Shown one piece after another: positions 1 to 64,000 of a stretch of 64,000 bases of DNA. The DNA comes from a virus (taxonomy: Duplodnaviria > Caudoviricetes), in IMG/VR virus record IMGVR_UViG_3300031413_000603, positions 1 to 64,000 of that record, one strand, 5' to 3'. The stretch's first letter is position 1, and each line of letters starts with the position of its first letter. Below the pieces are notes generated by a model, which made no database searches, had not been told where the DNA came from, and saw only the letters and a program-made list of their open reading frames with translations. Position numbers and translations under genes: made by a program.

Positions 1-792
1 TTAAAAAAGTCCAGCAGGCTCTGCCTGTCGGTCCCAGTTGTAAATCACCAACTCCCCTCGCTCCACCCGATTCGCACCACCGCCCACGGTGTAGTCAAGC
101 TTCAACGCCTCCATGTCGTAGCCCTGAAAGCACTCCCTGATCGCAGGATGGTCGTTGATGCTGACCACAGCCTTGCCCTTGATGGCCTTGAGCTTCTTGG
201 CCATGAGCTCGTACTGGTCCCATTCGAACGGGACGCCGTAGCCCTCGGTCTCCCAATATGGCGGGTCTAGGTAGAACAAGCTGTGTGGCCGGTCATAGCG
301 GTCGATGCAGGATGTCCAGTCCAGCTGCTCAATATAAGTACCGCTGGCCAGGCGCAGATGTGCAGCCGACAGGTTCTCCTCGATCCGCAGGAGATTGATC
401 GCAGGCGCGGTGGTGGCAGTGCCAAAGGTCTGACCTGACACCTTGCCACCAAAGCTCTGCTGCTGCAGGTAAAAGAACCTGGCCGCCCGCTGGACATCGG
501 TCAACGTCTCGGGCCGGGTCTCCTGCAGCCATTTAAAGACCTGACGGCTGGTCAGTGCCCACTTGAACTGCCGGACAAACTCCTCTAGGTGGTGTGTGAC
601 CACCCGGTAGAGGTTAACCAGGTCGCCGTTGACGTCGTTCAGCACCTCGACGTCTGCCGGCGCCCGGGCAAAGAAGACGGCCGCGCCACCGGCAAAGACC
701 TCGACATAGCAGCTATGAGGGGGAAACCTGTTCAGCAGCAGGTCAACGAGACGGCGCTTGCCGCCGATCCAAGGAACGATTGGAGCAGTCAC
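1..792 (-). CDS. D12-class N6-adenine DNA methyltransferase (Dam-like), at the mom position
   Basis: WIGGKRRL, YVEVFAGGAAV (motif I) and FYLDPPY (motif IV). Confidence 0.93.
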   Translation of the reverse strand: MTAPIVPWIGGKRRLVDLLLNRFPPHSCYVEVFAGGAAVFFARAPADVEVLNDVNGDLVNLYRVVTHHLEEFVRQFKWALTSRQVFKWLQETRPETLTDVQRAARFFYLQQQSFGGKVSGQTFGTATTAPAINLLRIEENLSAAHLRLASGTYIEQLDWTSCIDRYDRPHSLFYLDPPYWETEGYGVPFEWDQYELMAKKLKAIKGKAVVSINDHPAIRECFQGYDMEALKLDYTVGGGANRVERGELVIYNWDRQAEPAGLF

Positions 793-958
793 TGGAGGAC
801 TCCCTATAAATAGACGCTCCTGGGCGTTCTGGTGTGGGACTCTCGGCCCTCAGTAAATTCAAGGTTCCGCAGCGTGGACACTTAATCGACAGAAGCAAGT
901 AGGTGCCCTCGGCTAATTTTCGGTGGCATTGGCCACATCTGATATCCAGCATTTGCAA
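743..958 (-). CDS. com: Com-family zinc-finger translational regulator
   Basis: IRCGQCHRKLA...IKCPRCGTLN two CxxC knuckles; overlaps the methylase start as Mu com overlaps mom. Start may be ATG 952. Confidence 0.88.
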   Translation of the reverse strand: MQMLDIRCGQCHRKLAEGTYLLLSIKCPRCGTLNLLRAESPTPERPGASIYRESSSDCSNRSLDRRQAPSR

Positions 959-961
959 GCC

Positions 962-1096
962 TTTAAACGTTTAAAAGTCTGTTAGGCTTATCCCCGCTCT
1001 CGCGAGAGTGGCGGGTCTTCGCCTAGCTTGCAGCTTGCTCTGCATGTTGGGGGCTTGGCCAAGTGTTAGCGCACTTGACCAGGTCGCCCGTCTTTT
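962..1096 (-). other. Structured intergenic leader upstream of com-dam
   Basis: Hairpins TGGTCAAGTG-CGCTAA-CACTTGGCCA, TGCAG-AGCAAG-CTGCA and CCCG/CTCT-CGCG-AGAG/CGGG; perfect palindrome TTTAAACGTTTAAA at 962-975. Confidence 0.55.
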
Positions 1097-1318
1097 TTAG
1101 ACCGTGCCGGTCACAACTGGCAGGTCTGGGGCGTTGCCCTGAATCACTCCCTCCTGGACAAAGTACTTCTTGCCCATCTCAGCCTGGCCACGGGCACGGA
1201 TGCGGCCGCCGCCTGGCAGCTCCAGGATCACAATCCCGTCATCCAGGCTCACGGCCTTGGCAATCTCCCTGCGCCCTGGGGCCAGGATCTCTTTGATTTG
1301 CGTATACAGGTTAGGCAT
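1097..1318 (-). CDS. Small phage tail-assembly protein (hypothetical)
   Basis: 73 aa, overlaps the upstream tail gene, last gene of the tail module. Confidence 0.7.
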   Translation of the reverse strand: MPNLYTQIKEILAPGRREIAKAVSLDDGIVILELPGGGRIRARGQAEMGKKYFVQEGVIQGNAPDLPVVTGTV

Positions 1319-3209
1319 GGCTGCGCACTCCTAGAGCTTGGGTCAGCACGGGGAATTGGGACTGCAGGTTGACCGAGTCCACTATTCCCAGGCGCCACAC
1401 GTTGTTGTCATCCAGATAGCGCAGGACCTTGCCCGGCACGATGAGTCCGGTCTGGGGCAGCACTGGCATGGTCAGCTGGTCAGTGATCAGCATCCCGGTG
1501 TCTGACAGCTCATGACTGGCGCGCTGCATGACCGCGTCAATGGAGGTCAGCAGCGGGTGGGTCACCATGGGCTTGAGCAGGTCGCCAGCTGTGCCCCGGA
1601 TGCTGTAGTCGCCAAAGTGGCCCTGGTTCTCGCCGCTGACGAAAACCCGGTTGTAGGCGGGCTTGTAGTTCCACTCGCTATCGACCACCTCAAACGCACC
1701 AGGCTGCAGCTCAAAATCAGGCGTGAGCTGGTCCCAATCCCACCAGGCCTTGGGCCAGGTCGGCAGCACGCGTAGCATTTTCTCGGTGTTGTGCGGCTGG
1801 ATGTAGCCACCCACGGCCGAGGCAATCTCGGCGACGGCGCTCATGGACGTGCCCTGGTGCATCCAGACGCCGGCAGGCACGATCCAATCGGTGAGCTGCC
1901 AATCGAGCTGCCAGCCCAGGCTTGCCCCGTTGTTGATCGTGAGCGCGTCCAACATGAGCTGCTGGGCCGAAGCCGCCATGGCATTGGTATAGGTTGTCTC
2001 GGGCGCATGAGGCGCGGCCAGCAGCGCCGACTTGCCCCGGCCCGAGATCTTGACCACGCGCTCTGGAAACGCATTGCGCCAGCCCTTTTTCTCGGACTGC
2101 AGGCGAAAGTGGGTGCCATTGACCCGCACATCGAGCTCGACTGGCTCTCCATTGGCGCCAGGCGTGACGGCGTCGCCCACCGAATGGTGGAACTCGGCGG
2201 AAAACGTCCAGGTCCACGAGCTGCGGTCCAGCTGCATATTGATGCCTTGGCACGGCAGCGGGTCGCCCGACAAGCTATCGGCCCGGCGCACCTCAATTTC
2301 ATTGAACATGATGTAAGTCCTAAGAGAAGGGACCACTACCAGCGCAGGAGGCAGCTCGGTGCCCTTTTGCAGGCAAACAAAAACCAGCTTGCCCGTTCCA
2401 TCCCTGGCCTCGGAAAACACCAGGCGCGCCACAGTGGCCGGGTCGTAGCAAAGCTCTTTTTCAGGCGGGGCGATCACCGGGGGCAGCGACACGCCCGAGC
2501 GCGGCCAGGTGGCCTCCTGCCAGCGCGCATCCAGGCGCCTGGCCACCAGCCGGCCATCACCGAAGCTGGTGCGTAACTCGGTGCGGGTCGGGATGGCCTG
2601 TTGCCACCTGGCATCCATCAGGGCGCTCAGGTGCAGCGTCTCCTGCCAGGCCGAGGCCAGGCGGGTACTGACTGGCACGGCCTCTTGCCAGTCGGTGGCC
2701 AGGCGCGACTCCAGCCGGATGGTCTCCTGCCAGGCCAAAGCCAGGCGGGTGCTGAGCGGCACGGCGTTCTGCCAGGTGGTGGCTAGCCGGGCCTGCAGAC
2801 GCTCGGTCTCCTGCCAGACAGCATCGACCCGGGTGGCCAGCGGGATTGCTTCCCGCCAGCTGGTGGCCAGGCGCGCAGCGTGCGCTTCGCTGACCTGCCA
2901 GGCCGTGGCCAGGCGGGCCTCGACGGGCACAGCTTCCTGCCAGGAGAGCTCCAGGCCTACCCGGGTGCCTCTAAAAACCCCCGAGTCATACTGCAGGCCC
3001 ACATCCCCTTCCATCGCTGGAAAGTCGCCGTCCACCGCCATGTCGTAGGCAATGACCAGGGTGGTGACACCATCCATCTCGGGAAAGTCGCCATCCACCC
3101 CCAGCTCAGCACCAGGCGCCGCGCTCGAATCGCCCTCATAGCCGAACACCAGCCGGCCGCTGCCGTCTGCAGGCGCGGTGAAGAGCAGTTTCCCCTCGAT
3201 ATCGGCCAC
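1311..3209 (-). CDS. Tail/baseplate hub-type virion protein with a 14-aa Trp repeat tract
   Basis: 632 aa in the tail operon; 11 x 14-aa units; C-terminal half resembles siphoviral tail-tip proteins. Confidence 0.75.
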   Translation of the reverse strand: MADIEGKLLFTAPADGSGRLVFGYEGDSSAAPGAELGVDGDFPEMDGVTTLVIAYDMAVDGDFPAMEGDVGLQYDSGVFRGTRVGLELSWQEAVPVEARLATAWQVSEAHAARLATSWREAIPLATRVDAVWQETERLQARLATTWQNAVPLSTRLALAWQETIRLESRLATDWQEAVPVSTRLASAWQETLHLSALMDARWQQAIPTRTELRTSFGDGRLVARRLDARWQEATWPRSGVSLPPVIAPPEKELCYDPATVARLVFSEARDGTGKLVFVCLQKGTELPPALVVVPSLRTYIMFNEIEVRRADSLSGDPLPCQGINMQLDRSSWTWTFSAEFHHSVGDAVTPGANGEPVELDVRVNGTHFRLQSEKKGWRNAFPERVVKISGRGKSALLAAPHAPETTYTNAMAASAQQLMLDALTINNGASLGWQLDWQLTDWIVPAGVWMHQGTSMSAVAEIASAVGGYIQPHNTEKMLRVLPTWPKAWWDWDQLTPDFELQPGAFEVVDSEWNYKPAYNRVFVSGENQGHFGDYSIRGTAGDLLKPMVTHPLLTSIDAVMQRASHELSDTGMLITDQLTMPVLPQTGLIVPGKVLRYLDDNNVWRLGIVDSVNLQSQFPVLTQALGVRSHA

Positions 3210-3214
3210 AGCGC

Positions 3215-3604
3215 CTACCGGATGATGGCCGGCGTCTTGAGCAGCACTACGCCGCCCTCATACACCATGCCGTTGGCTGCGCCCGAGAGCCGAAACGGGC
3301 CCGCGCCATCGGCGGCCGTCACCGCGCCGCCATTGATCTTGTTGCCGTTGCCGTCGCACCACTCGCCCCAGGTGGGGGTGCCGGTGATCAAGGCCAGGTC
3401 ATTGGCGGCCGAGGTCTGCAGGCTGATGTAGCCCTCGGCCGTCAACACGCCGCAGGGCTTGGCCAGCGTGCGCACCGCCATCAACGTGCCATTGCGCTCG
3501 CTGTACAGCTTGATGCTGGACGGATTGGGGCCCGTGTCGGCCAGCGTGATGCTGGCCTGATTGCGCGCCTTGCGGTGTTCCACTGTGATCTCAAAGGTGG
3601 CCAT
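3215..3604 (-). CDS. Phage tail-tip protein (hypothetical)
   Basis: 129 aa, tightly packed in the tail operon. Confidence 0.7.
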   Translation of the reverse strand: MATFEITVEHRKARNQASITLADTGPNPSSIKLYSERNGTLMAVRTLAKPCGVLTAEGYISLQTSAANDLALITGTPTWGEWCDGNGNKINGGAVTAADGAGPFRLSGAANGMVYEGGVVLLKTPAIIR

Positions 3605-3605
3605 C

Positions 3606-3998
3606 TCAAGCCTTTACTGCGACCACAGGGCCGCCAGCGGTGCATTTGTGTTCGCCCGTCAGGTCAATGGCGGTGACCTGGTAGGCCACTCCCACCTCCA
3701 GGCCGGTGGCGTGGTAGTACCCCAGCGCGTCGGAAAAGCCTTCCCAGGCCTTGTAGCCATCAGCCAGGCGCAGCGCCCAAACGCGGGCGCTGGCCATGGG
3801 CACCTCGGGCGCGCTGGGGCTGGTCTTGAGCATGACGCGGTCATTGATCACTCCCGTGGTGTCTCCGACCAGCCGAAAATCCTGGGCAAGACGCCCAGGT
3901 ATGGGTTGCTGGGCAAGCCCCGTGTATTTGGGGGCTGGCAGGCCTTGTATTGCACCTGGCAAAGGTAGCGGAGATGTAAGCAAGCTGAGGATAGCCAT
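3606..3998 (-). CDS. Tail-fibre-associated protein (hypothetical)
   Basis: ATG at 3998 in TGATG overlap with the tail fibre stop. Confidence 0.7.
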   Translation of the reverse strand: MAILSLLTSPLPLPGAIQGLPAPKYTGLAQQPIPGRLAQDFRLVGDTTGVINDRVMLKTSPSAPEVPMASARVWALRLADGYKAWEGFSDALGYYHATGLEVGVAYQVTAIDLTGEHKCTAGGPVVAVKA

Positions 3999-5197
3999 CA
4001 GCTTCTCCAATTGGGGCCAGTGATGTCCACCAGGTACCTGCCGGCTGATGAGCCACTGGTGCCGCCAGTACTTATCACCAGCAAGCGCTTCCCTGTCATC
4101 ACTCCGGACCCTTGAAGAATGTCCCCATCAGCTAGCACGCCTATCGCCCCAGACTGCGGAATGAAATAAACACCCGGGATGACCATGCGAGGCGGGGCTG
4201 CCGCGCTCCCTTGCTCCAGCCCAAACACACCGGCAGTCTTGATTTCCCCGTCGATGCTGCTGGGCAGAGCCCCCATAAAACTATCCGCACCGGAAAAAGA
4301 CGACCTTGTGCCAGAAAAAGGCCGGATGTCTATCAAGGCGGACGATCCCAAGCCAGAGAAACCTCGGGGACAAAAGGTTGCGCCCGACGCTATGCTGGAG
4401 GTTGAGCTGGCATCAAACGCCCCAGTGGCAAACGATCCATTAGAGCTGGAAGTTCCTGAGACCGAGAGCACGCAGCTCCATGCGTCGCCAGAAGGAGACC
4501 GAATAATCGGATCACCGAATCCTCGTGCTGGAGCAGCAGTGGGATCTCCAGAACTTGAGCCAACGTAGGGGCAAATTGCCAGATTGAAGAACTTACCATC
4601 GCCGGACATCTTCCAGCGTACTGCGGCTGCTCCAGCTGTTGTTGACTTATGCCAGTAGCCGCCCCCAGACATCTGGAAGGGCGTGGGAAAGGGCCCAGTG
4701 CCTGTATCCACATCCGCCATGGTTTCATAGCCAACCACCCGTGCAAACAGTGCATTGGTGTCGTCCACGCGCAGGAACATACGGGTGCCCGTAGGGTCAG
4801 CACTTCGGAAAACGCTCACGTTGGTCTTGGAGAGGACTTCTTCCCAGCCGCCCACCGGCGCATAGCGAACGGTGATGCTGCCCGCAATCGGGCCATTGGC
4901 CGCAGTTGTGGCCACGGTGATGCGGTCGCTTGCCGTGGTGAGCACGCGTTCTTCGCCATTGAAGCCGGAGGTGGTAGCCCCCGCGAGCAGCACCACAGCA
5001 TGCTCATCAAAGCTCTGGCCGCTGGGCAGCATGATGGTAGCGATGCCATCCAAAGCTGTGGCCGACACGGCTGCAGTTGGCGCAAAGCCGGTGATCAGGA
5101 AGGTGCGCAGCGCACCGATCAGCGAGCCGGCCACGCCGCTGATGACAGGGGCGCCGCGCATGCCGCTGTGCGCCCACTTGACTGGAATGTTTGCCAT
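3998..5197 (-). CDS. Tail fibre / receptor-binding protein
   Basis: N-terminus MANIPVKWAHSGMRGAPVISGVAGSLIGALRTFLITGF is typical of siphoviral fibre anchors; Gly/Ser-rich C-terminal half. Confidence 0.7.
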   Translation of the reverse strand: MANIPVKWAHSGMRGAPVISGVAGSLIGALRTFLITGFAPTAAVSATALDGIATIMLPSGQSFDEHAVVLLAGATTSGFNGEERVLTTASDRITVATTAANGPIAGSITVRYAPVGGWEEVLSKTNVSVFRSADPTGTRMFLRVDDTNALFARVVGYETMADVDTGTGPFPTPFQMSGGGYWHKSTTAGAAAVRWKMSGDGKFFNLAICPYVGSSSGDPTAAPARGFGDPIIRSPSGDAWSCVLSVSGTSSSNGSFATGAFDASSTSSIASGATFCPRGFSGLGSSALIDIRPFSGTRSSFSGADSFMGALPSSIDGEIKTAGVFGLEQGSAAAPPRMVIPGVYFIPQSGAIGVLADGDILQGSGVMTGKRLLVISTGGTSGSSAGRYLVDITGPNWRS

Positions 5198-5217
5198 GGT
5201 GTGATTTCCTCGAAGTC

Positions 5218-7137
5218 TTAAAGGGTGGATTCAGGCGCGCGGCCGACATCGCCGTACTGCACAAAAATGGAGTTGTCCTCGATGCCGGCTGGCGTGCCAG
5301 GCATCACGCAGCGCACACAGGCGATCTGCGCCTCTGCGCCCACGGTGTCGATAAAAACCGTGTTGTTGGGGATGAAGCCACCCGCGCCAAAGCCCAGCGC
5401 CTTGATGTGCACGTAAGGCGCGCCCGCTGCCCGGTTGAGGGGCTTGGCGTCGGTGTTGATGTTGAAGGTGCCGACCAGGCCGGACTTCTGGCCGTACATC
5501 TCATAGTTCTGGCTGTCCTTGAACCTGAGCGCCCAGCGCTGGCTGATGGCGCCCAGGTTGGTCACCTCGATGGCGTAAGCGTCGTGGTCATACTTTGCAG
5601 CTGCTGGCCCAATGGCTGGATCCAGGCCGTCGTACCAGGTCACCCCATCCCAGCTCTTTTGCGTGTAGACACGGGTCACCCGTGCATAGCGATCGCCCTG
5701 GCGCAGCGCGCTGCTGAATACCGCCCCTGCAGGGAAGGCATAGCCAATCGGCGTGGTGAAGTGCACCTCACCATTGATCAGCACCTTGGAGACCCGCAGA
5801 TAGACACTCACCCGGCCAATCACGCGCACCTGCGCGGGGTAGCCGGTCAAGTCGTTGAACGTGACGGTGCCGGCATCCAGGTCCGCCTCGAAGCCGGTGA
5901 AGATCTCCGCGCCATCCTCGCCCAGCACGTGGATATGGGACATGCGCTCATGGCCCAGGCTGTAGGTCATGCCAATGGTGGGCAAAAACGCCGTGCCACC
6001 ATACTCGGTGCCGATCCAGCCCGAATCGCCGCTGCGCACAAAAGGCACCAGGCCATCAGAGGGCAGCGCAGCCGGATCGAGGCCCGTCAGGTTGACATCG
6101 ACCGGCAGGTAGACATAGGTGACCGCGTTGTAGCGCAGCGTGGTCGGGTCGACGGGCCACGGCCGCCAGATCTTGCCCGCCTCGACCGCGCCGACGTCGC
6201 CCGCGCTGTACCACCACTCGGCCTTGTCCGCGTCTGTCAGCTCGGCGGCCAGGACGAAGTCGCCCGTCTGCAGGGCAACGCTGCCGCGTGCAAACACCAC
6301 CTTGCCGCGCATGTGCGGGCCGGTGATGTTGCCTTGGTTGTCGACGTTGGCGGTGAGCAGGTTGCCCTTGGTGTCGTTGACGGTCAGCACGAAGCCGCCA
6401 GGCCCGGCGCGCAGCGGCGCAGACTCGGTGTTGAAAAACAGGCTTGCCGTCGTCCACTGGCCCTTTTGCGTCCACAGCGATATCAGCTGGAAGTCGCCGG
6501 GCCCGGTGCCGCCCACCACGTAGTCGGTCATGAGGACAGTGCCGCCCGCGTAATCGATGTAGCCGCTGATGGTGCCCGGCTGGGTGTCGGTGCGCCCCCG
6601 GTAGATCACGCCCTCGAAGTCCACATAGGTGGTCGCCATCCAGCGGAACATGACCGAGCCGGCCACGATCCGGTCGGTGGTGAGCGGGCACAGGTCCAGC
6701 GTCACGGCGGGCATCACATAGCTCATGGTTTTGGACAGCGGCACGCCGGCGCCCGTGCGGTACCGCACCATGACCGAGGAGCTGGCCAGCATCTGCTCGC
6801 CCACCGAGGCGGTGCCGTAGGAGCCGCCCTTGCTGGAGTCCGAGCTGCTCGACCCTTCACCATCGGCCACCGTGCGCTCGAACTCGGCCGCGTCCTGGTG
6901 GTCGGACTTATAGCTCTCGGTCGACCTGGTGAAGTCCACCACCTTGATGTTGAGCTGCTTGCCGACATAGTTGACGTTGCCCAGGCCGGTCAGGAAATTG
7001 CCCAGCCCGTCGTCGGTAGCTTTGCTGATGGCCACGATGCGGCCGTCGTTGGTCGTGCCCGTCTCGGTCGAAAGCGTGGAGCTTTTCCCGGTGGTGGTCT
7101 TGACGGTGAACGGGAGTACTTTGGTTTGAATAGCCAT
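5218..7137 (-). CDS. Large virion tail structural protein, C-terminal part
   Basis: Gly/Thr-rich beta-type sequence; ATG at 7137 (MAIQTKVLP), 10 nt after the upstream stop. Confidence 0.72.
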   Translation of the reverse strand: MAIQTKVLPFTVKTTTGKSSTLSTETGTTNDGRIVAISKATDDGLGNFLTGLGNVNYVGKQLNIKVVDFTRSTESYKSDHQDAAEFERTVADGEGSSSSDSSKGGSYGTASVGEQMLASSSVMVRYRTGAGVPLSKTMSYVMPAVTLDLCPLTTDRIVAGSVMFRWMATTYVDFEGVIYRGRTDTQPGTISGYIDYAGGTVLMTDYVVGGTGPGDFQLISLWTQKGQWTTASLFFNTESAPLRAGPGGFVLTVNDTKGNLLTANVDNQGNITGPHMRGKVVFARGSVALQTGDFVLAAELTDADKAEWWYSAGDVGAVEAGKIWRPWPVDPTTLRYNAVTYVYLPVDVNLTGLDPAALPSDGLVPFVRSGDSGWIGTEYGGTAFLPTIGMTYSLGHERMSHIHVLGEDGAEIFTGFEADLDAGTVTFNDLTGYPAQVRVIGRVSVYLRVSKVLINGEVHFTTPIGYAFPAGAVFSSALRQGDRYARVTRVYTQKSWDGVTWYDGLDPAIGPAAAKYDHDAYAIEVTNLGAISQRWALRFKDSQNYEMYGQKSGLVGTFNINTDAKPLNRAAGAPYVHIKALGFGAGGFIPNNTVFIDTVGAEAQIACVRCVMPGTPAGIEDNSIFVQYGDVGRAPESTL

Positions 7138-7147
7138 GGTCGGTCGC

Positions 7148-8863
7148 TCAAGAAGACATGATCGGGATGTAGCCAGGCTTGTAGCCAATGGCTGGCGGCA
7201 GCACGGCGGCCGGCGCGGGCTCGTAATACTCGGGCACAGGCTTGTAGGTATAGGTGGCCGTGGTGTCCTTGTTGGCAGTGGTGGTCGTCAGGTTGCCGCC
7301 CGAGGTGTTGGACACCGCCCGCGCCGTCGCCCACTGCACCACCACCGACTTGGCAGTGGGCTGCTGGGTCAGCGTCATCGCAATGAAGCCGCCCGCGTCC
7401 GGCGAGAGGCCGGGGAAGTACTCGGTGATGGTGCCGTCGATCTCGTAGGTGATCTCCATCTCGGCGCCCGGGTCTGGCATGTACTTGGGGTGCACCACCA
7501 GCGTGCGGCTGGGGTAGTCCACCACGCCCGTCGCATCGCCCGTCAGCGCGCCGTTGCCGTCCTCGGCAAAGGTGCGGATCACGTTCTGGCTGGTGTAGCG
7601 CACAACGATGGTCCCTGGCTTGGCCTGGTCGGAGTCGTTGTCGGCGTCGAGCGTAATGACCAGCTCGGGCATACGCACATTGGCGCCCTGGCCCGAGCGG
7701 TCGGTATAGGCATCTTTGGTGCCCCAGGTGATGGCGATGCTGCTGCCGATATCGGGGATGGCGTTGGTGGTGAGGCTCAGGTCACCCGTCAGGTGGCTGA
7801 CAGCACCGCCGCCAGAGCCGGTGATACGGCCGGTGCCGTCATCCCGTGCCGTGTAGCGCTGGCCCAGCGTGAAGAAGTCGATAAAGGTCAGGCCGGGCTG
7901 CGGCAGCGGGAACAGGCGCTCGACAAAGTTCTTGCCCGCGTTGTTCTCGCCGATGACGATCTGCTTGGTGTGCGGCGTGATGCCCACTTCCACGCGCCGG
8001 GGCGACTCGGCCAGCACCACGGTGTAGCGCGAGCTGGGCCGCTGGTCGACCAGGTTGGACTCGGTCCGGTTGTTGGGCACCACCTGGGTGTAGATGGTCG
8101 GGAGCTTGACGAAGGTATCGTTGATCCCGCAGGGCAGCTCCAGCCGGCCGGCGCTGTAGAACACGCCCGCGTCGACAAAGGTGGTCTCCCGAAACAGCGT
8201 CTTGTTGGCGGCCCGCGTGAAGAAGATGTCAGGGGGCGAGCCGGGAAAGTCCAGCGTGAGCGGGTTCATCAGCTCGATCACCGACAGCTGCGCATCAAAC
8301 GTGGTGGCCTGGCCGTTGACGATCACCGTGTATTTGCGGATCTCGGTCTTGACCGCCTTGACCGTAATGCGCTGCCGGCGCTCGCTGGCCTTGCCCTCGT
8401 CGTAGATCAGCAGGAAGGTAAGGCCAATGCCAGGCGGCACCATCTCTGGCCGCTGGAAAATCGAGATTTGCCCCATGGTGGCAAAGTGGTCCTGCAGCAG
8501 GAAACCACCGAATTCGGGCCCGGCCGCACGCATGCGCTCAATGCGCGCTGCGATATCGCCGCGAGTGGCAAACGAGTCGCCCAGCGAAAGAATGGTGACT
8601 GCCACACGCGGGTCGTTGGGTGGGTTGGCCACGATGACGTTGGCGCCCTGCAGCATGGTGCGGTCCGCGTTACGCAGCACGCCGAAGATGCTGTAAATCT
8701 CCACACGGCCGTTGACCCGCGAGTCGAGCGGGATGTCCGGGAAGATCTCATTGGAGCGGCCGGAGGTCAGCAGCTTGGCCGAGGGCGGGCCGCCGCCTTC
8801 TTTGGCGTCAACCATGCGGGCCGACTGTGCGAAGCGAATGTCGCCGAAAAGCAGGGTCATCAC
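7148..8863 (-). CDS. Large virion tail structural protein, N-terminal part
   Basis: MTLLFGDIRFAQSARMVDAKEGGG...NEIFPDI N-terminus is typical of the tail protein following the distal-tail gene. Confidence 0.75.
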   Translation of the reverse strand: MMTLLFGDIRFAQSARMVDAKEGGGPPSAKLLTSGRSNEIFPDIPLDSRVNGRVEIYSIFGVLRNADRTMLQGANVIVANPPNDPRVAVTILSLGDSFATRGDIAARIERMRAAGPEFGGFLLQDHFATMGQISIFQRPEMVPPGIGLTFLLIYDEGKASERRQRITVKAVKTEIRKYTVIVNGQATTFDAQLSVIELMNPLTLDFPGSPPDIFFTRAANKTLFRETTFVDAGVFYSAGRLELPCGINDTFVKLPTIYTQVVPNNRTESNLVDQRPSSRYTVVLAESPRRVEVGITPHTKQIVIGENNAGKNFVERLFPLPQPGLTFIDFFTLGQRYTARDDGTGRITGSGGGAVSHLTGDLSLTTNAIPDIGSSIAITWGTKDAYTDRSGQGANVRMPELVITLDADNDSDQAKPGTIVVRYTSQNVIRTFAEDGNGALTGDATGVVDYPSRTLVVHPKYMPDPGAEMEITYEIDGTITEYFPGLSPDAGGFIAMTLTQQPTAKSVVVQWATARAVSNTSGGNLTTTTANKDTTATYTYKPVPEYYEPAPAAVLPPAIGYKPGYIPIMSS

Positions 8864-9258
8864 TTTTCCTTAAATCGAAAATTTGGGGTGTATTTGAGGT
8901 CCGAGGTGTGCTCGCCATCGACCAGCACCCAGATGGGCGAGGCCTCGAATGCAAGACCTCCCTCCTGGTTCCAGATCACCGTGCGCGCAGAGCCCCGGAT
9001 GAAAAGACTCAACTCGGCCAGCGGGTCGTCTGCCCAAGACTTAAGGAGGTCGCAGACACTGCGCTCGACCCAGGCCTTGCCCGCCTGGCCGTTGAGCGTG
9101 TAGGGGCGGCCCGCCAGGCGCTTGCCGACGTGCACATGCATGGCACCATTGGTCGCCGTCTTGATGGCCTTCTCGACCGGGCTCCACTGGTACTCATCGG
9201 TCCAGATGAGCCGGTCAGGCAGCTCTTGGACCACGCCCTGGTAAGTCAAAGTGATCAT
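8860..9258 (-). CDS. Distal tail-type protein
   Basis: 132 aa directly after the tape measure gene, overlapping both neighbours. Confidence 0.7.
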   Translation of the reverse strand: MITLTYQGVVQELPDRLIWTDEYQWSPVEKAIKTATNGAMHVHVGKRLAGRPYTLNGQAGKAWVERSVCDLLKSWADDPLAELSLFIRGSARTVIWNQEGGLAFEASPIWVLVDGEHTSDLKYTPNFRFKEK

Positions 9259-12149
9259 TGGGCAACGCCCTTTCCTGAGGCGAGCTGGCGCATCAGCTCA
9301 TCGCCTGCGCGCTGGCTGTCCGCATCCGCGTAGTTGAGGGTGATGGGGCTGGAACGGCCCGGGATGTAGTTGTGCGAGACGTAGGAGGCACCGCTGCTGC
9401 CACTGGTGCCGGCAGTGCTGCTGGTAGAGCTGGACGGCGCGGGTGCTGGGCTGGCTGCAGGCGCGGCCTTGGGCGCCGTCTTGGCTTCCTTGGCCGCCTT
9501 CTGCTTGGCTGCCTCTGCCGCCATTGCTTCGGCTTCTTCCTTACCCTGGCCGTACTTGTAGTAGTCCACCACGTTGGACAGTGCGTGGTCCATTGAGTTG
9601 CCACGCCATTTCTTCTGACCGCCGTTGTCCATGTAGGCCACGTTGCCGTTGGCGTCGACAAAGTCTTTGCTGACATATTCGGCCAACGCTTCATCCAGGC
9701 CGGCGCCTTTGAGCCATTCGATGATGCCCTGGCGCGTGCCGGTGGAAGTGCCAGCCGTGCGGGTCTCATGGCCCATGTTGTCCTTGGGCACCTGCTTGGC
9801 GGCCTTCTCTGCGGCCGCGCCCATCTGGTCGAAGCTGCCAGCGGCTTGAAGAGCAGCATCACCCACGCCAGAGACAGCATCCCGGGCAGCGCCCATGCTA
9901 TTGCTGATGCTGTTGCCGGTGTTGTTGGCGCCATTGCGCAAAGTAGTGATCTCAGCCTGTAACCGCTCGATATTGGTGGCGGTTGCCTTCGCTTCGAGCT
10001 GTCGCACCTTTCCAAGCTCAATGCGATTACGTAGTTCGGCCTCGAGCTCCAGGTTTTGCTCGCTGTTGCGCTTCATCTCAATGAGCTTTGCTTCTGCAAC
10101 ACGAATCGCTGCATCAGCTTCATCGTTCATGGCCTTCACCGTGGCCTGGACAATCTTGATCTCGATTTCCTTCTGACGGATCTTCGACTGCAGCACGGCA
10201 ATCTCGTTCCCTGCAGCCTGTGCTGTTGCTTCATGTGCTCTTTCTTGGGACAGAGACAGATTCAGCCCAGCCTCCACCACCTTGTTTCGAGCTGCAAGTG
10301 AAGCTGCATTCATTTCAATCTGTTTGCTCGACAAGACAGCAGAGTTGCCAACTGAACGCTGTGCTTGATCCAACTGCAGAAGGGCCTCGGCTGCGCCCTG
10401 GAGATTGCCCAGCGCCATTTGCTTCTCATATAAGGCTCTTAGCTCTTTGACTCGAGCTGACTGCGTGCCCACCTCAGTGGCGGCATCTTTGGCAGCTTTG
10501 GATTGCTTCTGCCCAGAGGCTTCTGCTGCCTTGCCTGCTGCTTCAATGCTTGCAGCCATCGATTTAATGGCTTCCTCTGCAGTGGAGCTGGAATCGCCTG
10601 TGTCTTTGGTGGCGGCAGCGAGTCCAACGAATCCGTCCTGTGCCAATCGAGCAGCATTCGCTGCGTCATTCATTGAGTCTGCAGCTTTGTCACGCATAGC
10701 TTGAGCGGCATCGCCAAAGCCTTCGGCAGCACTGCGTGCATCTTCAGCAGCAAGCCTGAAACTCTCCGACAGTCCCCCGAAAGTCACACTGGCCAACCCA
10801 TCACGCAGTTTCGCCACCCCGGTGAGCACTATGGAGCCGATCTCTGAAAATACGGAACCAATACCGTATATCGCAGCCAGAACGATATTCACGCCACCAG
10901 CCATAACTCCATATGCGAGTTTGACGGTATTACCGGCGGTTGATGCGTATTCGCCGATCTGAGTGAAGACTGCACCTGTCTTGCTTGCAAACTCTTGGAT
11001 AGACGCAGCTATAACTTGAAAGTCAACCTGGGCAATAAAATCTTTCCACCATTTGATAGACGTGCGGACGGCTTCAGCAAATGCTTCCCCAAATTTTCCA
11101 ACAGTGCCGTCAGAAACAAAACCGCGAAGTGAATTCGCAAGCCCATTGACCGCATCCTTGAGGACGGGAAGCACAGGCGTGCCAAGTACATTTTTGACCG
11201 AGTCCCAGGTGCTTCCAAGGCTGTTCATTGCACCGCCAAGGTTGTCTTGCATGATGGCAGCAGTGCGGGCGGCACTACCTGCTGAATCAGTCAGTTTTCC
11301 CTTCAGATCGTCGAGTGCTCCTATTCCTTGGTTTAGCAATGCTCGCAGTGCTGGTCCAGCCTCCTGTCCAACTGCCAAAATTGCGCTAGAGCCAAGCGGC
11401 CCCGCTTCAGCGAGCTGACGCAATGCCTGGTCAAAGTTATTGGTAGTGATTCCAATGGCACTCAGGCTTTCGCGGAACTGGCTGGCAGGGTCGGAGAATT
11501 GCGAAAGAACACTGTTCAATGCCGTACCAGCACGGCTGGCATCAATCCCGGCGTCAGCGAATTTGCCAATGATCGCAACGGTGGATTCCAAACTGAGACC
11601 GAGACTGTGGGCAATTGGAGCGGTGTATGACAGCGCTTGAGCCAAGCCCTGAACACTGGTGTTGGAAGCGTTGGCGCCCTTAGCCAGAACATCAGCTACA
11701 CGTCCGGCATCACTGAAAGCCAACCCCATGCCCATCACAGCTTTGGTGATGAACTCGGCTGATTCTCCTAGTTGAGTCCCCCCGGCTTGCGCCAACAATA
11801 GGACAGGTGGAAGTGCCGTGACGGCCTCTTGTGCACTCAATCCAGCTTTGGCTAGATTTTCTAAGGCAGCAGCGGCCTCCGCACTGGTAAATGCAGTGGT
11901 AGCTCCCGCGTCCTCTGCAGACTTGCGGAGAGCCGCCATTTCGGTGGCAGAAGCATCCGTTGCAGCTTTCACTCGCGATAGAGCGGCTTCAAGTTCTCTT
12001 GCAGACTCCACACCTGCAGAGAAAAGGCGTACTGTGAAGAAGCCAATGATGGCGACAGCTACTGCAGCCGCCTTCGCCTGAATGCCTGAGAGCACTCCCG
12101 TCATCTCATCCTTCAGCCGGATGACAATTTCAATAAGCCTTTTATTCAC
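9255..12149 (-). CDS. Tail tape measure protein (TP901 family)
   Basis: Ala-rich helical protein with the TTAFTSAEAAAALENLAKAG core; GTG start at 12149 with GGGGA SD. Confidence 0.92.
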   Translation of the reverse strand: MNKRLIEIVIRLKDEMTGVLSGIQAKAAAVAVAIIGFFTVRLFSAGVESARELEAALSRVKAATDASATEMAALRKSAEDAGATTAFTSAEAAAALENLAKAGLSAQEAVTALPPVLLLAQAGGTQLGESAEFITKAVMGMGLAFSDAGRVADVLAKGANASNTSVQGLAQALSYTAPIAHSLGLSLESTVAIIGKFADAGIDASRAGTALNSVLSQFSDPASQFRESLSAIGITTNNFDQALRQLAEAGPLGSSAILAVGQEAGPALRALLNQGIGALDDLKGKLTDSAGSAARTAAIMQDNLGGAMNSLGSTWDSVKNVLGTPVLPVLKDAVNGLANSLRGFVSDGTVGKFGEAFAEAVRTSIKWWKDFIAQVDFQVIAASIQEFASKTGAVFTQIGEYASTAGNTVKLAYGVMAGGVNIVLAAIYGIGSVFSEIGSIVLTGVAKLRDGLASVTFGGLSESFRLAAEDARSAAEGFGDAAQAMRDKAADSMNDAANAARLAQDGFVGLAAATKDTGDSSSTAEEAIKSMAASIEAAGKAAEASGQKQSKAAKDAATEVGTQSARVKELRALYEKQMALGNLQGAAEALLQLDQAQRSVGNSAVLSSKQIEMNAASLAARNKVVEAGLNLSLSQERAHEATAQAAGNEIAVLQSKIRQKEIEIKIVQATVKAMNDEADAAIRVAEAKLIEMKRNSEQNLELEAELRNRIELGKVRQLEAKATATNIERLQAEITTLRNGANNTGNSISNSMGAARDAVSGVGDAALQAAGSFDQMGAAAEKAAKQVPKDNMGHETRTAGTSTGTRQGIIEWLKGAGLDEALAEYVSKDFVDANGNVAYMDNGGQKKWRGNSMDHALSNVVDYYKYGQGKEEAEAMAAEAAKQKAAKEAKTAPKAAPAASPAPAPSSSTSSTAGTSGSSGASYVSHNYIPGRSSPITLNYADADSQRAGDELMRQLASGKGVAQ

Positions 12150-12178
12150 GCTACATCCCCACAATGACGCATGCCGTC

Positions 12179-12228
12179 ACTGTCGCGTTTTGAGCGCAAA
12201 TGAATAAGGCCAGCAAATGCTGGCCTTA
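12179..12228 (-). promoter_or_regulatory. Putative Mor/C-activated late promoter (tail operon)
   Basis: TAAGGCCAGCA-AA-TGCTGGCCTTA dyad + TTATTCATTTGC + GACAGT -10; same spacing as the 18.0 and 25.6 kb copies. Confidence 0.75.
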
Positions 12229-12255
12229 GAGGAATGTGGGAGGGAGGGCCGGTGT

Positions 12256-13263
12256 TTAAACCTTGCGCCAGCGGTAGTACTTGCTGATGCCTTCGCCGGT
12301 CTTCGTAGAGTCCTGCATGATGGAGCCGGTGACCTTCATATTGATGAAGCCCTTTTCCTGCAGCAGTGCCAAGGATGATGCCACACCTTGGCTTGCGCGC
12401 CAAATGTTGACCACGGCAGGTTTGCCCGAGTCAGCTTCATTGAGTCCTTCAAAGATCAGTTCGAGCTCTTTGGGCTTGCTGGTCAGGGCTTCGATGACGG
12501 CGTAGTCGGCAAACTCGTAGTCGACCAGGATCTCGTCATCGTCCGCCAGGCCAGTCGCGTTGGGCACGATGTAGATACCGGCTGGCCGCACTTCATAGTT
12601 GCCTGCCGCAGGCACCTCGGGCCCCGAGGCCTGGTAGGTGTAGCTGATGTAGAGCGTGGAGTCATCGGCGACATCAGGAGCTGCAGCATCGATCTGCACA
12701 CCTGCAGGGGTGACGGTGTAGTTGCCGGGTGCCGAGAGAGTCGTTGCCGTGGCCACGCTGGCACCAATGCGCACCGTCACATTGCTGGCATTGAGGTGTG
12801 CCAGGGGCACCAAAGCTCCTTTGTCCACGTTCAGATGCTCCTCATCGATGACGGTCGCATTGGTGGGGCTGCCCATCTTCTTCTTGACAGTCACCTTGGA
12901 TGGGGCCAAGTGCAATGTGGGGCACAGGCCACCACGGGTCACCTTGAAGAGCTCGTCTTTAACTGCACCGGCATCCACGCCAGAGAAAGTACCCTGGCAT
13001 GCACGAGCCAGGTTGAGAACATTCAAGTCGGCCAGGGTCATGTTGATTTCCATGTCCGTGACGCGGCGCAGCTCGGCGTAGGTGCCGCCACCCATTTGGG
13101 TCATGTCAGGCTGCTTCTCGACATCTTCCTTGTGGGTCAGCTCCAGCGCCAGGACATTGCCCACGGGCAACGGGATCTGGGTGGAGCCGTATTCACGGGC
13201 ATAGACTTTTCCCGCAAGTGCTGCGGGCGCAAAGGTCTTCTTGATGAGGTTTTGTGCAGACAT
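12256..13263 (-). CDS. Major tail tube protein with nested Ig-like module duplication
   Basis: Position before the TMP; siphoviral tube motifs (GNV..LEL, GNYEVRPAGI); start ATG 13263. Confidence 0.85.
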   Translation of the reverse strand: MSAQNLIKKTFAPAALAGKVYAREYGSTQIPLPVGNVLALELTHKEDVEKQPDMTQMGGGTYAELRRVTDMEINMTLADLNVLNLARACQGTFSGVDAGAVKDELFKVTRGGLCPTLHLAPSKVTVKKKMGSPTNATVIDEEHLNVDKGALVPLAHLNASNVTVRIGASVATATTLSAPGNYTVTPAGVQIDAAAPDVADDSTLYISYTYQASGPEVPAAGNYEVRPAGIYIVPNATGLADDDEILVDYEFADYAVIEALTSKPKELELIFEGLNEADSGKPAVVNIWRASQGVASSLALLQEKGFINMKVTGSIMQDSTKTGEGISKYYRWRKV

Positions 13264-13265
13264 GG

Positions 13266-13475
13266 TCAATCCTTTGGAGAGTTGCTGATAACACCCTGAT
13301 CGCGGAGCCATCGGGCGGTTTCGGGATGCACGGAGATTTGAGCGCCCGCAGGTTTGCGTTCGCCCTGGTGTTCGTGTTCACGGACCAAGGTTACGGACAC
13401 CATTGCTGGTGAGGTGGCGACCAGGCGTGATGGCTTTTTGGTGGTGTTGGCAGTAGTGCTGGCTTTGGTACTCAT
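13266..13475 (-). CDS. Small virion-associated hypothetical protein
   Basis: ATGA overlap at 13472-13475; VTLVREHEHQG...ARWLRDQGVI. Confidence 0.65.
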   Translation of the reverse strand: MSTKASTTANTTKKPSRLVATSPAMVSVTLVREHEHQGERKPAGAQISVHPETARWLRDQGVISNSPKD

Positions 13476-13987
13476 TCGGTTCTCCATTCCGCCCAGTTGC
13501 GGGTGCGTAGCTCCAGGAGAGCGCTGTGGCACAGTACGCCGCAAAACAACACAGGGCCGGCGCTGGCCACCTGCACACCACGCTCCTGGGCAACGCTTGC
13601 CCCAAGCAAGTTGGGAAGGCCCAAGGTGGGGGTGACGCGCACGGCATCGCGCATGTGCTCCACCAGTTCATCAAACACCAGCTCGCTGCCGATATCGTCT
13701 TGAAACGCCAGGTAGCCCCGGATGTGCCAGGTGTGCTCATTGAGGACACGACCGTTCTCGGTGAGCTCGGTGGTCTCGACGCGGCGCACATACCAGCCTC
13801 GAATGTGCGGGGCAGCACCAAAGGCATCGATGCCAGGGTCGGCTGCGGTATAGACGTACAGGCCACGAAAGGTCTGCTCGCTGGAGGCCCAGCGCTCGCG
13901 GTGGTGGACGATGCCCACGCCAGGAACGGAGCGCAGTAGGGACACCAGGGCGTCACGGCTTTGGGCCAGGGTGCTGGGCATGGTCAT
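13472..13987 (-). CDS. Tail terminator/completion-type protein
   Basis: Position in the neck module, overlaps both neighbours. Confidence 0.65.
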   Translation of the reverse strand: MTMPSTLAQSRDALVSLLRSVPGVGIVHHRERWASSEQTFRGLYVYTAADPGIDAFGAAPHIRGWYVRRVETTELTENGRVLNEHTWHIRGYLAFQDDIGSELVFDELVEHMRDAVRVTPTLGLPNLLGASVAQERGVQVASAGPVLFCGVLCHSALLELRTRNWAEWRTE

Positions 13988-14487
13988 GGTGCGGCACCTC
14001 CGGCCAGCAGCTGGGCGATCTGGCCGGCAGCGGTTTCAAACATGGCCACGATCTGACCTTCGGTGGCCAGGGCTGCCCGCTCGAGCGGGCGCTGGGGCTT
14101 GGTGCCACGCTTGGCAATCTTGCGCGCCACCAGGAACGCCACGCGCTTGACCTCTTTGGGATCTCGGATGCCAAGCACTGCTCGTACCCAGGGCTCCATG
14201 GCAGCCACAGGCGGCATGTGGGGCTTGGTGCCCAGTTCAAGAAATACCGCAGTCGGCTGGCTGCTACTGACCACGCCCAGCACTCCCGCTGGGGTGGTGA
14301 ACACATCCGTGATGAAGCTGCGTGCCGTGATGCCTGTCACCTTCGGTGTGTTCTCCTGGGTTTCGCGCTGCACCAGCAGGGTTGCCTGGTGCATGGTCGC
14401 TTCTAGGACTTTCTGTGTTTCCGCTGGCGCTTCACGGAGCCCACGGGCATACGTGGTCAGGTCGCCGATGCTGATGGAGACATTCAT
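13984..14487 (-). CDS. HK97 gp10-like neck/tail completion protein
   Basis: VQRETQENTPKVTG...AVFLELGTKPH...RGTKPQRPL motifs; ATGA overlap at 14484-14487. Confidence 0.75.
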   Translation of the reverse strand: MNVSISIGDLTTYARGLREAPAETQKVLEATMHQATLLVQRETQENTPKVTGITARSFITDVFTTPAGVLGVVSSSQPTAVFLELGTKPHMPPVAAMEPWVRAVLGIRDPKEVKRVAFLVARKIAKRGTKPQRPLERAALATEGQIVAMFETAAGQIAQLLAGGAAP

Positions 14488-15167
14488 AGGAATGGTTCTC
14501 CCCGGCGAAACAGGCGTCTGCGACCAGGCCAACTGGCGACAGCAGCAGCTGGAGTCAAGGCGCTGCCATTCTCTGCCTGAGTCAAAGGATCGACCACACC
14601 GATGCCAGCGTAGTAGCCAGCGCGGTATTCCTTGGCACGACGTGCATACATGCTGGCCTTGCTTTCCGTGCGCGAGACATCGGCCCCAATGGCTGATTCA
14701 CGCTCGGCAGAAAAGCGGGTGGCCAACTGCTGGCATAGCAGATGGGCGGCATATTGCGCGACGGGCCATCTGTGCAGCGCAGGGATCGTGTCGGTATCGC
14801 CCTCCAAGATATGCGGAAGACTGAACTTTACGCGAACCACAGCGCCCTCAGGCAGTGACCGGACCGACTCCAGGCCCCAGGTGCCAATCAGATCGCGATA
14901 CGCATCCACAAAGAGGAGCGAGGCTGGATGCTGCCCCACGGGATACTCCGCACTGCGCACGATGGCCTCGTCGGCCCAGCCAGCAGGCACTGGCCCAAAA
15001 ACACCATGCTGGAGCCACACAACATCTTCCGTGAGCGCCCGAGGCACGTCTGCCCCATAGCGCAGTGCCGCTTCCTCAATGGCGCGGCGCTGAACGTCGG
15101 GTGCAACGTTGGAGGCCTGGTCTGGGACCAGGTCCGTCACGAGTTGCTGAAAATCGGCAAATGCCAC
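14484..15167 (-). CDS. Head-tail adaptor protein
   Basis: GTG at 15167 with AAGGA SD; follows the capsid gene. Confidence 0.65.
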   Translation of the reverse strand: MAFADFQQLVTDLVPDQASNVAPDVQRRAIEEAALRYGADVPRALTEDVVWLQHGVFGPVPAGWADEAIVRSAEYPVGQHPASLLFVDAYRDLIGTWGLESVRSLPEGAVVRVKFSLPHILEGDTDTIPALHRWPVAQYAAHLLCQQLATRFSAERESAIGADVSRTESKASMYARRAKEYRAGYYAGIGVVDPLTQAENGSALTPAAAVASWPGRRRLFRRGEPFL

Positions 15168-15225
15168 TGTCGATCCTTTAAAGGCTGCTGGGTTTGTGAA
15201 GGTTCCGCAGGCTGCAGCCCCTTTA

Positions 15226-15249
15226 CAAACCCACCCCTTACGGGGTGGG
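15226..15249 (-). terminator. Intrinsic terminator after the capsid gene
   Basis: CCCACCCC-GTAA-GGGGTGGG followed by TTTG on the - strand. Confidence 0.6.
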
Positions 15250-15322
15250 CCGGGTTCATTCACAAAGGAGAACCACTCCCTAGGCGCTGTGCGGCGCCTC
15301 GCTCTCCGCTGGGTGTGTCAGG

Positions 15323-17707
15323 TCAGGCAACCACCGATTTGCCGAATGCGCGGAAGTCCGTCACTGCGCCGCCGTAGATGTGGCGCAGCTTGTAGGTCAA
15401 CTTGTCGGCGGTGAACATCGAGCCCACGGTGGGCGAGTCCTGCACGAACAGCTCGGGCTCTTCCTTGCCGTTCAAGAAACCCATCTCGATGCCGGGAATG
15501 TCGGCAGGGTCGGCAGCGGTGCACCAGTCGTTCGCGTCCGTCCAGTACCACACAGGAATGATGTTCATGGTCAGCGACTGCATGAACGTCTTTTCGTTGT
15601 TGGTGGCCAGCTTGAACAGATCGACTGCTGCTTCCTGCAGGTCCACTGGCACGATCATGCGCGTGGGCGTAATGCCAATGCGATCATTGCTGGACAGCTC
15701 GGTTTGCTTGAGCATGGCCAGGCGGTGGGCAGCGAGCGAGGTCTTGTCCAGGGCCGTCGTAAACAGGTTGTTATGGTCAGCGTGGAACAAGGCCTTGCCG
15801 TCGTAGATCACGGCGTTGGAGCGCAGGAAGTCGAAGGCGAACTTCGCCAGCGTGCGCTTAGCTGCGCGCGAGAGCTTGGTCGGGATGCGACGAATCACGC
15901 CCACGTCATCGTTGGTGATCATCTCCAGCGTCACGTCCTCGGTGCCGCCGCGCTTGGTGACACCATAGGTGGCCTCCTCGTCCGTAGGGCTGGTCAGAGG
16001 CAGGTAATCAGCACCTTCGGCCACCGCAGGCAAGTCACCATAGCCGCCCCAGCGCGTGCGATGCTGCATGCGGAAGTCGCTCACAGGCACCACGTTGACG
16101 ATCTGACGCCAGCCATCGAAGTCCACGGCTGCACGATACTCGGAGAGCATGCGGCGCGCCACGGCATCGCCCAGCACTTCGCTCAGCGAAGATGAGCCCA
16201 GAGATTCAACCAGGCGCGACTGATCGCATTCACGCAGGCGGCCGGTGACGCGGCGGTCCCCCGTCATCTCGATGTAGCATTCCTTGAAGGATTGCACGCT
16301 GCCGTGGCTCTTGTGGGCAGGGTCAAAGAATGCGTCGAGCATGTCGCGCATGTTGAGGCTGCGGTCACCCACTTCGATGGAGCCCTCGCCGAACATCGGA
16401 ACGCGCACAGCACCGGATTCGGTCAGGCGGGCCACATACTCGCCCTCGGCTTTGATCATGTCGCCCACCGCTGCTTCTGTGAGGCGGTTGGCCGCTGCCA
16501 ATGCAATCTGCGTCTGCAGGCGGTCCTTGGACGCTTGAGGCAGCTTGGCGGCATTGACGCGGTCACGGGCCGCATTGCGCTGCTCGAAGACCTGCAGATC
16601 TGCACGAGTCAGAGGCGTGTTGTCACCCTGCGCCTCGGTCACGCGTTGCACGCCTGGCGAAGCAGCAGAATCAGGCACCAGCGAGCCGCACACGGCTTCG
16701 TAGAGGGTTGTCACTTCGTCGTCCGAGACGGTGTCCACCTGAATGGTGGCGTGTTTGGCTGGGTCTTTAGCCTTGATGGCTTCCAGCATGCGTTGCTTCC
16801 ACAGAGGCATGGCGCTTCCTTCTTGGGTAGTTGAGATATCGGCGGCGGCTTCGGTCAAACGATCCAGGCCGCCACCAGCGCCTGGCTCGACAATCAGGTC
16901 CACCGAATGCACCTTCACAAAGCGCACTGCTTCGCGCAACTGCTCGGTACCCACCTTGCGCTTCTTGGTGCGTGCGCTGGCATCGATGGACAGCCCTAGC
17001 AATCCCTGCATGCCTCGCTTGACTGCTTCCACCATCTTTTTGACAGTGGAATCGGTGGGGTCGATGGGTTTGAAGGTGCCAACGAGCGAGCCGGTATCGG
17101 GCGTCTTGCCTTCGACAAACCGCACGTCGTAGATACCGCCGATGAGGTTGTGGACGTCCTTTCCTTTGCCGGCCAGGTGGTCGGCGTCAGATTTGGAGAA
17201 CACTCGCACGCCCTCGAACATCGGGACTGCTTCGCGCAATGGCGCATCGGGGTAGTAGTTGAGGTTGCCGCTGCGCCCGCCCCGGATGAGGGTTACCTCG
17301 ATAGAGCCGTCTTGGGCCTCGCGGAAAGCCACGTCCAGCGATTCGCGCAGCACGGTCTTGTCGGCGGGAACGGTGGGCACATACGTTTCCACCACTTCCA
17401 CAGGCGCAGTCAGGGTGACCTGGTCGCCCGAGGGCGTTGCGGCCACGGTGTAGCCGTACTGGTACTTGCGACCGCCCAGCTCCACAATGGCGCGGTCAGC
17501 GTAAATGGCTGTCAGGGACACCCAGCGGTCATTGGCAGACTTGGTTGGATAGATGGCAGCGCCAACGGCGGCACGCACCAGGTCGATCAGCTGCCGAAAA
17601 TCGCGCTCAGGAGACGCCGCAGCTTCGCGCATGGCCGATTCGACGGCACCAGGCGTCTGCAGGCCGCCGCATGCGGCCAGCGCTGCAAGGATTTGAGCTA
17701 ACGTCAT
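15323..17707 (-). CDS. Fused prohead protease-scaffold-major capsid protein (Mu gpI/gpZ/gpT-like)
   Basis: Protease motifs (DHL..., GLSIDA, SVDLIVEPGAGG), central helical scaffold, C-terminal gpT-like capsid (SDFR..., YGDL..V.EG.Y, G..LFHADH.N). Confidence 0.88.
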   Translation of the reverse strand: MTLAQILAALAACGGLQTPGAVESAMREAAASPERDFRQLIDLVRAAVGAAIYPTKSANDRWVSLTAIYADRAIVELGGRKYQYGYTVAATPSGDQVTLTAPVEVVETYVPTVPADKTVLRESLDVAFREAQDGSIEVTLIRGGRSGNLNYYPDAPLREAVPMFEGVRVFSKSDADHLAGKGKDVHNLIGGIYDVRFVEGKTPDTGSLVGTFKPIDPTDSTVKKMVEAVKRGMQGLLGLSIDASARTKKRKVGTEQLREAVRFVKVHSVDLIVEPGAGGGLDRLTEAAADISTTQEGSAMPLWKQRMLEAIKAKDPAKHATIQVDTVSDDEVTTLYEAVCGSLVPDSAASPGVQRVTEAQGDNTPLTRADLQVFEQRNAARDRVNAAKLPQASKDRLQTQIALAAANRLTEAAVGDMIKAEGEYVARLTESGAVRVPMFGEGSIEVGDRSLNMRDMLDAFFDPAHKSHGSVQSFKECYIEMTGDRRVTGRLRECDQSRLVESLGSSSLSEVLGDAVARRMLSEYRAAVDFDGWRQIVNVVPVSDFRMQHRTRWGGYGDLPAVAEGADYLPLTSPTDEEATYGVTKRGGTEDVTLEMITNDDVGVIRRIPTKLSRAAKRTLAKFAFDFLRSNAVIYDGKALFHADHNNLFTTALDKTSLAAHRLAMLKQTELSSNDRIGITPTRMIVPVDLQEAAVDLFKLATNNEKTFMQSLTMNIIPVWYWTDANDWCTAADPADIPGIEMGFLNGKEEPELFVQDSPTVGSMFTADKLTYKLRHIYGGAVTDFRAFGKSVVA

Positions 17708-17714
17708 AGCAGCG

Positions 17715-17972
17715 TTACTCTGCCTTGATGGCGCCGGTCAGCTTCTGGCCATCCTTGGTCACCACCACGACATAGTCGCCGTAGTCCTTGAAAGACAGCA
17801 CCTCCGCTTCGGTGACAGGCACCTGCTTGGAACGGGCCACCTTGGCGGGCTTATCGTCTTTGCCTTTGCCGTCGACCAGCTCGGTGACGGTGCGCATGAC
17901 GCATTTGGCCGCCTGCGCAGCGCTCAGCTGCCGGGCGAGTTGATTGGATTTGGGGTCTTTGTCGTCTGCCAC
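17715..17972 (-). CDS. Small basic protein, first gene of the capsid operon
   Basis: 85 aa, GTG start with GGAG SD. Confidence 0.7.
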   Translation of the reverse strand: MADDKDPKSNQLARQLSAAQAAKCVMRTVTELVDGKGKDDKPAKVARSKQVPVTEAEVLSFKDYGDYVVVVTKDGQKLTGAIKAE

Positions 17973-18020
17973 TGGTCACTCCATCTGTTGAGGAACATCA
18001 CGCGGATTTGTGATGGAGTG

Positions 18021-18067
18021 ACTGTGCCTGGCGAGGCGCAAATGAATAAGGCCAGCATGTGCTGGCC
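18021..18067 (-). promoter_or_regulatory. Putative Mor/C-activated late promoter (capsid operon, PI-like)
   Basis: GGCCAGCA-CA-TGCTGGCC dyad + TTATTCATTTGC + CACAGT -10. Confidence 0.75.
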
Positions 18068-18115
18068 CTTGAAGCGATTCATTCTGTCAGCTAACGAGTA
18101 TCAACTGACCGAACT

Positions 18116-18892
18116 TTAGGCCTGGTTTTTCTTGTTAATTTGAGCGCTAAGCCACAGTATGTATTTCCTCAATCCTGAAGCAAACAACGGAGTTTTCAAA
18201 GCTTTGTAATCTATTTCATCCAAAGGATCTGAAACTTCGTCGGGCCAATAACTGAAGTGATGGATGACAAGAGCTGAGTTAGCAGCAATTCCCTCTTCAT
18301 GTTTTTGCAAATCGTGGTTGAAGTGAGTGAAAAAGAACTCAGACTTCAGCTTCGGTGAGTTGAGCGCCAAATGGAATTTTTGCCTCCAGTATTCCTCGTG
18401 CTCCTCCAGAATAATTTTAAGTTCTGATCCCACTATCAAATTGCCAATTTTTTGCGCGCGAGCCAGATGCCGAGCGCAAGTTAGCCAGCTCAACCTATCG
18501 TCTTTGGGATGTGGTGGAACATCGCTTATCCATACACTGTATGCCCACTCATACGACTTAATAGCTTGCTCTAGGTACTTTTCATCTCGTATCCATTGAC
18601 GTTCATTTGCATAGGCTCTTCGAGTAAGGTCAGTACCAAGAGCGACAGCTGCTAGTGCAAGCGCGGCAAACAATGCATTCACACCTCCAAACAAGTCACC
18701 AAGCTGGCCGAGTTTTTCTAAATTGCAGTTGGCACAAGCGTAGTTGAGAAATAGCTGTGCTCCAATGCTCCCCCAAAAGAGCCAGAGTAGTGGTAGCGCG
18801 AGTACGATAGACCCGGCGATCACCACATAGCGATGCTTCTTCCAAAAAACTCCTATCTTTTGCCTCTGTGCTTCGCATTCATCCATGTCCAA
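18116..18892 (-). CDS. AT-rich moron: membrane-anchored protein, putative abortive-infection family
   Basis: Visibly lower GC than neighbours; TM helices; GQLGDLFGGVNALF motif. Confidence 0.65.
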   Translation of the reverse strand: MDMDECEAQRQKIGVFWKKHRYVVIAGSIVLALPLLWLFWGSIGAQLFLNYACANCNLEKLGQLGDLFGGVNALFAALALAAVALGTDLTRRAYANERQWIRDEKYLEQAIKSYEWAYSVWISDVPPHPKDDRLSWLTCARHLARAQKIGNLIVGSELKIILEEHEEYWRQKFHLALNSPKLKSEFFFTHFNHDLQKHEEGIAANSALVIHHFSYWPDEVSDPLDEIDYKALKTPLFASGLRKYILWLSAQINKKNQA

Positions 18893-19022
18893 ACCTGATT
18901 AGCGTTATTGAAAGGTTGCAACTCTACCTTTAAACATGGTTTAAATCGACCGCCAAGGCATCTCTCTCGCATTTTTCATGGGGTAGCCGCAGCAGATGGC
19001 CTTAAAGGCTCCTAGCCGCTAT

Positions 19023-19967
19023 TCACTCCTGCCGCTGCCCAACCCGCTTTGCTGCCTGGTCAAGAGCGGCTTTCTTCCCATCCTGCTGTAGCTCAAGCTT
19101 GGTGAACGGCTTTGCACCAGGTGTGGTCATGCTCCACTCCTTCATCCAGGGAAGAGAGATACAGCCGCAATGAATGACCTGCTCGATGGGCGCACGGGGG
19201 TCATGCGGACACTGCATCAGATCAACCCCACCGCCAGGGTTTGGTACCTTAAACGGTTCTTTGGCACCCACTACCTGGCCATCAATGAGGTCATGGTTCC
19301 ATCGACTGTGCGTCTTCCCGCTGCGACGCCATTGTTTGCCAATGCCAGGCACTAGTTCCTGGGCTTGCGCGAGGCGCTCATTAGATGCCAGAGCAAACGC
19401 GCGGCTTACCTCGGTGCGCACGATGGCCGCTGCTCGCTGGGGCGCATCGTTGCCAAGAATCTTCTGCACCTTCTTGATGGCGTCAAACGGTGACTTGCCG
19501 CCAATGGTGACCAGGCCGAGCTCGGTGCCGATCTTGCGCAGGGACTCGGTCCCAACGTCCCGCAGGCGCAGTGTTCCGAATGCACGCATTTGTTTGAGCA
19601 CGGTGGCATCGAGCTGAGACAGCTGCAGCTCTACCCTGTGTCCGATGATGGCCAGGGGCTTGTCCACAAATTCCTCGCCCAGGCTCCAGGCATCCTGCAG
19701 GCGTAAGCCGAACACGGTGCCGGCCTGGCCAGTCGCGCCCGTCAGCACATCATCGATCTGCCCCAGCAGGCGAGACAGCTGCCACAGCTTCCAATCCGAT
19801 GGCTGGCTGGCCAGAGTGGCCTGGATCTGGGTGCGGGCTTCCACCAGTGTTCGGAGCACCTCGGCTTCACTCGATAGCAGCAACCTGGCGCGCTCGCGCA
19901 AGCGAAGCGAGAGCTCAGCTTCAAATGCGCGGCGCTTCTTATCCGCTGGATCAGGCTTGGTTGCCAT
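19023..19967 (-). CDS. Head morphogenesis protein (Mu gpF / SPP1 gp7 family)
   Basis: RA..IVRTEVSRA, KQWRRSG..HSRWNH, HCGC motifs. Confidence 0.88.
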   Translation of the reverse strand: MATKPDPADKKRRAFEAELSLRLRERARLLLSSEAEVLRTLVEARTQIQATLASQPSDWKLWQLSRLLGQIDDVLTGATGQAGTVFGLRLQDAWSLGEEFVDKPLAIIGHRVELQLSQLDATVLKQMRAFGTLRLRDVGTESLRKIGTELGLVTIGGKSPFDAIKKVQKILGNDAPQRAAAIVRTEVSRAFALASNERLAQAQELVPGIGKQWRRSGKTHSRWNHDLIDGQVVGAKEPFKVPNPGGGVDLMQCPHDPRAPIEQVIHCGCISLPWMKEWSMTTPGAKPFTKLELQQDGKKAALDQAAKRVGQRQE

Positions 19968-21501
19968 TTACCAGCTCGCTATCTGCATTGCCCTTGTCTT
20001 TGGCCTTGGCCGCAGCTTCATTTTTGGCTGCATTCAGGTCGCCGGGCAGGTTGGTGAACACGTCGCTGGCCGCTTTCTCTTTGGCACGCGTCTGGGCTTC
20101 CTGACGTGCAGCTTCCAGCTCAGTCTTGGCATCAAAGTCTTGGCCGAAGCGCTGGGCCACATCAGCAACGATCTTCAACGCAGTCTCTTCGGTCATCAGG
20201 CCTGCATCGATCAGCTGAATCACCGCTGTCACCACAGTCTGCATCGCGCTGGCAAACTTGGTGAGATCACGGTTGAGTAGCTCTGGGAATACGGCGGTGA
20301 CCTGCCATTCATCCTCGGACCAATCTGGCGTTACACCTCTGGTACGGGCATTGCACAGCAGAAGATAGCGGCCGATCTCTTCAAGCATCAGCTTCAGGAA
20401 CGACTGCCGGCTGCTGTACATCTTGAAGGTGGGCTCACCCATCTCAGAAGCCGCTGCGCGGTTCACGTCACCCCCACCCCCAAACCAGTGCTCGGGCATG
20501 GTGCTGCCGCCTAGAACCTGATTGCGCAATAGGCGTGCGCTCTGGCTAGTGTCTGCCGATTGCAGCTCTGGTGCCATGGGTTTGAGCTCGACCTGGTCGT
20601 TATGCACAAAGGTGCTGTTGGGGCCAGGTGGCACAAACGTCTTCTCATACTTGGCGACGGTCGCTTCATCAGCGCCCTTGAGGGTGACGTCCCAGACGAA
20701 CGAGCGAAGATAGCCGATGCGGTCGATCTCACCAAACAGAAATTCGTCGTAGGCATCGAGCCAATCCATCTGACCCAGAAGATCGGACCGGCCACGGCTC
20801 CCATTGGGAAACTTGTTGAGCTGGTACAGCACGCAGTCGCCATCCGTGAACGACTCGGCCCGGATGCGCGTGGTGTTAGCGCTGAACAGTTCTTGATCCT
20901 CTCCAAGGACGATGACGCGGTATTTGAACTGGCGTCCACGGCTATCACGCTTGGTGATCACGCCAATGGGCTGCTCTGGGTTGTCCGGGTCGTTGACCAC
21001 GGTGGCGATCTGGCGCGGGTCCAAGTAGCCAAAGCGCACAAAGCCGTCACCCTCACGCACATTAGCGATATAGCACTGCTCACCCATGAGACCCAGAGCA
21101 CGCACTCGAGGCTGCAGCTTGAGCGGCCAGTTGTTGATGGGGTCAGACCAGAACGAATTGAGCAGCTTCTGGTGCTCTTCATTCTTGCATTGCAGGGTAA
21201 CTCCCTCGGCCAGCAGATAGGCCAGTGGCAGCTCCACCAGGCGGTTGGCCAGGAGGTTGCTCTGCCACAGGTGTTCGGCCAGCTTCTGCATGCGGTCCTG
21301 GGCCATGGGCGCCAGGTCGCGCTCATTGATAGAGTCCAGGCCGTTGCCAGTCACCCGGCGCCAACCGGCTTCACCATCGCCCTGGGCGCTTGCGGCTTCC
21401 CGCATTGGTGCCGATGCTGGGCTTACGGGTGTGGTCGGTGCATCTGAGAGAGCTGAAGTACCAAGGCCTAGCGCGGCCTTAAATGTGTTGAACCATCGCA
21501 T
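19951..21501 (-). CDS. Portal protein
   Basis: 516 aa after terL; GRSDL, GG..MPEHWFG motifs. Confidence 0.82.
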   Translation of the reverse strand: MRWFNTFKAALGLGTSALSDAPTTPVSPASAPMREAASAQGDGEAGWRRVTGNGLDSINERDLAPMAQDRMQKLAEHLWQSNLLANRLVELPLAYLLAEGVTLQCKNEEHQKLLNSFWSDPINNWPLKLQPRVRALGLMGEQCYIANVREGDGFVRFGYLDPRQIATVVNDPDNPEQPIGVITKRDSRGRQFKYRVIVLGEDQELFSANTTRIRAESFTDGDCVLYQLNKFPNGSRGRSDLLGQMDWLDAYDEFLFGEIDRIGYLRSFVWDVTLKGADEATVAKYEKTFVPPGPNSTFVHNDQVELKPMAPELQSADTSQSARLLRNQVLGGSTMPEHWFGGGGDVNRAAASEMGEPTFKMYSSRQSFLKLMLEEIGRYLLLCNARTRGVTPDWSEDEWQVTAVFPELLNRDLTKFASAMQTVVTAVIQLIDAGLMTEETALKIVADVAQRFGQDFDAKTELEAARQEAQTRAKEKAASDVFTNLPGDLNAAKNEAAAKAKDKGNADSELVNGNQA

Positions 21502-21504
21502 GGC

Positions 21505-21684
21505 TTAGCCCTCCATCTGCAGCTCGGCGCCCACCAGGGCGAATGCCATGCGACCGTGGTCGTTGTGGACAGCGACGACCTCGCGCAGCTTGGCTGCTGC
21601 GAGCTCAACGCCATCACGGTCAGCAGGCGGCAGATCGGCAATGGCGCCTTTGATCAGCAGGAGGGTAGCTTGTTCTTCAGTCAT
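21505..21684 (-). CDS. Small hypothetical protein
   Basis: 59 aa, ATG 21684 right after the terL stop. Confidence 0.65.
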   Translation of the reverse strand: MTEEQATLLLIKGAIADLPPADRDGVELAAAKLREVVAVHNDHGRMAFALVGAELQMEG

Positions 21685-21685
21685 T

Positions 21686-23356
21686 TCATCCTCGGCGATA
21701 CATGCGCGCCGACTGGCGTGCATAGCGCTCGCGGGCGCTTTGGTGTTGGTGGTTGGTGTTCCCGCCCTGGGCTGCAGCGGCAATGCCGCCCGTGACGGCC
21801 AGCATGTAAAGCATCTGCACCATGTCGGGACCGTCATCGTGGTCGGCCTTGGGAAAGTGGCGGAACTGGTCGATCAGAGTGGTCTGGCTGGAATGCAGAC
21901 GGATCAGGCCGTTATGCATATGGGGCTGCAGGCTCTCGATTCGCAGCACCTTGTCGCTGATGGGGGTCAGGGCGCGCGCTGGCACAGGAATGCCAGCCTG
22001 GGCGCTGCGCTTGACCAGCTCGGTGCGCAGGAATTCCTGAAACTGCACCGACTCGATGCCCCAAACAATGCAGCAGTACTCGGCCTGCATCTCGATCACA
22101 TCGCTGATGATGCGGTCGGGCACGCGCTTTTTGATGACAGCTTCGACCACGTCCAGGATGCCGGTTTCGCGGTTGTAGCCGCCTACGCCAATGGCGCTGG
22201 GGTCGCGGCTGTTCCCAGCCTTGCCGAGCGACGGATCGCAGGCGCCATAGAAAATCCAGTCCGTCAGGCGATTGACCCAGAACCGGATGGAATTGGCAAA
22301 CGGGGCATCGTCGCCCGCCGTAGGGTCGTTCTGCTGCTCGCTGTCAAAGGCTGCGTGACCTTCACGGGCGCGGCGAATCATGAGCTTGACCAGGGGCCGC
22401 AGCGCAGGCCAGGACACCTGGGCGCCCTTGTCCATTTCTGCCTGGTTCTCCTGGTAGAGCCGCATGGCAGCGGCCTCGCCCAACTGCGGCGTTTCGCCGG
22501 CGATCAAGAGGCCTTCAAACTGCTCCCACAGGTCCATGCGGTCGGGCCACCGAATGACGGCTCTGAAAACCTTGTGATTCCAGAGCGGGTTCTTGAGGAA
22601 GCGGGCGAGCACGCTGTCATAGTGCAAGACAGTGCCAACCAGGATGGCATCCATGGAGTCGTCTGGTGGTCCGAGCGACAACACGCTCTTGGTGACAAAG
22701 GCCTGCAGCTTGTCGCGCTGGGCCGGCGTGTTGACGTTCTCGTCGTTCTCGATGTCATCACAGATGGCCAGATCTGGTCGGTGAGCACCATGTCGTCGAC
22801 CCCGGATTTTCTTGGACGAGCCAAAGGCCTCGACCTTACGGCCGTTGGCAGTGACGATCACGCCGGCACGCCACACGCGGCCCTGGCCACAGGCTTCGGG
22901 GAAGTCGCTAGCAATGCGCGGGTTGGCTTCGAGCTCGGCCTTGATGGCTTCGAGCATCTCGGCGGCCTGCTCGAATGCATCCATCACGATGATGACGTAC
23001 CACTTGGCACCTGTTATCAGGCACCAAGTGGCAAAGCTCATGCTGATCTTTGTGGACTTGGCCTCACCTCGAGGCGCTGCAATGGCGTCGCGCTGGCCCG
23101 TGGATGCATTGACGATCTCGGGCAGGCGTTTGTAGAGGTATTTGTGCAGCTCGCTGGGCTCGGCCTTGCCATAGTGCGGGAAGTAGTGCCGATCCCAGTA
23201 CTCAAATCCGTTTACCGGGTCACAGACCAGGCGGCGACGCTCTGCAATGGCTGCTGGGCTGTTGTCCCAGCCATCCATGTTGGCATCGACCTGCTTACGC
23301 AGATCGTCGGCCAGCGCTGCCAGGCCTGCCAAAAAGTCTTTACTGCTCTTGGCCAT
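21686..23356 (-). CDS. terL: Terminase large subunit
   Basis: APRGEAKST Walker A, ICDDIE Walker B, GACDPS and HDDGPD nuclease motifs. Confidence 0.93.
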   Translation of the reverse strand: MAKSSKDFLAGLAALADDLRKQVDANMDGWDNSPAAIAERRRLVCDPVNGFEYWDRHYFPHYGKAEPSELHKYLYKRLPEIVNASTGQRDAIAAPRGEAKSTKISMSFATWCLITGAKWYVIIVMDAFEQAAEMLEAIKAELEANPRIASDFPEACGQGRVWRAGVIVTANGRKVEAFGSSKKIRGRRHGAHRPDLAICDDIENDENVNTPAQRDKLQAFVTKSVLSLGPPDDSMDAILVGTVLHYDSVLARFLKNPLWNHKVFRAVIRWPDRMDLWEQFEGLLIAGETPQLGEAAAMRLYQENQAEMDKGAQVSWPALRPLVKLMIRRAREGHAAFDSEQQNDPTAGDDAPFANSIRFWVNRLTDWIFYGACDPSLGKAGNSRDPSAIGVGGYNRETGILDVVEAVIKKRVPDRIISDVIEMQAEYCCIVWGIESVQFQEFLRTELVKRSAQAGIPVPARALTPISDKVLRIESLQPHMHNGLIRLHSSQTTLIDQFRHFPKADHDDGPDMVQMLYMLAVTGGIAAAAQGGNTNHQHQSARERYARQSARMYRRG

Positions 23357-23493
23357 TACCGCTGCTCCAAAGAGTGCAGGTAGACAAACAGCCACTTAAA
23401 CTGCCACTGCTTGTTGCCGTAGCATTTAAAGCGAGGCAGCAAACACCAGTCACGTGGGTCCATCAAAATGAGTACGAGATCACGTTGCGACAC
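23356..23493 (-). CDS. Unannotated 45-aa ORF (MSQRDLVLILMDPRDWCLLPRFKCYGNKQWQFKWLFVYLHSLEQR)
   Basis: GGAGG SD 5 nt before GTG; TAATG overlap with the terL start. Confidence 0.55.
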   Translation of the reverse strand: MSQRDLVLILMDPRDWCLLPRFKCYGNKQWQFKWLFVYLHSLEQR

Positions 23494-23581
23494 GGCAACC
23501 TCCACCAGCAAGCAGTAGTAGCAATGCCTTGCCCCAATGGCCTTCTACCAAAAGCCAGACAAACAAGATGGCGCTTAGCAT
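23480..23581 (-). CDS. Unannotated 33-aa hydrophobic ORF (MLSAILFVWLLVEGHWGKALLLLLAGGGCRVAT)
   Basis: ATG 2 nt after the terS stop; overlaps the next micro-ORF. Confidence 0.5.
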   Translation of the reverse strand: MLSAILFVWLLVEGHWGKALLLLLAGGGCRVAT

Positions 23582-23583
23582 CG

Positions 23584-24081
23584 CTATCGCACCTTCGCAA
23601 GCTCTGCGCCAAATGGCTCCAACATCTCGACCAGCGCCGAGAGGTGCTGCGGGAACTGTTGCTGCGCAAATGAGGCAAAGCGCTGCAGGACGTCGAGCTG
23701 CACCGCCTGGCGGTCAAGCTCGGGATTGAGGCGCTTAAAAGCAGCCATCGTCTTGTTGAAACTGTCGCTCATGCTGGCGAGCGTTTCAGCACGGGCCATG
23801 GCGGACATGTCCTTGGCATCGCGCAGCAGATCCATGGTGGCCTGGTGCTGTACCAGGTAGTCCTCGAGCAGCTTGGTCGAGAGGGCTTTAAAGTTGTCAT
23901 CCCCCAAGGCCACGGCTGCTCGGCCCGTATCCCAATCGTCGCCTTGGGCAGCGGCTTCCTGCTTCCAGCGATTGGCCGTGCCGCGTGGTACACCGAGCTT
24001 TTTGCAGGCAGCATCCATCGGCAAGCGCTGAAACACATACAGGCCGCGCAACTGGGTGCGTTTTTCCTTGCCGTGTGCCAT
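23584..24081 (-). CDS. Terminase small subunit (DUF1804-like HTH)
   Basis: N-terminal HTH (LGVPRGTANRWK...GDDWD), upstream of terL. Confidence 0.75.
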   Translation of the reverse strand: MAHGKEKRTQLRGLYVFQRLPMDAACKKLGVPRGTANRWKQEAAAQGDDWDTGRAAVALGDDNFKALSTKLLEDYLVQHQATMDLLRDAKDMSAMARAETLASMSDSFNKTMAAFKRLNPELDRQAVQLDVLQRFASFAQQQFPQHLSALVEMLEPFGAELAKVR

Positions 24082-24377
24082 CAGTTGCCCAGCCCGCCGC
24101 CGCCACGTATGAACTGACGAATGCCTTCGACCACTAAGGCAGTGCCAACAGCGACCGCACCACCCGAGACTGCACCAGCCACGGCGGCTTTCTTCTCGAC
24201 CTCGCGCAGACGCTCATCCAGGCCTTCGTAGTGCTCCTCCATGCGCGATTCCATCCGGTCCATCCGGCGGTTTTGCAAGTCCTGGCCTTCCTTGATGGAC
24301 TGCACCAAGCCATGGATTTGACCAAGGATGAAATCCTGGTTGCTGCTCTTTGGGGTGTTGTTATCCGATTGGTTCAT
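24081..24377 (-). CDS. Coiled-coil protein with C-terminal TM (lysis/packaging junction)
   Basis: ATGA overlap with the Rz stop; AAVAGAVSGGAVAVGTALVV TM. Confidence 0.7.
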   Translation of the reverse strand: MNQSDNNTPKSSNQDFILGQIHGLVQSIKEGQDLQNRRMDRMESRMEEHYEGLDERLREVEKKAAVAGAVSGGAVAVGTALVVEGIRQFIRGGGGLGN

Positions 24378-24928
24378 GGCTGAGAGTTGGTCTTTGTGCC
24401 GGTCTGGTTGAACAATTGGGCGCGGCACGATGCGTAGGCCGCATTGATGGTTTCTGCCTCGGCAATTACTGCTCCAAGGCGCTCCGAATTTCCCTGTGGA
24501 AGTAGCCCGTAGGTTTGGGTTGGGTCTGCTGCACCAGAGTTGATGGCGGGGGCAGGTTGACCCTCGGAGCTTCCACCACCTGACCCACAGGCTGGGGTGG
24601 TGGTGACGATGCGCACCCGAACAGGCCGGCGCTTGAGCTCATCACCAAGGCGAGCAATTTCCAGTTTTGTGGATTCATCGGTTTTCTCCTGCTGCTGGCG
24701 GTTGCGATTCAAAGCAGCCTGTGCGGTATCGCGCTCAGTGGTGAGCCGGTCCAGCGTCTTTTGCGCATTGCGGTTTTGCTCTCGCACATCAGCCTGCAGG
24801 CTCTGCAGGTCTTTGGTCGCGATGGTCGCTTTGGATCGGTAGTGGTCAGTGCTCCAGGAGAGCAGCAGCACCAGCGCAGAGGCTGCGAGCAGGAGCCATC
24901 GCGTAATGGGACCAAGGATTGGGTTCAT
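24374..24928 (-). CDS. Rz: Rz-like inner-membrane spanin
   Basis: N-terminal TM, periplasmic coiled coil, follows the endolysin. Confidence 0.8.
   Translation of the reverse strand: MNPILGPITRWLLLAASALVLLLSWSTDHYRSKATIATKDLQSLQADVREQNRNAQKTLDRLTTERDTAQAALNRNRQQQEKTDESTKLEIARLGDELKRRPVRVRIVTTTPACGSGGGSSEGQPAPAINSGAADPTQTYGLLPQGNSERLGAVIAEAETINAAYASCRAQLFNQTGTKTNSQP
24466..24678 (-). CDS. Rz1: Rz1-like outer-membrane spanin embedded in Rz
   Basis: Lipobox LFGC, Pro-rich, in a different frame wholly inside Rz. Confidence 0.8.
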   Translation of the reverse strand: MNPQNWKLLALVMSSSAGLFGCASSPPPQPVGQVVEAPRVNLPPPSTLVQQTQPKPTGYFHREIRSALEQ

Positions 24929-25563
24929 GGCTGCGCCTTCCAGGTGCTGGTGGCAAAGTCATAGTTGGCACGTAGCAAAGCAACGCCCTTCAAGCAGCTG
25001 CTGCGCTCTTTGAGACGCCGGTTGTAGAGCCCCTGCACATAGCGGTATTCCCATGCGCCATCGGCCGTGCGCTTTCCCGTCTTGGTATAGCTCCACGCTG
25101 GCGTGCCGTCAGGACCATGCGCCAAGGCATCGCAAGCTGCCTCGTATTGCTTGGTATTGAGCAAGCCCATGGCCCTGCTTGCGCAGGTCGAGGGCTCACC
25201 AAAGTTGTGCCCGTGGGAGGAGAAGGCGTCCAGAATGGGCTGCGAGACCGGCACCCTGATGCAGTTCAGCACCTTTGCCTGGCCGCGACCTGCGACCTGG
25301 CTGCCTACTGACCAGCATTGCTGATCGGACCAGTAGTCGCCCAGCACGACAGGGACAGGACTGACGGCCTTGGTGAGTCCTACGCAGGCGGTGGGAATGC
25401 CGCCTGCTACGTTGTCTGCATAGACGATGTTTTTAAAGCGAGGCGTGCCATCGGGCTTCGGCGGTCCATCTTCGTAGTTGGACAGATATGCGACATAGCC
25501 GGCACCGCCCAGCACAAGCGGGATGCCGAAGCGGATAACAGTTTGGCCGAGTGATTGAGACAT
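24925..25563 (-). CDS. SAR endolysin (GH24 lysozyme)
   Basis: Gly/Ala-rich N-terminal TM (FGIPLVLGGAGYVAYL) then E...YAD..GGIPTACVG; GL..RR..E C-terminus; start ATG 25563. Confidence 0.85.
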   Translation of the reverse strand: MSQSLGQTVIRFGIPLVLGGAGYVAYLSNYEDGPPKPDGTPRFKNIVYADNVAGGIPTACVGLTKAVSPVPVVLGDYWSDQQCWSVGSQVAGRGQAKVLNCIRVPVSQPILDAFSSHGHNFGEPSTCASRAMGLLNTKQYEAACDALAHGPDGTPAWSYTKTGKRTADGAWEYRYVQGLYNRRLKERSSCLKGVALLRANYDFATSTWKAQP

Positions 25564-25569
25564 GCCTCG

Positions 25570-25617
25570 ACTGTCGTTGCGCCGAGGCAAATAAATAAGG
25601 CCAGCATATGCTGGCCC
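25570..25617 (-). promoter_or_regulatory. Putative Mor/C-activated late promoter (lysis operon, Plys-like)
   Basis: GGCCAGCA-TA-TGCTGGCC dyad + TTATTTATTTGC + GACAGT -10, with ATG 7 nt downstream. Confidence 0.75.
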
Positions 25618-25676
25618 TAAGAAGGACGATGCCCTTTTTTAGGATACATGGGCTATCGCAAAGATGCAATGCGTGG

Positions 25677-26123
25677 TCATCGCTGATTCTGAATTGATGT
25701 TACGACTCCATTATTGGTGTAAATGTAGACGTCGCTATCGCGGTAGACGAACTGCTTAAAAATGCCAGTTGCATTACGTGTGACATTCACCTTGCTTGCG
25801 GGAGAAACAACACCAAATCTTGAGCACTGCAGAAACCTATCTTCAGTCCATCCTATTTCAGGGTAGCTGGGCAGATCATCCATTCCGCAAGTCTTTGCAG
25901 CATCACGGATTCTCTTGTCTAGGATGACACCGTAATTGTCTAGGGAGTTGGCTGATTTGGTGTTTCGGATGGTCACCTCTTGGCCTTTGTCCGATGCCGT
26001 GCAGGGCTGCTCCTGGTAGCTGACTTTGCCCGAAGCGTCAGTGCATTTGTTGATCGCCCATGTGGAAGGGCAATAGGCAGACCCCACGATAAGTGAGGCA
26101 GCTGCAATAAATCGAATAGTCAT
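25677..26123 (-). CDS. DUF4124-type exported protein (repressor-operon moron)
   Basis: Signal peptide then INKCTDASGKVSYQEQPC. Confidence 0.75.
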   Translation of the reverse strand: MTIRFIAAASLIVGSAYCPSTWAINKCTDASGKVSYQEQPCTASDKGQEVTIRNTKSANSLDNYGVILDKRIRDAAKTCGMDDLPSYPEIGWTEDRFLQCSRFGVVSPASKVNVTRNATGIFKQFVYRDSDVYIYTNNGVVTSIQNQR

Positions 26124-26134
26124 GAGTACCTCAT

Positions 26135-26833
26135 TCAATCAAAAGTAATACCACCCCAGCGCACACGGCCAAGTATTTCGAAGTCTCGACCTTCTTCGGT
26201 CACATCGATCTCGAACGATGCAAAGTCGGAGTTTGCGCTGCTGACATGGAACATCTTGTTTGGGAAACGTTGAATCATTTTTATAAGTAGAGCCCCATCG
26301 ATTCTTATTCCATGAATGCCTTCCGCACGCACATCAGTCGCCCTTCGGTCAAGCATGACCGTGTCCTTGGACTTCAAGTAGGGCTGCATGGATTTGCCCT
26401 CAACGGAAACTAGGCTCAGGTCGTTGTGATGGATATCCAGTTCTTGGCGAATGTATTTGACATCAAAAGGGCGCATCGCAATGACACTCTCAACGTCAGC
26501 AAAGAGACCATTGCCCGCTGATAGAGCGACATCGAAGTGCGGCACAAAGACGTAGTCGCCTTGCTCGATAGCTTTCGTATCGATTGGGACCTGAAGTGTC
26601 CTCATCTGGCCTGTGAGTAGCCATTCAGGTGTGCATTTGCCAATCTCTGCCATGCGCAAAAGTGTGAAGGCATCTGGAACGGTCAAGCCACGCTCGAACT
26701 TGCCAATGGTGTTGACGTGTAAGTCAAGTTGTCTGGCGAATTCATCACGCGAAATGCCGCTCCTGCACTCACGGATGCGGTCGCCCAAAGACGCCGCATA
26801 TGCGTCACGAATTTCTGTGCTGTTTTCCGTCAT
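26135..26833 (-). CDS. Prophage repressor, XRE HTH + S24 peptidase
   Basis: N-terminal HTH; SAG cleavage-type site, GKSM catalytic Ser; divergent from ner. Confidence 0.9.
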   Translation of the reverse strand: MTENSTEIRDAYAASLGDRIRECRSGISRDEFARQLDLHVNTIGKFERGLTVPDAFTLLRMAEIGKCTPEWLLTGQMRTLQVPIDTKAIEQGDYVFVPHFDVALSAGNGLFADVESVIAMRPFDVKYIRQELDIHHNDLSLVSVEGKSMQPYLKSKDTVMLDRRATDVRAEGIHGIRIDGALLIKMIQRFPNKMFHVSSANSDFASFEIDVTEEGRDFEILGRVRWGGITFD

Positions 26834-26847
26834 CTACATATTTTAGT

Positions 26848-27009
26848 GTGTCCATGGACACTAAAGCACACCCAAAAATGTAAAAAAGCATTGGGCTATC
26901 AACAATTTAGTCATCCATGAGCACTTCAATTGGTGCATCAACACTTAAATGAGTGCAAAAATTCCTTGGCTTTGCATTCTTTTGTGTTTATAGTCATGCT
27001 CATGGACAC
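26848..27009. promoter_or_regulatory. Immunity region with three operator-like dyads
   Basis: GTGTC-CATG-GACAC (26848), TCATC-CATG-AGCAC (26911), ATGCT-CATG-GACAC (26996). Confidence 0.6.
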
Positions 27010-27019
27010 ACAAAAATGT

Positions 27020-27307
27020 ATGAACCAAACAGATTGGCACCCAGCCGATGTGAAGGCTGCACTTGAAAAGAGGGGTGTAAGCCTGCGGAAATTGGCGCAT
27101 GAGCATGGCTACTCACACTTTCAGCGCGTTTTGTCTACGCATTGGTGGGCAGCTGAGCAAATAGTGGCTGCGGCGCTAGGCCTACCTGCAGATGAAATCT
27201 GGCCATCTCGCTATGCCATGGAGAGAACAAAGGCAAAGGCTCGCACGGTAAAGATTGCAGTCAGCCGCTCCGGTCGCATTCGCAAGCTCGGAGGGACCAA
27301 GGCATGA
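27020..27307 (+). CDS. ner: Ner-like DNA-binding protein
   Basis: DWHPADVKAALEKRG.SL..L...IWPSRY. Confidence 0.9.
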   Translation: MNQTDWHPADVKAALEKRGVSLRKLAHEHGYSHFQRVLSTHWWAAEQIVAAALGLPADEIWPSRYAMERTKAKARTVKIAVSRSGRIRKLGGTKA

Positions 27308-29523
27308 TCTGGCTTACCGCTCGTGAACTAGCAGGCCTGCCCGGCATGCCAAGCTCTGAACGTCGCACCCGAGATCGCCTAGATGAAATGGCTGTTGCAT
27401 CTCGTCAGCGCGAGGGCCGAGGTGGTGGTCTTGTCTATGACTGCTCTGCGCTTCCAGAAGATACCCGTGCCGCTATCGCGGCTCGCCAGATCACCGCAGC
27501 AGCAGCCGTTGCCTTGACTGTGGTCGACACACCTGCAGTGCAGTCCTTCGCACCTCCTGCAGCGCCTGAGAAACCCGGCACCTTAGTTCCTACTCCTGCG
27601 CCAGGAAGCCGCCAACCTAGCCAGGCAGACAAGGACGTTGCCGATGCACGTATGCGTCTTGTGACCATGGTGCAAGGCATGGTGACGCTGGGTGGCTTGC
27701 GCCGCGCATGCCAGCTGCTGGCAGCCCAGATCATGACTGGTGAAGCTGGCGGTGAAGTCCAATCGATTGCCCGCCTGGCCAACCAGCGTGCCCGGGGCGA
27801 CATGGTCAGCGCCCGCACCCTGGAGCGCTGGGTGGGGTTGCAGCGTGCTGATGGCTGGTGGGGCTTGTTGCCCGCCCAGGTAGAGAACGCCCGCATCCCA
27901 TACTTTGAGGATGACGTGGCTGCAGTGCTGGGCATGTACCACAGCCGGGATTCGCGCTTTCGCAAACTCAGCAATGCCGCCAAGGAAGTGACTCGCAGCA
28001 TGGAGCGTGACTTTGACTCTTGGCAGAGCCTGTACCACCGCGCCCGCCGCGCTCTGGACAAGATCGGCCAGTCAGCAGAGGCCAATGTGGCTTTGATCAA
28101 AGCTCGCCACACCGGCGCACAACGCGATGCCAAGCTGCCATTTCAGCGCCGCGACTCCAGCATGCTTGATCCGCTGGACGTATGGGTGATCGACGGCCAC
28201 ACCTTTAAAGCCAAGGTTCGCCATCCTGACCATGGCGCTCCTTTTGCGCCCGAGCTCACGCTGGTGCTCTCTGCCAGCTGCCGGATGATCATGGGCTGGT
28301 CTGTGAACTTGTCCGAGAACGTGATGGCGGTGGGCGATGCTTTGCGCCACGCCATCGGGCAGCACGGTGTGCCAGCCATTCTCTACGGTGACAACGGTGC
28401 AGGCGAAACCGCCAAGGCTATGGACTGCCCGATTGATGGATTCTGCGCACGCCTTGGTATTGAGCACCGCCTGGGCATCCCTGGCAAGCCCCAAGGCCAC
28501 GGCGTGATCGAGCGCAGCTGGCAGACCCATGCGATCAATGCAGCGCGCAGGTTCGGTAGCTACCAAGGCAGGGACGTAGACGGTGGAACATTCCGTAAAG
28601 TCGCGGCCGAGCTGGCGAAGGAGCAGCGCGCCATCAAGCGTGCATCAGAGACGGGCGAGGTGATCCAGCTCTCGCCCAAGGCTCCGACCTGGCAGCAGTT
28701 CCTGGATGGCATCGAAGTGATGGTGCAGCAGTACAACACTGAGCACCGTCACCGCAGTTTGCCAAAGCGCGCCGATGGCAAGCGCATGACGCCCGCAGAG
28801 GCCTTTGCAGCCAGCTTCAACGCTGAGCTGCAGATCAAGCCATCACAGCTCGAGCTGCGCATGCTCTTCATGCCCTCGATCATCCGCACTGCCAAGCGTG
28901 GCGAAGTGGTGTTCTTCAACCAGCACTACCAGGCGCCAGAGCTGATGCGCCGCGATATCGATGGCCGCGAGGTCAGCGTGCGCTACGACATCCACGACCC
29001 GAATTTTGTGATGGTCTACACCTTGGGCGGTGAGTTTGTGTGCGAGGCCCGCTGGAATGCCAACCGCAAAGACTTCTTCCCCAAGCCGGTCATCGAGATG
29101 GCACGCGAGAAGCGCGTGGGCGCGGCCATCAAGCGCCGCGAGCAGCAGATCGATACAGCATTGCGCGAGCTCGGCCCCACTGTCGATACGCGCACCCTCA
29201 CTGGTTTTTCCCTGCCGGAGCCGCGCAGCCGTTCGGTTGTGCCCACCACCTTGGAGATGCAGTTGCCTGCTCTTCACACACTCCCTGTTTCCTCCGAGGC
29301 AGCAGCTGAGCAATCAGCTGCAGGCAGGCCTTTCTTTGATACCCCGAGCGACCGATACGAGTGGCTGATGAACAACCGCGAGCACTGGCAAGCAGATGAC
29401 CAGGCATGGCTGAGCAACTACGTACAGACCGACAGCTTTGGCGATCTGAGGGAGTACTACGAAAACAGGGGGATGGGATGGAGCGGCGAGGAAAACGCCG
29501 GGGGTTTTAAGAGTGCCCTGTGA
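27304..29523 (+). CDS. Mu-type DDE transposase (A protein)
   Basis: N-terminal Mu HTH, WVIDGH, LYGDNG, G.IER catalytic motifs, Mu C-terminal domain. Confidence 0.95.
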   Translation: MIWLTARELAGLPGMPSSERRTRDRLDEMAVASRQREGRGGGLVYDCSALPEDTRAAIAARQITAAAAVALTVVDTPAVQSFAPPAAPEKPGTLVPTPAPGSRQPSQADKDVADARMRLVTMVQGMVTLGGLRRACQLLAAQIMTGEAGGEVQSIARLANQRARGDMVSARTLERWVGLQRADGWWGLLPAQVENARIPYFEDDVAAVLGMYHSRDSRFRKLSNAAKEVTRSMERDFDSWQSLYHRARRALDKIGQSAEANVALIKARHTGAQRDAKLPFQRRDSSMLDPLDVWVIDGHTFKAKVRHPDHGAPFAPELTLVLSASCRMIMGWSVNLSENVMAVGDALRHAIGQHGVPAILYGDNGAGETAKAMDCPIDGFCARLGIEHRLGIPGKPQGHGVIERSWQTHAINAARRFGSYQGRDVDGGTFRKVAAELAKEQRAIKRASETGEVIQLSPKAPTWQQFLDGIEVMVQQYNTEHRHRSLPKRADGKRMTPAEAFAASFNAELQIKPSQLELRMLFMPSIIRTAKRGEVVFFNQHYQAPELMRRDIDGREVSVRYDIHDPNFVMVYTLGGEFVCEARWNANRKDFFPKPVIEMAREKRVGAAIKRREQQIDTALRELGPTVDTRTLTGFSLPEPRSRSVVPTTLEMQLPALHTLPVSSEAAAEQSAAGRPFFDTPSDRYEWLMNNREHWQADDQAWLSNYVQTDSFGDLREYYENRGMGWSGEENAGGFKSAL

Positions 29524-29583
29524 TGGCGGCAACCACCACAGAGCGTGCCTGAAGTAACGCGAAACAAGCGAAGGAAATATAAA

Positions 29584-30315
29584 GTGAAAAAAGGATTTGT
29601 GCAAACTCAGAATTTCCGCCTCCTCAAGGAAGCAGAAAAAATCGTGGCCCGTCGTGGGGCACGCGAAGCCGGCCTGGTGTTGATCCAGGGCGTGTATGGC
29701 ATTGGCAAGTCCGAGCTCACTGAGCGGTGGGCAAGCGAAAGCGGCCATGTGTTTATCCGCAGCCAAAAGGTCTGGACCAGCAGAGCGCTGCTCGAAGAGG
29801 TCGCAACGAAGTTGGGTCTGTCCGTACGCGGAAGTGCCAAGGATGTGCAAAACCGCATTACCTCGCACCTGGCAGTCAGCATGCAGGCGCTGATCTTCGA
29901 CGAGGCCGACTACCTGGCGGACATGCGCAACGCTTCGAAGCTGGAAACCATCCGTGATATCTCGGACGTGACAGGCACGATGGTGTTCTTGGTGGGAATG
30001 GAAAACTTCCCGGCCATTGTTCAGCGATACGACCACATCGCCAGCCGTGTCGCCCGTATCGTCCAGCTGCATTTGCTCACCCTTGCCGACGTTCAGATGA
30101 CTTGCAAAGCCAAGTCCGAGGTCGCGCTCACTCCTGCTTTGGTCGAGCAGATTCACCGGGACAGCAAGGGCCGCATGCGCCACGTGCTCAATGCCATTGC
30201 CAACATCGAAGTATGGGCCGAGGCCAACAGCTGGACCGAAGTGGACGTCGCGCACATCAAAGGCAAGTCCTTGTGCGCAGACTTCACCGGCCATCTCACA
30301 AAGCGAGGTGTGTGA
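29584..30315 (+). CDS. Transposition AAA+ ATPase (B protein)
   Basis: GVYGIGKS Walker A, LIFDEAD Walker B. Confidence 0.9.
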   Translation: MKKGFVQTQNFRLLKEAEKIVARRGAREAGLVLIQGVYGIGKSELTERWASESGHVFIRSQKVWTSRALLEEVATKLGLSVRGSAKDVQNRITSHLAVSMQALIFDEADYLADMRNASKLETIRDISDVTGTMVFLVGMENFPAIVQRYDHIASRVARIVQLHLLTLADVQMTCKAKSEVALTPALVEQIHRDSKGRMRHVLNAIANIEVWAEANSWTEVDVAHIKGKSLCADFTGHLTKRGV

Positions 30316-30968
30316 TGGCATATCCAACATCTTGGTATGTGGTGCCAGCCCTTGCCGCGCTCGCTCAGCATGCAAGCGCCAAGAATCCGTTGGTCAATGC
30401 TGCGCAGCTAAGCGCCTGGGCAGATAGCGATCAGCTGGAATTCTCTCCTGGCACAGCGGCAATGGCGTTGAGCACCTTGCAAAGGAATGGCTGGTGCACT
30501 ATTCCTGGTGGACGCCGTCGCCCTAACAATTTGGTCACCGAGTACCTGGTCACGTCTATTGGCTTACAGGCCGCACTTATGGCCTGGCGGAGCATGCCAA
30601 ATGGGCCTGTGCCAGACAAGGATGAGCTGAGCACCCGTCTGTGGAACTTGCTGCGCATTCGCCGGCGCCTCACGCCCGAAGAAGCTGCAGAGACTCTGGT
30701 AGATGCAGACGCTGACTTCGCTGCCAAGAAAAAGCGCATTGGTGCCTTGCTGGCAGCATGGGCAAAGCACGCGCCAACTGCGGTTACCACTGGGTTGAAG
30801 CGAGAAGGTGGTCAGATTCGCTACGTTCTGACTGAGGACTGGGGGCGTTGGCCTGCACCATCCAAGGCCGGCCAGTTCCACCCGGTGATGTTTGCTCATG
30901 CCCAGGCTATCCCCGACCGTTATCGCAAGAAGGCGTCGCCGGTTTCTGAGGAGGCTGATCAAGCATGA
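30315..30968 (+). CDS. Early hypothetical protein (winged-HTH-like)
   Basis: TGATG overlap with B; 217 aa. Confidence 0.7.
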   Translation: MAYPTSWYVVPALAALAQHASAKNPLVNAAQLSAWADSDQLEFSPGTAAMALSTLQRNGWCTIPGGRRRPNNLVTEYLVTSIGLQAALMAWRSMPNGPVPDKDELSTRLWNLLRIRRRLTPEEAAETLVDADADFAAKKKRIGALLAAWAKHAPTAVTTGLKREGGQIRYVLTEDWGRWPAPSKAGQFHPVMFAHAQAIPDRYRKKASPVSEEADQA

Positions 30969-31408
30969 AGCCTTCCTACATGAATGAATCCTGGTTCGCA
31001 CTCTTGAAGGCGCGCGCCGACATGCCTGGTGCGGTGCGGGCGCATATCGCCAAGAAGCTTGGCATTGGCCCAGCAGCGTTGAGCCAGGTGCTCAATGCGA
31101 GCGGCGAATACGGCAAGGGCACTGCGAGCACCAGCCGCATCGCTGACAAGGTTATCCATACCTTTGGGCGTTATGCCTGCCCTCATCTGACGGATGAGGC
31201 AGGTGGCGAGGAGTGCGTAATCACGGCAGATCAGTGCCGAGCCTATTCACACCGACCAGCACCAACCGCACCCCGCGAGATGAAGCACTGGCAGGCCTGC
31301 AACCGTTGTGTCCACAAGGAATCTTGTGCGCCCCCTGTGCCGCGTGCGGTCCAGCACCGCAAGGTGATCCCGATAACGAAGACACCGGAGGCCCAAGATG
31401 CGAGCTGA
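30965..31408 (+). CDS. HTH protein with Cys-rich C-terminus
   Basis: IAKKLGIGPAALSQVL HTH; CPHL...C...CNRC. Confidence 0.75.
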   Translation: MKPSYMNESWFALLKARADMPGAVRAHIAKKLGIGPAALSQVLNASGEYGKGTASTSRIADKVIHTFGRYACPHLTDEAGGEECVITADQCRAYSHRPAPTAPREMKHWQACNRCVHKESCAPPVPRAVQHRKVIPITKTPEAQDAS

Positions 31409-31550
31409 TGACCTGAGCTGGATTCGCCGCCGCGCCCGCCGTCTGCAGCGCGCCTTTACCGTCACCCGCCGACGAGCTGTGCGTCAAGCAGCACAGGACT
31501 GGTGGCAAATGCACGGCCAAGCCCGTTCTCTGCGAGGAGCCGCAGCATGA
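31398..31550 (+). CDS. 50-aa Arg-rich early protein
   Basis: GGAGG SD, ATG 31398, ATGA overlap at its end. Confidence 0.55.
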   Translation: MRADDLSWIRRRARRLQRAFTVTRRRAVRQAAQDWWQMHGQARSLRGAAA

Positions 31551-31777
31551 AGAAGTTTCTCTTTGCGCCTGGCGTCTTGGAACGGCACACGCGTGACGAA
31601 TGGCGCAGGAGCGAGCGCCGCATTACCCGGTCTGATCGATTGAGTCGCGAACGCACTAATCCTGATAGCTGGTCGATGTACTTGCTCGTCTGCCTGTGCC
31701 TGGTCGCCTACGCCTTGCTGATCGGCGTGGTGGCTGGCTACCTGGACTGGTCGCTCAACTGGGGAGCCATGCGATGA
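31547..31777 (+). CDS. Small early membrane protein
   Basis: ATGA overlaps both sides; C-terminal TM. Confidence 0.65.
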   Translation: MKKFLFAPGVLERHTRDEWRRSERRITRSDRLSRERTNPDSWSMYLLVCLCLVAYALLIGVVAGYLDWSLNWGAMR

Positions 31778-32028
31778 ATGAAGAGCAAATCAAAACCGAA
31801 GCTGTCGCACTGTGCGAGCGCCTGATGGATCAGGCCAATGGTCAGCGCTTGGACATATTCGTTTCTGCCCTGGCGCATGCCATCCGAGCATGTGCCGACT
31901 CATCACCGCCGCATGTGCGCATGGAGATCGGTCGACTGCTGTTGCGTGTAGGTGGTCTTGTGGTGGCAGAAAGCCAGTCGCAGCCCATTCCACATCCATC
32001 GCCCACCACTTCAACTTCTATTCACTGA
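31774..32028 (+). CDS. Early hypothetical protein
   Basis: 84 aa, ATGA overlap. Confidence 0.65.
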   Translation: MNEEQIKTEAVALCERLMDQANGQRLDIFVSALAHAIRACADSSPPHVRMEIGRLLLRVGGLVVAESQSQPIPHPSPTTSTSIH

Positions 32029-32037
32029 GGAGTCACT

Positions 32038-32649
32038 ATGACCAAAACCATTCCTGCGGGCTATTGGGAAAATGCCAAGGGCAATTTTGTCCCGGAATCG
32101 AAGATCAAACCCATTGACAAACTGCGCGATTCCTTTGTACGCGAATGGTGCGCAAAGGCCAAGCAACAGAACGAGCTGCTCAAGAAGTTCAAGACCCAGA
32201 GCATGCAGGACTTCCTGGCCTTCGTCGAAACGAGCATTGAGCAGTACGAGGTCAAGATGCGCGGCAGCAAGGGCAATGTCACCCTGTTTGCCTTTGATGC
32301 TTCTTTAAAGATCGTCTACCAGGTGCAAGATCGCTTGGTATTTGGCGAGCAATTGCAAGCAGCCAAATTGCTTATCGACAAATGCGTAGTGCGCTGGTCT
32401 GAGGGCGCGAACGACAACATCCGCGTTCTGGTCAACGATGCCTTCCAGGTCGACAAGGCTGGAAAGATCAATACCGAGCGTGTGCTGGGTCTCAAGCGCC
32501 TAGACATCCAAGACTCTGACTGGAAGCTTGCCATGCAGGCCATCTCAGATAGCACCATGGTGGCTGATTCCAAGCCCTATATCCGCTTCTACGAGCGAGA
32601 TGCCGAGGGTACTTACCAGCCCATCGTTCTGGACATGGCGGCTGTATGA
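32038..32649 (+). CDS. DUF3164-family Mu-like early protein
   Basis: IPAGYWENAKG, KGNVTL..FD, SKPYIRFYER. Confidence 0.85.
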   Translation: MTKTIPAGYWENAKGNFVPESKIKPIDKLRDSFVREWCAKAKQQNELLKKFKTQSMQDFLAFVETSIEQYEVKMRGSKGNVTLFAFDASLKIVYQVQDRLVFGEQLQAAKLLIDKCVVRWSEGANDNIRVLVNDAFQVDKAGKINTERVLGLKRLDIQDSDWKLAMQAISDSTMVADSKPYIRFYERDAEGTYQPIVLDMAAV

Positions 32650-33350
32650 CCAGAGACGAAGCCCTCAAGAAAATCAAGAAGTGCCTGGCGCTCGGCCGCA
32701 GTGCCAACCAGGCAGAAGCTGCGGCAGCACTACGGCAAGCCCAGAAGCTCATGGAGATGTTCAACGTCGGCGAGCAGGATGTATCGCTGCTGGATGTGGG
32801 AGAGACAGAGGCGCGCAGCGCGAGCACCGCCGTCAATGCATGGGAGCTGCGCCTGGTTGTTCTCATCGCCAAGGCCTTCGGGTGCGAGCAGTTCTCTCGG
32901 GCCATTGACAGCTACAGCGATGCAGGCAACCTGGTGCGCAAGCGCTATTGGGTATTCGTGGGGATGGGCGCAGCGCACACGGTGGCCGCATACGCCTGCG
33001 AGGTATTGGTGCGACAGTGCTCTCGCCAGCGGGCAGCGCACATTGCTAAACAGCCTCGCAACTGCAAGCCCATCACCAAGACGGTACGCGGCGATCAGTT
33101 TGCCACCGGCTGGGTTGCAGGTGTTGCTCGCAATGTGGAAGCTTTTGCACAGCCAGCAGGCGACAAGGCTTTGCTGCAGGCCTACATTTCCCGTGAGCAT
33201 GGCGAGCTGCAGAAAGGCGATGTTCGCAATTCTTTAAATGGCAGGAAGGTCGATGGTCTCGGCCACCTGGCTGCAGGCTTCCGTGCGGGCCAGGATGTCC
33301 AGCTGCAGCACGGGATTGGCGGCATGCCAGACCAGGGGTTTCTGTCATGA
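32646..33350 (+). CDS. DUF2786-domain protein
   Basis: KKIKKCLALGRSANQAEAAAALRQAQKLM. Confidence 0.85.
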   Translation: MTRDEALKKIKKCLALGRSANQAEAAAALRQAQKLMEMFNVGEQDVSLLDVGETEARSASTAVNAWELRLVVLIAKAFGCEQFSRAIDSYSDAGNLVRKRYWVFVGMGAAHTVAAYACEVLVRQCSRQRAAHIAKQPRNCKPITKTVRGDQFATGWVAGVARNVEAFAQPAGDKALLQAYISREHGELQKGDVRNSLNGRKVDGLGHLAAGFRAGQDVQLQHGIGGMPDQGFLS

Positions 33351-33652
33351 CCCGAGTTACCAAACCCAAAAATGTACCGATGGCCATTCTCTCCATCGGG
33401 TACCAAAAATACGTAATGCCTTCGACCAAGGCCATGAAAGTGGCAGAGCTGATGCAGGGAGCGGCGACTGTCGATTACGACTTCCGTGCATCCTCCTCGA
33501 AGTACATCGTGCAGGAGGAGGAGCTGCGCATTGCATTCGAGCTGGTTCGCGCTGACCAGATTGTTATGCCAGAAGGCTCAATCGAGCCCGCTGCAGCTCC
33601 TCGGCGAAGCGCTGTTCAGCTGACCAATGAACCTCGGAGGCTGACACGATGA
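33347..33652 (+). CDS. Early hypothetical protein
   Basis: 101 aa, overlaps both neighbours. Confidence 0.7.
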   Translation: MTRVTKPKNVPMAILSIGYQKYVMPSTKAMKVAELMQGAATVDYDFRASSSKYIVQEEELRIAFELVRADQIVMPEGSIEPAAAPRRSAVQLTNEPRRLTR

Positions 33653-34119
33653 ATCGCCGTTTCACTTCCTACAGCTCGCCTGCCAATCTTGAGGCACAGC
33701 GCAAACGCGAGCTCGGACACATCCACCAGGGAAAGGCTGCGCTGGGCTGGACAGATGACGACTACCGTTTTCATCTGATGCAGAACACCGGCAAGAGCAG
33801 TGCTGCGGATCTGGATGCTGCTGGCCGCGCTGCAGTGCTCTCGCACATGGCAAAGCTGGGGTTCAAGCCGAAGGCGCGCGAATTTAAACCATTCGGCCAG
33901 CCCGAGAAGATCGTATGGCTGTGGAAGCAGATCGGCCTGGCGGGTGGTCTGCGCGACTCTGGCCCATCTGCACTGCTTGCATTTGTCGCTCGCACCACTG
34001 GCACGGGTGTATCGGATGTCAAGTTCTTGCCGACCCTCGATGCCAACAAGGTGATCGAGGCTTTGAAGTCCATGCTCGACCGCGCCAAGCGCGCTCAGAA
34101 GGCTACCAATGTCCAATGA
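33649..34119 (+). CDS. gemA: GemA / Mu gp16-family protein
   Basis: IHQGKAALGW.DDDYR..L...TGKSSA.DL; KIVWLW; VIEALKSM. Confidence 0.85.
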   Translation: MNRRFTSYSSPANLEAQRKRELGHIHQGKAALGWTDDDYRFHLMQNTGKSSAADLDAAGRAAVLSHMAKLGFKPKAREFKPFGQPEKIVWLWKQIGLAGGLRDSGPSALLAFVARTTGTGVSDVKFLPTLDANKVIEALKSMLDRAKRAQKATNVQ

Positions 34120-34777
34120 ATTCAAACACACCATCGAGGCAGATATTCGTGGAGTAGAACACACTCAAGATGAGTTTGCAGTCCGTGAATCTGTGATTGG
34201 CCCGAACATCCTGATGGCCAGCGGTACCTATTTCCACTTCGACGATCCGTGGCGCACTGGCGTCTGCGTCGAGGACATTGCGCACGCGCTCTCCAACATC
34301 TGTCGCTTCACAGGCCATTGTCGCGAGTTCTACAGCGTTGCCCAGCACGCGGTCTTGGTGTCGCATCTGGTGCCAACAGAGTATGCGTACCAGGCGCTGC
34401 ACCACGATGACGTGGAAGCTGTGATGGGCGATATGTCTAGCCCGCTCAAGAAGCTCATACCTGAATACAAGCGCCTGGAGCATGAAATCGAGCGCGTGAT
34501 CCTGGCGCAATGCGGCATTCGGTTGCCAATGCCTGATGAAGTAAAGCGTGCGGACCTCATTGCTCTGCGAACAGAACAGCGCGACTTGATGCCAGAGATC
34601 GGCGGTAAATGGATGAGCTTGCATGGCATCAAACCTGCCGATATCGAGCTTATCCCAATGAACCCGGCAGCAGCGCGTGCAGCCTACCTGCTTCGCCATG
34701 AGGAACTGTGGTCCGAATACGCAGCCCGCCACCAGTCGCATGCCACGCCACTTCAACCTCGCACGAGGAGCGCCTGA
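34109..34777 (+). CDS. HD-domain phosphohydrolase (YfbR/YfdR-like nucleotidase)
   Basis: DIAHALSNICRFTGH...YSVAQH...LHHDD.EA.MGD..SPLK. Confidence 0.85.
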   Translation: MSNEFKHTIEADIRGVEHTQDEFAVRESVIGPNILMASGTYFHFDDPWRTGVCVEDIAHALSNICRFTGHCREFYSVAQHAVLVSHLVPTEYAYQALHHDDVEAVMGDMSSPLKKLIPEYKRLEHEIERVILAQCGIRLPMPDEVKRADLIALRTEQRDLMPEIGGKWMSLHGIKPADIELIPMNPAAARAAYLLRHEELWSEYAARHQSHATPLQPRTRSA

Positions 34778-34779
34778 TC

Positions 34780-35766
34780 ATGGCTGAAAACACAAAGATC
34801 GAATGGACCGATCACACATTCAACCCGTGGGAGGGCTGCCAAAAGGTAGGCCCCGGCTGCGACCATTGCTATGCCGAGACGCGCAACGCGCGTTTCGCGG
34901 GTGGTCAGGCGATCAACTGGGGCCCAGGCGCACCGCGCCGCCGCACCAGCGTCAGCAACTGGAACAAACCTCTCATTTGGAATATGCACGCTGACGCCTT
35001 CATGGCCGAACATGGCCGGCGCCAGCGTGTTTTCTGCGCCAGCCTGGCTGATGTATTCGACAACGCGGTAGATCGTGAATGGCGCGACGACCTCGCTACG
35101 ATCATCCTGGACACGCCAAACCTCGACTGGCTGCTGCTGACCAAGCGAATCGGCAACGCCGGAGCCATGCTGGGTGAAATGTTTCTCGACGGCACTCCAC
35201 CGAATGTGCGGATCGGGGTAACCATCGTGAACCAGCCCGAGGCTGACCGCGATATCGAAAAGCTGCTGGCACTGGGCTTGCCCAACTTCCTGAGCATGGA
35301 ACCGCTGCTGGGACCAGTGGATCTGGAGCGGGCAAGGCCAGGCCCCGATCTGGATCAAGAAGCCGGCGCGAAGATTTGCCCGCTGTGGGTGATTCAGAGC
35401 GGCATCGACTGGGTGATCGTCGGCGGCGAGAGCGGTCCAGGCGCTCGCCCTATGCATCCCGACTGGGTGCGATCCCTGCGCGATCAGTGCCAAGCTTCAG
35501 GTGTGCCATTCCTCTTTAAACAGTGGGGAGAGTGGGCCCCAGCCGATCCCATACCAGGCACTAGATTCGGCGACGAGCTCCGCCTTGGCAAGGTGCAGCA
35601 TCTGCATGCGCCCGGCAACCCAGAAGGCTTCTTTCGACGAGGCGATGCATATGTGCGCAACGTTGGCAAGAAGGCCGCTGGGCGCGTGCTCGATGGCTGC
35701 ACCTGGGACGAATTTCCCGATGTGATTTCTTCGTCTGGAAGTGCAGCACAGGAGACATTCGCATGA
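34780..35766 (+). CDS. DUF5131 (phage Gp37/Gp68) protein
   Basis: TKIEWTDHTFNPWEGC.KV.PGC.HCYA; WVIVGGESG; PFLFKQWG. Confidence 0.9.
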   Translation: MAENTKIEWTDHTFNPWEGCQKVGPGCDHCYAETRNARFAGGQAINWGPGAPRRRTSVSNWNKPLIWNMHADAFMAEHGRRQRVFCASLADVFDNAVDREWRDDLATIILDTPNLDWLLLTKRIGNAGAMLGEMFLDGTPPNVRIGVTIVNQPEADRDIEKLLALGLPNFLSMEPLLGPVDLERARPGPDLDQEAGAKICPLWVIQSGIDWVIVGGESGPGARPMHPDWVRSLRDQCQASGVPFLFKQWGEWAPADPIPGTRFGDELRLGKVQHLHAPGNPEGFFRRGDAYVRNVGKKAAGRVLDGCTWDEFPDVISSSGSAAQETFA

Positions 35767-36008
35767 TCGCGCAACTCTTTATTGCCCTGTTCGGCGTCAC
35801 TGCCGTGGCGCTATCGCAATCAACCCTTGCTTCACGACGCCGCTGGGCTTCGGTGTTCGGCCTGGTAGGCCAGCCGTTCTGGTTCTATGCGGCGTGGGAC
35901 ACCCAGCAATGGGGCATCTTTGCTCTTTGCATCCTCTACACGATCACTTGGGGCAAGGGCTTTTACACGTACTGGATTGCCGTCAAGGCGGGAAAGGAGG
36001 CACCATGA
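35763..36008 (+). CDS. Small multi-pass membrane protein (GQPFW family)
   Basis: Three hydrophobic segments; homologous to 44126-44416. Confidence 0.75.
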   Translation: MIAQLFIALFGVTAVALSQSTLASRRRWASVFGLVGQPFWFYAAWDTQQWGIFALCILYTITWGKGFYTYWIAVKAGKEAP

Positions 36009-36184
36009 CCACGGGCACCAACATCCACCGGTTCCCTGGTGCTGAACTCCCGGAGCAGACGCTTTCAGTGGAAAAGAAGTACCGGAGCTTCTGCCAGCAT
36101 GAAAAGATCACGCTGGATGACCACAGCCGTACAGTGCGCTGTGTTGCGAATAGCTATGTCCGACGCCAGCCACCTTCCCATTGA
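36005..36184 (+). CDS. 59-aa hypothetical protein, possibly truncated
   Basis: GGAGG SD, ATGA overlap; FCQHEKITLDDHSRTVRC then runs into the mor 5' end. Confidence 0.5.
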   Translation: MTTGTNIHRFPGAELPEQTLSVEKKYRSFCQHEKITLDDHSRTVRCVANSYVRRQPPSH

Positions 36185-36566
36185 GCTACTGCCGCCTCTG
36201 CTGCAGAACTTTGTGCGCCTGATTGGCCTGGCCCCCACCATGTCACTGGTGCAGGTATTTGGCGGGCGCAGAGTCTATTTCCCCAAGCAACCCACTCCCG
36301 AGCATCCTTTGGCCGCTATCGTCGGTCTGGAGAACCTTTTAAAGCTGAGCGAGGTATACGGTGGCTTGGAGCATTTCCAGCTTCCCAAGGCCGAGAGGGC
36401 GCTCCTCGCTGTCCGTAACTCCAGCATCGCAGCAGACTATGCTGCCCATAAAACGGCCCGTGATTTGGCTGTAGAGCACGGCCTCACGGAGGGGCAGATC
36501 GTCCGAATCGTAGCCGCCCAAGGTGTAACAGCACCATTGGATAGACGGCAGAAGGCACTCTTTTGA
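36156..36566 (+). CDS. mor: Mor/C-family late transcription activator
   Basis: LIG......LV..FGGRRVYFPK; RN..I; LAVEHGLTEGQI.RIV HTH. Confidence 0.9.
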   Translation: MSDASHLPIELLPPLLQNFVRLIGLAPTMSLVQVFGGRRVYFPKQPTPEHPLAAIVGLENLLKLSEVYGGLEHFQLPKAERALLAVRNSSIAADYAAHKTARDLAVEHGLTEGQIVRIVAAQGVTAPLDRRQKALF

Positions 36567-36588
36567 CTTATCGCTCTGCCGTTTAAAG

Positions 36589-36624
36589 ACGCCCTATTTC
36601 ATTCGAGATAGGGCGTTTTTCTTT
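36589..36624 (+). terminator. Intrinsic terminator of the early operon
   Basis: ACGCCCTAT/ATAGGGCGT stem + TTTTCTTT. Confidence 0.8.
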
Positions 36625-36643
36625 GCCGAAGTGCTGTAATTTG

Positions 36644-36767
36644 ACGTCCGAGTTAGAGGAAGTCGGACGCGAGCGGCAGATCACGCCCAGGTTTCCTAAC
36701 TGCTTGTTTTATTTAGATATGAGTAACTCGGACGTTCTACCTTGTCCGAGTTCGGCACGTCCGACTT
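36644..36767. repeat. Five YGTCCGA(G/C)TT repeats in both orientations around an IHF-like site
   Basis: Copies at 36644+, 36660-, 36725-, 36742+, 36757+; AAACAAGCAGTTA on - at 36697-36709. Confidence 0.75.
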
Positions 36768-36912
36768 AAATGCCCCTGGTGCCTTGATGCTTCTGAGGCT
36801 TTAAACCGTCTGAACGCTATGTGGTGCAAGGCTAAGAGGACTTTCTCACTCACTGCTCACATTGGCCGGTATTAGCCCATACTTACCGTTTTGGCCCTAT
36901 AGGTGGCCCATT

Positions 36913-37030
36913 CTGTGCCAAAGCGGTTCGCAAGTGCCAAAGAACCCAAAACGCCCGGAATGCCGCGCCAACATTGGATTTCCCAAATTATCATCAGCCA
37001 ATCATCTGTGCCAAAACGATCACTCCCCCA
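36913..37030 (-). other. Mu-type prophage end with transposase-binding repeats
   Basis: TG terminus at 37030; CGTTTTGGCACAG at positions 13-25; two more (T/C)TTTGGCAC sites at 36913-36943 (L1-gap-L2-L3 layout). Confidence 0.72.
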
Positions 37031-37632
37031 CTCGCCTTGCTGCTCTCGACCATCTCCAGCGCCGCGCCATGCGGCACCCGGATCAGCCGATGGGCATCGA
37101 CCCCATTGCTGGCGGCGATGGCCACCAGGCGTGTGTAGGTAGGTTCATCGATGCTCGGCGTGCGCGACAGAATCCAGGCGTACTTGGCCGCATCACCGAC
37201 CACCACGGCGTGTCCTGCATCATGGTCGACATAGACCACATGGTAGCCGGCATATAAAGGGCGAAAGAACGACACCTTCAGCGAGCCCAGTTCCGGGCCG
37301 GACAGCAGCTTGGCCACCGCAGTTGCCGACTTCCATTGGCCACGCTCCGGGTCAAAACCGCGATTGGTGACCTGCACCGTGCCATTGTCTTGCAACAAGT
37401 AGTCTGCGGTGCAGGAGGTCAGTCCGCGCTCAAACACATAGTCAATCCGTGCCAGCTCATACCAGTGGCCCATGTACTGCCGGACATCGAAGTCCTGCAC
37501 AGGGCGAACATTCTTGGGCACCCTCACCCGCTGGCCGGTGTACCACAGCGCAGACGCTGCTGCCGTCAAGGCCATGGCCAGCGGCAAGGAGGAGGTTCTG
37601 GAGGAGGCCGATGCCTCAGGTGTGCGGCGCAT
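36994..37632 (-). CDS. blc: Blc-like lipocalin, C-terminus fused to the phage end
   Basis: FDVRQYMGHWYELAR, SLKVSFF, YAWILSRTP; the last ~11 codons lie inside the phage end. Confidence 0.88.
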   Translation of the reverse strand: MRRTPEASASSRTSSLPLAMALTAAASALWYTGQRVRVPKNVRPVQDFDVRQYMGHWYELARIDYVFERGLTSCTADYLLQDNGTVQVTNRGFDPERGQWKSATAVAKLLSGPELGSLKVSFFRPLYAGYHVVYVDHDAGHAVVVGDAAKYAWILSRTPSIDEPTYTRLVAIAASNGVDAHRLIRVPHGAALEMVESSKASGGVIVLAQMIG

Positions 37633-37765
37633 AAGAGGGTTCCTTCCAACAAAACCCTTTTGTACCGCCGATGGCAAGCGGCCTGCGTAGGCCTTGCCAC
37701 GGCAGCGGCCTAGGTGCATTCCGACACATCGTCAGGGTCTGCACCCCGCGCCCTGCAGCGGCGCA

Positions 37766-38266
37766 TCAATTGCCTTTTTTGGGCACCACATTCTTGGGCA
37801 GCACCATCAGCACAAAGAGCGCAAACAAGGTGCACAAAATGGCAGCGGCCTCTTCACCTGCGCCCACCGCCATGCCTATCGCTGCGGTGAACCAGATGCC
37901 TGCGGCGGTGGTCAGGCCCTTCACATCCTCGGTGTTTTCCTTGGCGGGTTTCAAGATGGCGCCCGCTCCCAAAAAGCCCACGCCAGCAATCAGCCCCTGG
38001 ATCACCCGGCTGGAGTCCATCGGCGTCATGCCCATCAGTTGCGCCACGGCCAAAAAGGTGGCAGCACCCATGGCCACCAGCATGTGCGTGCGCAGGCCGG
38101 CAGCCTTGCCGCTGGCCTCTCTTTCATAGCCCAGCATGCCGCCCAGCAGGGCCGCAAGCAGCAGCTTGAAAATGATGCGCGTGGCCTGCGCCAGATCGGT
38201 CAGATCAGACAGCTCGCCAGCGATGGTGTGAATGATGGTTTGGAACGCGGAGTCAGAAGCATTCAT
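37766..38266 (-). CDS. MgtC/SapB-family membrane protein
   Basis: GYERE..GKAAGLRTHMLV, QG...GVGFLGAG, TTAAGIW. Confidence 0.9.
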   Translation of the reverse strand: MNASDSAFQTIIHTIAGELSDLTDLAQATRIIFKLLLAALLGGMLGYEREASGKAAGLRTHMLVAMGAATFLAVAQLMGMTPMDSSRVIQGLIAGVGFLGAGAILKPAKENTEDVKGLTTAAGIWFTAAIGMAVGAGEEAAAILCTLFALFVLMVLPKNVVPKKGN

Positions 38267-38372
38267 GGCTCGGGCCTTGGTGCATCACGCAGCAAGGCGG
38301 CCACGTTCCATGGCCGCCTGCATGCAGAAAGTAAAAAGACCTCCCTCGCAAAAGCCAGGGAGGCTGCTTGAA

Positions 38373-38582
38373 TTACCAGCGGTAATTGTTCTTGGTTTCC
38401 CAATCCTTGACCTGCTGCTCGGCAGCATCTTTCGCAATACCTTCACGCTCTTGGATGCGGCCCACCAGCTGCTCGCGCTTGCCGTCGACCACGTCCAGAT
38501 CGTCATTGGTCAGCTTGCCCCACTGCTCTTGGACTTTGCCCTTGAATTGCTTCCAGTTGCCTTTGATCGTGTCTTCGTTCAT
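38373..38582 (-). CDS. csbD: CsbD-family stress protein
   Basis: MNEDTIKGNWKQFKGKVQEQWGKLTNDDL. Confidence 0.93.
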   Translation of the reverse strand: MNEDTIKGNWKQFKGKVQEQWGKLTNDDLDVVDGKREQLVGRIQEREGIAKDAAEQQVKDWETKNNYRW

Positions 38583-38860
38583 CTGTCACTCCTTGCGGGT
38601 TTGCGGGTTAATCGGCTTGTATGGTTTCAGTGTCACACCCTCACGGCCCCCGCATTGCAGTCGTGCAAGCAGCATTACCGTAGGGACTCTCCCACAGCGT
38701 GGCGAACACGGCGGATTTGCGCCCCCTATACAACAGAGCATGGCTTTGTCTATGGCCATTCCATACCCAGTACATCTTGTAAAGCGCATACTGGGGGTGG
38801 CGACGAGGAGCGGCCTCGCATAGAACCGGCATTCCAGCGATATTCAAGGAGTTGAAAGCC

Positions 38861-39085
38861 ATGACTTATGCATCCAAACCCCTTCCGGCTCAGGCACTGA
38901 GCCAAGAAGAGATTCAAGCCCGTTATGAAAAGGACCGAATTTCTTACCCCGACGGTGTTCCCCACTCCCGTATCACCTGGATAGAAAGGCCAGAGTACAA
39001 AGGCAATGAACTCAGTTACCGGGGCCAAAAGCCCAAGACGATCGTGACCTTGGCCAGCTCGGCAAGTCCGACCATCCCCTCTTAG
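38861..39085 (+). CDS. 74-aa hypothetical protein
   Basis: AAGGAG SD before ATG 38861. Confidence 0.5.
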   Translation: MTYASKPLPAQALSQEEIQARYEKDRISYPDGVPHSRITWIERPEYKGNELSYRGQKPKTIVTLASSASPTIPS

Positions 39086-39470
39086 AACCTGTTCAAAGTC
39101 TCCTCGCGCCGCGACAGTGTCTTTGCGAGATGGGATGCGAGGGGGGCGCCCAGCCGCGCAATACCGCAGCAATAGCCATGATGCTATTGCGAGGATTTGC
39201 AACGACGCAGACCGCTCCCTAGCCGGGCGCCCCTTCCCGGGCAGCGCAAAGCCACTGTCCCTATGGGTTGGAGTGAAATCGGGCGATTTCTGCGTGCTGG
39301 CCCTTGCTTGCACCCCGGTGCAAGCTGCGCTCCATCCCTTCGAACTCATCCCGATTGCACTCCAACTCGGCTGCGTAGAGACTTTGAACAGGTTCTTAGC
39401 GCCATGCCTTTGGTGCACTAAACCTTGGCCCGTTGACGGGTGATCCTCCACCCACCCTTGCCACTTTTGC

Positions 39471-39494
39471 AAGCCCTCTTGGAGGGCTTTTTTC
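39471..39494 (+). terminator. Intrinsic terminator
   Basis: AAGCCCTC-TTG-GAGGGCTT + T run. Confidence 0.7.
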
Positions 39495-39604
39495 TTGCAC
39501 AGCGCGGCATGCGCCGCTTCTCGCAGCAGCCCGCGGGGTTGTAAGCTTGTATGAGGACTCGGGTGCTAGGATTGCGGCTCGCAACACAACCCTGTCTCTA
39601 TCTG

Positions 39605-39901
39605 ATGTCTCCGCTGAACGGTGCGCAAGCCGCGCACGCCACTCCGCTTGCAGGAAAGCTCTCCAACCGCGCATTCAACGCCCTGGCCCGCCACAACATC
39701 ACGACCGTGGAAGAAGTCATCGCCGCCTATCCCGAGCGGCTGCTCAAACTGGCCGGCTTTGGCCTGCAGTCCCTGCGCGAGGTGGAGGCCGTTTTCTTTC
39801 CAGGTCAGTGCTATCTGGCTGAACTCAAAGATGGGCAACGCCCCACCAAGAAGATGCATGGCGCCCCGCTGGCTGCCTTGGGCCTGGCCACGGCGGCCTG
39901 A
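39605..39901 (+). CDS. Stand-alone RNA polymerase alpha-CTD-like protein
   Basis: LSNRAFNAL...I..V...LLKLAGFGLQSLREV aligns by eye with alpha-CTD LTVRSANCL...LLKTPNLGKKSLTEI. Start uncertain (39551 possible). Confidence 0.65.
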   Translation: MSPLNGAQAAHATPLAGKLSNRAFNALARHNITTVEEVIAAYPERLLKLAGFGLQSLREVEAVFFPGQCYLAELKDGQRPTKKMHGAPLAALGLATAA

Positions 39902-40311
39902 GCCGCTGACGCGCCGATATGCGATCCCCATATCGCCATCGCCATCGCCAGCGCCAGCGCCAGCGTGTGCAGCATGCCCCAGGCCAAGCTGACCTGCTCA
40001 ACAACGAAGCGGCCATCTCGCAAGGAGACAGCGCCTTGTAACGCATGCGGCCCATAGCCCCGCACCGCCGACGCCAGCGCAGCCTCAGCATGTACATGCG
40101 CCCAGCGATCAACAGGCCGCCCACTCTGGGGCTATTTCGCTGCAGCAAAACGCACCAAACGCTGAATATGCGCCCCCTTGATGGCTGCGGTATTCGGATG
40201 CGGTCGGGGAAGTATTTATGGCGCGCGATGAAACCATCAGCATATCGTGCTCTGTAAGATACTGCGATAAACACATCTGCATGGAGCTAGAGCATTGCAG
40301 CACCGCAATGG

Positions 40312-41634
40312 TTGAATCGCGCATCACGCCTTGTCGCCGCATCGCTTTTGGGGGCGGTCAACGCCGTTGCGGCTCCCGCTTCGCCTCCGCAACCCTATCC
40401 CGACGCTGCAGACAGCGACCCCGTCAAACTGGGCTGGATGGTGGGGTCGCCGCCGCCTGCAGACCGCATCCTGCGGTTTGACGACGGCTCGTATTTCCAA
40501 TTTCCGGCAATGCGCTGGAGTGTCTCGCACTTTCGCGAGCTGATGCCGACCGTCAATATCTCGCGAGGACTGCGGCCTGCCGCTCCGCTGCGCAGCGCCT
40601 TGCGCGATGATATTGACGGCGTGGAATTCAAGCGCCTCGATACCGGTGAAACAATGCGCTGGCGGGACTCACTGGCCGCCAACTACACCGACGGCATCGT
40701 CGTGCTGCACCAAGGCCGCATTGTTTACGAGCGCTATGCCGGCGCACTCCAGCCCGATGGCCAGCATGCGGCGATGTCGGTCACCAAGTCCTTTGTCGGT
40801 ACCTTGGCAGCGATGCTGGTCGCAGAGGGAACACTGGACCCCGACCGCAAGGCTGCAGACTATGTGCCCGAACTCGCCATGTCTGCCTTTGGCAGCGCCA
40901 CGGTGCGCCAGGTGATGGACATGACCACCGGCATCCGGTTCAGCGAAGACTATGCCGACCCCCAGGCAGAGGTTTGGGCCCATGCGGCAGCGGGCAATCC
41001 ACTGCCCAAACCCAAGGACTTCACGGGCCCGCGCAGCTACTATGAGTTTTTGCAAACGGTTCAGCCGCAAGGCATGCACGGTGAGGCATTTGGCTACCGC
41101 ACCGCCAATACCGATGCGCTGGGTTGGATCATTGCGCGCGTCAGCGGCCAGTCCGTCGCGCAGCTCTTGTACAGCCGCATCTGGAGCCGCCTGGGCGCCG
41201 AGCAGGATGCCTATATGTCCGTCGACGCGACCGGCACCCCGTTTGCCGGCGGCGGCCTGAACACGGGCCTGCGAGACCTGGCGCGCTTTGGCGAGATGGT
41301 GCGCAACAACGGCTTTTTCAATGGCCAGCAAATCATCCCTGCAGCCGCGATCGCCGACATCCGCCAAGGCGGCAAGCCTGCCGACTTTGCCAAAGCCGGC
41401 TACGCCCTCTTGCCGGGTTGGAGCTACCGCAATATGTGGTGGGTCACGCACAATGCCCACGGCGCCATTGCCGCACGCGGCGTGCATGGGCAGGCGCTCT
41501 ATATCGATCCGACAGCAGAGATGGTCATTGCAAGATACGGCTCGCACCCGGTGGCTGCTAATGCGGCAAATGATCCGACGTCATTGCCTGCGTTTGAAGC
41601 GCTGGCGCGGCATTTGAAGAAACACCCGCGTTAG
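40312..41634 (+). CDS. Exported serine hydrolase, beta-lactamase class C / NylB-like
   Basis: Signal peptide, SVTK (SxxK), FGYRT, G..TGLRDLARFG, ARGVHGQ. Confidence 0.9.
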   Translation: MNRASRLVAASLLGAVNAVAAPASPPQPYPDAADSDPVKLGWMVGSPPPADRILRFDDGSYFQFPAMRWSVSHFRELMPTVNISRGLRPAAPLRSALRDDIDGVEFKRLDTGETMRWRDSLAANYTDGIVVLHQGRIVYERYAGALQPDGQHAAMSVTKSFVGTLAAMLVAEGTLDPDRKAADYVPELAMSAFGSATVRQVMDMTTGIRFSEDYADPQAEVWAHAAAGNPLPKPKDFTGPRSYYEFLQTVQPQGMHGEAFGYRTANTDALGWIIARVSGQSVAQLLYSRIWSRLGAEQDAYMSVDATGTPFAGGGLNTGLRDLARFGEMVRNNGFFNGQQIIPAAAIADIRQGGKPADFAKAGYALLPGWSYRNMWWVTHNAHGAIAARGVHGQALYIDPTAEMVIARYGSHPVAANAANDPTSLPAFEALARHLKKHPR

Positions 41635-41693
41635 GAATATTGAGATTTCGTGGCGAAAACCTTGCCACCCTCTGCAAAAAGAGGCCAGGAATG

Positions 41694-41717
41694 AAAAAAC
41701 CGCCCAGAAGGCGGTTT
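41694..41717 (-). terminator. Intrinsic terminator downstream of the tRNA 3' remnant
   Basis: AAACCGCC-TTCTG-GGCGGTTT + TTT on the - strand. Confidence 0.75.
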
Positions 41718-41796
41718 GTTCAAAATAGAAACCTTGGAGAGGTTTCATACCAAATCCCTGTTATCCTGAAGTCTGGTTCTCTTCAGAGGGAAAATT

Positions 41797-41820
41797 TGGT
41801 AGGCGCGATTGGACTCGAAC
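41797..41820 (-). other. att site: duplicated 3' end of tRNA-Val (partial, not a full tRNA)
   Basis: Reverse complement GTTCGAGTCCAATCGCGCCTACCA = T-loop/T-stem, acceptor strand, discriminator A and CCA. Sequence beyond 41820 is not tRNA-like; TGTCCC/TGTCAC arm-like repeats at about 41905-41945. Confidence 0.85.
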
Positions 41821-41981
41821 TAATATAGCAGCCTAGCAGATACATGGCTTGAGAGTGAGGAGGCCTGCTCCTGACACCCTAGCACCCCCTGGGATACGCG
41901 CCAATGTCCCACGGATTTGTCCCCGGCTAGCGGGCCTCTGTCACCCAGCTAGGTGCTTCCGATCCTTCCCCTGCCTCCAGG

Positions 41982-42164
41982 CTAACGCAGCTCTGAGGCT
42001 GCCGCTTCACTCTCCTGCAGTACCTGGATGATCCTGCGTTTGAAATCTTTGCATACCCCAGGATCAGCAAGCTGCTCTTTCAGCCTTCTGCGCTGGTTAG
42101 GGTCCTTGGCCAACCCTTGAAGCCGTGGTGTAGGGTCTGAGTGACGACCTTTGTTGTGTCTCAT
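41982..42164 (-). CDS. 60-aa basic hypothetical protein
   Basis: GGAGG SD before ATG 42164. Confidence 0.5.
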   Translation of the reverse strand: MRHNKGRHSDPTPRLQGLAKDPNQRRRLKEQLADPGVCKDFKRRIIQVLQESEAAASELR

Positions 42165-42533
42165 GCTGCCTCCAGTTGTTGAGGTGCCAGTGTCGCAAGT
42201 CACACAGCCTTCCTTCTGCGGTCCAATTTCGCATCACTGTGGACGCATAGACCAGGCGCTCGGTCGCGGCCCGGCGGCCACGGCGTCGCCGCTCAGGTGC
42301 GGCGCTGGAGCGTCGTGCCTGCCGCCCTTCTCCTGCACAGCCCCCCGCCCTTTGCCGGGTTCGGAATCAATGTTGCAGCGGAGCAACGGGGGTCTCGCCA
42401 GTGTTCACCGGCCTATGGCGTCTCACTGGCAAATATCCGCACCTCTTCCAAATGTCCGGAGCTGGTTCGGACGTTTGCCTCACCCTGCAAACTGAAAGAG
42501 AGCCTGCCAAGACCTTGGCCATACACTTGGGAT

Positions 42534-42968
42534 ATGACCAAGCATCTAGAACATCTCGCTCTGCGCATACATGGCGCTTTTGAAGCGATCCCCTCACGCC
42601 TCTGGAGCAAAAGAGGAGGTCCATTCCCAAGAGGGTGGTGCTCAGATGCATCACAAGTGTGCGGGGCAATTCTTAGCGACCATGGCCACACCGATTTCGT
42701 GTGCGTTAACGGAGCGCGTGGAGAGGACCGCAGCCAGAGCCACTCCTGGCTGTCAGGCTATGGATTGATTATTGACCTTACCGCCGGTCAATTTGATGAT
42801 GCACCCGAGGGAGTTGTCATATTCAGAAATACTTCTTGGCATCAACAGTTCAAAGACCAAGAAGAAACTCTTGCGGACTTCAGAGAACTCACGCACAGCG
42901 GTTTTGGCGACATGAATAACCTGCCCGATATTTATCAATACATATCTTCCAAAATAATCAGCACGTAA
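42534..42968 (+). CDS. Papain/transglutaminase-like protein with Cys-His-Asp triad
   Basis: FPRGWCSDAS, SHSWL, IIDLTAGQF. Confidence 0.65.
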   Translation: MTKHLEHLALRIHGAFEAIPSRLWSKRGGPFPRGWCSDASQVCGAILSDHGHTDFVCVNGARGEDRSQSHSWLSGYGLIIDLTAGQFDDAPEGVVIFRNTSWHQQFKDQEETLADFRELTHSGFGDMNNLPDIYQYISSKIIST

Positions 42969-42970
42969 AA

Positions 42971-43525
42971 TCAAGGCGCATTGGCAATGTCCTGCATCGA
43001 CATATACATAACAGCATTGAGTTGCAAGCCGTCATACCAGCCGACGAAGCCATCAATGGATTTCCCCTGCATCGCATAGTCTACTTTTAAAGATCTCCAA
43101 CCCACAGGAAAGCCATTTGGCGAAAGAAAATGCCATCTACCGTTGTGAGATATGGCATTTCGCAAGTGTCTAGCCAATGAGTACCATTCCTCATCTTTAA
43201 TTTTCTCCGGCGATGCCGCTTTGCATGCTTCAAAGGAGTCAGATAGCATTGAGTAGAAACTATTTTGCACTACGGCCATTGCGGCACTCTGAGGAATTGA
43301 ACGGCCAAATTCAAATCTATAAGATACCCCCTGCGCTGGTTTAAAATCCTCATGCGCAGCATTAACTGAGAGATCTATATTAGTCGCGCTTATACTATAT
43401 TCAGAAATCAAAGATGCGGCAGGCTCTTTTGTGAGCAGTGCATAAGCTCCCAAGCTAAAAATGAAAGAATCCCGAGATTGCTTTAATTTAAATAACGCAT
43501 CTTGCGCCGCCTGCTGTGAACCCAT
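42971..43525 (-). CDS. HEPN-domain putative RNase
   Basis: Helical protein with RNAISH (Rx4H); AT-rich. Confidence 0.65.
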   Translation of the reverse strand: MGSQQAAQDALFKLKQSRDSFIFSLGAYALLTKEPAASLISEYSISATNIDLSVNAAHEDFKPAQGVSYRFEFGRSIPQSAAMAVVQNSFYSMLSDSFEACKAASPEKIKDEEWYSLARHLRNAISHNGRWHFLSPNGFPVGWRSLKVDYAMQGKSIDGFVGWYDGLQLNAVMYMSMQDIANAP

Positions 43526-43776
43526 TTCACACCCCCTAAAAGCATTGAAAATTAATTATGGAATTGAGTATAGGTCGAGCCCGCCCCCTCTTGGCCCTGA
43601 GACTGAAATCACATAGTTGTACTATTGCAACGCCCGCTTGACTTCGCTGCGCCAAGCTGCGGGGGGAAAGGGGGTAAGCTGAACTTACACCCCTAGGGCA
43701 GAATAATTTCTGGAATATTTTTCGCTGGAAATTTCATAGGGTTGAGGTCTTGGCCAACCTTGCAAAAACCACGATC

Positions 43777-43862
43777 TGTCAACCAACGAACCCTGCAAAT
43801 TTGGCGTTTTGTCAACCTCGCGCCTGCCTTTTGTCAACCTTAGGCAAGCGCATTGTCAACCT
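43777..43862 (+). repeat. Four helically phased TGTCAACC(T) direct repeats
   Basis: Starts at 43777, 43810, 43832, 43854 (spacing 33, 22, 22). Confidence 0.8.
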
Positions 43863-44129
43863 TCACCCCCAGAACTGCCCGTGCAATAGCTTCAGCCGAG
43901 ACGCCAGCGTTTCCGGGTCGTGCTGCATGTGCAGGATGGGTGTGGTGCCAATGCTTACATGCTCATACCAGATATGGAAGGCGCGGGCTTTGGGAAGCAT
44001 TTGGGCTGTATCCCTGATGGCCCCAGCGATGGAGCTGGCGGTAAAGCTGAGAGCTTCTGAATGCTCGTTCATGACCCGGGCCAGGTACTGACCGGGCACG
44101 CTTTTTTCAATGTGCAGACTCTGGATCAT
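43863..44129 (-). CDS. 88-aa hypothetical protein
   Basis: ATGA overlap with the upstream membrane protein gene. Confidence 0.65.
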   Translation of the reverse strand: MIQSLHIEKSVPGQYLARVMNEHSEALSFTASSIAGAIRDTAQMLPKARAFHIWYEHVSIGTTPILHMQHDPETLASRLKLLHGQFWG

Positions 44130-44416
44130 TTTTTCACTTCGGGGACGAATTGAATGGTGCCTATTTTCTCCGCCTCGATGTCGCCGGGCGTAGGCCGTAT
44201 CCAATGGATCCACAGCCCCTTCATCCAGGCCAGCGCGTACAGCACGCTTACTGCGAAGATCCCCCATTGCTCGGCCTTCCACGAGGCGTAGAACCAGAAC
44301 GGCTGGCCCAATATGCCGAAGATGCAGGCCCAGCGCCTGAAGCTCTCAGAACGAGCCTGCGACAGCCAGGCGGCAGCTGCACCTAACACCGCGATAGCAA
44401 CCTGATCGAATTGCAT
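44126..44416 (-). CDS. Small multi-pass membrane protein (GQPFW family)
   Basis: RRWACIFGILGQPFWFYASWKAEQWGIFA; homologue of 35763-36008. Confidence 0.75.
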   Translation of the reverse strand: MQFDQVAIAVLGAAAAWLSQARSESFRRWACIFGILGQPFWFYASWKAEQWGIFAVSVLYALAWMKGLWIHWIRPTPGDIEAEKIGTIQFVPEVKK

Positions 44417-44433
44417 GCGTTACCTCAAAACTA

Positions 44434-44449
44434 CTGTTTATACGTACAG
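44434..44449. promoter_or_regulatory. LexA (SOS) box
   Basis: CTGT-TTATACGT-ACAG, 17 nt upstream of the 44416 start. Confidence 0.78.
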
Positions 44450-44495
44450 CATACAGATGTGCCGATTGCACCCTTGACAAGACGGGATTTACAAG

Positions 44496-44800
44496 ATGGC
44501 GGACGACGCCCACTCCTGGAAAATTTTCCGGAAGTCGGTCGAGGATGTGGAAAATTTTCCACATCCTTATGAGCGCGTGGCAATTGGCGAGGCTATTGAG
44601 AAGGAATTGCAGGGACGCCAGTTGGCAACCCTGAAGCAGAACTCCGAGGTGGAAAATTTTCCACAACGGCACACACCAGAAGGCAAGACCCGCGACCTGG
44701 TAGCCAAGGCCACTGGGTGAAATGCGCATGAAGTCCGGGGTTGAGAACCCTCCGGAAAATTTTCCGGAGGGTAAGCTGGGACAGGTACGCGAGCAGGCAG
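44496..44800 (+). pseudogene. Fragments of ParB-like phage protein genes
   Basis: ERVAIGEAIE...VENFPQ...GKTRDLVAKATG and ENFPEGKLGQVREQA fragments in different frames. Confidence 0.45.
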
Positions 44801-45010
44801 ACAAGCTACACGGCTGAATTCTCAGCCATCTGAGATTGAGGATTGGATTTCAAATCTCACCCTCTGCCTCTGGGGTAGGTTCACCGTGGCCGCCCAATAG
44901 CACAGCTCAGTTTTGAGCCATGACAGGGCCTACCCAAAATTTGGGTAGGCCCAATCAGATTTGAAATCCGATTGGGTCAGCCGGCTCAATTTTGAGCCCG
45001 TTGATATCAA
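44518..45010. repeat. Dense array of about 11 palindromes (10-27 bp), mostly AT-centred
   Basis: Perfect 26-mers at 44542-44567 and 44747-44772; 27-mers at 44926-44952 and 44950-44976; others listed in findings. Confidence 0.9.
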
Positions 45011-45024
45011 TGGAGGATCTTGGG

Positions 45025-45387
45025 CTAGTGGCGCTTTGAAGCGATCCAAAGAACCGCGATGAACCAGAGCACCGATCCAATCACAAAGTCCTCAACGGTG
45101 GTCTTGCGATTGCTGGAAAGGATGGCGAAAGCTGCCCCGCCGAATGGTGAACAGAACAGCCCAACCATCACGACAAAGCTTCCAAAGTCGCTGTCGCCTG
45201 ACCGGCCACTGAGTCGGTTTATGAACTCGCCAAGAGCCCCAAGTCCGAACATCAGCCCAGCCATGACAGCAATGGCCAGGCCAACAACGATTAGTGAGCC
45301 CAAGCCGCCGCCCAGCCGCTCATTCGCAAAGGCAGGCAGCGCTGCTGAAGCGAGCAGGACTGCTGTAAATGATTTTGCTGGGCGCAT
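45025..45387 (-). CDS. Exported multi-pass membrane protein (moron-like)
   Basis: Signal peptide + about 3 TM; sits after the ejection protein gene. Confidence 0.65.
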   Translation of the reverse strand: MRPAKSFTAVLLASAALPAFANERLGGGLGSLIVVGLAIAVMAGLMFGLGALGEFINRLSGRSGDSDFGSFVVMVGLFCSPFGGAAFAILSSNRKTTVEDFVIGSVLWFIAVLWIASKRH

Positions 45388-45504
45388 GTGCCTACACCTC
45401 AAGACGGGCTTTAGATGGAGCGATCATAGCCGCAGAGCGTTCGGTGAGCTGGATGGCGAGCACTACAAAAGTTTTGTAGTGCAAGCGATCGGCTTGCCCG
45501 TGCC

Positions 45505-48500
45505 TTACTCTCCGGTGGAGAAGCGCCCAACATCCAGCGCATCGCGGCGCTTGCGCGGCAGGTACACACCGTCCTCTGCTTCCCGAATCCGCTTCTCACG
45601 GTTGCGCACGCTCTGAGCCAACTGCATCGGCTGGATTCGGCGCTCTGGGTTCTTGTCGTTGAACTTGGCAATTGCGGACCGGGCTTCAGCCTTGCCCTCC
45701 TCATCCTTTGCCATCGCCGCCATAGCAAATTGCTCCACCAAGGTGCGGCGCCTGGTCATCAACGCACGGTCATGCGAGATCACTGCTGACTTGCCCTCGA
45801 AGGCGTTGCGGGTCTCAGATGGAGAGAAGCCGGCGAACTGCCCGGCCAGCGCTGCTGCATCTACCTGGTCCTGTATGACGATCCCTGATTTGTCTTTGAC
45901 CCCTTCGTTGTAGTAGCGCACAGTCTTCAGTGGCCCGCGCAAGGCGGTGGGCATCATGCTTTCCAGCCCGCGCTGGTACTGACCATGGCTCATATCCTGC
46001 AGGCCCTTAAGCCCGTTCACCGCAATGGCGGCCACGGGGCCCAGGGCCGCAGTCATAGCAGCCTCGCCCAGCCGCTGGCCTTCCAGCCCCTCTTGAACGT
46101 CGGGGAAGATCAGCTTGTCCAAGCCGACACGGCCCGAGATGTCCCAGGGCGTCAGCCGCGACAGGCCATGCGAGAGCACCTCGGCGGGCTTCTGGCCAAA
46201 GGCGTCTGCCAGCATGTTCTGCAGTGCGACCTGCGCATCCCATGGCTCGTCGTCATCGCCGCCCAGCATGGAAGCCGCCGCAAGCAAGGTGGTAACCATC
46301 GGCAGGCCCAGCACGCCGGCCGCCATGGCATGGCTCGTCAGCAGGCCGGCCAGCGTCTTGCGCGCCTCTGCCCGCACCTCTGGGGTCGCGCCTTTGAGCG
46401 ACTGCTGCGCATTGCGCACGAAGGTGTAAACCATGTTCTGACTGTACTGCTTGAACAGCAGCAGCACCTTCTGCCAGTTGCCCTGCATGAAGCGCGGGCG
46501 GTTGTTTGCGCTGTAGTCGAAGTGGCCATCGTAGGTGGCCTGCACGGCTTGGCTGTACGCCGCTTTGCTGTCAGCGCCAGTTTCCCGAGCCAGGCGGTAG
46601 GCGGCCACGAAGGTCACCTGGCGGTTGAACTTCTCGGCATGGTGAAACATCCAGCTAGCCCAGCGCATCGCCGGGCGCATACCGTTGATAACCTTCTGGT
46701 CTTCGCCCTGTGCGATGCCGGCCAAGTCGTGGGCCATGGTGACATCCACCACCCCCGAGCGCACTGCCTCATCAAAGGCGGCCTTCTCATCGGCATTCAG
46801 CGAAGAGGTGATGTCGTTTTTGCCGCGCATCGTCTCTTGGCTGGCCTTCAGGAGGGCCGCGCCGGACTTGCTGAAGCCCCACTTAGCGCCCATCACCGGG
46901 TAAGCCACCAGGGCCGTCTGGGACAGGTTGACCATCGCCGATGCTGGGGACAGGCCCAGGTAGAAGATGAAGCCCAGGCTGGTTAGTGTGGTGGACACGG
47001 CGTTTGACTTGGGGTTCATGGCCGCGTCATGGCGCTTGGCCATCTCGTCAATCACCTGCTGAGCCTTCACCGAATCAAAGCCTGGATCGGTCACGCCCTC
47101 GTCGGCGCGGCGCTGCATCTCGGAGAGCTGGTCCTGCAGCTGGTCGCCGTAGCGCAGCTTGGCCAAGTAGCTTGCCCCGTGAAAAACGTTCTGCGCAAAG
47201 GCGCGGCGTGCATCCTGGCTGAAGCCGGCCGTGCCCTTGCGATGAATGCCATGTTTGGCCCAGGACAGGTCTGGCAGGGATGACAGGTACAGCTGGCCCA
47301 GCGCGTCCTCGAGCTCGGCGCGCTGCTTGGGCTCCATGCCCTGCTTATCCAGCACCCCATAGAGCTGCTCCATGAACCCACGGCCCACGGTGTCGCGGTC
47401 GGCCACGAACTCTTTGCCCTTGAGCACCTTGCCCACGGTAAAGCCCTTGGAGGCGGGGAAGGCCTGTGCGAGCTGGCTGCGGGTGGTGTCGGCTTCGCGC
47501 ATGGTCTCTGCGCGGCTGACGTTCGCCACCTTGCCCTCGGCATCCTTGACCACCACCACATATTGGCCGAAGCGGGCCAGCGGGAAGTACACGCCCTTGA
47601 TGTGGCCGAAGAACTCGTCGTCCATCCGCTTGAGCATCGCCGCCTTGCGCTCGCTCCCCATCTCTGAGCGCTCGATGCGTTCCTTGATGGCTGCGCGCAC
47701 GTCCCGCATGTGGTTGCGGTGGATGTCGCGGGCACGCTCATAGACGCCTTGTGCCTCTGGCGACAATGCCTCAAAGCGCTTGCGAAGCTGCACGTAGCGC
47801 ACGCGATTGTCACCCTGCACATAGTCCTTGGCTGGATCCATCTGCGCCAAGGTTGAATCGTGCATCAGGTCGGACAGCGCGTTCTCGTCCTTGAGCTTCT
47901 CCCAGTCCTTGGCCAGCTGGTCAGCACCGGCGCCGGCCTCGTTCTTGTCCGCATCCATGCGGGCCATGAGGTCGCTGTAGGTGCGCATCTCCGGCAGCAT
48001 GTCGCTGTACACGTCCACCAGCTGGCGGCGTCCCAGCATCTGGAGGCTGAGCGGCCGAAAATCGGTAGCCTTGAAGCCGGCCTGCTGCTTGATGTTGGTC
48101 ACGGTGACGGACTTGAGGGCATCGCCCACACGCTGGCCCATGGGGGTATCACCACGAGAGCGAAACCGGGGCACGTCGCCGGCGGCATTGCGCGCGGCCG
48201 CCGCGTCACCCGAGTGCTCGATGGCCGACAGCACAAAGCGCTCTGCCTGGTTGTAGGTCATGTTGCGGACAGTGTTGGCCAGGCGCTTCATGCCCATCTT
48301 GTCGGCCACGCTGGCAAGCCAGTTGGCCAGCGTCCGGACACGCAGCCCCAGGCGCGTTCCTGCCTGCTTCTGGGCGCGCAGCTCCTCGGCCACCACCGCC
48401 AGCCCTTCCTCGATGGCCAGCGCCTCATAGCGACCGTTCAGTTCGCTGCCAGTAAATCCCAGGTTGCGCAGCTCCTCGCGCTGCTGGGTGGCCTCGGGTG

Positions 48501-51500
48501 CTTCACGCTTCCACTGGTTGGCATATTCCCGCACCCGCGCATCACGCTTTGCCAAGTCCAGCATTGTCTGCACATAATCAGCATCTGGCACAACATTGCG
48601 CAAACCATGGTGGAAAAGCTCATGAAAGACCGTCTCGATGACATCCAAGGGACTGCTGTGCGCCCCGGCGACGACAGCAAGCTGCCCGTCGGGTTTCCGC
48701 ACCCCCTTCACGTAGTCCGGAATCCCTTGCCCAAGGTCCCCGGCCCGCAGCACGACATCAACTGGTGGCGGGTTGCTGAGCCCCGCAAGGGCATCATTCA
48801 CCGCTTTCTGAGCCTGTTCAAGCGATAGGCCACGCTCGGGCATGCTCTCGCCCGTGCTGTTGAAGAACACCATCCCTGAGCCGTCACCCAGCTGCTGCTG
48901 GCCTTGGGCGGCCTGCACATCAGCGGCGCGGTCGCTGCCCGTCAGGGCGAAGGAATCCCGCTCGGCGTCGGCCTGGGCGCGGCGCTGAGATTCGGTATCA
49001 GTTCGGGATTGGTTGGCGGCGTCTTGCCGCTGTGCCTCTTCACGCGCTACCAGGTCGGCCCTGGTGGGCGAAGTTAGGCGGAAGCTGCTGGCTTCTGGCT
49101 GGGCTGCAGGCCGCGGCGTTCCATCACTTGTTGGAGCGCTTGCTTGCGCTTGGCCTGGGGCAACTTCATCAGCGCGGCCACGGCCTGGGCCATCTTCTTG
49201 CGCTGTTCCGGGTTGCTGGGTAAGTTCATTTTGGATTTCCTGTTCGGTGAAGCCAAGCGCCCGCATGGCATCTTCGGCGCTCATATTGCTTGGGCCATCA
49301 AACACCACGTCGGCGTCTTCCAGCGCAAAGAGCGTCGCATCGTCCAGCTGCTCAATCGATGAGACAGCTGCATCTTCCTCCAAAGCCTGCTGCCGCGCAA
49401 TACGGGATTGCATCTCAGCATCAACCTGCTCTGGTCGGTATTGGGCAATCACGCGCTCGTTGCGCATGGCACGGTGCATCAGGTCTTCCAGCTGCTGGAC
49501 GGCGTCGGGCGAGCGGATAAAGCCCTCCTCGTAGGCGGCCTGTGCCAGCTGGTCCAGCTGCTTTCCAGACTTACGGAATATGGGGCCGAAGCCGGGCACC
49601 ATGGCAGTGCGCTGCTCGGCCGTGCCGGGCGCAAAGTCACGGCGCACATCAGGCACCACGCCATGCTTGCCAAGGAATGCGCGCATGGGGTTAGAGGCCT
49701 CTGCATTCGCTCGCAGCGTGCGGCCAGGGGCGGTGCGCTTTCGTTCAGCGTCCCGGTACTCAAGGCGCTGCACATCAGCTGCGGGCAACGCACCGGTGGC
49801 TTGGCCTATTGGCCGCCCTGCTTGCGGTCCGCTTGCTTGCGAGAATTGCGCTTGAGCTTGCTGGGCTTGATCGGTTTCAGTGCCATTGGATACTCCATCA
49901 AAATCGGGGTTGTTGAACGGGGTTTGGGTCTGCTGTGAACGGGTGCTGATTGGCTGGCCAACAAAGCCCAGCGATGAGTCGCCCCCGGCGGACACCACCT
50001 CATGCGTTGCCGCCAGGCCTTGGCGCTCGACTGCCTTCTGTGCAGCCTCTTGCGTGAGAAAGGGCGTGCCATTGATGCGCGTCACAAACTGCGGCGCGTC
50101 AGCCAGTGGCGCGGCGGCCTCCGTCTGCTGCTGGTCGCGGTTGACCACCTCGGCGCGCAGTTCGGGGCGCAGGCCTTCGGGGCTGGCAATCATTCGGCCA
50201 GTGGGCCCGTTGTCATATTCAAGCGCTGGCTGTGCCGACAGGGCCGTCTGCGGGCTTCCGTCGGGGATGGCTCGAACCGGGGTGAAGTTGCTCAGGCCTA
50301 GATCTGTGCGCTGTTGCCGCGCCGCCTCCACTGCGGCACGCTCTTGCTGAGCGGCGTTGGCCAGCGCTACCACTTCGCTGCGCGCTTCTGGCCTCACACC
50401 CGCCGCACCGGCAACCATCCGACCAGACAGGCTGGCGTCAAAAGGCAGCGCGCCCTGGCCTTCTGGCGCGGTGGATCGCTGCTGCTCAGGGGTCAGTAGT
50501 GCAGAGGGTTGAACGTCGTAGCCTCGGCCGCTTGGATGGGGCACCACAGACAGGGGCAGACCTTCGTCGGCGGCGCGCCGGCGGATCGCATGGGCCTCAT
50601 TGAGACGCATGGCAGCGCCTGGCTCAATGCTTTGCGCAGCTGCCAGTTCAGCAATGCGGCCAGAGATTCGGCTGGCCTCTGGGGCCGGCTGGTCGAATTC
50701 GATGGCGTTGTCAAACTGCGCGGCCTCCAAGGGCTCCAGAGCCAGGGCACGACCAGGCGCGGGAGGAGCGCCATTGTCGCCACGCTGGCGAGCGTCATAG
50801 CCTGCCAGCACCGGCGCGGCCGGCATATCTTCTGGGCCCAAGTCCTGCTCTACAGGCGGTGCAGCCTCTGCCAATGCGTTCAGCTCGGATTCGCGGAATG
50901 CGCGAACGCTGGGCGGCAGGGCCTCGTTGGCCAGGTCGGCCCGGATCATTGCGGCCTGTCGCTGCTGCTCTGCTGGCAGCCTGGCCAACGAAGCTGCGAT
51001 GTCGGCACTATTGGGCTCGGTGGCCACCGGCGCTGCAATCGGCTCCAGCGACAGATCTACCGATGCGGCAGCAGCCTTGGATAAAGGACCAGCGGCAGGA
51101 TCGATCCCCATCGCCTGCGACGGGGTCAAGGGTGGAGCAGCATCAGGGGTGGTCTCACCACCAGGCGCTGCGCTCTCCGTGCTGCTTGGTGCCGCTGCGT
51201 TCGGCATGGCCCCAAGCGCTTCAGGTTGGCTGTCCGGCGCAGCTTCGCCGCCAGGGCTGTCCTCTACCGCCTCGGGCTGGGTGTCGGCTTTACGGCCTCT
51301 CTGGCGCATGTGGTCCACAGCACCCGATGCACCGCCCATCACGCCGCCACCAATACCACCCATGGCTGCAGCAAATGCGGTGTCTTCCAGGTTCTCGGCC
51401 TCTCGCGGATCCTTGAAGGCGCCCCACTGCTCGATCATGTTCTGGGCACCTTCGGTCGCGCCTTCCTTGAGCACGCCCTTGCCAGCCTCTTTGAGCACGG

Positions 51501-52155
51501 TGGTGGGCCCCAGGCCGACACCCTTGGCGACCTTCAGGGCCTGGCCCATACCAATGCGCTCAAGCGCTGTTGCAGGGATGGCGGCGGCCAAAGCCCGGGT
51601 CTTGTCTTCCTGACCGGACTCTTGCTGCTCCTGGCGGATGCCGCCATATTCCTGGGTGAAGATCGGCGCAAGGCTGCCCGCCACACCGCCGATGGCTGCA
51701 CCGGCGGCGGCGCCTACGGGGCCCGCAATGGAGCCCAAAGTACGGCCAGCCTTGGCACCAGCCAGGCCACCGGCGCCTGCTGCAGCGATCTGTGGACCCA
51801 GTTGGCCGACCGCTTCTTTCGTCGCAAGCCAAGGGCTCTCGATGATGTCAGCAAGCTTGCGGACGCCTGCGGGGTTGCGGTCGATGATCCCCTGACCTGT
51901 GTCTTGCAGTGCTTTGGTAGCGAAGTTTGGCCCAGTCACATCCTCGGCAGAGGTTGCTAAGGTGGTGAGCATCTGGCCTGCTGTGCGCTTTACCGTTGGG
52001 ATAAAGCCAGGCTCAGCCGGAGGGGGTGGTGGAATGTTGAACGCTTCTTCGTAGCTAACGCTCCCGTCCGACGCCGGTGCTTTTGCTTGCGCAGCAGGAG
52101 GCGGAGCTGGAGGCAGCCCGAAGGCGTCTTCGTAGGAGATTGATGTAGCAGCCAT
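45505..52155 (-). CDS. Large polyvalent virion/ejection protein with PLxRFG and zincin-like domains (2216 aa)
   Basis: YFPLARFGQY (PLxRFG), VFHELFHHG (HExxH), low-complexity Ala/Pro/Gln N-terminal half; start ATG 52155. Confidence 0.85.
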   Translation of the reverse strand: MAATSISYEDAFGLPPAPPPAAQAKAPASDGSVSYEEAFNIPPPPPAEPGFIPTVKRTAGQMLTTLATSAEDVTGPNFATKALQDTGQGIIDRNPAGVRKLADIIESPWLATKEAVGQLGPQIAAAGAGGLAGAKAGRTLGSIAGPVGAAAGAAIGGVAGSLAPIFTQEYGGIRQEQQESGQEDKTRALAAAIPATALERIGMGQALKVAKGVGLGPTTVLKEAGKGVLKEGATEGAQNMIEQWGAFKDPREAENLEDTAFAAAMGGIGGGVMGGASGAVDHMRQRGRKADTQPEAVEDSPGGEAAPDSQPEALGAMPNAAAPSSTESAAPGGETTPDAAPPLTPSQAMGIDPAAGPLSKAAAASVDLSLEPIAAPVATEPNSADIAASLARLPAEQQRQAAMIRADLANEALPPSVRAFRESELNALAEAAPPVEQDLGPEDMPAAPVLAGYDARQRGDNGAPPAPGRALALEPLEAAQFDNAIEFDQPAPEASRISGRIAELAAAQSIEPGAAMRLNEAHAIRRRAADEGLPLSVVPHPSGRGYDVQPSALLTPEQQRSTAPEGQGALPFDASLSGRMVAGAAGVRPEARSEVVALANAAQQERAAVEAARQQRTDLGLSNFTPVRAIPDGSPQTALSAQPALEYDNGPTGRMIASPEGLRPELRAEVVNRDQQQTEAAAPLADAPQFVTRINGTPFLTQEAAQKAVERQGLAATHEVVSAGGDSSLGFVGQPISTRSQQTQTPFNNPDFDGVSNGTETDQAQQAQAQFSQASGPQAGRPIGQATGALPAADVQRLEYRDAERKRTAPGRTLRANAEASNPMRAFLGKHGVVPDVRRDFAPGTAEQRTAMVPGFGPIFRKSGKQLDQLAQAAYEEGFIRSPDAVQQLEDLMHRAMRNERVIAQYRPEQVDAEMQSRIARQQALEEDAAVSSIEQLDDATLFALEDADVVFDGPSNMSAEDAMRALGFTEQEIQNELTQQPGTAQEDGPGRGRADEVAPGQAQASAPTSDGTPRPAAQPEASSFRLTSPTRADLVAREEAQRQDAANQSRTDTESQRRAQADAERDSFALTGSDRAADVQAAQGQQQLGDGSGMVFFNSTGESMPERGLSLEQAQKAVNDALAGLSNPPPVDVVLRAGDLGQGIPDYVKGVRKPDGQLAVVAGAHSSPLDVIETVFHELFHHGLRNVVPDADYVQTMLDLAKRDARVREYANQWKREAPEATQQREELRNLGFTGSELNGRYEALAIEEGLAVVAEELRAQKQAGTRLGLRVRTLANWLASVADKMGMKRLANTVRNMTYNQAERFVLSAIEHSGDAAAARNAAGDVPRFRSRGDTPMGQRVGDALKSVTVTNIKQQAGFKATDFRPLSLQMLGRRQLVDVYSDMLPEMRTYSDLMARMDADKNEAGAGADQLAKDWEKLKDENALSDLMHDSTLAQMDPAKDYVQGDNRVRYVQLRKRFEALSPEAQGVYERARDIHRNHMRDVRAAIKERIERSEMGSERKAAMLKRMDDEFFGHIKGVYFPLARFGQYVVVVKDAEGKVANVSRAETMREADTTRSQLAQAFPASKGFTVGKVLKGKEFVADRDTVGRGFMEQLYGVLDKQGMEPKQRAELEDALGQLYLSSLPDLSWAKHGIHRKGTAGFSQDARRAFAQNVFHGASYLAKLRYGDQLQDQLSEMQRRADEGVTDPGFDSVKAQQVIDEMAKRHDAAMNPKSNAVSTTLTSLGFIFYLGLSPASAMVNLSQTALVAYPVMGAKWGFSKSGAALLKASQETMRGKNDITSSLNADEKAAFDEAVRSGVVDVTMAHDLAGIAQGEDQKVINGMRPAMRWASWMFHHAEKFNRQVTFVAAYRLARETGADSKAAYSQAVQATYDGHFDYSANNRPRFMQGNWQKVLLLFKQYSQNMVYTFVRNAQQSLKGATPEVRAEARKTLAGLLTSHAMAAGVLGLPMVTTLLAAASMLGGDDDEPWDAQVALQNMLADAFGQKPAEVLSHGLSRLTPWDISGRVGLDKLIFPDVQEGLEGQRLGEAAMTAALGPVAAIAVNGLKGLQDMSHGQYQRGLESMMPTALRGPLKTVRYYNEGVKDKSGIVIQDQVDAAALAGQFAGFSPSETRNAFEGKSAVISHDRALMTRRRTLVEQFAMAAMAKDEEGKAEARSAIAKFNDKNPERRIQPMQLAQSVRNREKRIREAEDGVYLPRKRRDALDVGRFSTGE

Positions 52156-52205
52156 GGTTTCCAGTGTGTGGATACCATGTGCTGCTGTCGAACCCTGTGG
52201 GGTGG

Positions 52206-54224
52206 TCAGCGTGGCGGCTCGAACGCTTTGCCATTCCAGCGCAGATAGCGTCCGTCCGGCAGGGTGTACATATTGCCCTTCACCAGCTGCTCTTTTGGTG
52301 GGGGTGGCGTCTGCGTTTGTGCAGGTGGCCTCAGCCATTGCTCACGCACAGAGTCATAGATGGAGGTTGGCTCTTTCACCGTCTGGCCGTCTTGAACATA
52401 GGTGCCACCACCTGCGGTGACGAAGCGGTCCTTGGTGCTCTCTGGCTTGCCCATCAGCGCAAGCAGCCGGCCCTGGGCGCTGCGTTGCTTTTCCGCAGTA
52501 TCCGCTTGAGCTACCGCATCTTGTGCCGCTTCAAGGCGCGCAGCACCCCTGCTTCGGGCTGCAGCATCTGACTGTTCCAGCGCCAAACGACCGCGATCGA
52601 CGGAGTTGCGCATTGCCTCTCGCTGGTTTGCACCCGCTTGCTGAATGCCTTCGCGCTGCAGGCCTGCGTTTGCATGCAGCGTCGCCTGTGCCGCCCTTGG
52701 CTGTTCGGACTGCAGGGCCAGATCGTTATCCAAAGCCGCCCGGTAGGCTCGTGCTGCTGGGTTGTTCTCCGCACCCCTGCCGCCCCATTTCGTGGTGTTC
52801 GTGATGCTGCTGGCAGACGTGGCCAGGTTCTCCAGCCGTTTGCGTGCTGAATAGTCGTTGGTGCTGTTGGCCACCTGAGGCTCCGCGAACTGCGGCGTTT
52901 CAGTCTGGCCAGCCTGCCCGGGTGCGCCACCTTGGAGCCGCTGGTCAAAAGCCGGGTTGTAGCCCACGCGCTGACCTACCAGGCCTTCCCTTTGTGCTTG
53001 CTCGACGGTCATGCCAACAGGGCTGCGCTGGCTTGCCGGTTGCGCACCGGTGGCCGTGTCAATGTTGCGCGCCGCCTGCTGGCCGCCCTGCTGAGCGCTG
53101 CTCGGCGTAGCGGCCGCGCCCGAGCCAGACTGCCCGGCATCCGAAGGGTAGACATAGCTGCCGTTGGGCCCCAACGACACCTGCGCGCCGCCGGGGGATA
53201 CCCGAAAACCTCCGAAGCCATCGCCCCGCATGCCTGCGCCTTCCACGGCGCTTCCACGTTCGTTCGTATAGGAAACAGGCCCAGACACGTTGCCGCCGCT
53301 AAACGACGTGGAGCCATCAGCCAAGCGCTCCATGCGGACGCGGCCGTCAGGATTTGCCTGACCCACCTGTGCATTGGTCATGCCGGAGCGGTCCCAATTG
53401 GTTGGTGGGGCAACTTGAGCAGCGCTAGGCGGGGTGGCATTCGCGGTCGGCTCAGGGATGACGCGCCCAGAACTCTCGGGGTTGGAGGATAGGGATTTGG
53501 ATTCGCCAGGCCCGGGGATCATGCTAGCCATGGCAGGCGTGCTGGCCGCGCCAATGGTTGCAGCGGATGCGCCCTCGACAGAGCTGAGGCCTCGGCTGAG
53601 CAGTGAGCTAATCGCCCCGCCAGTCTTTGCCACGGCCGGCAGCGCGCCACCAAGGCCGCCAACTGAGCTGGCAATAGCCTGCAGGTTTCTGCCGGTGTCA
53701 GTATTAAACACGTTGTCCATGGAACCATCCGGCTTAGGCGCCTGCTTGTCGGTGTCCATGGGAATCTGGTTTGCCAAGGCATTGCCAGTAGCCTGTCCTG
53801 CGGTTGAAGGCGCGAGGGCTGCAGCCGCAGCTGTTGGTGCAGGAGCAGCTGGAGGAGGCGCGGGAGGGGTAGCAACCTGCTGGACGCTCGGGTCCTGTGC
53901 TGCCGCTGCAGCATCGCCAAAGCTGTTCGCACGGCGCATCGCCTCTTCATCGATCACGCCACCATCTGCAAAATGCCCTGCCTTCTTAGGCTTGCCTGAT
54001 TGCTTGTGCGTGCGCTCAATGAGGTCATTGAGGCGACTCACCCCAATTTTTCGGGTGGTGTCGGCCGGCAGCACGAATTCGCCTTTGGAAGCCTTGATGT
54101 CGACAGAATCTGAGGTGCCATCGCCTGGGCCATCGATCAACCCGCCATTGCGGTAACCCTTGGCTGGCACATTGGAGCCCATGGCGGCTAGGCGGCGGGC
54201 GGCGGGAGATTGGGCGTAAAGCAT
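52206..54224 (-). CDS. Internal virion/ejection protein (672 aa)
   Basis: GYRNGGLIDGPGDGTSDSV...SKGEFVLPAD N-terminal motif; Ala/Gly/Gln-rich. Confidence 0.65.
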   Translation of the reverse strand: MLYAQSPAARRLAAMGSNVPAKGYRNGGLIDGPGDGTSDSVDIKASKGEFVLPADTTRKIGVSRLNDLIERTHKQSGKPKKAGHFADGGVIDEEAMRRANSFGDAAAAAQDPSVQQVATPPAPPPAAPAPTAAAAALAPSTAGQATGNALANQIPMDTDKQAPKPDGSMDNVFNTDTGRNLQAIASSVGGLGGALPAVAKTGGAISSLLSRGLSSVEGASAATIGAASTPAMASMIPGPGESKSLSSNPESSGRVIPEPTANATPPSAAQVAPPTNWDRSGMTNAQVGQANPDGRVRMERLADGSTSFSGGNVSGPVSYTNERGSAVEGAGMRGDGFGGFRVSPGGAQVSLGPNGSYVYPSDAGQSGSGAAATPSSAQQGGQQAARNIDTATGAQPASQRSPVGMTVEQAQREGLVGQRVGYNPAFDQRLQGGAPGQAGQTETPQFAEPQVANSTNDYSARKRLENLATSASSITNTTKWGGRGAENNPAARAYRAALDNDLALQSEQPRAAQATLHANAGLQREGIQQAGANQREAMRNSVDRGRLALEQSDAAARSRGAARLEAAQDAVAQADTAEKQRSAQGRLLALMGKPESTKDRFVTAGGGTYVQDGQTVKEPTSIYDSVREQWLRPPAQTQTPPPPKEQLVKGNMYTLPDGRYLRWNGKAFEPPR

Positions 54225-54253
54225 GAGAAAACCTTTGTGAATATTGCCGACCG

Positions 54254-54925
54254 CTACCAGTTGGAATGCACCAATGGCGGGGAATCGTCGCGGTGCTTGC
54301 GTTGCACATTGGCATCTGGACGCTTGCCAAATGCCAACTCAAAAAGTGTCAGATGCTCTGCGGCCTTCACTGCATCGAACGTGTCTGCGTCCTGCTTGAG
54401 GTGTGCCCGGTACATCATCCAGTGCATGAGACGGGTGTGAAACCGTGATGGAAGCTCTGGCACCTCCCCACATGCGCCCGGCTTGATCGGATTCAGCGCA
54501 CCTCGGCATACCGTCAAAGCGATAGCGCCCGCGGCGTTTGGCCTGGGCACAAGGCGCAGTTGTGGCGGCCGTGCACCACTAGCCGGCTCAAAAATGTAGC
54601 GGCGGGGCTGGCCCTCTCGCTGTTCCCAGCCGCAACTGTGGTCGTCCTCTGCCTCCACGCTGGTTTCGCAGATGACGCGGCCGTTGAAGGTAGCGCGCTT
54701 GATCTCCAGCACAGAGGGATGCAGCGGGTATGTGTCCTGGCCAACGACGATGGACAGCGCGCAGACGGTGCTGGTGCTGCGGTCTTCGATCAGCTTGGCT
54801 CGTTCACACGCCTCCTGCACTGCTTCATTGAGAAAGCCGACGATCTCCTCTGAAGCCCAGAACGGCGGATCGGCCTGGTCCAGGCATGCATCCCTGAATG
54901 CTTTGATGAAATCACCGACGTTCAT
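54254..54925 (-). CDS. Head-tail adaptor protein
   Basis: FWASEEI..FLNEA..EACER; L..W..YRAH.K.D.DT; position after the capsid genes. Confidence 0.75.
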   Translation of the reverse strand: MNVGDFIKAFRDACLDQADPPFWASEEIVGFLNEAVQEACERAKLIEDRSTSTVCALSIVVGQDTYPLHPSVLEIKRATFNGRVICETSVEAEDDHSCGWEQREGQPRRYIFEPASGARPPQLRLVPRPNAAGAIALTVCRGALNPIKPGACGEVPELPSRFHTRLMHWMMYRAHLKQDADTFDAVKAAEHLTLFELAFGKRPDANVQRKHRDDSPPLVHSNW

Positions 54926-54929
54926 TGCT

Positions 54930-55283
54930 TCAGCCTTGCTCGGAGATGGAGGCGAACGCAGCGTCAGCTTCGGCGCGAGTCACTTCAAAGCCCGCCTTGG
55001 CCTTCAGCTTCATCAAGTTGGGCTTGCCGTCGGCGGTGAAGTTGGACTTGTCGCCTTCAGCGATCATCTGACGCAGCACCTCCTGCAGTTCGAGTTGGCG
55101 GTTGTAAATCTGCGTGCGCACCTCGGCCGTGCCGCCATCTACCAGCACCGCCCCACGGGCAATGGCCTGGCGGTGGAACATGGTGGGCACCTCGGTGCCT
55201 GCTTCGTCGGCAGCGATCACGAGGGTATGACCGCTGGTCAGCGCAACATGCAAATCAAGTTCAGTGGGGGAGCGGAATTTCAT
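54930..55283 (-). CDS. Head-completion-region hypothetical protein
   Basis: 117 aa, ATG 55283; FTADGKP motif. Confidence 0.7.
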   Translation of the reverse strand: MKFRSPTELDLHVALTSGHTLVIAADEAGTEVPTMFHRQAIARGAVLVDGGTAEVRTQIYNRQLELQEVLRQMIAEGDKSNFTADGKPNLMKLKAKAGFEVTRAEADAAFASISEQG

Positions 55284-55362
55284 GATTGTTTCCTGAGAAA
55301 AGGCCCGTCGGCACCTGGCCAACGGGCGAAAGGGCGAGTGAACGCCCGACCACTGAGAAGAC

Positions 55363-55764
55363 TCAGCCTTGGGTGAAAGCCGACCGGCCTTCAACGAAAT
55401 ACTGCACCGTCACGCGTGCCTGGCCGGCAGTGGCAGCCGCGCCGGTCTGGGCGAGCAGCGCATTGATCGCGCCTGCCACCTGGGTCTTGTAGCCAGTGAC
55501 GGTCAGCTCGGTACGGCCAGCAGCTTTCAGATCGATGGGGGTAGCGGTGTAGCGGTCATCGTCACCTGCATCGCCCAACTTCAGGGTGGCAGTGGTTGCA
55601 CTGTTCCAAGGGGTGATGACGGTCACATCACCGCCCACGACGACAGCGCCGCCTGGAAGATCAATGGCGCCCTCGGCGGTGCCGTAGGCAGTGGGATCAC
55701 CAAAGGCAATCAGCATGGTGGCCACAATAAGTTCCTGGCGGCCGGCAATTTTCTTAATGGACAT
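55363..55764 (-). CDS. Capsid decoration/cement protein
   Basis: Small beta-rich protein directly after the capsid gene. Confidence 0.7.
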   Translation of the reverse strand: MSIKKIAGRQELIVATMLIAFGDPTAYGTAEGAIDLPGGAVVVGGDVTVITPWNSATTATLKLGDAGDDDRYTATPIDLKAAGRTELTVTGYKTQVAGAINALLAQTGAAATAGQARVTVQYFVEGRSAFTQG

Positions 55765-55824
55765 GGTTTGCTCCGTGTTTCCAAATAAAGGGGAGCGAGG
55801 CCACGCGGCCCCGCTAGACCGTCA

Positions 55825-56928
55825 TCAGCCCTTCAGGTAGTGGTCGATGGACAGAACGCCAAAATCCTCGACGGACTTGTCGTAGATGGAATAGAACTCA
55901 GGCTTGAGCAGGCCCAGGATCTTGTCGATGTTCAGACCTACCTTGTTGTCGTAGTCGAACAGCTTTTCCACCCAGTCGCCAGGGCCGAGGTCGGCCATGG
56001 CCAGCGCTTGGGAACCGCACAGCAGCGTACGGGTGCCGTTGACGTTGCCGCCTGCACCCCACTTGGAGCCAGTTGCAGCGCCCAGGGTGCTGTACACCAG
56101 GTTGTGCTCATGGATCACGGCACCGTCCACGGTCACGGTCGCACCGGTGAACCATGGAGAGTCCATGCCCGACTTGGTGGCCACGGCGACCACTGCGCGC
56201 TGATAGTCGGGGTCCTTCTTCAGCTCAGCCAGGGTGCCTGGCTGCACGAAGATGACGTAGTACGCCTTGCCGTTCTTCATCAGCGGCTTGACGCGATGAG
56301 TCTTTGCATAGGCCACGGCATCCACAATCATTCCGTACTTGGGCACGAAAGCATTGGTGATACTGCTGGTGTTAGAGACCTGCAGCGAAGAGCCGTCCCA
56401 CATCAGCGAACGCTTGGGGGAAGGTGGGCGCACGTCGCCGGCAAAGGCCAGGCTTGGGAACACCGAGCCGATGCGTGGGGAGCCATCGTTATTGAAGGCG
56501 TAGCTGATGCCCGACAGGGTCAGAAAGCCCAGCTGATCGCAACGGTTGCCCAACCAGTAGGCCAGCTTGTCGCGGCCCTGCTCACGGAAGTTGAGCACCG
56601 TGCGCTGATCGGACATCTTGCCCTTGTTCTTCACACCGTGGCTGAGCTGGTCGATGGCGATGATCTGCGAATGGTTGTCCATCGCTTCTTCATTGCCCTC
56701 GCGCTCGTTATCGCCTGCGACGCCGTCACCCACCAGGTCGGCAACCAATTGGAAAATGGCGCCCCCGCCCTTCTCCGATTTGTTCATCTCTTTGATGATG
56801 TGCACCACGTTATTGGCGTCTTTGCCCGAGAAGTTCTTCAAGAACATCTGGTCGCGGGCGGCGCTCCAGGTCTCGCGGGCCCAGCAAATCTTCTCCATGG
56901 GGGTCAATGCTGCAAAATTCGTTTCCAT
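55825..56928 (-). CDS. Major capsid protein (N4-gp56 / DUF4043 type)
   Basis: LVGDGVAGDNEREGNEE, IDQL.HGV, YV.FV.P...EL..D motifs; GGAG SD before ATG 56928. Confidence 0.9.
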   Translation of the reverse strand: METNFAALTPMEKICWARETWSAARDQMFLKNFSGKDANNVVHIIKEMNKSEKGGGAIFQLVADLVGDGVAGDNEREGNEEAMDNHSQIIAIDQLSHGVKNKGKMSDQRTVLNFREQGRDKLAYWLGNRCDQLGFLTLSGISYAFNNDGSPRIGSVFPSLAFAGDVRPPSPKRSLMWDGSSLQVSNTSSITNAFVPKYGMIVDAVAYAKTHRVKPLMKNGKAYYVIFVQPGTLAELKKDPDYQRAVVAVATKSGMDSPWFTGATVTVDGAVIHEHNLVYSTLGAATGSKWGAGGNVNGTRTLLCGSQALAMADLGPGDWVEKLFDYDNKVGLNIDKILGLLKPEFYSIYDKSVEDFGVLSIDHYLKG

Positions 56929-57094
56929 GTCATGCTCCAAAAATTGACGATTACTTGTCGGGACATGACGCCGCCCATTGCGAAAACATGGCATGGGTGG
57001 CCAAGAGCACCAGCCTGTTTAACGCCCAGCCAGGGCGACAACCCGTTGTTTTGCGGCTGCAAGGTGGGTGAGACCCTGCAGCCGATTGCGCGCT

Positions 57095-58099
57095 TTAGAC
57101 GAGATCGCCACGCAATTTCTTGCGCTCTGCTTCGGGCAAGGCTTCGTATTCCTCATCCGTCAGCTTGGCTCCATCGATCAGAGGCGCTGTCGCTCGGTTG
57201 CCCATGCCTGCCTGCAGTTGTGCTGGCTGAAGCTGGGAATCCTGTGCGCCGCGCTCATTCGCTCGCTGTACCCGCATATCAACATGCCCTGCAGGGGGCT
57301 GTACACCCCTAGAGGGGGCAGAGGCTGGAGCAAAACGTGGAGCAATCGAGTTCACAGCTTCGTCCAATGCCTGTGCTTGCGACGCGCCTCTATTCACCTT
57401 CATGATCACCGACGCCTCAATCAGGTCCATTGCCTCAACACCTTCGGGGCCCTCAAGCCAGGGGTAGCTTTGCAGCAAGGTGTCGATCGTCTTGTATGCC
57501 GCAGCGGTTTGCTGCTGGGCTGCCGTCTCATGGGCAAATCGTGAGTAAGCGGCGTCCTGAAGAACACCGTTGATCTCCATGCGCAGCTTGGTCGCGGCCT
57601 TGGTGTCACCGTCCAGCACCAACTGCAGATAGCGCTCCTCGGCCGCTTCAATGTTGTACGGTTCAGGTGCGGCCTGTTGTGCCTGCTGTTGAGGCTGTGC
57701 CGGTGCTGCACCTGGTGTCGGCTGAGCGCTGGCCAGCTTGGCGCGCAGCTGCTCCACCTCGGTCTCCAATGCCTTGCGTTGGTTGAGCACCTCATTGAAG
57801 CGCACGCGGGGGATGCCTCCGCCGGTGGTGCCAGCAGCATCGGATTCTTCCGCCCCTGCCGGCTGAGCGCCTGGCGTCTGCTGCTGGCCGTCGCCGGAGG
57901 CCACGGCCGCTAGTGCCTCAGGGTCGACAGCGCCGCGTGCGTCATCGCCACGCAGCCGGGCGCGCTCTTCCGCGCTCTTCTGCATGTAGTCTTCGTCTTC
58001 GTCCAGCACCTCCACCGCAGTGGCAGTGCCGCCGGCATCAGAGCCGTCATCACCGGCTTCGTTCAGGCGCTTCATCATGTTGATCAGTAGCATGTTCAT
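57095..58099 (-). CDS. Scaffolding protein
   Basis: Acidic/helical, IPRVRFNEV motif, C-terminal EEYEALPEAERKKLRGD. Confidence 0.85.
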   Translation of the reverse strand: MNMLLINMMKRLNEAGDDGSDAGGTATAVEVLDEDEDYMQKSAEERARLRGDDARGAVDPEALAAVASGDGQQQTPGAQPAGAEESDAAGTTGGGIPRVRFNEVLNQRKALETEVEQLRAKLASAQPTPGAAPAQPQQQAQQAAPEPYNIEAAEERYLQLVLDGDTKAATKLRMEINGVLQDAAYSRFAHETAAQQQTAAAYKTIDTLLQSYPWLEGPEGVEAMDLIEASVIMKVNRGASQAQALDEAVNSIAPRFAPASAPSRGVQPPAGHVDMRVQRANERGAQDSQLQPAQLQAGMGNRATAPLIDGAKLTDEEYEALPEAERKKLRGDLV

Positions 58100-58122
58100 G
58101 GTTTCTTCCTCGCAGTGGTTGG

Positions 58123-60225
58123 TTAAGCGTTTCCACGGACGCCATCAGCGCCGAGGGTCTCTATCCCTGCCTCTTGCCCAAGGGCTGGGCTGGCTGGGGT
58201 CATGGGATTGGTGTTACTGGGCAGGTCAACGCTGGGGAGCGGGCCTGGCAGTTGCGGCACGATGGGTGCAGCGTCATGGTCCACCGCGCCTGCCGAACGC
58301 AGCAGGCCGTCTGCAAGCGTTGCGGTCTCTGGCGTTTGGGCGATGACCTGCGCCGTCTGCACAGCGCTGTATTGGCTCTTGACCTGCGTATCTGTTGCTC
58401 GCACATCAGCCTGGCGGGCCTGGGCGTCCAGCAGGCGCACACGCGCATCAACCACGGGGTCGGCCGGGGGCTTGTTACCCTCGATGGACGCCAGGATCTC
58501 TTGCTTGTCAGCCAAGTTGGAATAGCGCACCAGCACGGCTGGGGGGATAGGAGCCCCGGCCTTCATCATCTCCAGCGCTTGCTGGAACTGGCTGTTCTGG
58601 AAGGTCACCTGCATCGGCTGCTCGGAGATCACCACGTCATAGGTGCCCACCGTCACGTCATTGAAGTAGCCGCCCGTCATCGGATCAAAGCGGTTGATCT
58701 CCAGCGCCTGCTCCACCTTCTTGCCCGTCATCGGGTCGGTCTCGGTGATACGAAATACCCGGTAGCTGTCGTAGTAGCGCTGGATGAGCTTCAGGATGCG
58801 GACGGCCAGCAGGTGGCGGGTATAGGCCAGGTTGTCCAGTGGCACGGCCAGCTGCTGCTGGCTGGCGAACTGCTTGGACTGGATGGCAATGCCCGAGACC
58901 TCCGGGCCTTGGCTGCCACGCATGGCGTCAGGCACCGTCACATCCTTGAGCGCCTTATCTGCGCGGTCGATGATCTTGTCGATGCCGGTGGGCACCTGGT
59001 TCGGCTGGATCTTCTGAGGCGCCGCGCTGCCCTTCTTGTACTCCACCACAAGGCCGGTCTTGGCGCCCTGCTCCTGCAGCTGCTCCAGCGTCATGTTGGC
59101 TAGGGAGTCTTCTTGCACGATCCAGCCGCTGTTAGCGGAGGTGTTGACGATGTGGACGTACTGGCTCACAGCCTTGTTCAGCGCCTCTTGCGGGCCCATG
59201 GCGTCATCCACCATGCCCACGGTCTGGCCGCGCCGGAAGTATGCGAAATACGGCACCACGGTGTAATGCTCGTAGGGGCTGTAGGTGTTATGCAGGGTGG
59301 CCGTGTATGTGGTCACAGTCCATTTGATGCGGCGCTTCATGCGCTTGGCACGCACCGCGCCGTTGGCCAGGGCATCGGTAATAGAGTCGGCCGCCATGGT
59401 GGCCTCCACCTGCACATCTCCCGAGGCTGGCCAGACCAGACACTGAGTGAACTCGTAGACAAAGCGCTGGCGGTCAATGATGCGATAACGCTCCAGGCCG
59501 TCATCCTTTTGGGCCATGGCATCCGTCCAGCCGGTGCGGTCGCGGCTGCCGAACTTGCTGCGTGGCACTTCATCATCGAGGTCACCAAAGTCGCGGCCAC
59601 CGTCGTTGCTCTCTTCGGCTGCCTTCCTTGCGGCCTTGCCGTACAGCTGCTCAATCTCGTCCAGCGTCAACCAGCGGGTGATGATCACATCGCCCCATTG
59701 GTCTGGGTCATAAGACTTGCTGTCAGGGTCTGGGACAACGTCCAGCGGGTCGAGCGTACCGATGACAATCTCGCCCTGGATGTTCTTGTCGAAGTCCATG
59801 CGCAGCTCGTAGTAGCCGCGCTGCTGGATCAGGCCATCCGAGAATGCCTGCGTCTCGTGCCAGTGCAGGTTGCACATGTCGGCCACCTGCATCGTCACCT
59901 TGGACAGGATCGTTGCGGTGTTCAGGTCCGCGTCTCCGCCCCGTGGCTTGAAGGCGATATCGGCGCGGTTGTGGATCTGGTAGCCAATGGCGGAATTCAC
60001 CGACGGCTTGATCTGGTTGAACTCGTAGGCAGGCCGGCGCTCGCGTTGCAGTTGCGCCTTTTGCGCCGCCGTCCACTGCCGGCCGCCGCCCAGGTACATC
60101 TCCTCGCAACGGATGGCATGCGGCATGTAATCTAGGTGGCCGCGCACCTTGCCATACTCGTAGCGCTGCCAATTTTCACGGGCAGTCGAGTCGCTGGGGG
60201 AGTAGATGACGTCGAGGTTTGTCAT
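58123..60225 (-). CDS. Portal protein (P22-like, about 700 aa)
   Basis: Y.GG.QW...RP...NQIKP.V; G+VDD..GPQ..LNK; SG.AI..KQ. Confidence 0.9.
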   Translation of the reverse strand: MTNLDVIYSPSDSTARENWQRYEYGKVRGHLDYMPHAIRCEEMYLGGGRQWTAAQKAQLQRERRPAYEFNQIKPSVNSAIGYQIHNRADIAFKPRGGDADLNTATILSKVTMQVADMCNLHWHETQAFSDGLIQQRGYYELRMDFDKNIQGEIVIGTLDPLDVVPDPDSKSYDPDQWGDVIITRWLTLDEIEQLYGKAARKAAEESNDGGRDFGDLDDEVPRSKFGSRDRTGWTDAMAQKDDGLERYRIIDRQRFVYEFTQCLVWPASGDVQVEATMAADSITDALANGAVRAKRMKRRIKWTVTTYTATLHNTYSPYEHYTVVPYFAYFRRGQTVGMVDDAMGPQEALNKAVSQYVHIVNTSANSGWIVQEDSLANMTLEQLQEQGAKTGLVVEYKKGSAAPQKIQPNQVPTGIDKIIDRADKALKDVTVPDAMRGSQGPEVSGIAIQSKQFASQQQLAVPLDNLAYTRHLLAVRILKLIQRYYDSYRVFRITETDPMTGKKVEQALEINRFDPMTGGYFNDVTVGTYDVVISEQPMQVTFQNSQFQQALEMMKAGAPIPPAVLVRYSNLADKQEILASIEGNKPPADPVVDARVRLLDAQARQADVRATDTQVKSQYSAVQTAQVIAQTPETATLADGLLRSAGAVDHDAAPIVPQLPGPLPSVDLPSNTNPMTPASPALGQEAGIETLGADGVRGNA

Positions 60226-60227
60226 GG

Positions 60228-61799
60228 TCAGGATGTGGCTTGGTCCCAATGGCCAGCACGCGAGCTGAGGCTGTCTCTCCAGCTGGGCTTGGTCGGCTTG
60301 GTACGGGGTAATGGCATATCGCCAACGAAGGTCATGGCAACGCTGTCGCCCTTGTCGGGGCTGCGGCCGAGCGCCTTGCGGATGTCGTCTTTGCTGCTGA
60401 TCTGGATGGCAGCACCCTTGCCCATGGTCACCACCTTGTACTGGGGCGCTGTCAGGTCTCCCAGCAGCTCTTGGTCAGGGGGTAGAGCAATGGGGTCTGG
60501 GCCGGTGGGGTCCAGCGCTTCACGCAGCAGCCAGTACATCTCAGCGCGCTTGTTGCGGAAGTGCAGCTGCCCGGCCTTGTCCATGAGACTGCTAGCCTCT
60601 GAGCCCACGACGGGATGCACATGGAGGTTGAGGCCCACCAGGAAATCGAGGGCGCTGGAGCCGATGCCGATGCTATCGACGGCAATAGGCGCACCATCAC
60701 GCACCAGGGGCGTAACGAACCCGGCAGCCGTGGGGCCGTCCTTGGTCACGACACCTGGAGCGGTCACCACCTTGTCAAACCAGCGGTCATGCCGGCGTGC
60801 CACAGAGGATTTATCCTGGCCGCCACGGGATGGATCGAAGCCAAGGGAGGTCATTGGCCCCTTCTGTTCGCGATCCTTCCAGCGGGCCTGCGCAGCCTTC
60901 ACCCACTCGGTAGGGATCAGCTGCCAGACAGGGTCCTCTGCGCCTGCGTTGAAGTCGCCCTTGAGCATCTTGGAGCGAAGCGGCTCGGGCAGGGCCTGCA
61001 GCTTGGCCTTGTAGCCCGTGGTCATCAGGAACAGGTTGTCGTTGACGCTAGACGGGATGAAAGTGCGGCTCAGCGGCTGCACCATGTCTCCGCCCATCGC
61101 AATGGGCTCTGGCCCTGGAACCTCTTGGTCCTCGCCCTTTTCGTCGGTAATGTACCAGCGCAGCTCACCTGGCTTAGCTGGGTTGGGGTGCATAGGGTCG
61201 AGCCACGCCGCCCAGTAACGCTTGACCCATTCGCCCTCTGCAGTCGTAGGCGGGTTGCCAGCACAGACCACACGCTGACGCACTTTTGGGTTGTCGGTGC
61301 GTAGCCAGCCCATCAGCATGCGGAACTGCAGCTCTGTGAAGTGGCAGATTTCATCGAACAGCTTGGCGTCGTGTTCGCGGCCCTGGTACTTGATCCAGTC
61401 GCCCGGCTCTTTGACGCTGCCCAGCTCCATCACCCGGCCGCCTGGTAGGCGCCAAACGCCATCTTGGCTGTTGTAGCCCTTGCGCGTGCCAAGGATCTTG
61501 GTCATGCGCTCTTCGATGCCGACCAGCTGCACCGCCTCGCGCCGGAAGATGATGCTGTGCTCTTGCTCTGTGGTGGCCAGGCCAAGCAGCAAGTCGGTCT
61601 TGCCGCCGCCGGCTGAGCCGCCGTAGAAGATGATGTCGGCGGGGCTGTGAAAGGCTGAGTGCTGTGGCCCGGCCTGGGGAACCCAGATGGCAGGGTCAGC
61701 TAAACGCAAAAATGCGTCCAGCTGCTCCCGCTGGGCAGCGGGCAGGTTCTTGAGCCGCGCCACGAGGTCTGCCGAGGTAGGCATAGGCTTGCGCATCAT
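60228..61799 (-). CDS. terL: Terminase large subunit
   Basis: YGGSAGGGKT, FDEICHF, GNPP, GFDPSRGG.D, GRSPDKGDS. Confidence 0.93.
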   Translation of the reverse strand: MMRKPMPTSADLVARLKNLPAAQREQLDAFLRLADPAIWVPQAGPQHSAFHSPADIIFYGGSAGGGKTDLLLGLATTEQEHSIIFRREAVQLVGIEERMTKILGTRKGYNSQDGVWRLPGGRVMELGSVKEPGDWIKYQGREHDAKLFDEICHFTELQFRMLMGWLRTDNPKVRQRVVCAGNPPTTAEGEWVKRYWAAWLDPMHPNPAKPGELRWYITDEKGEDQEVPGPEPIAMGGDMVQPLSRTFIPSSVNDNLFLMTTGYKAKLQALPEPLRSKMLKGDFNAGAEDPVWQLIPTEWVKAAQARWKDREQKGPMTSLGFDPSRGGQDKSSVARRHDRWFDKVVTAPGVVTKDGPTAAGFVTPLVRDGAPIAVDSIGIGSSALDFLVGLNLHVHPVVGSEASSLMDKAGQLHFRNKRAEMYWLLREALDPTGPDPIALPPDQELLGDLTAPQYKVVTMGKGAAIQISSKDDIRKALGRSPDKGDSVAMTFVGDMPLPRTKPTKPSWRDSLSSRAGHWDQATS

Positions 61800-62773
61800 G
61801 CTTCGCCTCCTTGTCCCAACACGCCGCCCAGCACCCCCAGCATTGCCGGGTTGTCAGCCAGCATGCGCTCAATGCGCACAGCGCGCTCTGCATCCGTCAT
61901 GGTGCGCAGCGACAGCGGGTCGGACTTTTGGTAGTTGTCGCTCGCGTAAATTCCGAGGTGGCGGCAGAGCTTGTCCAGCACATCCAGCTGGTTGTGCATC
62001 TGGATCTCCACCCCGAACTTGGTTTGCTTGGCGCCGCAGTACAGCAGGCGGGCCGCCGGGCTCAGGTCTCGCGTGTCTTTCAGCACCACCCGTGATTCAC
62101 CATCACCCGCGCAATGCGGGCAGGTTTCCACGGGAGGTAGCGCCAGGCTGAATCCAGCACCGCCCTTTTCGTTGAAGTGCTGGGGGTCCTTGCCTTGGCG
62201 CTCCCAGTCTTCCCGGTCCGCTTCCATCTCGTGATCGCTTCGCTGGTACTTGTGGCCCACGCCGTAGCAGAAGCGGCAGCAGCTGACCTTGTTCTGCACC
62301 AGCTCTCGCGGGTCGGCCATGGCGATGGTGGCCAGCTTCTGGATGACGCGCTCTGCGTTGATCTCCAGCTTGGCTTGAAGCTTCTGCTGTGATTCCTCGA
62401 TGGCGGCCTGAATGCTAAGTTTTGCTAAGAGCTGCGCAGCCTGCTCGTTTGCTGTGCGCGCGCTGTAACCGGCCCGGATTGCAGCCTGGGTGCCGTTCAG
62501 GTCCACCAGATACTCTTGGACGAAGCGCTGGTGGCGTGGGTCCAGAGCGGCCATCTTGGCGGTTACCGGCTTTTCCTTCTCCGGCCGGGTCCAGCCTTCC
62601 TTGCGTGCGCGCTTGCCGATGGCGGCATGGGTTACGCCGAAGGTCTTGCCGATCTCCCGCAGAGGTTCATTGGTGGTGGTGAAGGCGTGTTGAATCCCAG
62701 CCCAATCTGTAGGCTGAGCAGCGGTGCCCGTGTTGGGCGCTGAAGATGGCTTTTGAGGTTGTCCGGTTTCCAC
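61796..62773 (-). CDS. terS: Terminase small subunit with Zn-finger insert
   Basis: FVQEYLVDLNGTQAAIRAGYS; CCRFCYG...CPHCAGDG. Confidence 0.9.
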   Translation of the reverse strand: METGQPQKPSSAPNTGTAAQPTDWAGIQHAFTTTNEPLREIGKTFGVTHAAIGKRARKEGWTRPEKEKPVTAKMAALDPRHQRFVQEYLVDLNGTQAAIRAGYSARTANEQAAQLLAKLSIQAAIEESQQKLQAKLEINAERVIQKLATIAMADPRELVQNKVSCCRFCYGVGHKYQRSDHEMEADREDWERQGKDPQHFNEKGGAGFSLALPPVETCPHCAGDGESRVVLKDTRDLSPAARLLYCGAKQTKFGVEIQMHNQLDVLDKLCRHLGIYASDNYQKSDPLSLRTMTDAERAVRIERMLADNPAMLGVLGGVLGQGGEA

Positions 62774-62863
62774 ACTTCACATGGTTACCGGCACGGGGAA
62801 AGATTGGAAACCCCACAGGGGGGCTGGCACAATGGGGCACGATTGTCCAACCTGCAATTCGGC

Positions 62864-63469
62864 ATGAACCACAACCCTAACGCTGAAGATCAATTACCTG
62901 GCAAGAAGCTGGCCCAAAGCATGAGCGAGTTCCCGCTTAAAGACGGTTTGCCGGATTTGCACCAGGCCGGAGGTATCCCTATGGGCGCAGGATCTGGAGG
63001 GGCGGCCTTGGCTGCGGGACTTAAGCGGTCTATGCTGGGAGAGCCAGCTTCCGCATCCGCCCGTATCGCCGGGGAGCTGAGTCTTTCAAAAGGAATTGAC
63101 GCAGGGGGATTTGCTGCGTATCACGCTTCAGCACGGAAACCAGCAATTGCACAGCCTGATCCACCCCTACGAAATGCTGGGACGGAGGAGGTCAGGAGAA
63201 TTCAGGAACACATTATTCGCCGTGAGCAATTGCAGAGGTTAAAGCAGGAGACACGAGCAGAGGAAGCTCTGGAGCTCCAGCGACGCGCTGTAGCCGCATC
63301 TGAAACAGCTCTTGAGGAGGAGCGAGAGCGCACTCGCGAAGCGCGGGTAGAAGCAGCTGTTCAAACCAAAGCTCGAAAAAAAGCTGATCGCCTCGCCCTG
63401 CTAGGTATTGTCGTGGGTGTAGTAGGCGCGCTTATTGGTGCGTGGCCCTACATCAAAGATCAGCTCTGA
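62864..63469 (+). CDS. Coiled-coil protein with C-terminal TM (moron, opposite strand)
   Basis: Heptad-like E/R-rich tract + LALLGIVVGVVGALIGAW; start uncertain. Confidence 0.55.
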   Translation: MNHNPNAEDQLPGKKLAQSMSEFPLKDGLPDLHQAGGIPMGAGSGGAALAAGLKRSMLGEPASASARIAGELSLSKGIDAGGFAAYHASARKPAIAQPDPPLRNAGTEEVRRIQEHIIRREQLQRLKQETRAEEALELQRRAVAASETALEEERERTREARVEAAVQTKARKKADRLALLGIVVGVVGALIGAWPYIKDQL

Positions 63470-64000
63470 TAGGCTGCAATCCCACGCTCCCTCCTGGCAT
63501 AAAACACGGATGTTCTTGTGCGGCCCAACCGCTTGGCCAGTGCTCCATCTGAGACGGTTCCAAGCAACGCCACCTCGGCCGGGCTCCAACGTTTCATGAC
63601 AAGGTGAGCAGGGATTCCGAGTTTCTCTCTCAGCTTCCGAACTTGAGGCTGGGACTTATTCAGTCGCTTAGCAACCTCAGCATCAGACGCGGTCCCTAGC
63701 AGCACCGCCATCTCCTCTGGAACCTGCGAGGGTTCTACGTAGGCCGGAATACCCCGCCTCTGGCGGTGATTCTGTATGGTCGCGGCGGCCAACCCGACCT
63801 TTTGCGCGAGCTCCGCATCCTTCATAGTGCCGAGGAGATGATCAAAAATAGGCTTTGGTGCGATTCCAGGCTCGCAGAACGTAGCAATCCCCATCCTGAG
63901 CCGGCGGACACGCACGGCTGCATGCGTTCTCCCAAGCAATGCAGCCAAATCTCGATCTTTCATCGTTCCTAGCAGTTCCACCTCATCTGCCGTCCACTTC
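63460..64000 (-). CDS. Tandem HTH-like repeat protein (5' end beyond the window)
   Basis: At least 4 repeats of LLGT..D..(L/V)A..(L/V)G...R...GI.; frame open to the window edge. Confidence 0.75.
   Translation of the reverse strand, partial: KWTADEVELLGTMKDRDLAALLGRTHAAVRVRRLRMGIATFCEPGIAPKPIFDHLLGTMKDAELAQKVGLAAATIQNHRQRRGIPAYVEPSQVPEEMAVLLGTASDAEVAKRLNKSQPQVRKLREKLGIPAHLVMKRWSPAEVALLGTVSDGALAKRLGRTRTSVFYARRERGIAAYQS

Follow-up and report, generated by a model that had tools for sequence, protein, structure and literature searches.

Transcript start as a possible determinant of translation at the late operons of a Comamonadaceae Mu-like prophage

The cI mRNA transcribed from PRM in phage lambda is a leaderless phage mRNA. 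In phage T4, hairpins shut the start regions of the genes e, soc, 49 and I-TevI when the transcript is an early one, while late transcripts have them open (PMC3014915). In phage Mu, the sites bound by C and Mor are centred at -43.5 and adjoin a poor -35 (PMC2582627; PMC4390567; bioRxiv 10.1101/2025.05.02.651988), and the starts of Plys and PI were S1-mapped (as cited in PMC4461284). A literature search found no description of a T4-type gate in Mu-like phages, nor, among the papers that could be searched (those on Mu from 1986 and 1989 lying outside them), of hairpins at Mu Plys or PI. The present analysis concerns a window of 64,000 nucleotides, i.e., positions 1 to 64,000 of the virus record IMGVR_UViG_3300031413_000603, for which a first-pass annotation had proposed that RNA hairpins straddling the predicted starts of three late promoters restrict translation to the RNA begun there.

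The phage is a Comamonadaceae Mu-like prophage with a late-promoter cassette opening each late operon (Table 1). A pattern scan of the record revealed three copies, which together with their hairpins all lie on the - strand, and the cassette recurs in 33 of 40 related records, with two to three copies per genome, all on one strand, a reversed-pattern control returning no match. The cassette consists, in order, of an 18-bp palindrome, a T-rich weak -35 (TTAKTT or TTTTTT), a 17-bp spacer, a (G/C)ACAGT -10, of which the A in second and the T in sixth place are kept, and CAT at +1. The predicted +1 sites, namely 25563, 18014 and 12172, are each the 7th nucleotide past this hexamer, and CA(T/C) with its A at the 7th to 9th nucleotide past the hexamer is present in 26 of 27 promoters at the lysis site and in 28 of 29 at the capsid site. 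A generic sigma-70 scan did not call the cassette promoters; the promoter and +1 assignments of the first-pass annotation agree with the Mor/C geometry and are conserved in relatives. Among isolated phages, a near-DNA search gave only one match, at 72%, to a Ralstonia phage, and an exact-pattern scan of viral contigs with the phage's own palindrome gave few matches, mostly unrelated. Of the 24 sequencing runs that match positions 16600-26500, none is listed as RNA; they are of DNA or unknown type and mostly phyllosphere metagenomes.

With +1 set as the 7th nucleotide past the hexamer, the dyad centre falls at -44.5 at all three sites, and the gap of 23 nt between palindrome and hexamer is invariant in relatives. 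This GC-rich palindrome is a putative Mor/C-type activator site, and the record contains a single Mor/C-family gene (PF08765 match at 36309-36554, 26.4 bits, above cut-off). Between 9000 and 28000, the three palindromes also outrank all other terminator-like sites, with 9-10 pairs each, and UUAGUUUUUU tails come after the palindrome in relatives. Taken with its flanking bases and U-rich tail, the palindrome looks like an intrinsic terminator, at the lysis site one for the repressor operon. The initial reading missed that this element just upstream resembles a strong intrinsic terminator. The possibility that the palindrome is a terminator only was rejected, since within a genome its arms change in concert at all sites and the hexamer always follows at a fixed distance.

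Table 1. Features of the three late-promoter sites and related genes (positions in the window)
Feature	Position	Strand	Remark
Palindrome, lysis cassette	25599..25616	-	18 bp, perfect, GGCCAGCA-TA-TGCTGGCC; -53..-36 of lysis promoter
Weak -35-like hexamer TTATTT, lysis	25593..25598	-	17 bp from -10-like hexamer; geometry per PMC2582627
5' arm of hairpin (i), UGCCUCG	25583..25589	-	in promoter spacer, wholly upstream of +1
-10-like hexamer GACAGT, lysis	25570..25575	-	in loop and base of hairpin (i)
3' arm of hairpin (i), CGAGGCA	25563..25569	-	last nt = A of ATG = predicted +1
Endolysin gene (Phage_lysozyme)	24925..25563	-	predicted leaderless ATG at 25563
Operon upstream of endolysin	25677..26833	-	same strand; HTH/S24 repressor 26833-26135, DUF4124 protein 26138-25677
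Palindrome, capsid-operon cassette	18050..18067	-	putative activator site, terminator look-alike
-10-like hexamer CACAGT, capsid	18021..18026	-	predicted +1 = A18014
5' arm (anti-SD) of hairpin (ii), GUCACUCCAUC	18012..18022	-	at -8..+3
3' arm of hairpin (ii), GAUGGAGUGAC	17975..17985	-	holds SD GGAG 17982-17979
First capsid-operon gene, 85 aa	17715..17972	-	GTG start at 17972
794-aa gene, next in capsid operon	17707-15323	-	residues 494-788 = capsid-protein domain
Palindrome, tail cassette	12208..12225	-	
-10-like hexamer GACAGT, tail	12179..12184	-	predicted +1 = A12172
Hairpin (iii)	12161..12183	-	ACAGUGACG (12183-12175), loop GCAUG, CGUCAUUGU (12169-12161); uORF AUG in loop
uORF, 8 codons	12146..12172	-	start = predicted +1; TGA overlaps TMP GTG (12149) as GTGA
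Extended long form of hairpin (iii)	12144..12201	-	outer helix 12201-12191 with 12155-12144; TMP GTG buried
Mor/C-family gene (PF08765)	36039..36566	+	sole one in record, presumed late activator; profile match

The three hairpins fold where the first-pass annotation had placed them, and better than shuffled sequences (z -3.1, -2.6 and -3.6 for the lysis, capsid and tail sites). At the lysis site, RNAfold gives a stem of 9 bp including one G.U (-15.9 kcal/mol, z -3.05), and 1 of 200 shuffles is as good. The hairpin does capture the A of the endolysin AUG, as had been claimed, this A being the only paired nucleotide of the ATG (25563-25561), and there is no usable SD, since GAGG stops 1 nt ahead of the ATG. 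The N-terminus of the endolysin is Gly/Ala-rich and hydrophobic. Among relatives, the ATG stands 6-8 nt past the hexamer in 26 of 27 distinct lysis promoters, and lysis promoters precede first genes of five different N-terminal families. Short lysis RNAs are less stably folded than their shuffles (mean z +1.07, with 85% of the values positive), and in the predicted folds of relatives the unpaired probability of the start is 0.37 in long vs 0.69 in short RNA, the former to be compared with 0.45 when the upstream part is shuffled (median rank 0.20). Native arms pair better than arms swapped between sequences (-14.0 vs -11.9 kcal/mol, p 1e-4). The robust feature of the lysis site appears to be the leaderless ATG, hairpin (i) being only modestly conserved; of the gate first proposed here, the part that would stand is mainly this ATG, and the hairpin goes modestly beyond what composition predicts. 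The repressor operon does read towards the endolysin, in the study phage and in relatives, with same-strand repressor or other genes upstream of the lysis cassette in all seven relatives examined, and is the likely source of any read-through RNA into the endolysin gene.

At the capsid site, the two arms of hairpin (ii) pair perfectly over 11 bp and cover the SD, again as first noted (-22.1 kcal/mol, z -2.6). The further claim that the short RNA frees the SD holds in part, the unpaired probability of the SD core rising from 0.001 in the long to 0.15 in the short RNA of the study phage. In the predicted folds, the family as a whole behaves as the T4 analogy would have it, this probability being 0.047 for long RNA, 0.38 for short RNA and 0.23 once the upstream part is shuffled, with the SD core of 22 of 28 sequences at or under 5% of shuffles; these values refer to the SD core, an earlier accessibility metric that ran from the SD as far as the start codon and took in 70 nt of downstream context having been too coarse. 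Hairpin (ii) occurs in every relative, where the long form is more stable (-18 to -31 kcal/mol, as against some -8 to -14 kcal/mol for short RNA), with a mean z of -4.09 across the family. In 43 of 45 unique capsid-promoter sequences, the SD pairs with a 5' arm beginning inside the -10-like hexamer, at hexamer position -5..0, the other two being spurious cassette matches. These sequences hold 35 distinct arm pairs, and divergent lineages keep the pairing with different arms, namely GUUCUCUCCUG / CAGGAGCGAAC, CAGUUGCUCC / GGAGCAACUG, CAUGCG..CCAUCG / CGAUGG..CGCAUG, UCCUAUCAGC / GCUGAUAGGA, and UCGCUCCGUC / GACGGAGCGA. Hairpin (ii) is thus strongly supported, as a predicted structure, across relatives.

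As for the covariation check suggested in the first-pass annotation, the formal count in the alignment of close relatives was no better than shuffles, the stem being almost invariant there; what supports the capsid hairpin is therefore the few divergent lineages, together with arm position. A covariance model of the hairpin gave 37 matches, all within the near-identical group, and missed the divergent lineages, which were for this reason compared sequence by sequence. An alignment of mixed lineages with MAFFT and RNAalifold was discarded, the divergent arms being misaligned. The antisense strand folded as well as the sense strand or slightly better, so that G.U pairs are no evidence for the sense strand.

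At the tail site, hairpin (iii) reaches -16.6 kcal/mol (z -3.6), and -26.9 kcal/mol (z -4.6) together with an outer helix that was not part of the initial description and that is missing from RNA beginning at 12172. Across relatives, native and swapped tail arms do not differ (p 0.57), the long form has a family z of -0.59 and start accessibility shows no difference between long and short RNA. The tail hairpin is real in the study phage, as a predicted fold, and fits the scheme, but it is lineage-specific and not conserved, and its earlier presentation as a gate shared with the other two sites is not upheld.

Phage Mu offers a comparison with mapped starts. At Plys (+1 at L149:857), CUGCCAUCA, at -8..+1, forms a helix with UGAUGGCGG that covers the lys ATG, with -13.9 kcal/mol (z -3.0) for the long and -1.5 kcal/mol for the short form; at PI, a 12-bp helix spanning about -9..+4 covers the first ATGs, with -14.7 kcal/mol (z -5.8) and -1.5 kcal/mol, respectively. 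As in the study phage, hairpins over +1 cover the first ATGs at Plys and PI in the predicted folds; Mu also shares a dyad activator site centred close to -44, a -10 that can be recognised where the -35 is poor, and three structural late operons, with a predicted terminator before Plys and PI. In contrast to the study phage, however, terminator and C site are separate in Mu, the site is not a GC-rich perfect palindrome, lys has a leader of 18-24 nt with an SD instead of a leaderless start, and both Mor and C are present where the study record has one family member. Muvirus relatives were of no use for covariation, being at least 96.7% identical at Plys.

From the sequences, their conservation and the predicted folds, all directly seen, a model is drawn in which the start sites, the read-through RNA and the effect on translation are deduced: in the study phage and dozens of relatives, the first late cistron after the lysis and the capsid promoter would be translatable only from RNA begun at its own +1, with a probability of roughly 0.55. 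Each late operon would open with a boundary module made of the palindrome, weak -35, 17-bp spacer, (G/C)ACAGT and CAT, where the palindrome, at -53..-36, would serve as activator site in DNA and as an intrinsic-terminator-like hairpin in RNA, and where initiation would occur at the A of the conserved CAT. At the lysis site, the ATG would then coincide with +1, leaderless, devoid of SD and on an unstructured 5' end, whereas in longer RNA it would be internal, without SD and partly paired. At the capsid site, the SD would be locked in the 11-bp helix, the 5' strand of which is encoded by -8..+3, and promoter-initiated RNA would lack this anti-SD strand. With start regions closed in this way, RNA leaking through from the repressor or an upstream operon would be translationally silent, and such untranslated RNA may be open to Rho. 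Two features temper the expected benefit: with a terminator-like palindrome just upstream, read-through may be rare, leaving little to silence, and since the genes upstream of the capsid and tail operons are also late, the benefit of silencing read-through there is not evident.

We infer that such a gate would be a further case of the kind of control acting on T4 e and soc. As in T4, longer RNA is predicted to close the SD and/or AUG in a helix; the DNA encoding the 5' strand of that helix would contain the late promoter, which leaves late RNA without this strand, and a lysis gene is among the targets. Unlike in T4, the promoters are not of the gp55/gp33 type but of sigma-70 type and presumably dependent on a Mor/C-family activator, the lysis gene has a predicted leaderless ATG in place of an exposed SD, and a terminator look-alike fused to the putative activator site stands directly upstream. 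With the lambda cI mRNA, the lysis gene would share a start codon at the 5' end, the lack of SD and translation set by the transcript start, but it would differ in being a late lysis gene, behind a presumably activator-dependent promoter, and the role proposed is the exclusion of read-through RNA.

The lysis and tail hairpins could also be by-products of GC-rich spacers and discriminators combined with conserved promoter motifs (UGCC in the spacer, GGC before +1, ACAGT), without any role in RNA and with only the promoter and the leaderless layout under selection. The good pairing that swapped lysis arms still achieve, a lysis accessibility near shuffled controls, a tail site with neither co-variation nor family-wide z signal, and the lack of strand asymmetry in folding all agree with this reading, which is nevertheless unlikely as it leaves unexplained a capsid helix that always covers the SD with different arms in distant lineages, and has against it the better pairing of native lysis arms and the layout shared by Mu Plys and PI. 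It is very improbable that the hairpins belong to the late mRNAs, with transcription starting ahead of the 5' arms, and serve to stabilise the 5' end or to repress translation until a phage factor opens them, as Com does with the Mu mom mRNA. In 43 of 45 unique sequences the sole -10-like hexamer is overlapped by the 5' arm, the lysis genes would be left without a usable start region (no SD, ATG at its fixed distance from the hexamer), and in Mu Plys and PI the S1-mapped starts lie within the 5' arms or where these end. It can be said for this view that an anti-SD helix also precedes the first capsid-operon gene in relatives without the GGCC cassette and that the start sites of the study family are predicted ones.

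Finally, the main effect could bear on transcription or RNA fate, blocked ribosome loading leading to Rho-dependent termination or decay, so that each operon's own promoter sets its output, i.e., stoichiometry, and not the avoidance of harmful proteins. A terminator look-alike and a closed start region occur together at every operon boundary, other late genes precede the capsid and tail cassettes, so that translation at the wrong time would be harmless there, and the tail cassette parts the abundant tail-tube gene from the low-copy TMP gene. As a separate explanation this is quite unlikely, its Rho part being conjectural, and it would refine the model of 5'-end-dependent translation more than oppose it.

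More tentatively, and with odds somewhat below even, 5'-end-dependent starts, be it through a leaderless AUG or through an anti-SD strand that about -8..+3 encodes, may hold generally for Mor/C-activated late operons, in Mu itself (Plys, PI) as well as in Mu-like prophages of Comamonadaceae and alphaproteobacteria. In the Comamonadaceae clade, the activator site would be fused with an intrinsic terminator, a single 60-bp module thereby terminating, re-initiating and picking the translatable RNA. For annotation, the rule in this phage family would be that the first late gene can begin at +1 without SD, and so compact a module could act as an insulator part. Mu, with its promoters, activator and start sites available, lends itself to a direct test of the gate. 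If true, the gate would explain how transposable phages with repressor operon and lysis genes on the same strand avoid endolysin in the lysogen, and the Mu late-gene cascade, so far studied almost only as transcription, would gain a post-transcriptional level.

The window region is a Mu-like transposable prophage, the record being an IMG/VR provirus, and its genes and late-promoter elements are listed in the table below. The closest genome match is Comamonas odontotermitis (93% capsid identity) and the closest isolated phage is 44% identical only. Cultured lysogens with a close relative are C. odontotermitis Dant 3-8, Acidovorax facilis DSM 649 and Paracidovorax citrulli DSM 17060. This prophage family is spread across Comamonadaceae, with distant relatives in Alphaproteobacteria, and the repressor operon lies upstream of the lysis site in relatives as well.

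Coordinates of the genes, palindromes and hairpins in the window
Feature	Position	Strand	Remark
Ner-like gene	26930-27307	+	
Mu-type transposase	27304-29523	+	
HTH/S24 repressor	26833-26135	-	
DUF4124 gene	26138-25677	-	
Lysozyme gene	25563-24925	-	
794-aa gene	17707-15323	-	capsid domain at C-terminal end
Tape-measure gene (TMP)	from 12149	-	
Mor/C-family gene	36039-36566	+	sole one
Cassette palindromes	25599-25616, 18050-18067, 12208-12225		
Predicted +1 (lysis, capsid, tail)	25563, 18014, 12172	-	
Hairpin (i), lysis	25589-25563	-	-15.9 kcal/mol; z -3.05 vs shuffles
Hairpin (ii), capsid	18022-18012 with 17985-17975	-	-22.1 kcal/mol; z -2.6 vs shuffles
Hairpin (iii), tail	12183-12161	-	-16.6 kcal/mol; z -3.6 vs shuffles

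Each hairpin is preceded by a cassette, of which the 76-kb record has exactly three copies, each on the - strand. It is composed of a palindrome, i.e., GGCCAGCA-NN-TGCTGGCC, and a second part, listed after it, TTATTYATTTGC, and the palindrome is separated by exactly 23 nt from the hexamer (G/C)ACAGT. Of 40 related viral records, 33 contain the pattern 2-3 times on a single strand, and the reversed pattern, taken as a control, gave 0 matches. If the 7th nt past the hexamer is taken as +1, the palindrome spans -53 to -36 (centre -44.5), TTAKTT serves as a weak -35, the spacer being 17 bp long, and CA(T/C) with its A at the predicted +1 is found in nearly all promoters. This architecture is shared with Pm and the late promoters of phage Mu, where a 16-bp imperfect dyad centred at -43.5 sits beside a poor -35 (PMC2582627; PMC4390567; bioRxiv 10.1101/2025.05.02.651988). 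The palindrome arms vary among phages (GGCCAGCA, GGCCGACA, GGCCTGCA) and are identical across all sites of any given genome, as they should be if every phage has an activator of its own that reads them; such concerted change suggests, by sequence comparison, that the arms co-evolved with the Mor/C-type activator of each phage, namely the product of the gene at 36039-36566 in the window. One same mismatch (GGCCAGCA / GGCCCGCA) is kept at two sites within each of several genomes. As RNA, the palindromes with their U-rich tails are the best three terminator look-alikes within 9000-28000, a feature that the first-pass annotation had missed.

The first-pass annotation had placed an RNA hairpin across each of the three predicted start sites, and all of them were located there and proved more stable than shuffles. 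Hairpin (i) extends to 9 bp and pairs the A alone of the ATG. In the long form, i.e., the RNA including sequence upstream of +1, hairpin (iii) is nested in a bigger structure, the outer helix of which (12201-12191 with 12155-12144) buries the TMP start GTG (12149; -26.9 kcal/mol, z -4.6). The short forms, i.e., the RNAs starting at the predicted +1, are unstructured at the lysis, capsid and tail sites (-1.2, -8.2 and -5.4 kcal/mol; z +1.7, +1.0 and -0.9, respectively). Comparing sense and antisense folding revealed no strand asymmetry.

At the lysis site, 26 of 27 distinct promoters have the first gene's ATG starting 6-8 nt past the hexamer, which leaves no room for a ribosome-binding site (SD); only G019 departs from this, with GGAG in a leader. 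The proteins that start at these ATGs fall into five N-terminal families, and conservation of the protein sequence from the second codon onward indicates that the ATG is the true start. A promoter-ATG distance that stays constant regardless of the gene is what leaderless mRNA predicts and, as such, gives independent support to the +1 assignment. Folding at the predicted 5' ends is weaker than in shuffles (mean z +1.07; 85% above 0). A hairpin enclosing the -10 recurs with varying arms (CCUCG/CGAGG, CCCCG/CGGGG, CCCGC/GCGGG, GUCGCCAC/GUGGCGGC). Swapping the arms lowers the stability of the pairs (-14.0 kcal/mol for native vs -11.9 kcal/mol, p 1e-4), but the ATG is just modestly less accessible with the native upstream part than with a shuffled one (0.37 against 0.45). 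The leaderless layout would thus be the chief gate here and the hairpin a weaker second layer.

At the capsid site, the fold common to every relative is a 10-13 bp helix, usually enclosing a small GC hairpin, in which the stretch from the hexamer GT through about +3 pairs with the SD region; C. odontotermitis Dant 3-8 (L151) has the same hairpin. Folding energies range from -18 to -31 kcal/mol for the long form and from -8 to -14 kcal/mol for the short form (mean z -4.09 and +0.50), and the native long form ranks at <=5% of shuffles in 22 of 28 sequences. The SD core is unpaired with a probability of 0.047 in the long form, against 0.38 in the short form and 0.23 with shuffled upstream sequence. 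Of 45 unique sequences bearing the cassette, 43 fold with the SD paired to a 5' arm starting at hexamer position -5 to 0, and the remaining two are spurious cassette matches. As to covariation, proposed in the first-pass annotation as a check, the formal pair count found none for this stem in the close group, where the stem hardly varies, whereas several divergent lineages, including relatives without the GGCC cassette, keep the pairing with different sequences. Overlap with the -10 in every lineage would be pointless for a helix that belongs to the late mRNA, but not for one that this mRNA is meant to lack. A second small inverted repeat lies in the spacer of the capsid promoter (18023-18040 in the window), its 3' arm overlapping the beginning of the -10 hexamer; it reads UGUGCC-N6-GGCACA in most relatives, with the compensated variants UGUGCU/AGCACA and UGCGGC/GCCGCA.

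At the tail site, hairpin (iii) is not shared across the family: swapping the arms makes no difference (p 0.57) and the long-form mean z is -0.59. In many relatives the interval from the tail cassette to the TMP start holds a conserved antisense ORF for a small two-TM membrane protein of about 50-60 aa (e.g., L116:1-300 and L117:14650-14900), absent from the window at 12150-12210. Its stop abuts the cassette, where the palindrome, with T-runs on both sides, looks like a bidirectional terminator. In relatives without this ORF an ATG at +1 recurs: a short leaderless-looking uORF (12146-12172 in the window) has its stop overlapping the TMP start as GTGA, or as ATGA in the relative L148, and in another, L131, TMP itself begins at the predicted +1. 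This small sample hints that TMP may be coupled to a leaderless uORF. Directly upstream of the tail cassette, a 351-aa gene (12256-13311) has no Pfam match, and no obvious tail-chaperone genes lie between it and TMP.

The reading favoured here, with a probability of roughly 0.55, is a translational gate of the T4 e/soc type (PMC3014915) built into Mor/C late promoters. On read-through RNA from the repressor operon or a preceding operon, ribosomes would not be loaded on the first cistron, and Rho may go on to terminate such RNA. The gate by transcript origin put forward at first pass is partly supported, mostly by the leaderless lysis layout and the capsid anti-SD helix; the lysis hairpin appears minor and the tail site, its hairpin not being family-wide, adds weak evidence. 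Read-through may be small because of the terminator-like palindrome, and the genes upstream of the capsid and tail boundaries are likewise late, so that the gate would have a less evident purpose there.

The start sites of Mu were placed from the GenBank annotation and from the oligonucleotide design in PMC4461284, i.e., positions 20 nt downstream of S1-mapped starts. At Plys (start L149:857 in the Mu piece used, 7 nt past TAGACT), CUGCCAUCA (-8 to +1) pairs with UGAUGGCGG, covering the lys ATG (long form -13.9 kcal/mol, z -3.0; short form -1.5); the arms occupy Mu record positions 10448-10456 and 10478-10486. At PI, a 12-bp helix (about -9 to +4) covers the first ATGs (long form -14.7 kcal/mol, z -5.8; short form -1.5). 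These open a 6-codon uORF (ATG ATG AGC AGC AGG ACA TGA; L150:2540-2560, Mu record positions 18039-18059), the stop of which overlaps the annotated start of gene I as ATGA, and a mere 8 nt or so separate the first ATG from the mapped +1. Terminators are predicted ahead of both promoters. For Mu, the activator C and read-through from Pm are established, as are the start sites. No description of this hairpin layout at Mu late promoters was found in the literature searched, the scope of which left aside the original Mu papers. With these helices at experimental starts, the prototype phage shares the design of the window prophage. The gate predicted from sequence in the latter is the same kind of control as in T4 e/soc; such control is itself known and appears undescribed in the Mu-like phage group, for which Mu provides a ready experimental test.

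Follow-up and report, generated by a model that had tools for sequence, protein, structure and literature searches.

Here, we show by sequence comparison that positions 44518-44817 of the window (the whole 64,000-nt stretch that was analysed, from a 76,149-bp provirus record) form an ectopic cluster of pieces from at least three ParB-like sublineages, each centred on the palindrome core GGAAAATTTTCC. The cluster lies in a P22-like prophage that itself lacks any ParB-like gene. In intact genes of the donor family, a palindrome occupies a fixed place inside the coding sequence, and its covariation with the encoded protein indicates that it is very probably the protein's own parS-like recognition or loading site. 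What is new is a variant of the ParB-parS logic: an orphan phage family whose probable site lies within the gene, together with arrays of orphan sites in phages that lack the protein.

The palindrome array and its units

A preliminary description of this DNA had reported an array of 11 palindromes at 44518-45010, four of them with a common core. Reading of the sequence from 44200 to 45400 and a repeat finder both bear this out (11/11, each at the same coordinates). The array comprises the GGAAAATTTTCC core palindrome at 44518-44529; two 26-bp perfect palindromes at 44542-44567 and 44747-44772; a 16-bp palindrome at 44649-44664, whose arms match at 11 of 13 positions across 44644-44669; a 27-bp palindrome at 44926-44952; one with a single mismatch at 44950-44976; and further palindromes at 44812-44827, 44846-44856, 44905-44918, 44983-44998 and 45001-45010. 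Exact copies of GGAAAATTTTCC start at 44518, 44549, 44651 and 44754, four inside 250 bp, and the whole 76,149-bp record holds none beyond these. When up to one mismatch is allowed, the window contains 4 occurrences versus 0.07 expected, a count reached in 0 of 100 shuffles. The array is also the densest 500 bp of the record: 44501-45000 ranks first among 500-bp intervals for perfect palindromes with arms of at least 6 (8 versus a mean of 0.72), and the record's three longest perfect palindromes (arms of 13) all fall within it.

The peptides quoted for these units in the preliminary description are correct. That four units read ENFP is likewise true, but the 12-mer GGAAAATTTTCC encodes E-N-F-P in one frame on either strand, so the shared reading follows automatically from the DNA and is no independent evidence. 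No intact ParB gene spans the array, again as described earlier; the sole open frame is a 74-aa ORF at 44496-44720. ParB_N (PF02195) has no match in the 76-kb record, so the array consists of fragments, not of a gene. A blastn search of 44400-45030 against INPHARED phages gave no match, and a search of the window against Rfam at the gathering score and a tRNA scan returned nothing. CRISPR and integron readings were rejected, as there is neither a constant repeat nor an integron integrase. Plasmid and phage centromere arrays are iterated sites of one specificity beside the genes of their cognate proteins; here the arms and specificity classes differ and the cognate protein is absent.

Two of the units are bare palindromes. 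Unit A (44518-44534) has the GGAAAATTTTCC core with imperfect arms (left CTGG, right CCGG) and agrees with donors at 17 of 26 palindrome positions and at chance level in its flanks; because ParB homology is absent outside ~23 nt, we consider it palindrome-only. The same holds for unit B (44542-44567), the 26-bp perfect palindrome AGGATGTGGAAAATTTTCCACATCCT, which is of GTGG type with T at position 7. Its flanks are at chance (22/26 in the palindrome), and it is 96% identical over 26 nt to L104/L105, its donor type being that of L104, L105 and L135.

The other two units retain coding sequence. Piece C (44568-44717, plus strand) is the middle segment of a ParB-like gene, running from the end of ParB_N, '(S/Y)ERVAIGEAIEKELQGR', through the linker and into the first HTH helix, 'GKTRDLVAKATG'. 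It is 80% identical at the nucleotide level to the intact genes L073 and L078, and it carries the native 16-bp palindrome GTGGAAAATTTTCCAC at 44649-44664 unchanged (26/26). Compared with six-frame translations of the record, the profile of the ParB-like family matches this array fragment only (E = 6e-12, profile positions 92-139 of 243, at 44478-44717). Piece D (44719-44817, plus strand) comes from a second ParB-like sublineage, characterised by the motif 'KRMKSGVENPxENFPEG', and is 92% identical over 49 nt to L088. It reads 'RMKSGVENPPENFPEG', followed by a decayed 'GQVREQADKLHG' that stands for GQTRDLVAKATG. Its palindrome ACCCTCCGGAAAATTTTCCGGAGGGT (44747-44772) is of CCGG type, with C at position 7, and is perfect over 26 bp; the right flank is only ~64% identical to the donor type (manual reading, with one 6-nt gap).

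Comparison with intact genes thus shows that units B, C and D derive from three different sublineages of one orphan phage ParB-like family, B representing a third palindrome type, and the earlier proposal that the units map to distinct ParB-like genes holds. Pieces C and D, as well as fragments F1 and F3 of the related locus L103, have the partial colinear similarity, truncation and frame disruption typical of pseudogenes or gene remnants. Remnant status leaves the palindrome-only units A and B unexplained. The 74-aa ORF (P0001, plus strand) runs through units A, B and C, and from residue 24 on it matches the middle of 275-300-aa ParB_N + HTH proteins.

To the right of the four GGAAAATTTTCC units, just past the last late gene, lies a block of hairpins at 44812-45010. 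Its members are GGCTGAATTCTCAGCC; GATTTCAAATC and GATTTGAAATC, which are two copies of one core; GCTCAGTTTTGAGC and GGCTCAATTTTGAGCC, again two copies; the 27-bp GGGCCTACCCAAAATTTGGGTAGGCCC; and TTGATATCAA. Tracing against the fetched loci found no donor ParB genes for the seven palindromes of 44800-45010, so the claim that the array was built from fragments of ParB-like genes stands for four palindromes and not for these seven. Two weak leads emerged: an early gene of L074 contains GCTCAATTTTGAGC, and in L074-L077 a 16-bp palindrome in the gene that follows ParB encloses TTGATATCAA. The stretch 44800-45010 may be a cluster of transcript-end hairpins, or it may hold more orphan sites, those of other proteins.

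The gene-internal palindrome of intact ParB-like genes

Members of the donor family are 275-300 aa long and combine a ParB_N domain, with a GERRxRA motif, and an HTH. PF02195 is present in 120 of the 120 homologues listed, GERRLRA (the GxxR nucleotide-binding motif) and ENEFRKD are seen in the sequences, and the best solved relatives are Spo0J/ParB. Intact genes occur in early operons of lambdoid and P22-like phages, in the interval from cro to the replication genes, in Comamonadaceae-type hosts; named hosts include Comamonas, Alicycliphilus, Thiobacillus and Stutzerimonas. No ParA-type Pfam family was found beside the intact genes in seven loci. Some members (P0064, P0078-P0080 and others) are fused to Dam (PF05869) or N6_N4 methyltransferase (PF01555) domains, which echoes the ParB-methyltransferase fusions noted for prophages.

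The preliminary description had supposed that phage ParB-like genes carry a palindrome inside their coding sequence, and intact genes confirm it. Each has one perfect palindrome of 16-28 bp at a fixed position in the linker (codons 114-121), and in 14 of 20 intact genes this is the longest perfect palindrome of the gene. The arms measure 8-13 nt in close family members; distant members have another core (GCAATTGC, CCAATTGG) at the same place in the gene. For genes with arms of at least 7 nt, shuffling of synonymous codons reaches the observed palindrome length with a frequency of 0.000-0.08 each. In each of the ten phage records with an intact gene, a single GGAAAATTTTCC is present (up to one mismatch allowed), namely the gene-internal one. 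These genes thus show what is expected of a parS-like site: a palindrome of ~16 bp or more, unique or in few copies per replicon, and linked to parB.

What is conserved at this position can be read from the variation among phages. The arms vary from phage to phage yet stay symmetric (ACCCT-CA-GG, ACCCT-GT-GG and ACCCT-CC-GG, with their exact complements), and this symmetry forces the flanking residues to be V...Q/P/H or P...E/G/D/A. Moreover, the 24-bp CAAGCCGGAAAATTTTCCGGCTTG is translated as KPENFPAC in L081 and as QAGKFSGL in L129, a prophage gene of Comamonas odontotermitis, and other family members read GKNS, GNFS or EKIP at the palindrome. The decisive point to be drawn from these sequences is that the DNA of the palindrome, not the peptide, is what is conserved.

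A second line of evidence comes from covariation between DNA and protein. Position 7 of the half-site is the middle base of the codon before ENFP, and its partner is the pre-HTH residue, the one directly ahead of the 'TRD' with which the first HTH helix starts. Among 95 homologues, C7 (codons for P and T) goes with D or E, A7 (K and Q) with Q, and T7 (V) with K or R, with zero exceptions in the main classes. On a tree built with the linker masked, phylogenetically independent contrasts are concordant throughout (15-17 of 15-17, p = 3-6e-5). The pre-HTH residue accounts for 1.47 bits of mutual information with position 7, out of 1.54, versus 0.01-0.03 bits for the polymorphic columns 4 and 8 residues further on. 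These two columns are nearer to the pre-HTH residue than the palindrome is, and this neighbouring-column control rules out block linkage or recombination as the cause of the coupling. The pairings seen are the acid-cytosine and glutamine-adenine ones familiar from protein-DNA contacts. Because the DNA is conserved across reading frames and base pair 7 covaries with the pre-HTH residue, the palindrome is very probably the protein's own parS-like site, and the earlier suggestion to this effect is strengthened.

Two near-complete phages, G003 (IMGVR_UViG_3300033518_000307) and G004 (3300000236_000001), have 6 and 14 dispersed GGAAAATTTTCC sites of GTGG type, often clustered 40-60 bp apart in a layout that looks KorB-like. 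Each encodes a 290-aa ParB_N + HTH protein, a distant homologue (28% identity) that lacks the linker insert, and both proteins have K or R at the position equivalent to the pre-HTH residue. This agreement corroborates the position-7 rule weakly, since five other phage records with paired GGAAAATTTTCC cores gave no match to ParB_N.

Lin and Grossman reportedly located parS within the parB/spo0J gene of Bacillus subtilis in 1998. Like spo0J/parS of that organism and chromosomal ParB-parS in general, the present family combines a ParB-family protein, with GxxR CTP motif and HTH, and a 16-bp palindromic loading site, here a predicted one, in its own coding sequence. Unlike it, the protein is a phage orphan without ParA, the site is single in each genome and fixed in the interdomain linker, the core is GGAAAATTTTCC, and the arms are symmetric out to 26-28 bp and vary by phage. 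In KorB-OB of RK2 and in ParB-parS of P1 and P7, specificity between close relatives comes down to one or two base pairs matched to single residues. These palindromic operators resemble the pairing of position 7 with the pre-HTH residue described here; however, their sites lie between genes and are used by the very element that makes the protein, whereas the sites of the array lie in a phage without it.

Prophages and other mobile elements are rich in orphan ParB-like CTP switches, most of which, to our knowledge, have no known DNA site. For one large family, the present analysis supplies a probable site, inside the gene itself; a testable rule of one residue and one base pair at position 7 (D/E-C, Q-A, K/R-T); and natural arrays of orphan sites in phages that lack the protein. 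In the literature searched, we found no description of this family's palindromic site, and a 2025 survey of the fold lists prophage orphan ParB-likes as uncharacterised (PMC12704722). The closest parallels include BisD, a ParB-like protein of ICEclc that loads at palindromes inside genes and slides for tens of kb (PMC12409273). BisD/bisS likewise pairs an orphan ParB-like CTP clamp of a mobile element with long palindromes inside genes; unlike the donor family, BisD has an extra activator domain and a partner, BisC, and the bisS sites are in inrR and ssb, not in bisD (PMC12409273). No orphan bisS arrays have been described in other elements.

Genomic setting and versions of the locus

The record holds two prophages. 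Window positions 1 to ~37 kb (1-37000) contain a transposable B3/Mu-like prophage, adjoining the P22-like one, with a repressor (26135-26833), a transposase (27304-29523), a Mor-like activator (36039-36566) and head and tail genes on the minus strand. Within it, three palindromes at 12205-12228, 18050-18067 and 25599-25616 share GGCCAGCA-NN-TGCTGGCC; these could be terminators or sites of a Mu-like prophage regulator. Between the two prophages are lipocalin, MgtC, CsbD and beta-lactamase-family genes (gene calls from the identical contig L064).

The P22-like temperate prophage extends from ~41.8 kb to past the end of the record. Its probable attL is a ~134-bp repeat at 41690-41823, within which 24 nt (41797-41820) duplicate the 3′ end of tRNA-Val; in the related prophage G001, a complete tRNA-Val(GAC) is present just beyond the right prophage end. 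A tyrosine integrase is encoded at record positions 74974-76149. Also encoded are a CI-like S24 repressor and a replication module of an HTH_36 initiator-like protein, a DnaC-like protein and DnaB. The structural and other genes include those for a portal of P22 type, an adaptor of SU10 type, an LPD39 protein of 2277 aa and, finally, a 125-aa membrane protein. Between the 125-aa and LPD39 genes is a further 23-bp palindrome, GCACTACAAAAGTTTTGTAGTGC (45460-45482), with GC arms and an A/T centre like the array units.

Given the position of attL, the array lies ~2.7 kb inside this prophage. It sits between the last late gene and two genes for small membrane proteins (96 and 88 aa), in the hypervariable arm that runs from attL to the last late gene, ~20 kb from the usual position of the ParB-like gene. 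To its left is the 96-aa gene, of moron type (44126-44416, minus strand, phrog_22312); to its right is the 125-aa gene (45025-45402, minus strand, 120 aa by another call), the last of the late operon. A LexA-box-like site of the form CTGT-N8-ACAG, CTGTTTATACGTACAG (44434-44449), lies upstream of the 96-aa gene, at a distance of 18 bp, and is separated by 47 bp from the 74-aa ORF. L103 has CTGTATGAACATACAG at the equivalent place, and this conservation suggests that the prophage's membrane morons are probably SOS-regulated.

ParB_N occurs in neither prophage, and no ParA was found among the scanned ORFs of the array-bearing one. Since this prophage encodes neither protein, the suggestion in the preliminary description that the array might serve as a centromere for the excised circle is unlikely to be correct. 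Two simple origins were also considered and rejected. In-situ decay of the prophage's own ParB gene is ruled out by the location of the array at the far end of the late operon; the prophage's cro-to-replication interval, where relatives usually have the gene, contains no ParB-like gene. Insertion into a ParB gene, with att scars left behind, is ruled out as well, attL being a tRNA-Val fragment 2.7 kb away.

In the collections searched, the locus exists in three versions: that of the window strain, that of G001 and that of L103/L028. G001, which is ~89% identical around the locus, lacks 44357-44900 and 43693-44191. The whole array is lost there, as is the start of the neighbouring gene; the array is therefore dispensable for the phage. 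In L103/L028, the membrane gene, LexA box, unit D and hairpin block are all retained, with a different gene beside the block. To the left of unit D are other units, four by count; they include a long fragment that carries ACCCTGTGGAAAATTTTCCACAGGGT, a bare palindrome, CAAGGTGGAAAAAATTCCACCTTG, that matches the site of the GKNS-type gene L132 exactly, and GGGTCAGGAAAATTTTCCTTACCC of A7 type. The specificity classes are accordingly T7 and C7 in the window and T7, A7 and C7 in L103, so that sites of different donor types are indeed found at this locus, as had been supposed, and its content differs among relatives. Over the two arrays, three of eight units are bare palindromes (window A, window B and L103 P2); the remaining units keep 22-26 of 26 palindrome positions, and their flanks are frameshifted, diverged or gone.

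Further relatives were sought in several ways. A search with anchor genes found no others in genome or metagenome contigs, only two protein relatives, and a 30-mer of the hairpin block retrieved the L028/L103 phage again and nothing else. Paired cores 70-100 nt apart were present at 18 loci in 185,579 species genomes, 0 of them with ParB similarity; these are unrelated repeat systems. Other core spacings in viral contigs led to operator-like sites of other phages, without ParB_N.

Possible roles of the array, and arrays elsewhere

Our preferred reading, to which we would give not far from an even chance, is that the palindromes of the array are kept for a putative trans action on the ParB-like CTP clamps of other phages. 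The targets would be clamps of phages that enter the cell or co-reside in it. ParB loading sites act catalytically; hence, a small number of chromosomal sites with different specificities could direct the loading of rival clamps to the wrong DNA. The array would then be a decoy or sink, akin to the sponge put forward in the preliminary description, or a tripwire beside the SOS-box membrane genes, and its units would have been acquired by recombination with the ParB genes of such phages. This proposal is favoured by the presence of bare-palindrome units, the undecayed state of the palindromes and the several specificities represented, and from the fact that phages with the protein never carry extra sites, taken with the catalytic nature of loading sites. 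Against it, the array was lost in G001, the locus belongs to a hypervariable arm prone to junk and exists in three versions, and the core GGAAAATTTTCC is not exclusive to ParB phages. The perfect palindromes could also stay 'fresh' without selection in the array if ParB genes that enter the cell recombined with it again and again, and any benefit of diverting intact orphan ParB-like proteins is conjecture.

Extra copies of a centromere (incB of P1, incD of F) destabilise the cognate plasmid, which is known as partition-mediated incompatibility. The array is similar in that copies of ParB sites are orphaned and would act in trans on another replicon. Incompatibility, by contrast, is a laboratory phenomenon of ParABS plasmids, whereas here ParA is absent, the phages are integrative and there are several specificities. 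Orphan arrays raise the possibility that phages compete via each other's cis-acting sites. A more elaborate version is doubtful: the array as a small multi-specificity library of catalytic loading sites kept by the resident prophage, at which rival clamps would close on the lysogen chromosome and not at the one gene-internal site of the rival, starving the rival or, by sliding into the SOS-box promoter, inducing the membrane proteins. Were it true, it would constitute a principle of defence or sensing built on stolen cis-sites and not on a protein.

The strongest rival, to which we assign rather less than an even chance, is that the array is non-functional recombination debris. The variable arm would have recombined repeatedly with ParB-like genes of co-infecting phages, with the core and hairpins as joints; fragments would end at or centre on palindromes for mechanistic reasons, and the cell would make no use of the array. 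The region is hypervariable, with kb-scale indels among relatives, the relatives are few and one of them, G001, has no array, and the coding remnants are frameshifted and truncated, all of which agrees with debris. Divergence from the donor type is very unequal between the left and right flanks of piece D, as expected if exchange endpoints fell in the palindrome. Remnants of the same ParB-like gene segment are, furthermore, common in metagenomes, and often stand beside GC-rich hairpin repeats that resemble sites of illegitimate recombination; some are bracketed by such repeats. The array is comparable to lambda b-region-type remnants and morons beside att in its position, indel turnover and truncated, frameshifted coding pieces; unlike these, its pieces all come from one ~150-bp segment of one gene family and several are bare palindromes. 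For three bare units of 23-27 nt from different donor types, the debris explanation needs palindrome-centred copying, which is unproven. It also has to contend with palindromes as perfect in the array as in intact genes, and with extra copies never occurring in phages that have an intact gene. Even if the array is debris, the palindrome would still be marked as a recombination joint that shapes the mosaicism of these phages.

We regard it as improbable that the array is a cis element of the resident prophage, either a multi-hairpin transcript end of the late operon (terminator or 3′ stabiliser) or a packaging, partition or operator site. The region does start directly behind the last late gene, and 44795-45030 is predicted to fold much more strongly than shuffled versions of it, on either strand (z = -6.0 and -5.3). 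In L103, conservation of unit D and the hairpin block reaches 96% (over 44732-45027) despite the different adjoining gene. High foldability is automatic for palindromes, however, and terminator-like sites are no more frequent than chance (2 versus 1.8 expected, neither convincing, with U-tracts absent). G001 shows no compensatory changes that would maintain the hairpins, and the record encodes no ParB, ParA or matching HTH protein. Such a role would fit 44800-45010 better than the ENFP units. Least probable is that the 74-aa ORF is a real small gene, such as a truncated ParB piece that interferes with full-length ParB-like proteins: it has an ATG-started open frame identical in five assemblies and a TTGACA hexamer 16 nt upstream, but the assemblies are all of one strain (100% identical across 16 kb), neither a -10 box nor a ribosome-binding site is recognisable, the product would contain only the last ParB_N helix, the linker and one HTH helix and matches nothing in PHROG or Pfam, and the L103 equivalent has stops and frameshifts, so that it is probably a fortuitous frame across the remnant.

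Several palindrome arrays elsewhere may be mentioned alongside that of the window. In L125 (IMGVR_UViG_3300047160_022945), two 24-bp perfect palindromes, ACTTGAGGAAAATTTTCCTCAAGT (5331-5354) and ACTTGGGGAAAATTTTCCCCAAGT (5437-5460), lie 106 bp apart inside what appears by eye to be a terminase large-subunit gene, in different frames (ENFP and GKFS); this 10.7-kb record gave no match to ParB_N. L104 and L105 (IMGVR_UViG_3300010348_000634 and 3300025597_000330) have an assorted palindrome array at 2600-3300, immediately upstream of an apparent head gene (by eye). It contains three copies of the hairpin CCCCCACGGCTGAGGGG, which alternate with GTCAATTAATTGAC and AAAATGACCGGTTGACCGGTCATTTT; GATCAAATTGATC lies in a linker-like stretch, 'QLDQIDP...TAEKLAAEHGVS', and GTGGAAAATTTTCCAC in a ParB fragment. 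At 400-740 of L135, a Logan contig (SRR20822881), three copies of the 24-nt repeat CCTCCCCGCGCGCGAGGGCAGACC bracket two elements in a cassette-like arrangement: a degenerate palindrome unit of 36 nt, and a ParB fragment of 216 nt that contains a perfect 28-bp palindrome. Finally, contigs of uncultured bacteria and Verrucomicrobiales MAGs (L109, L113-L115, L119 and L121) have arrays in which copies of GGAAAATTTTCC are spaced by ~41 and 82 bp. The flanks vary, ParB similarity is absent, and such an array may be a centromere or a set of iterons that belongs to an unrelated element.
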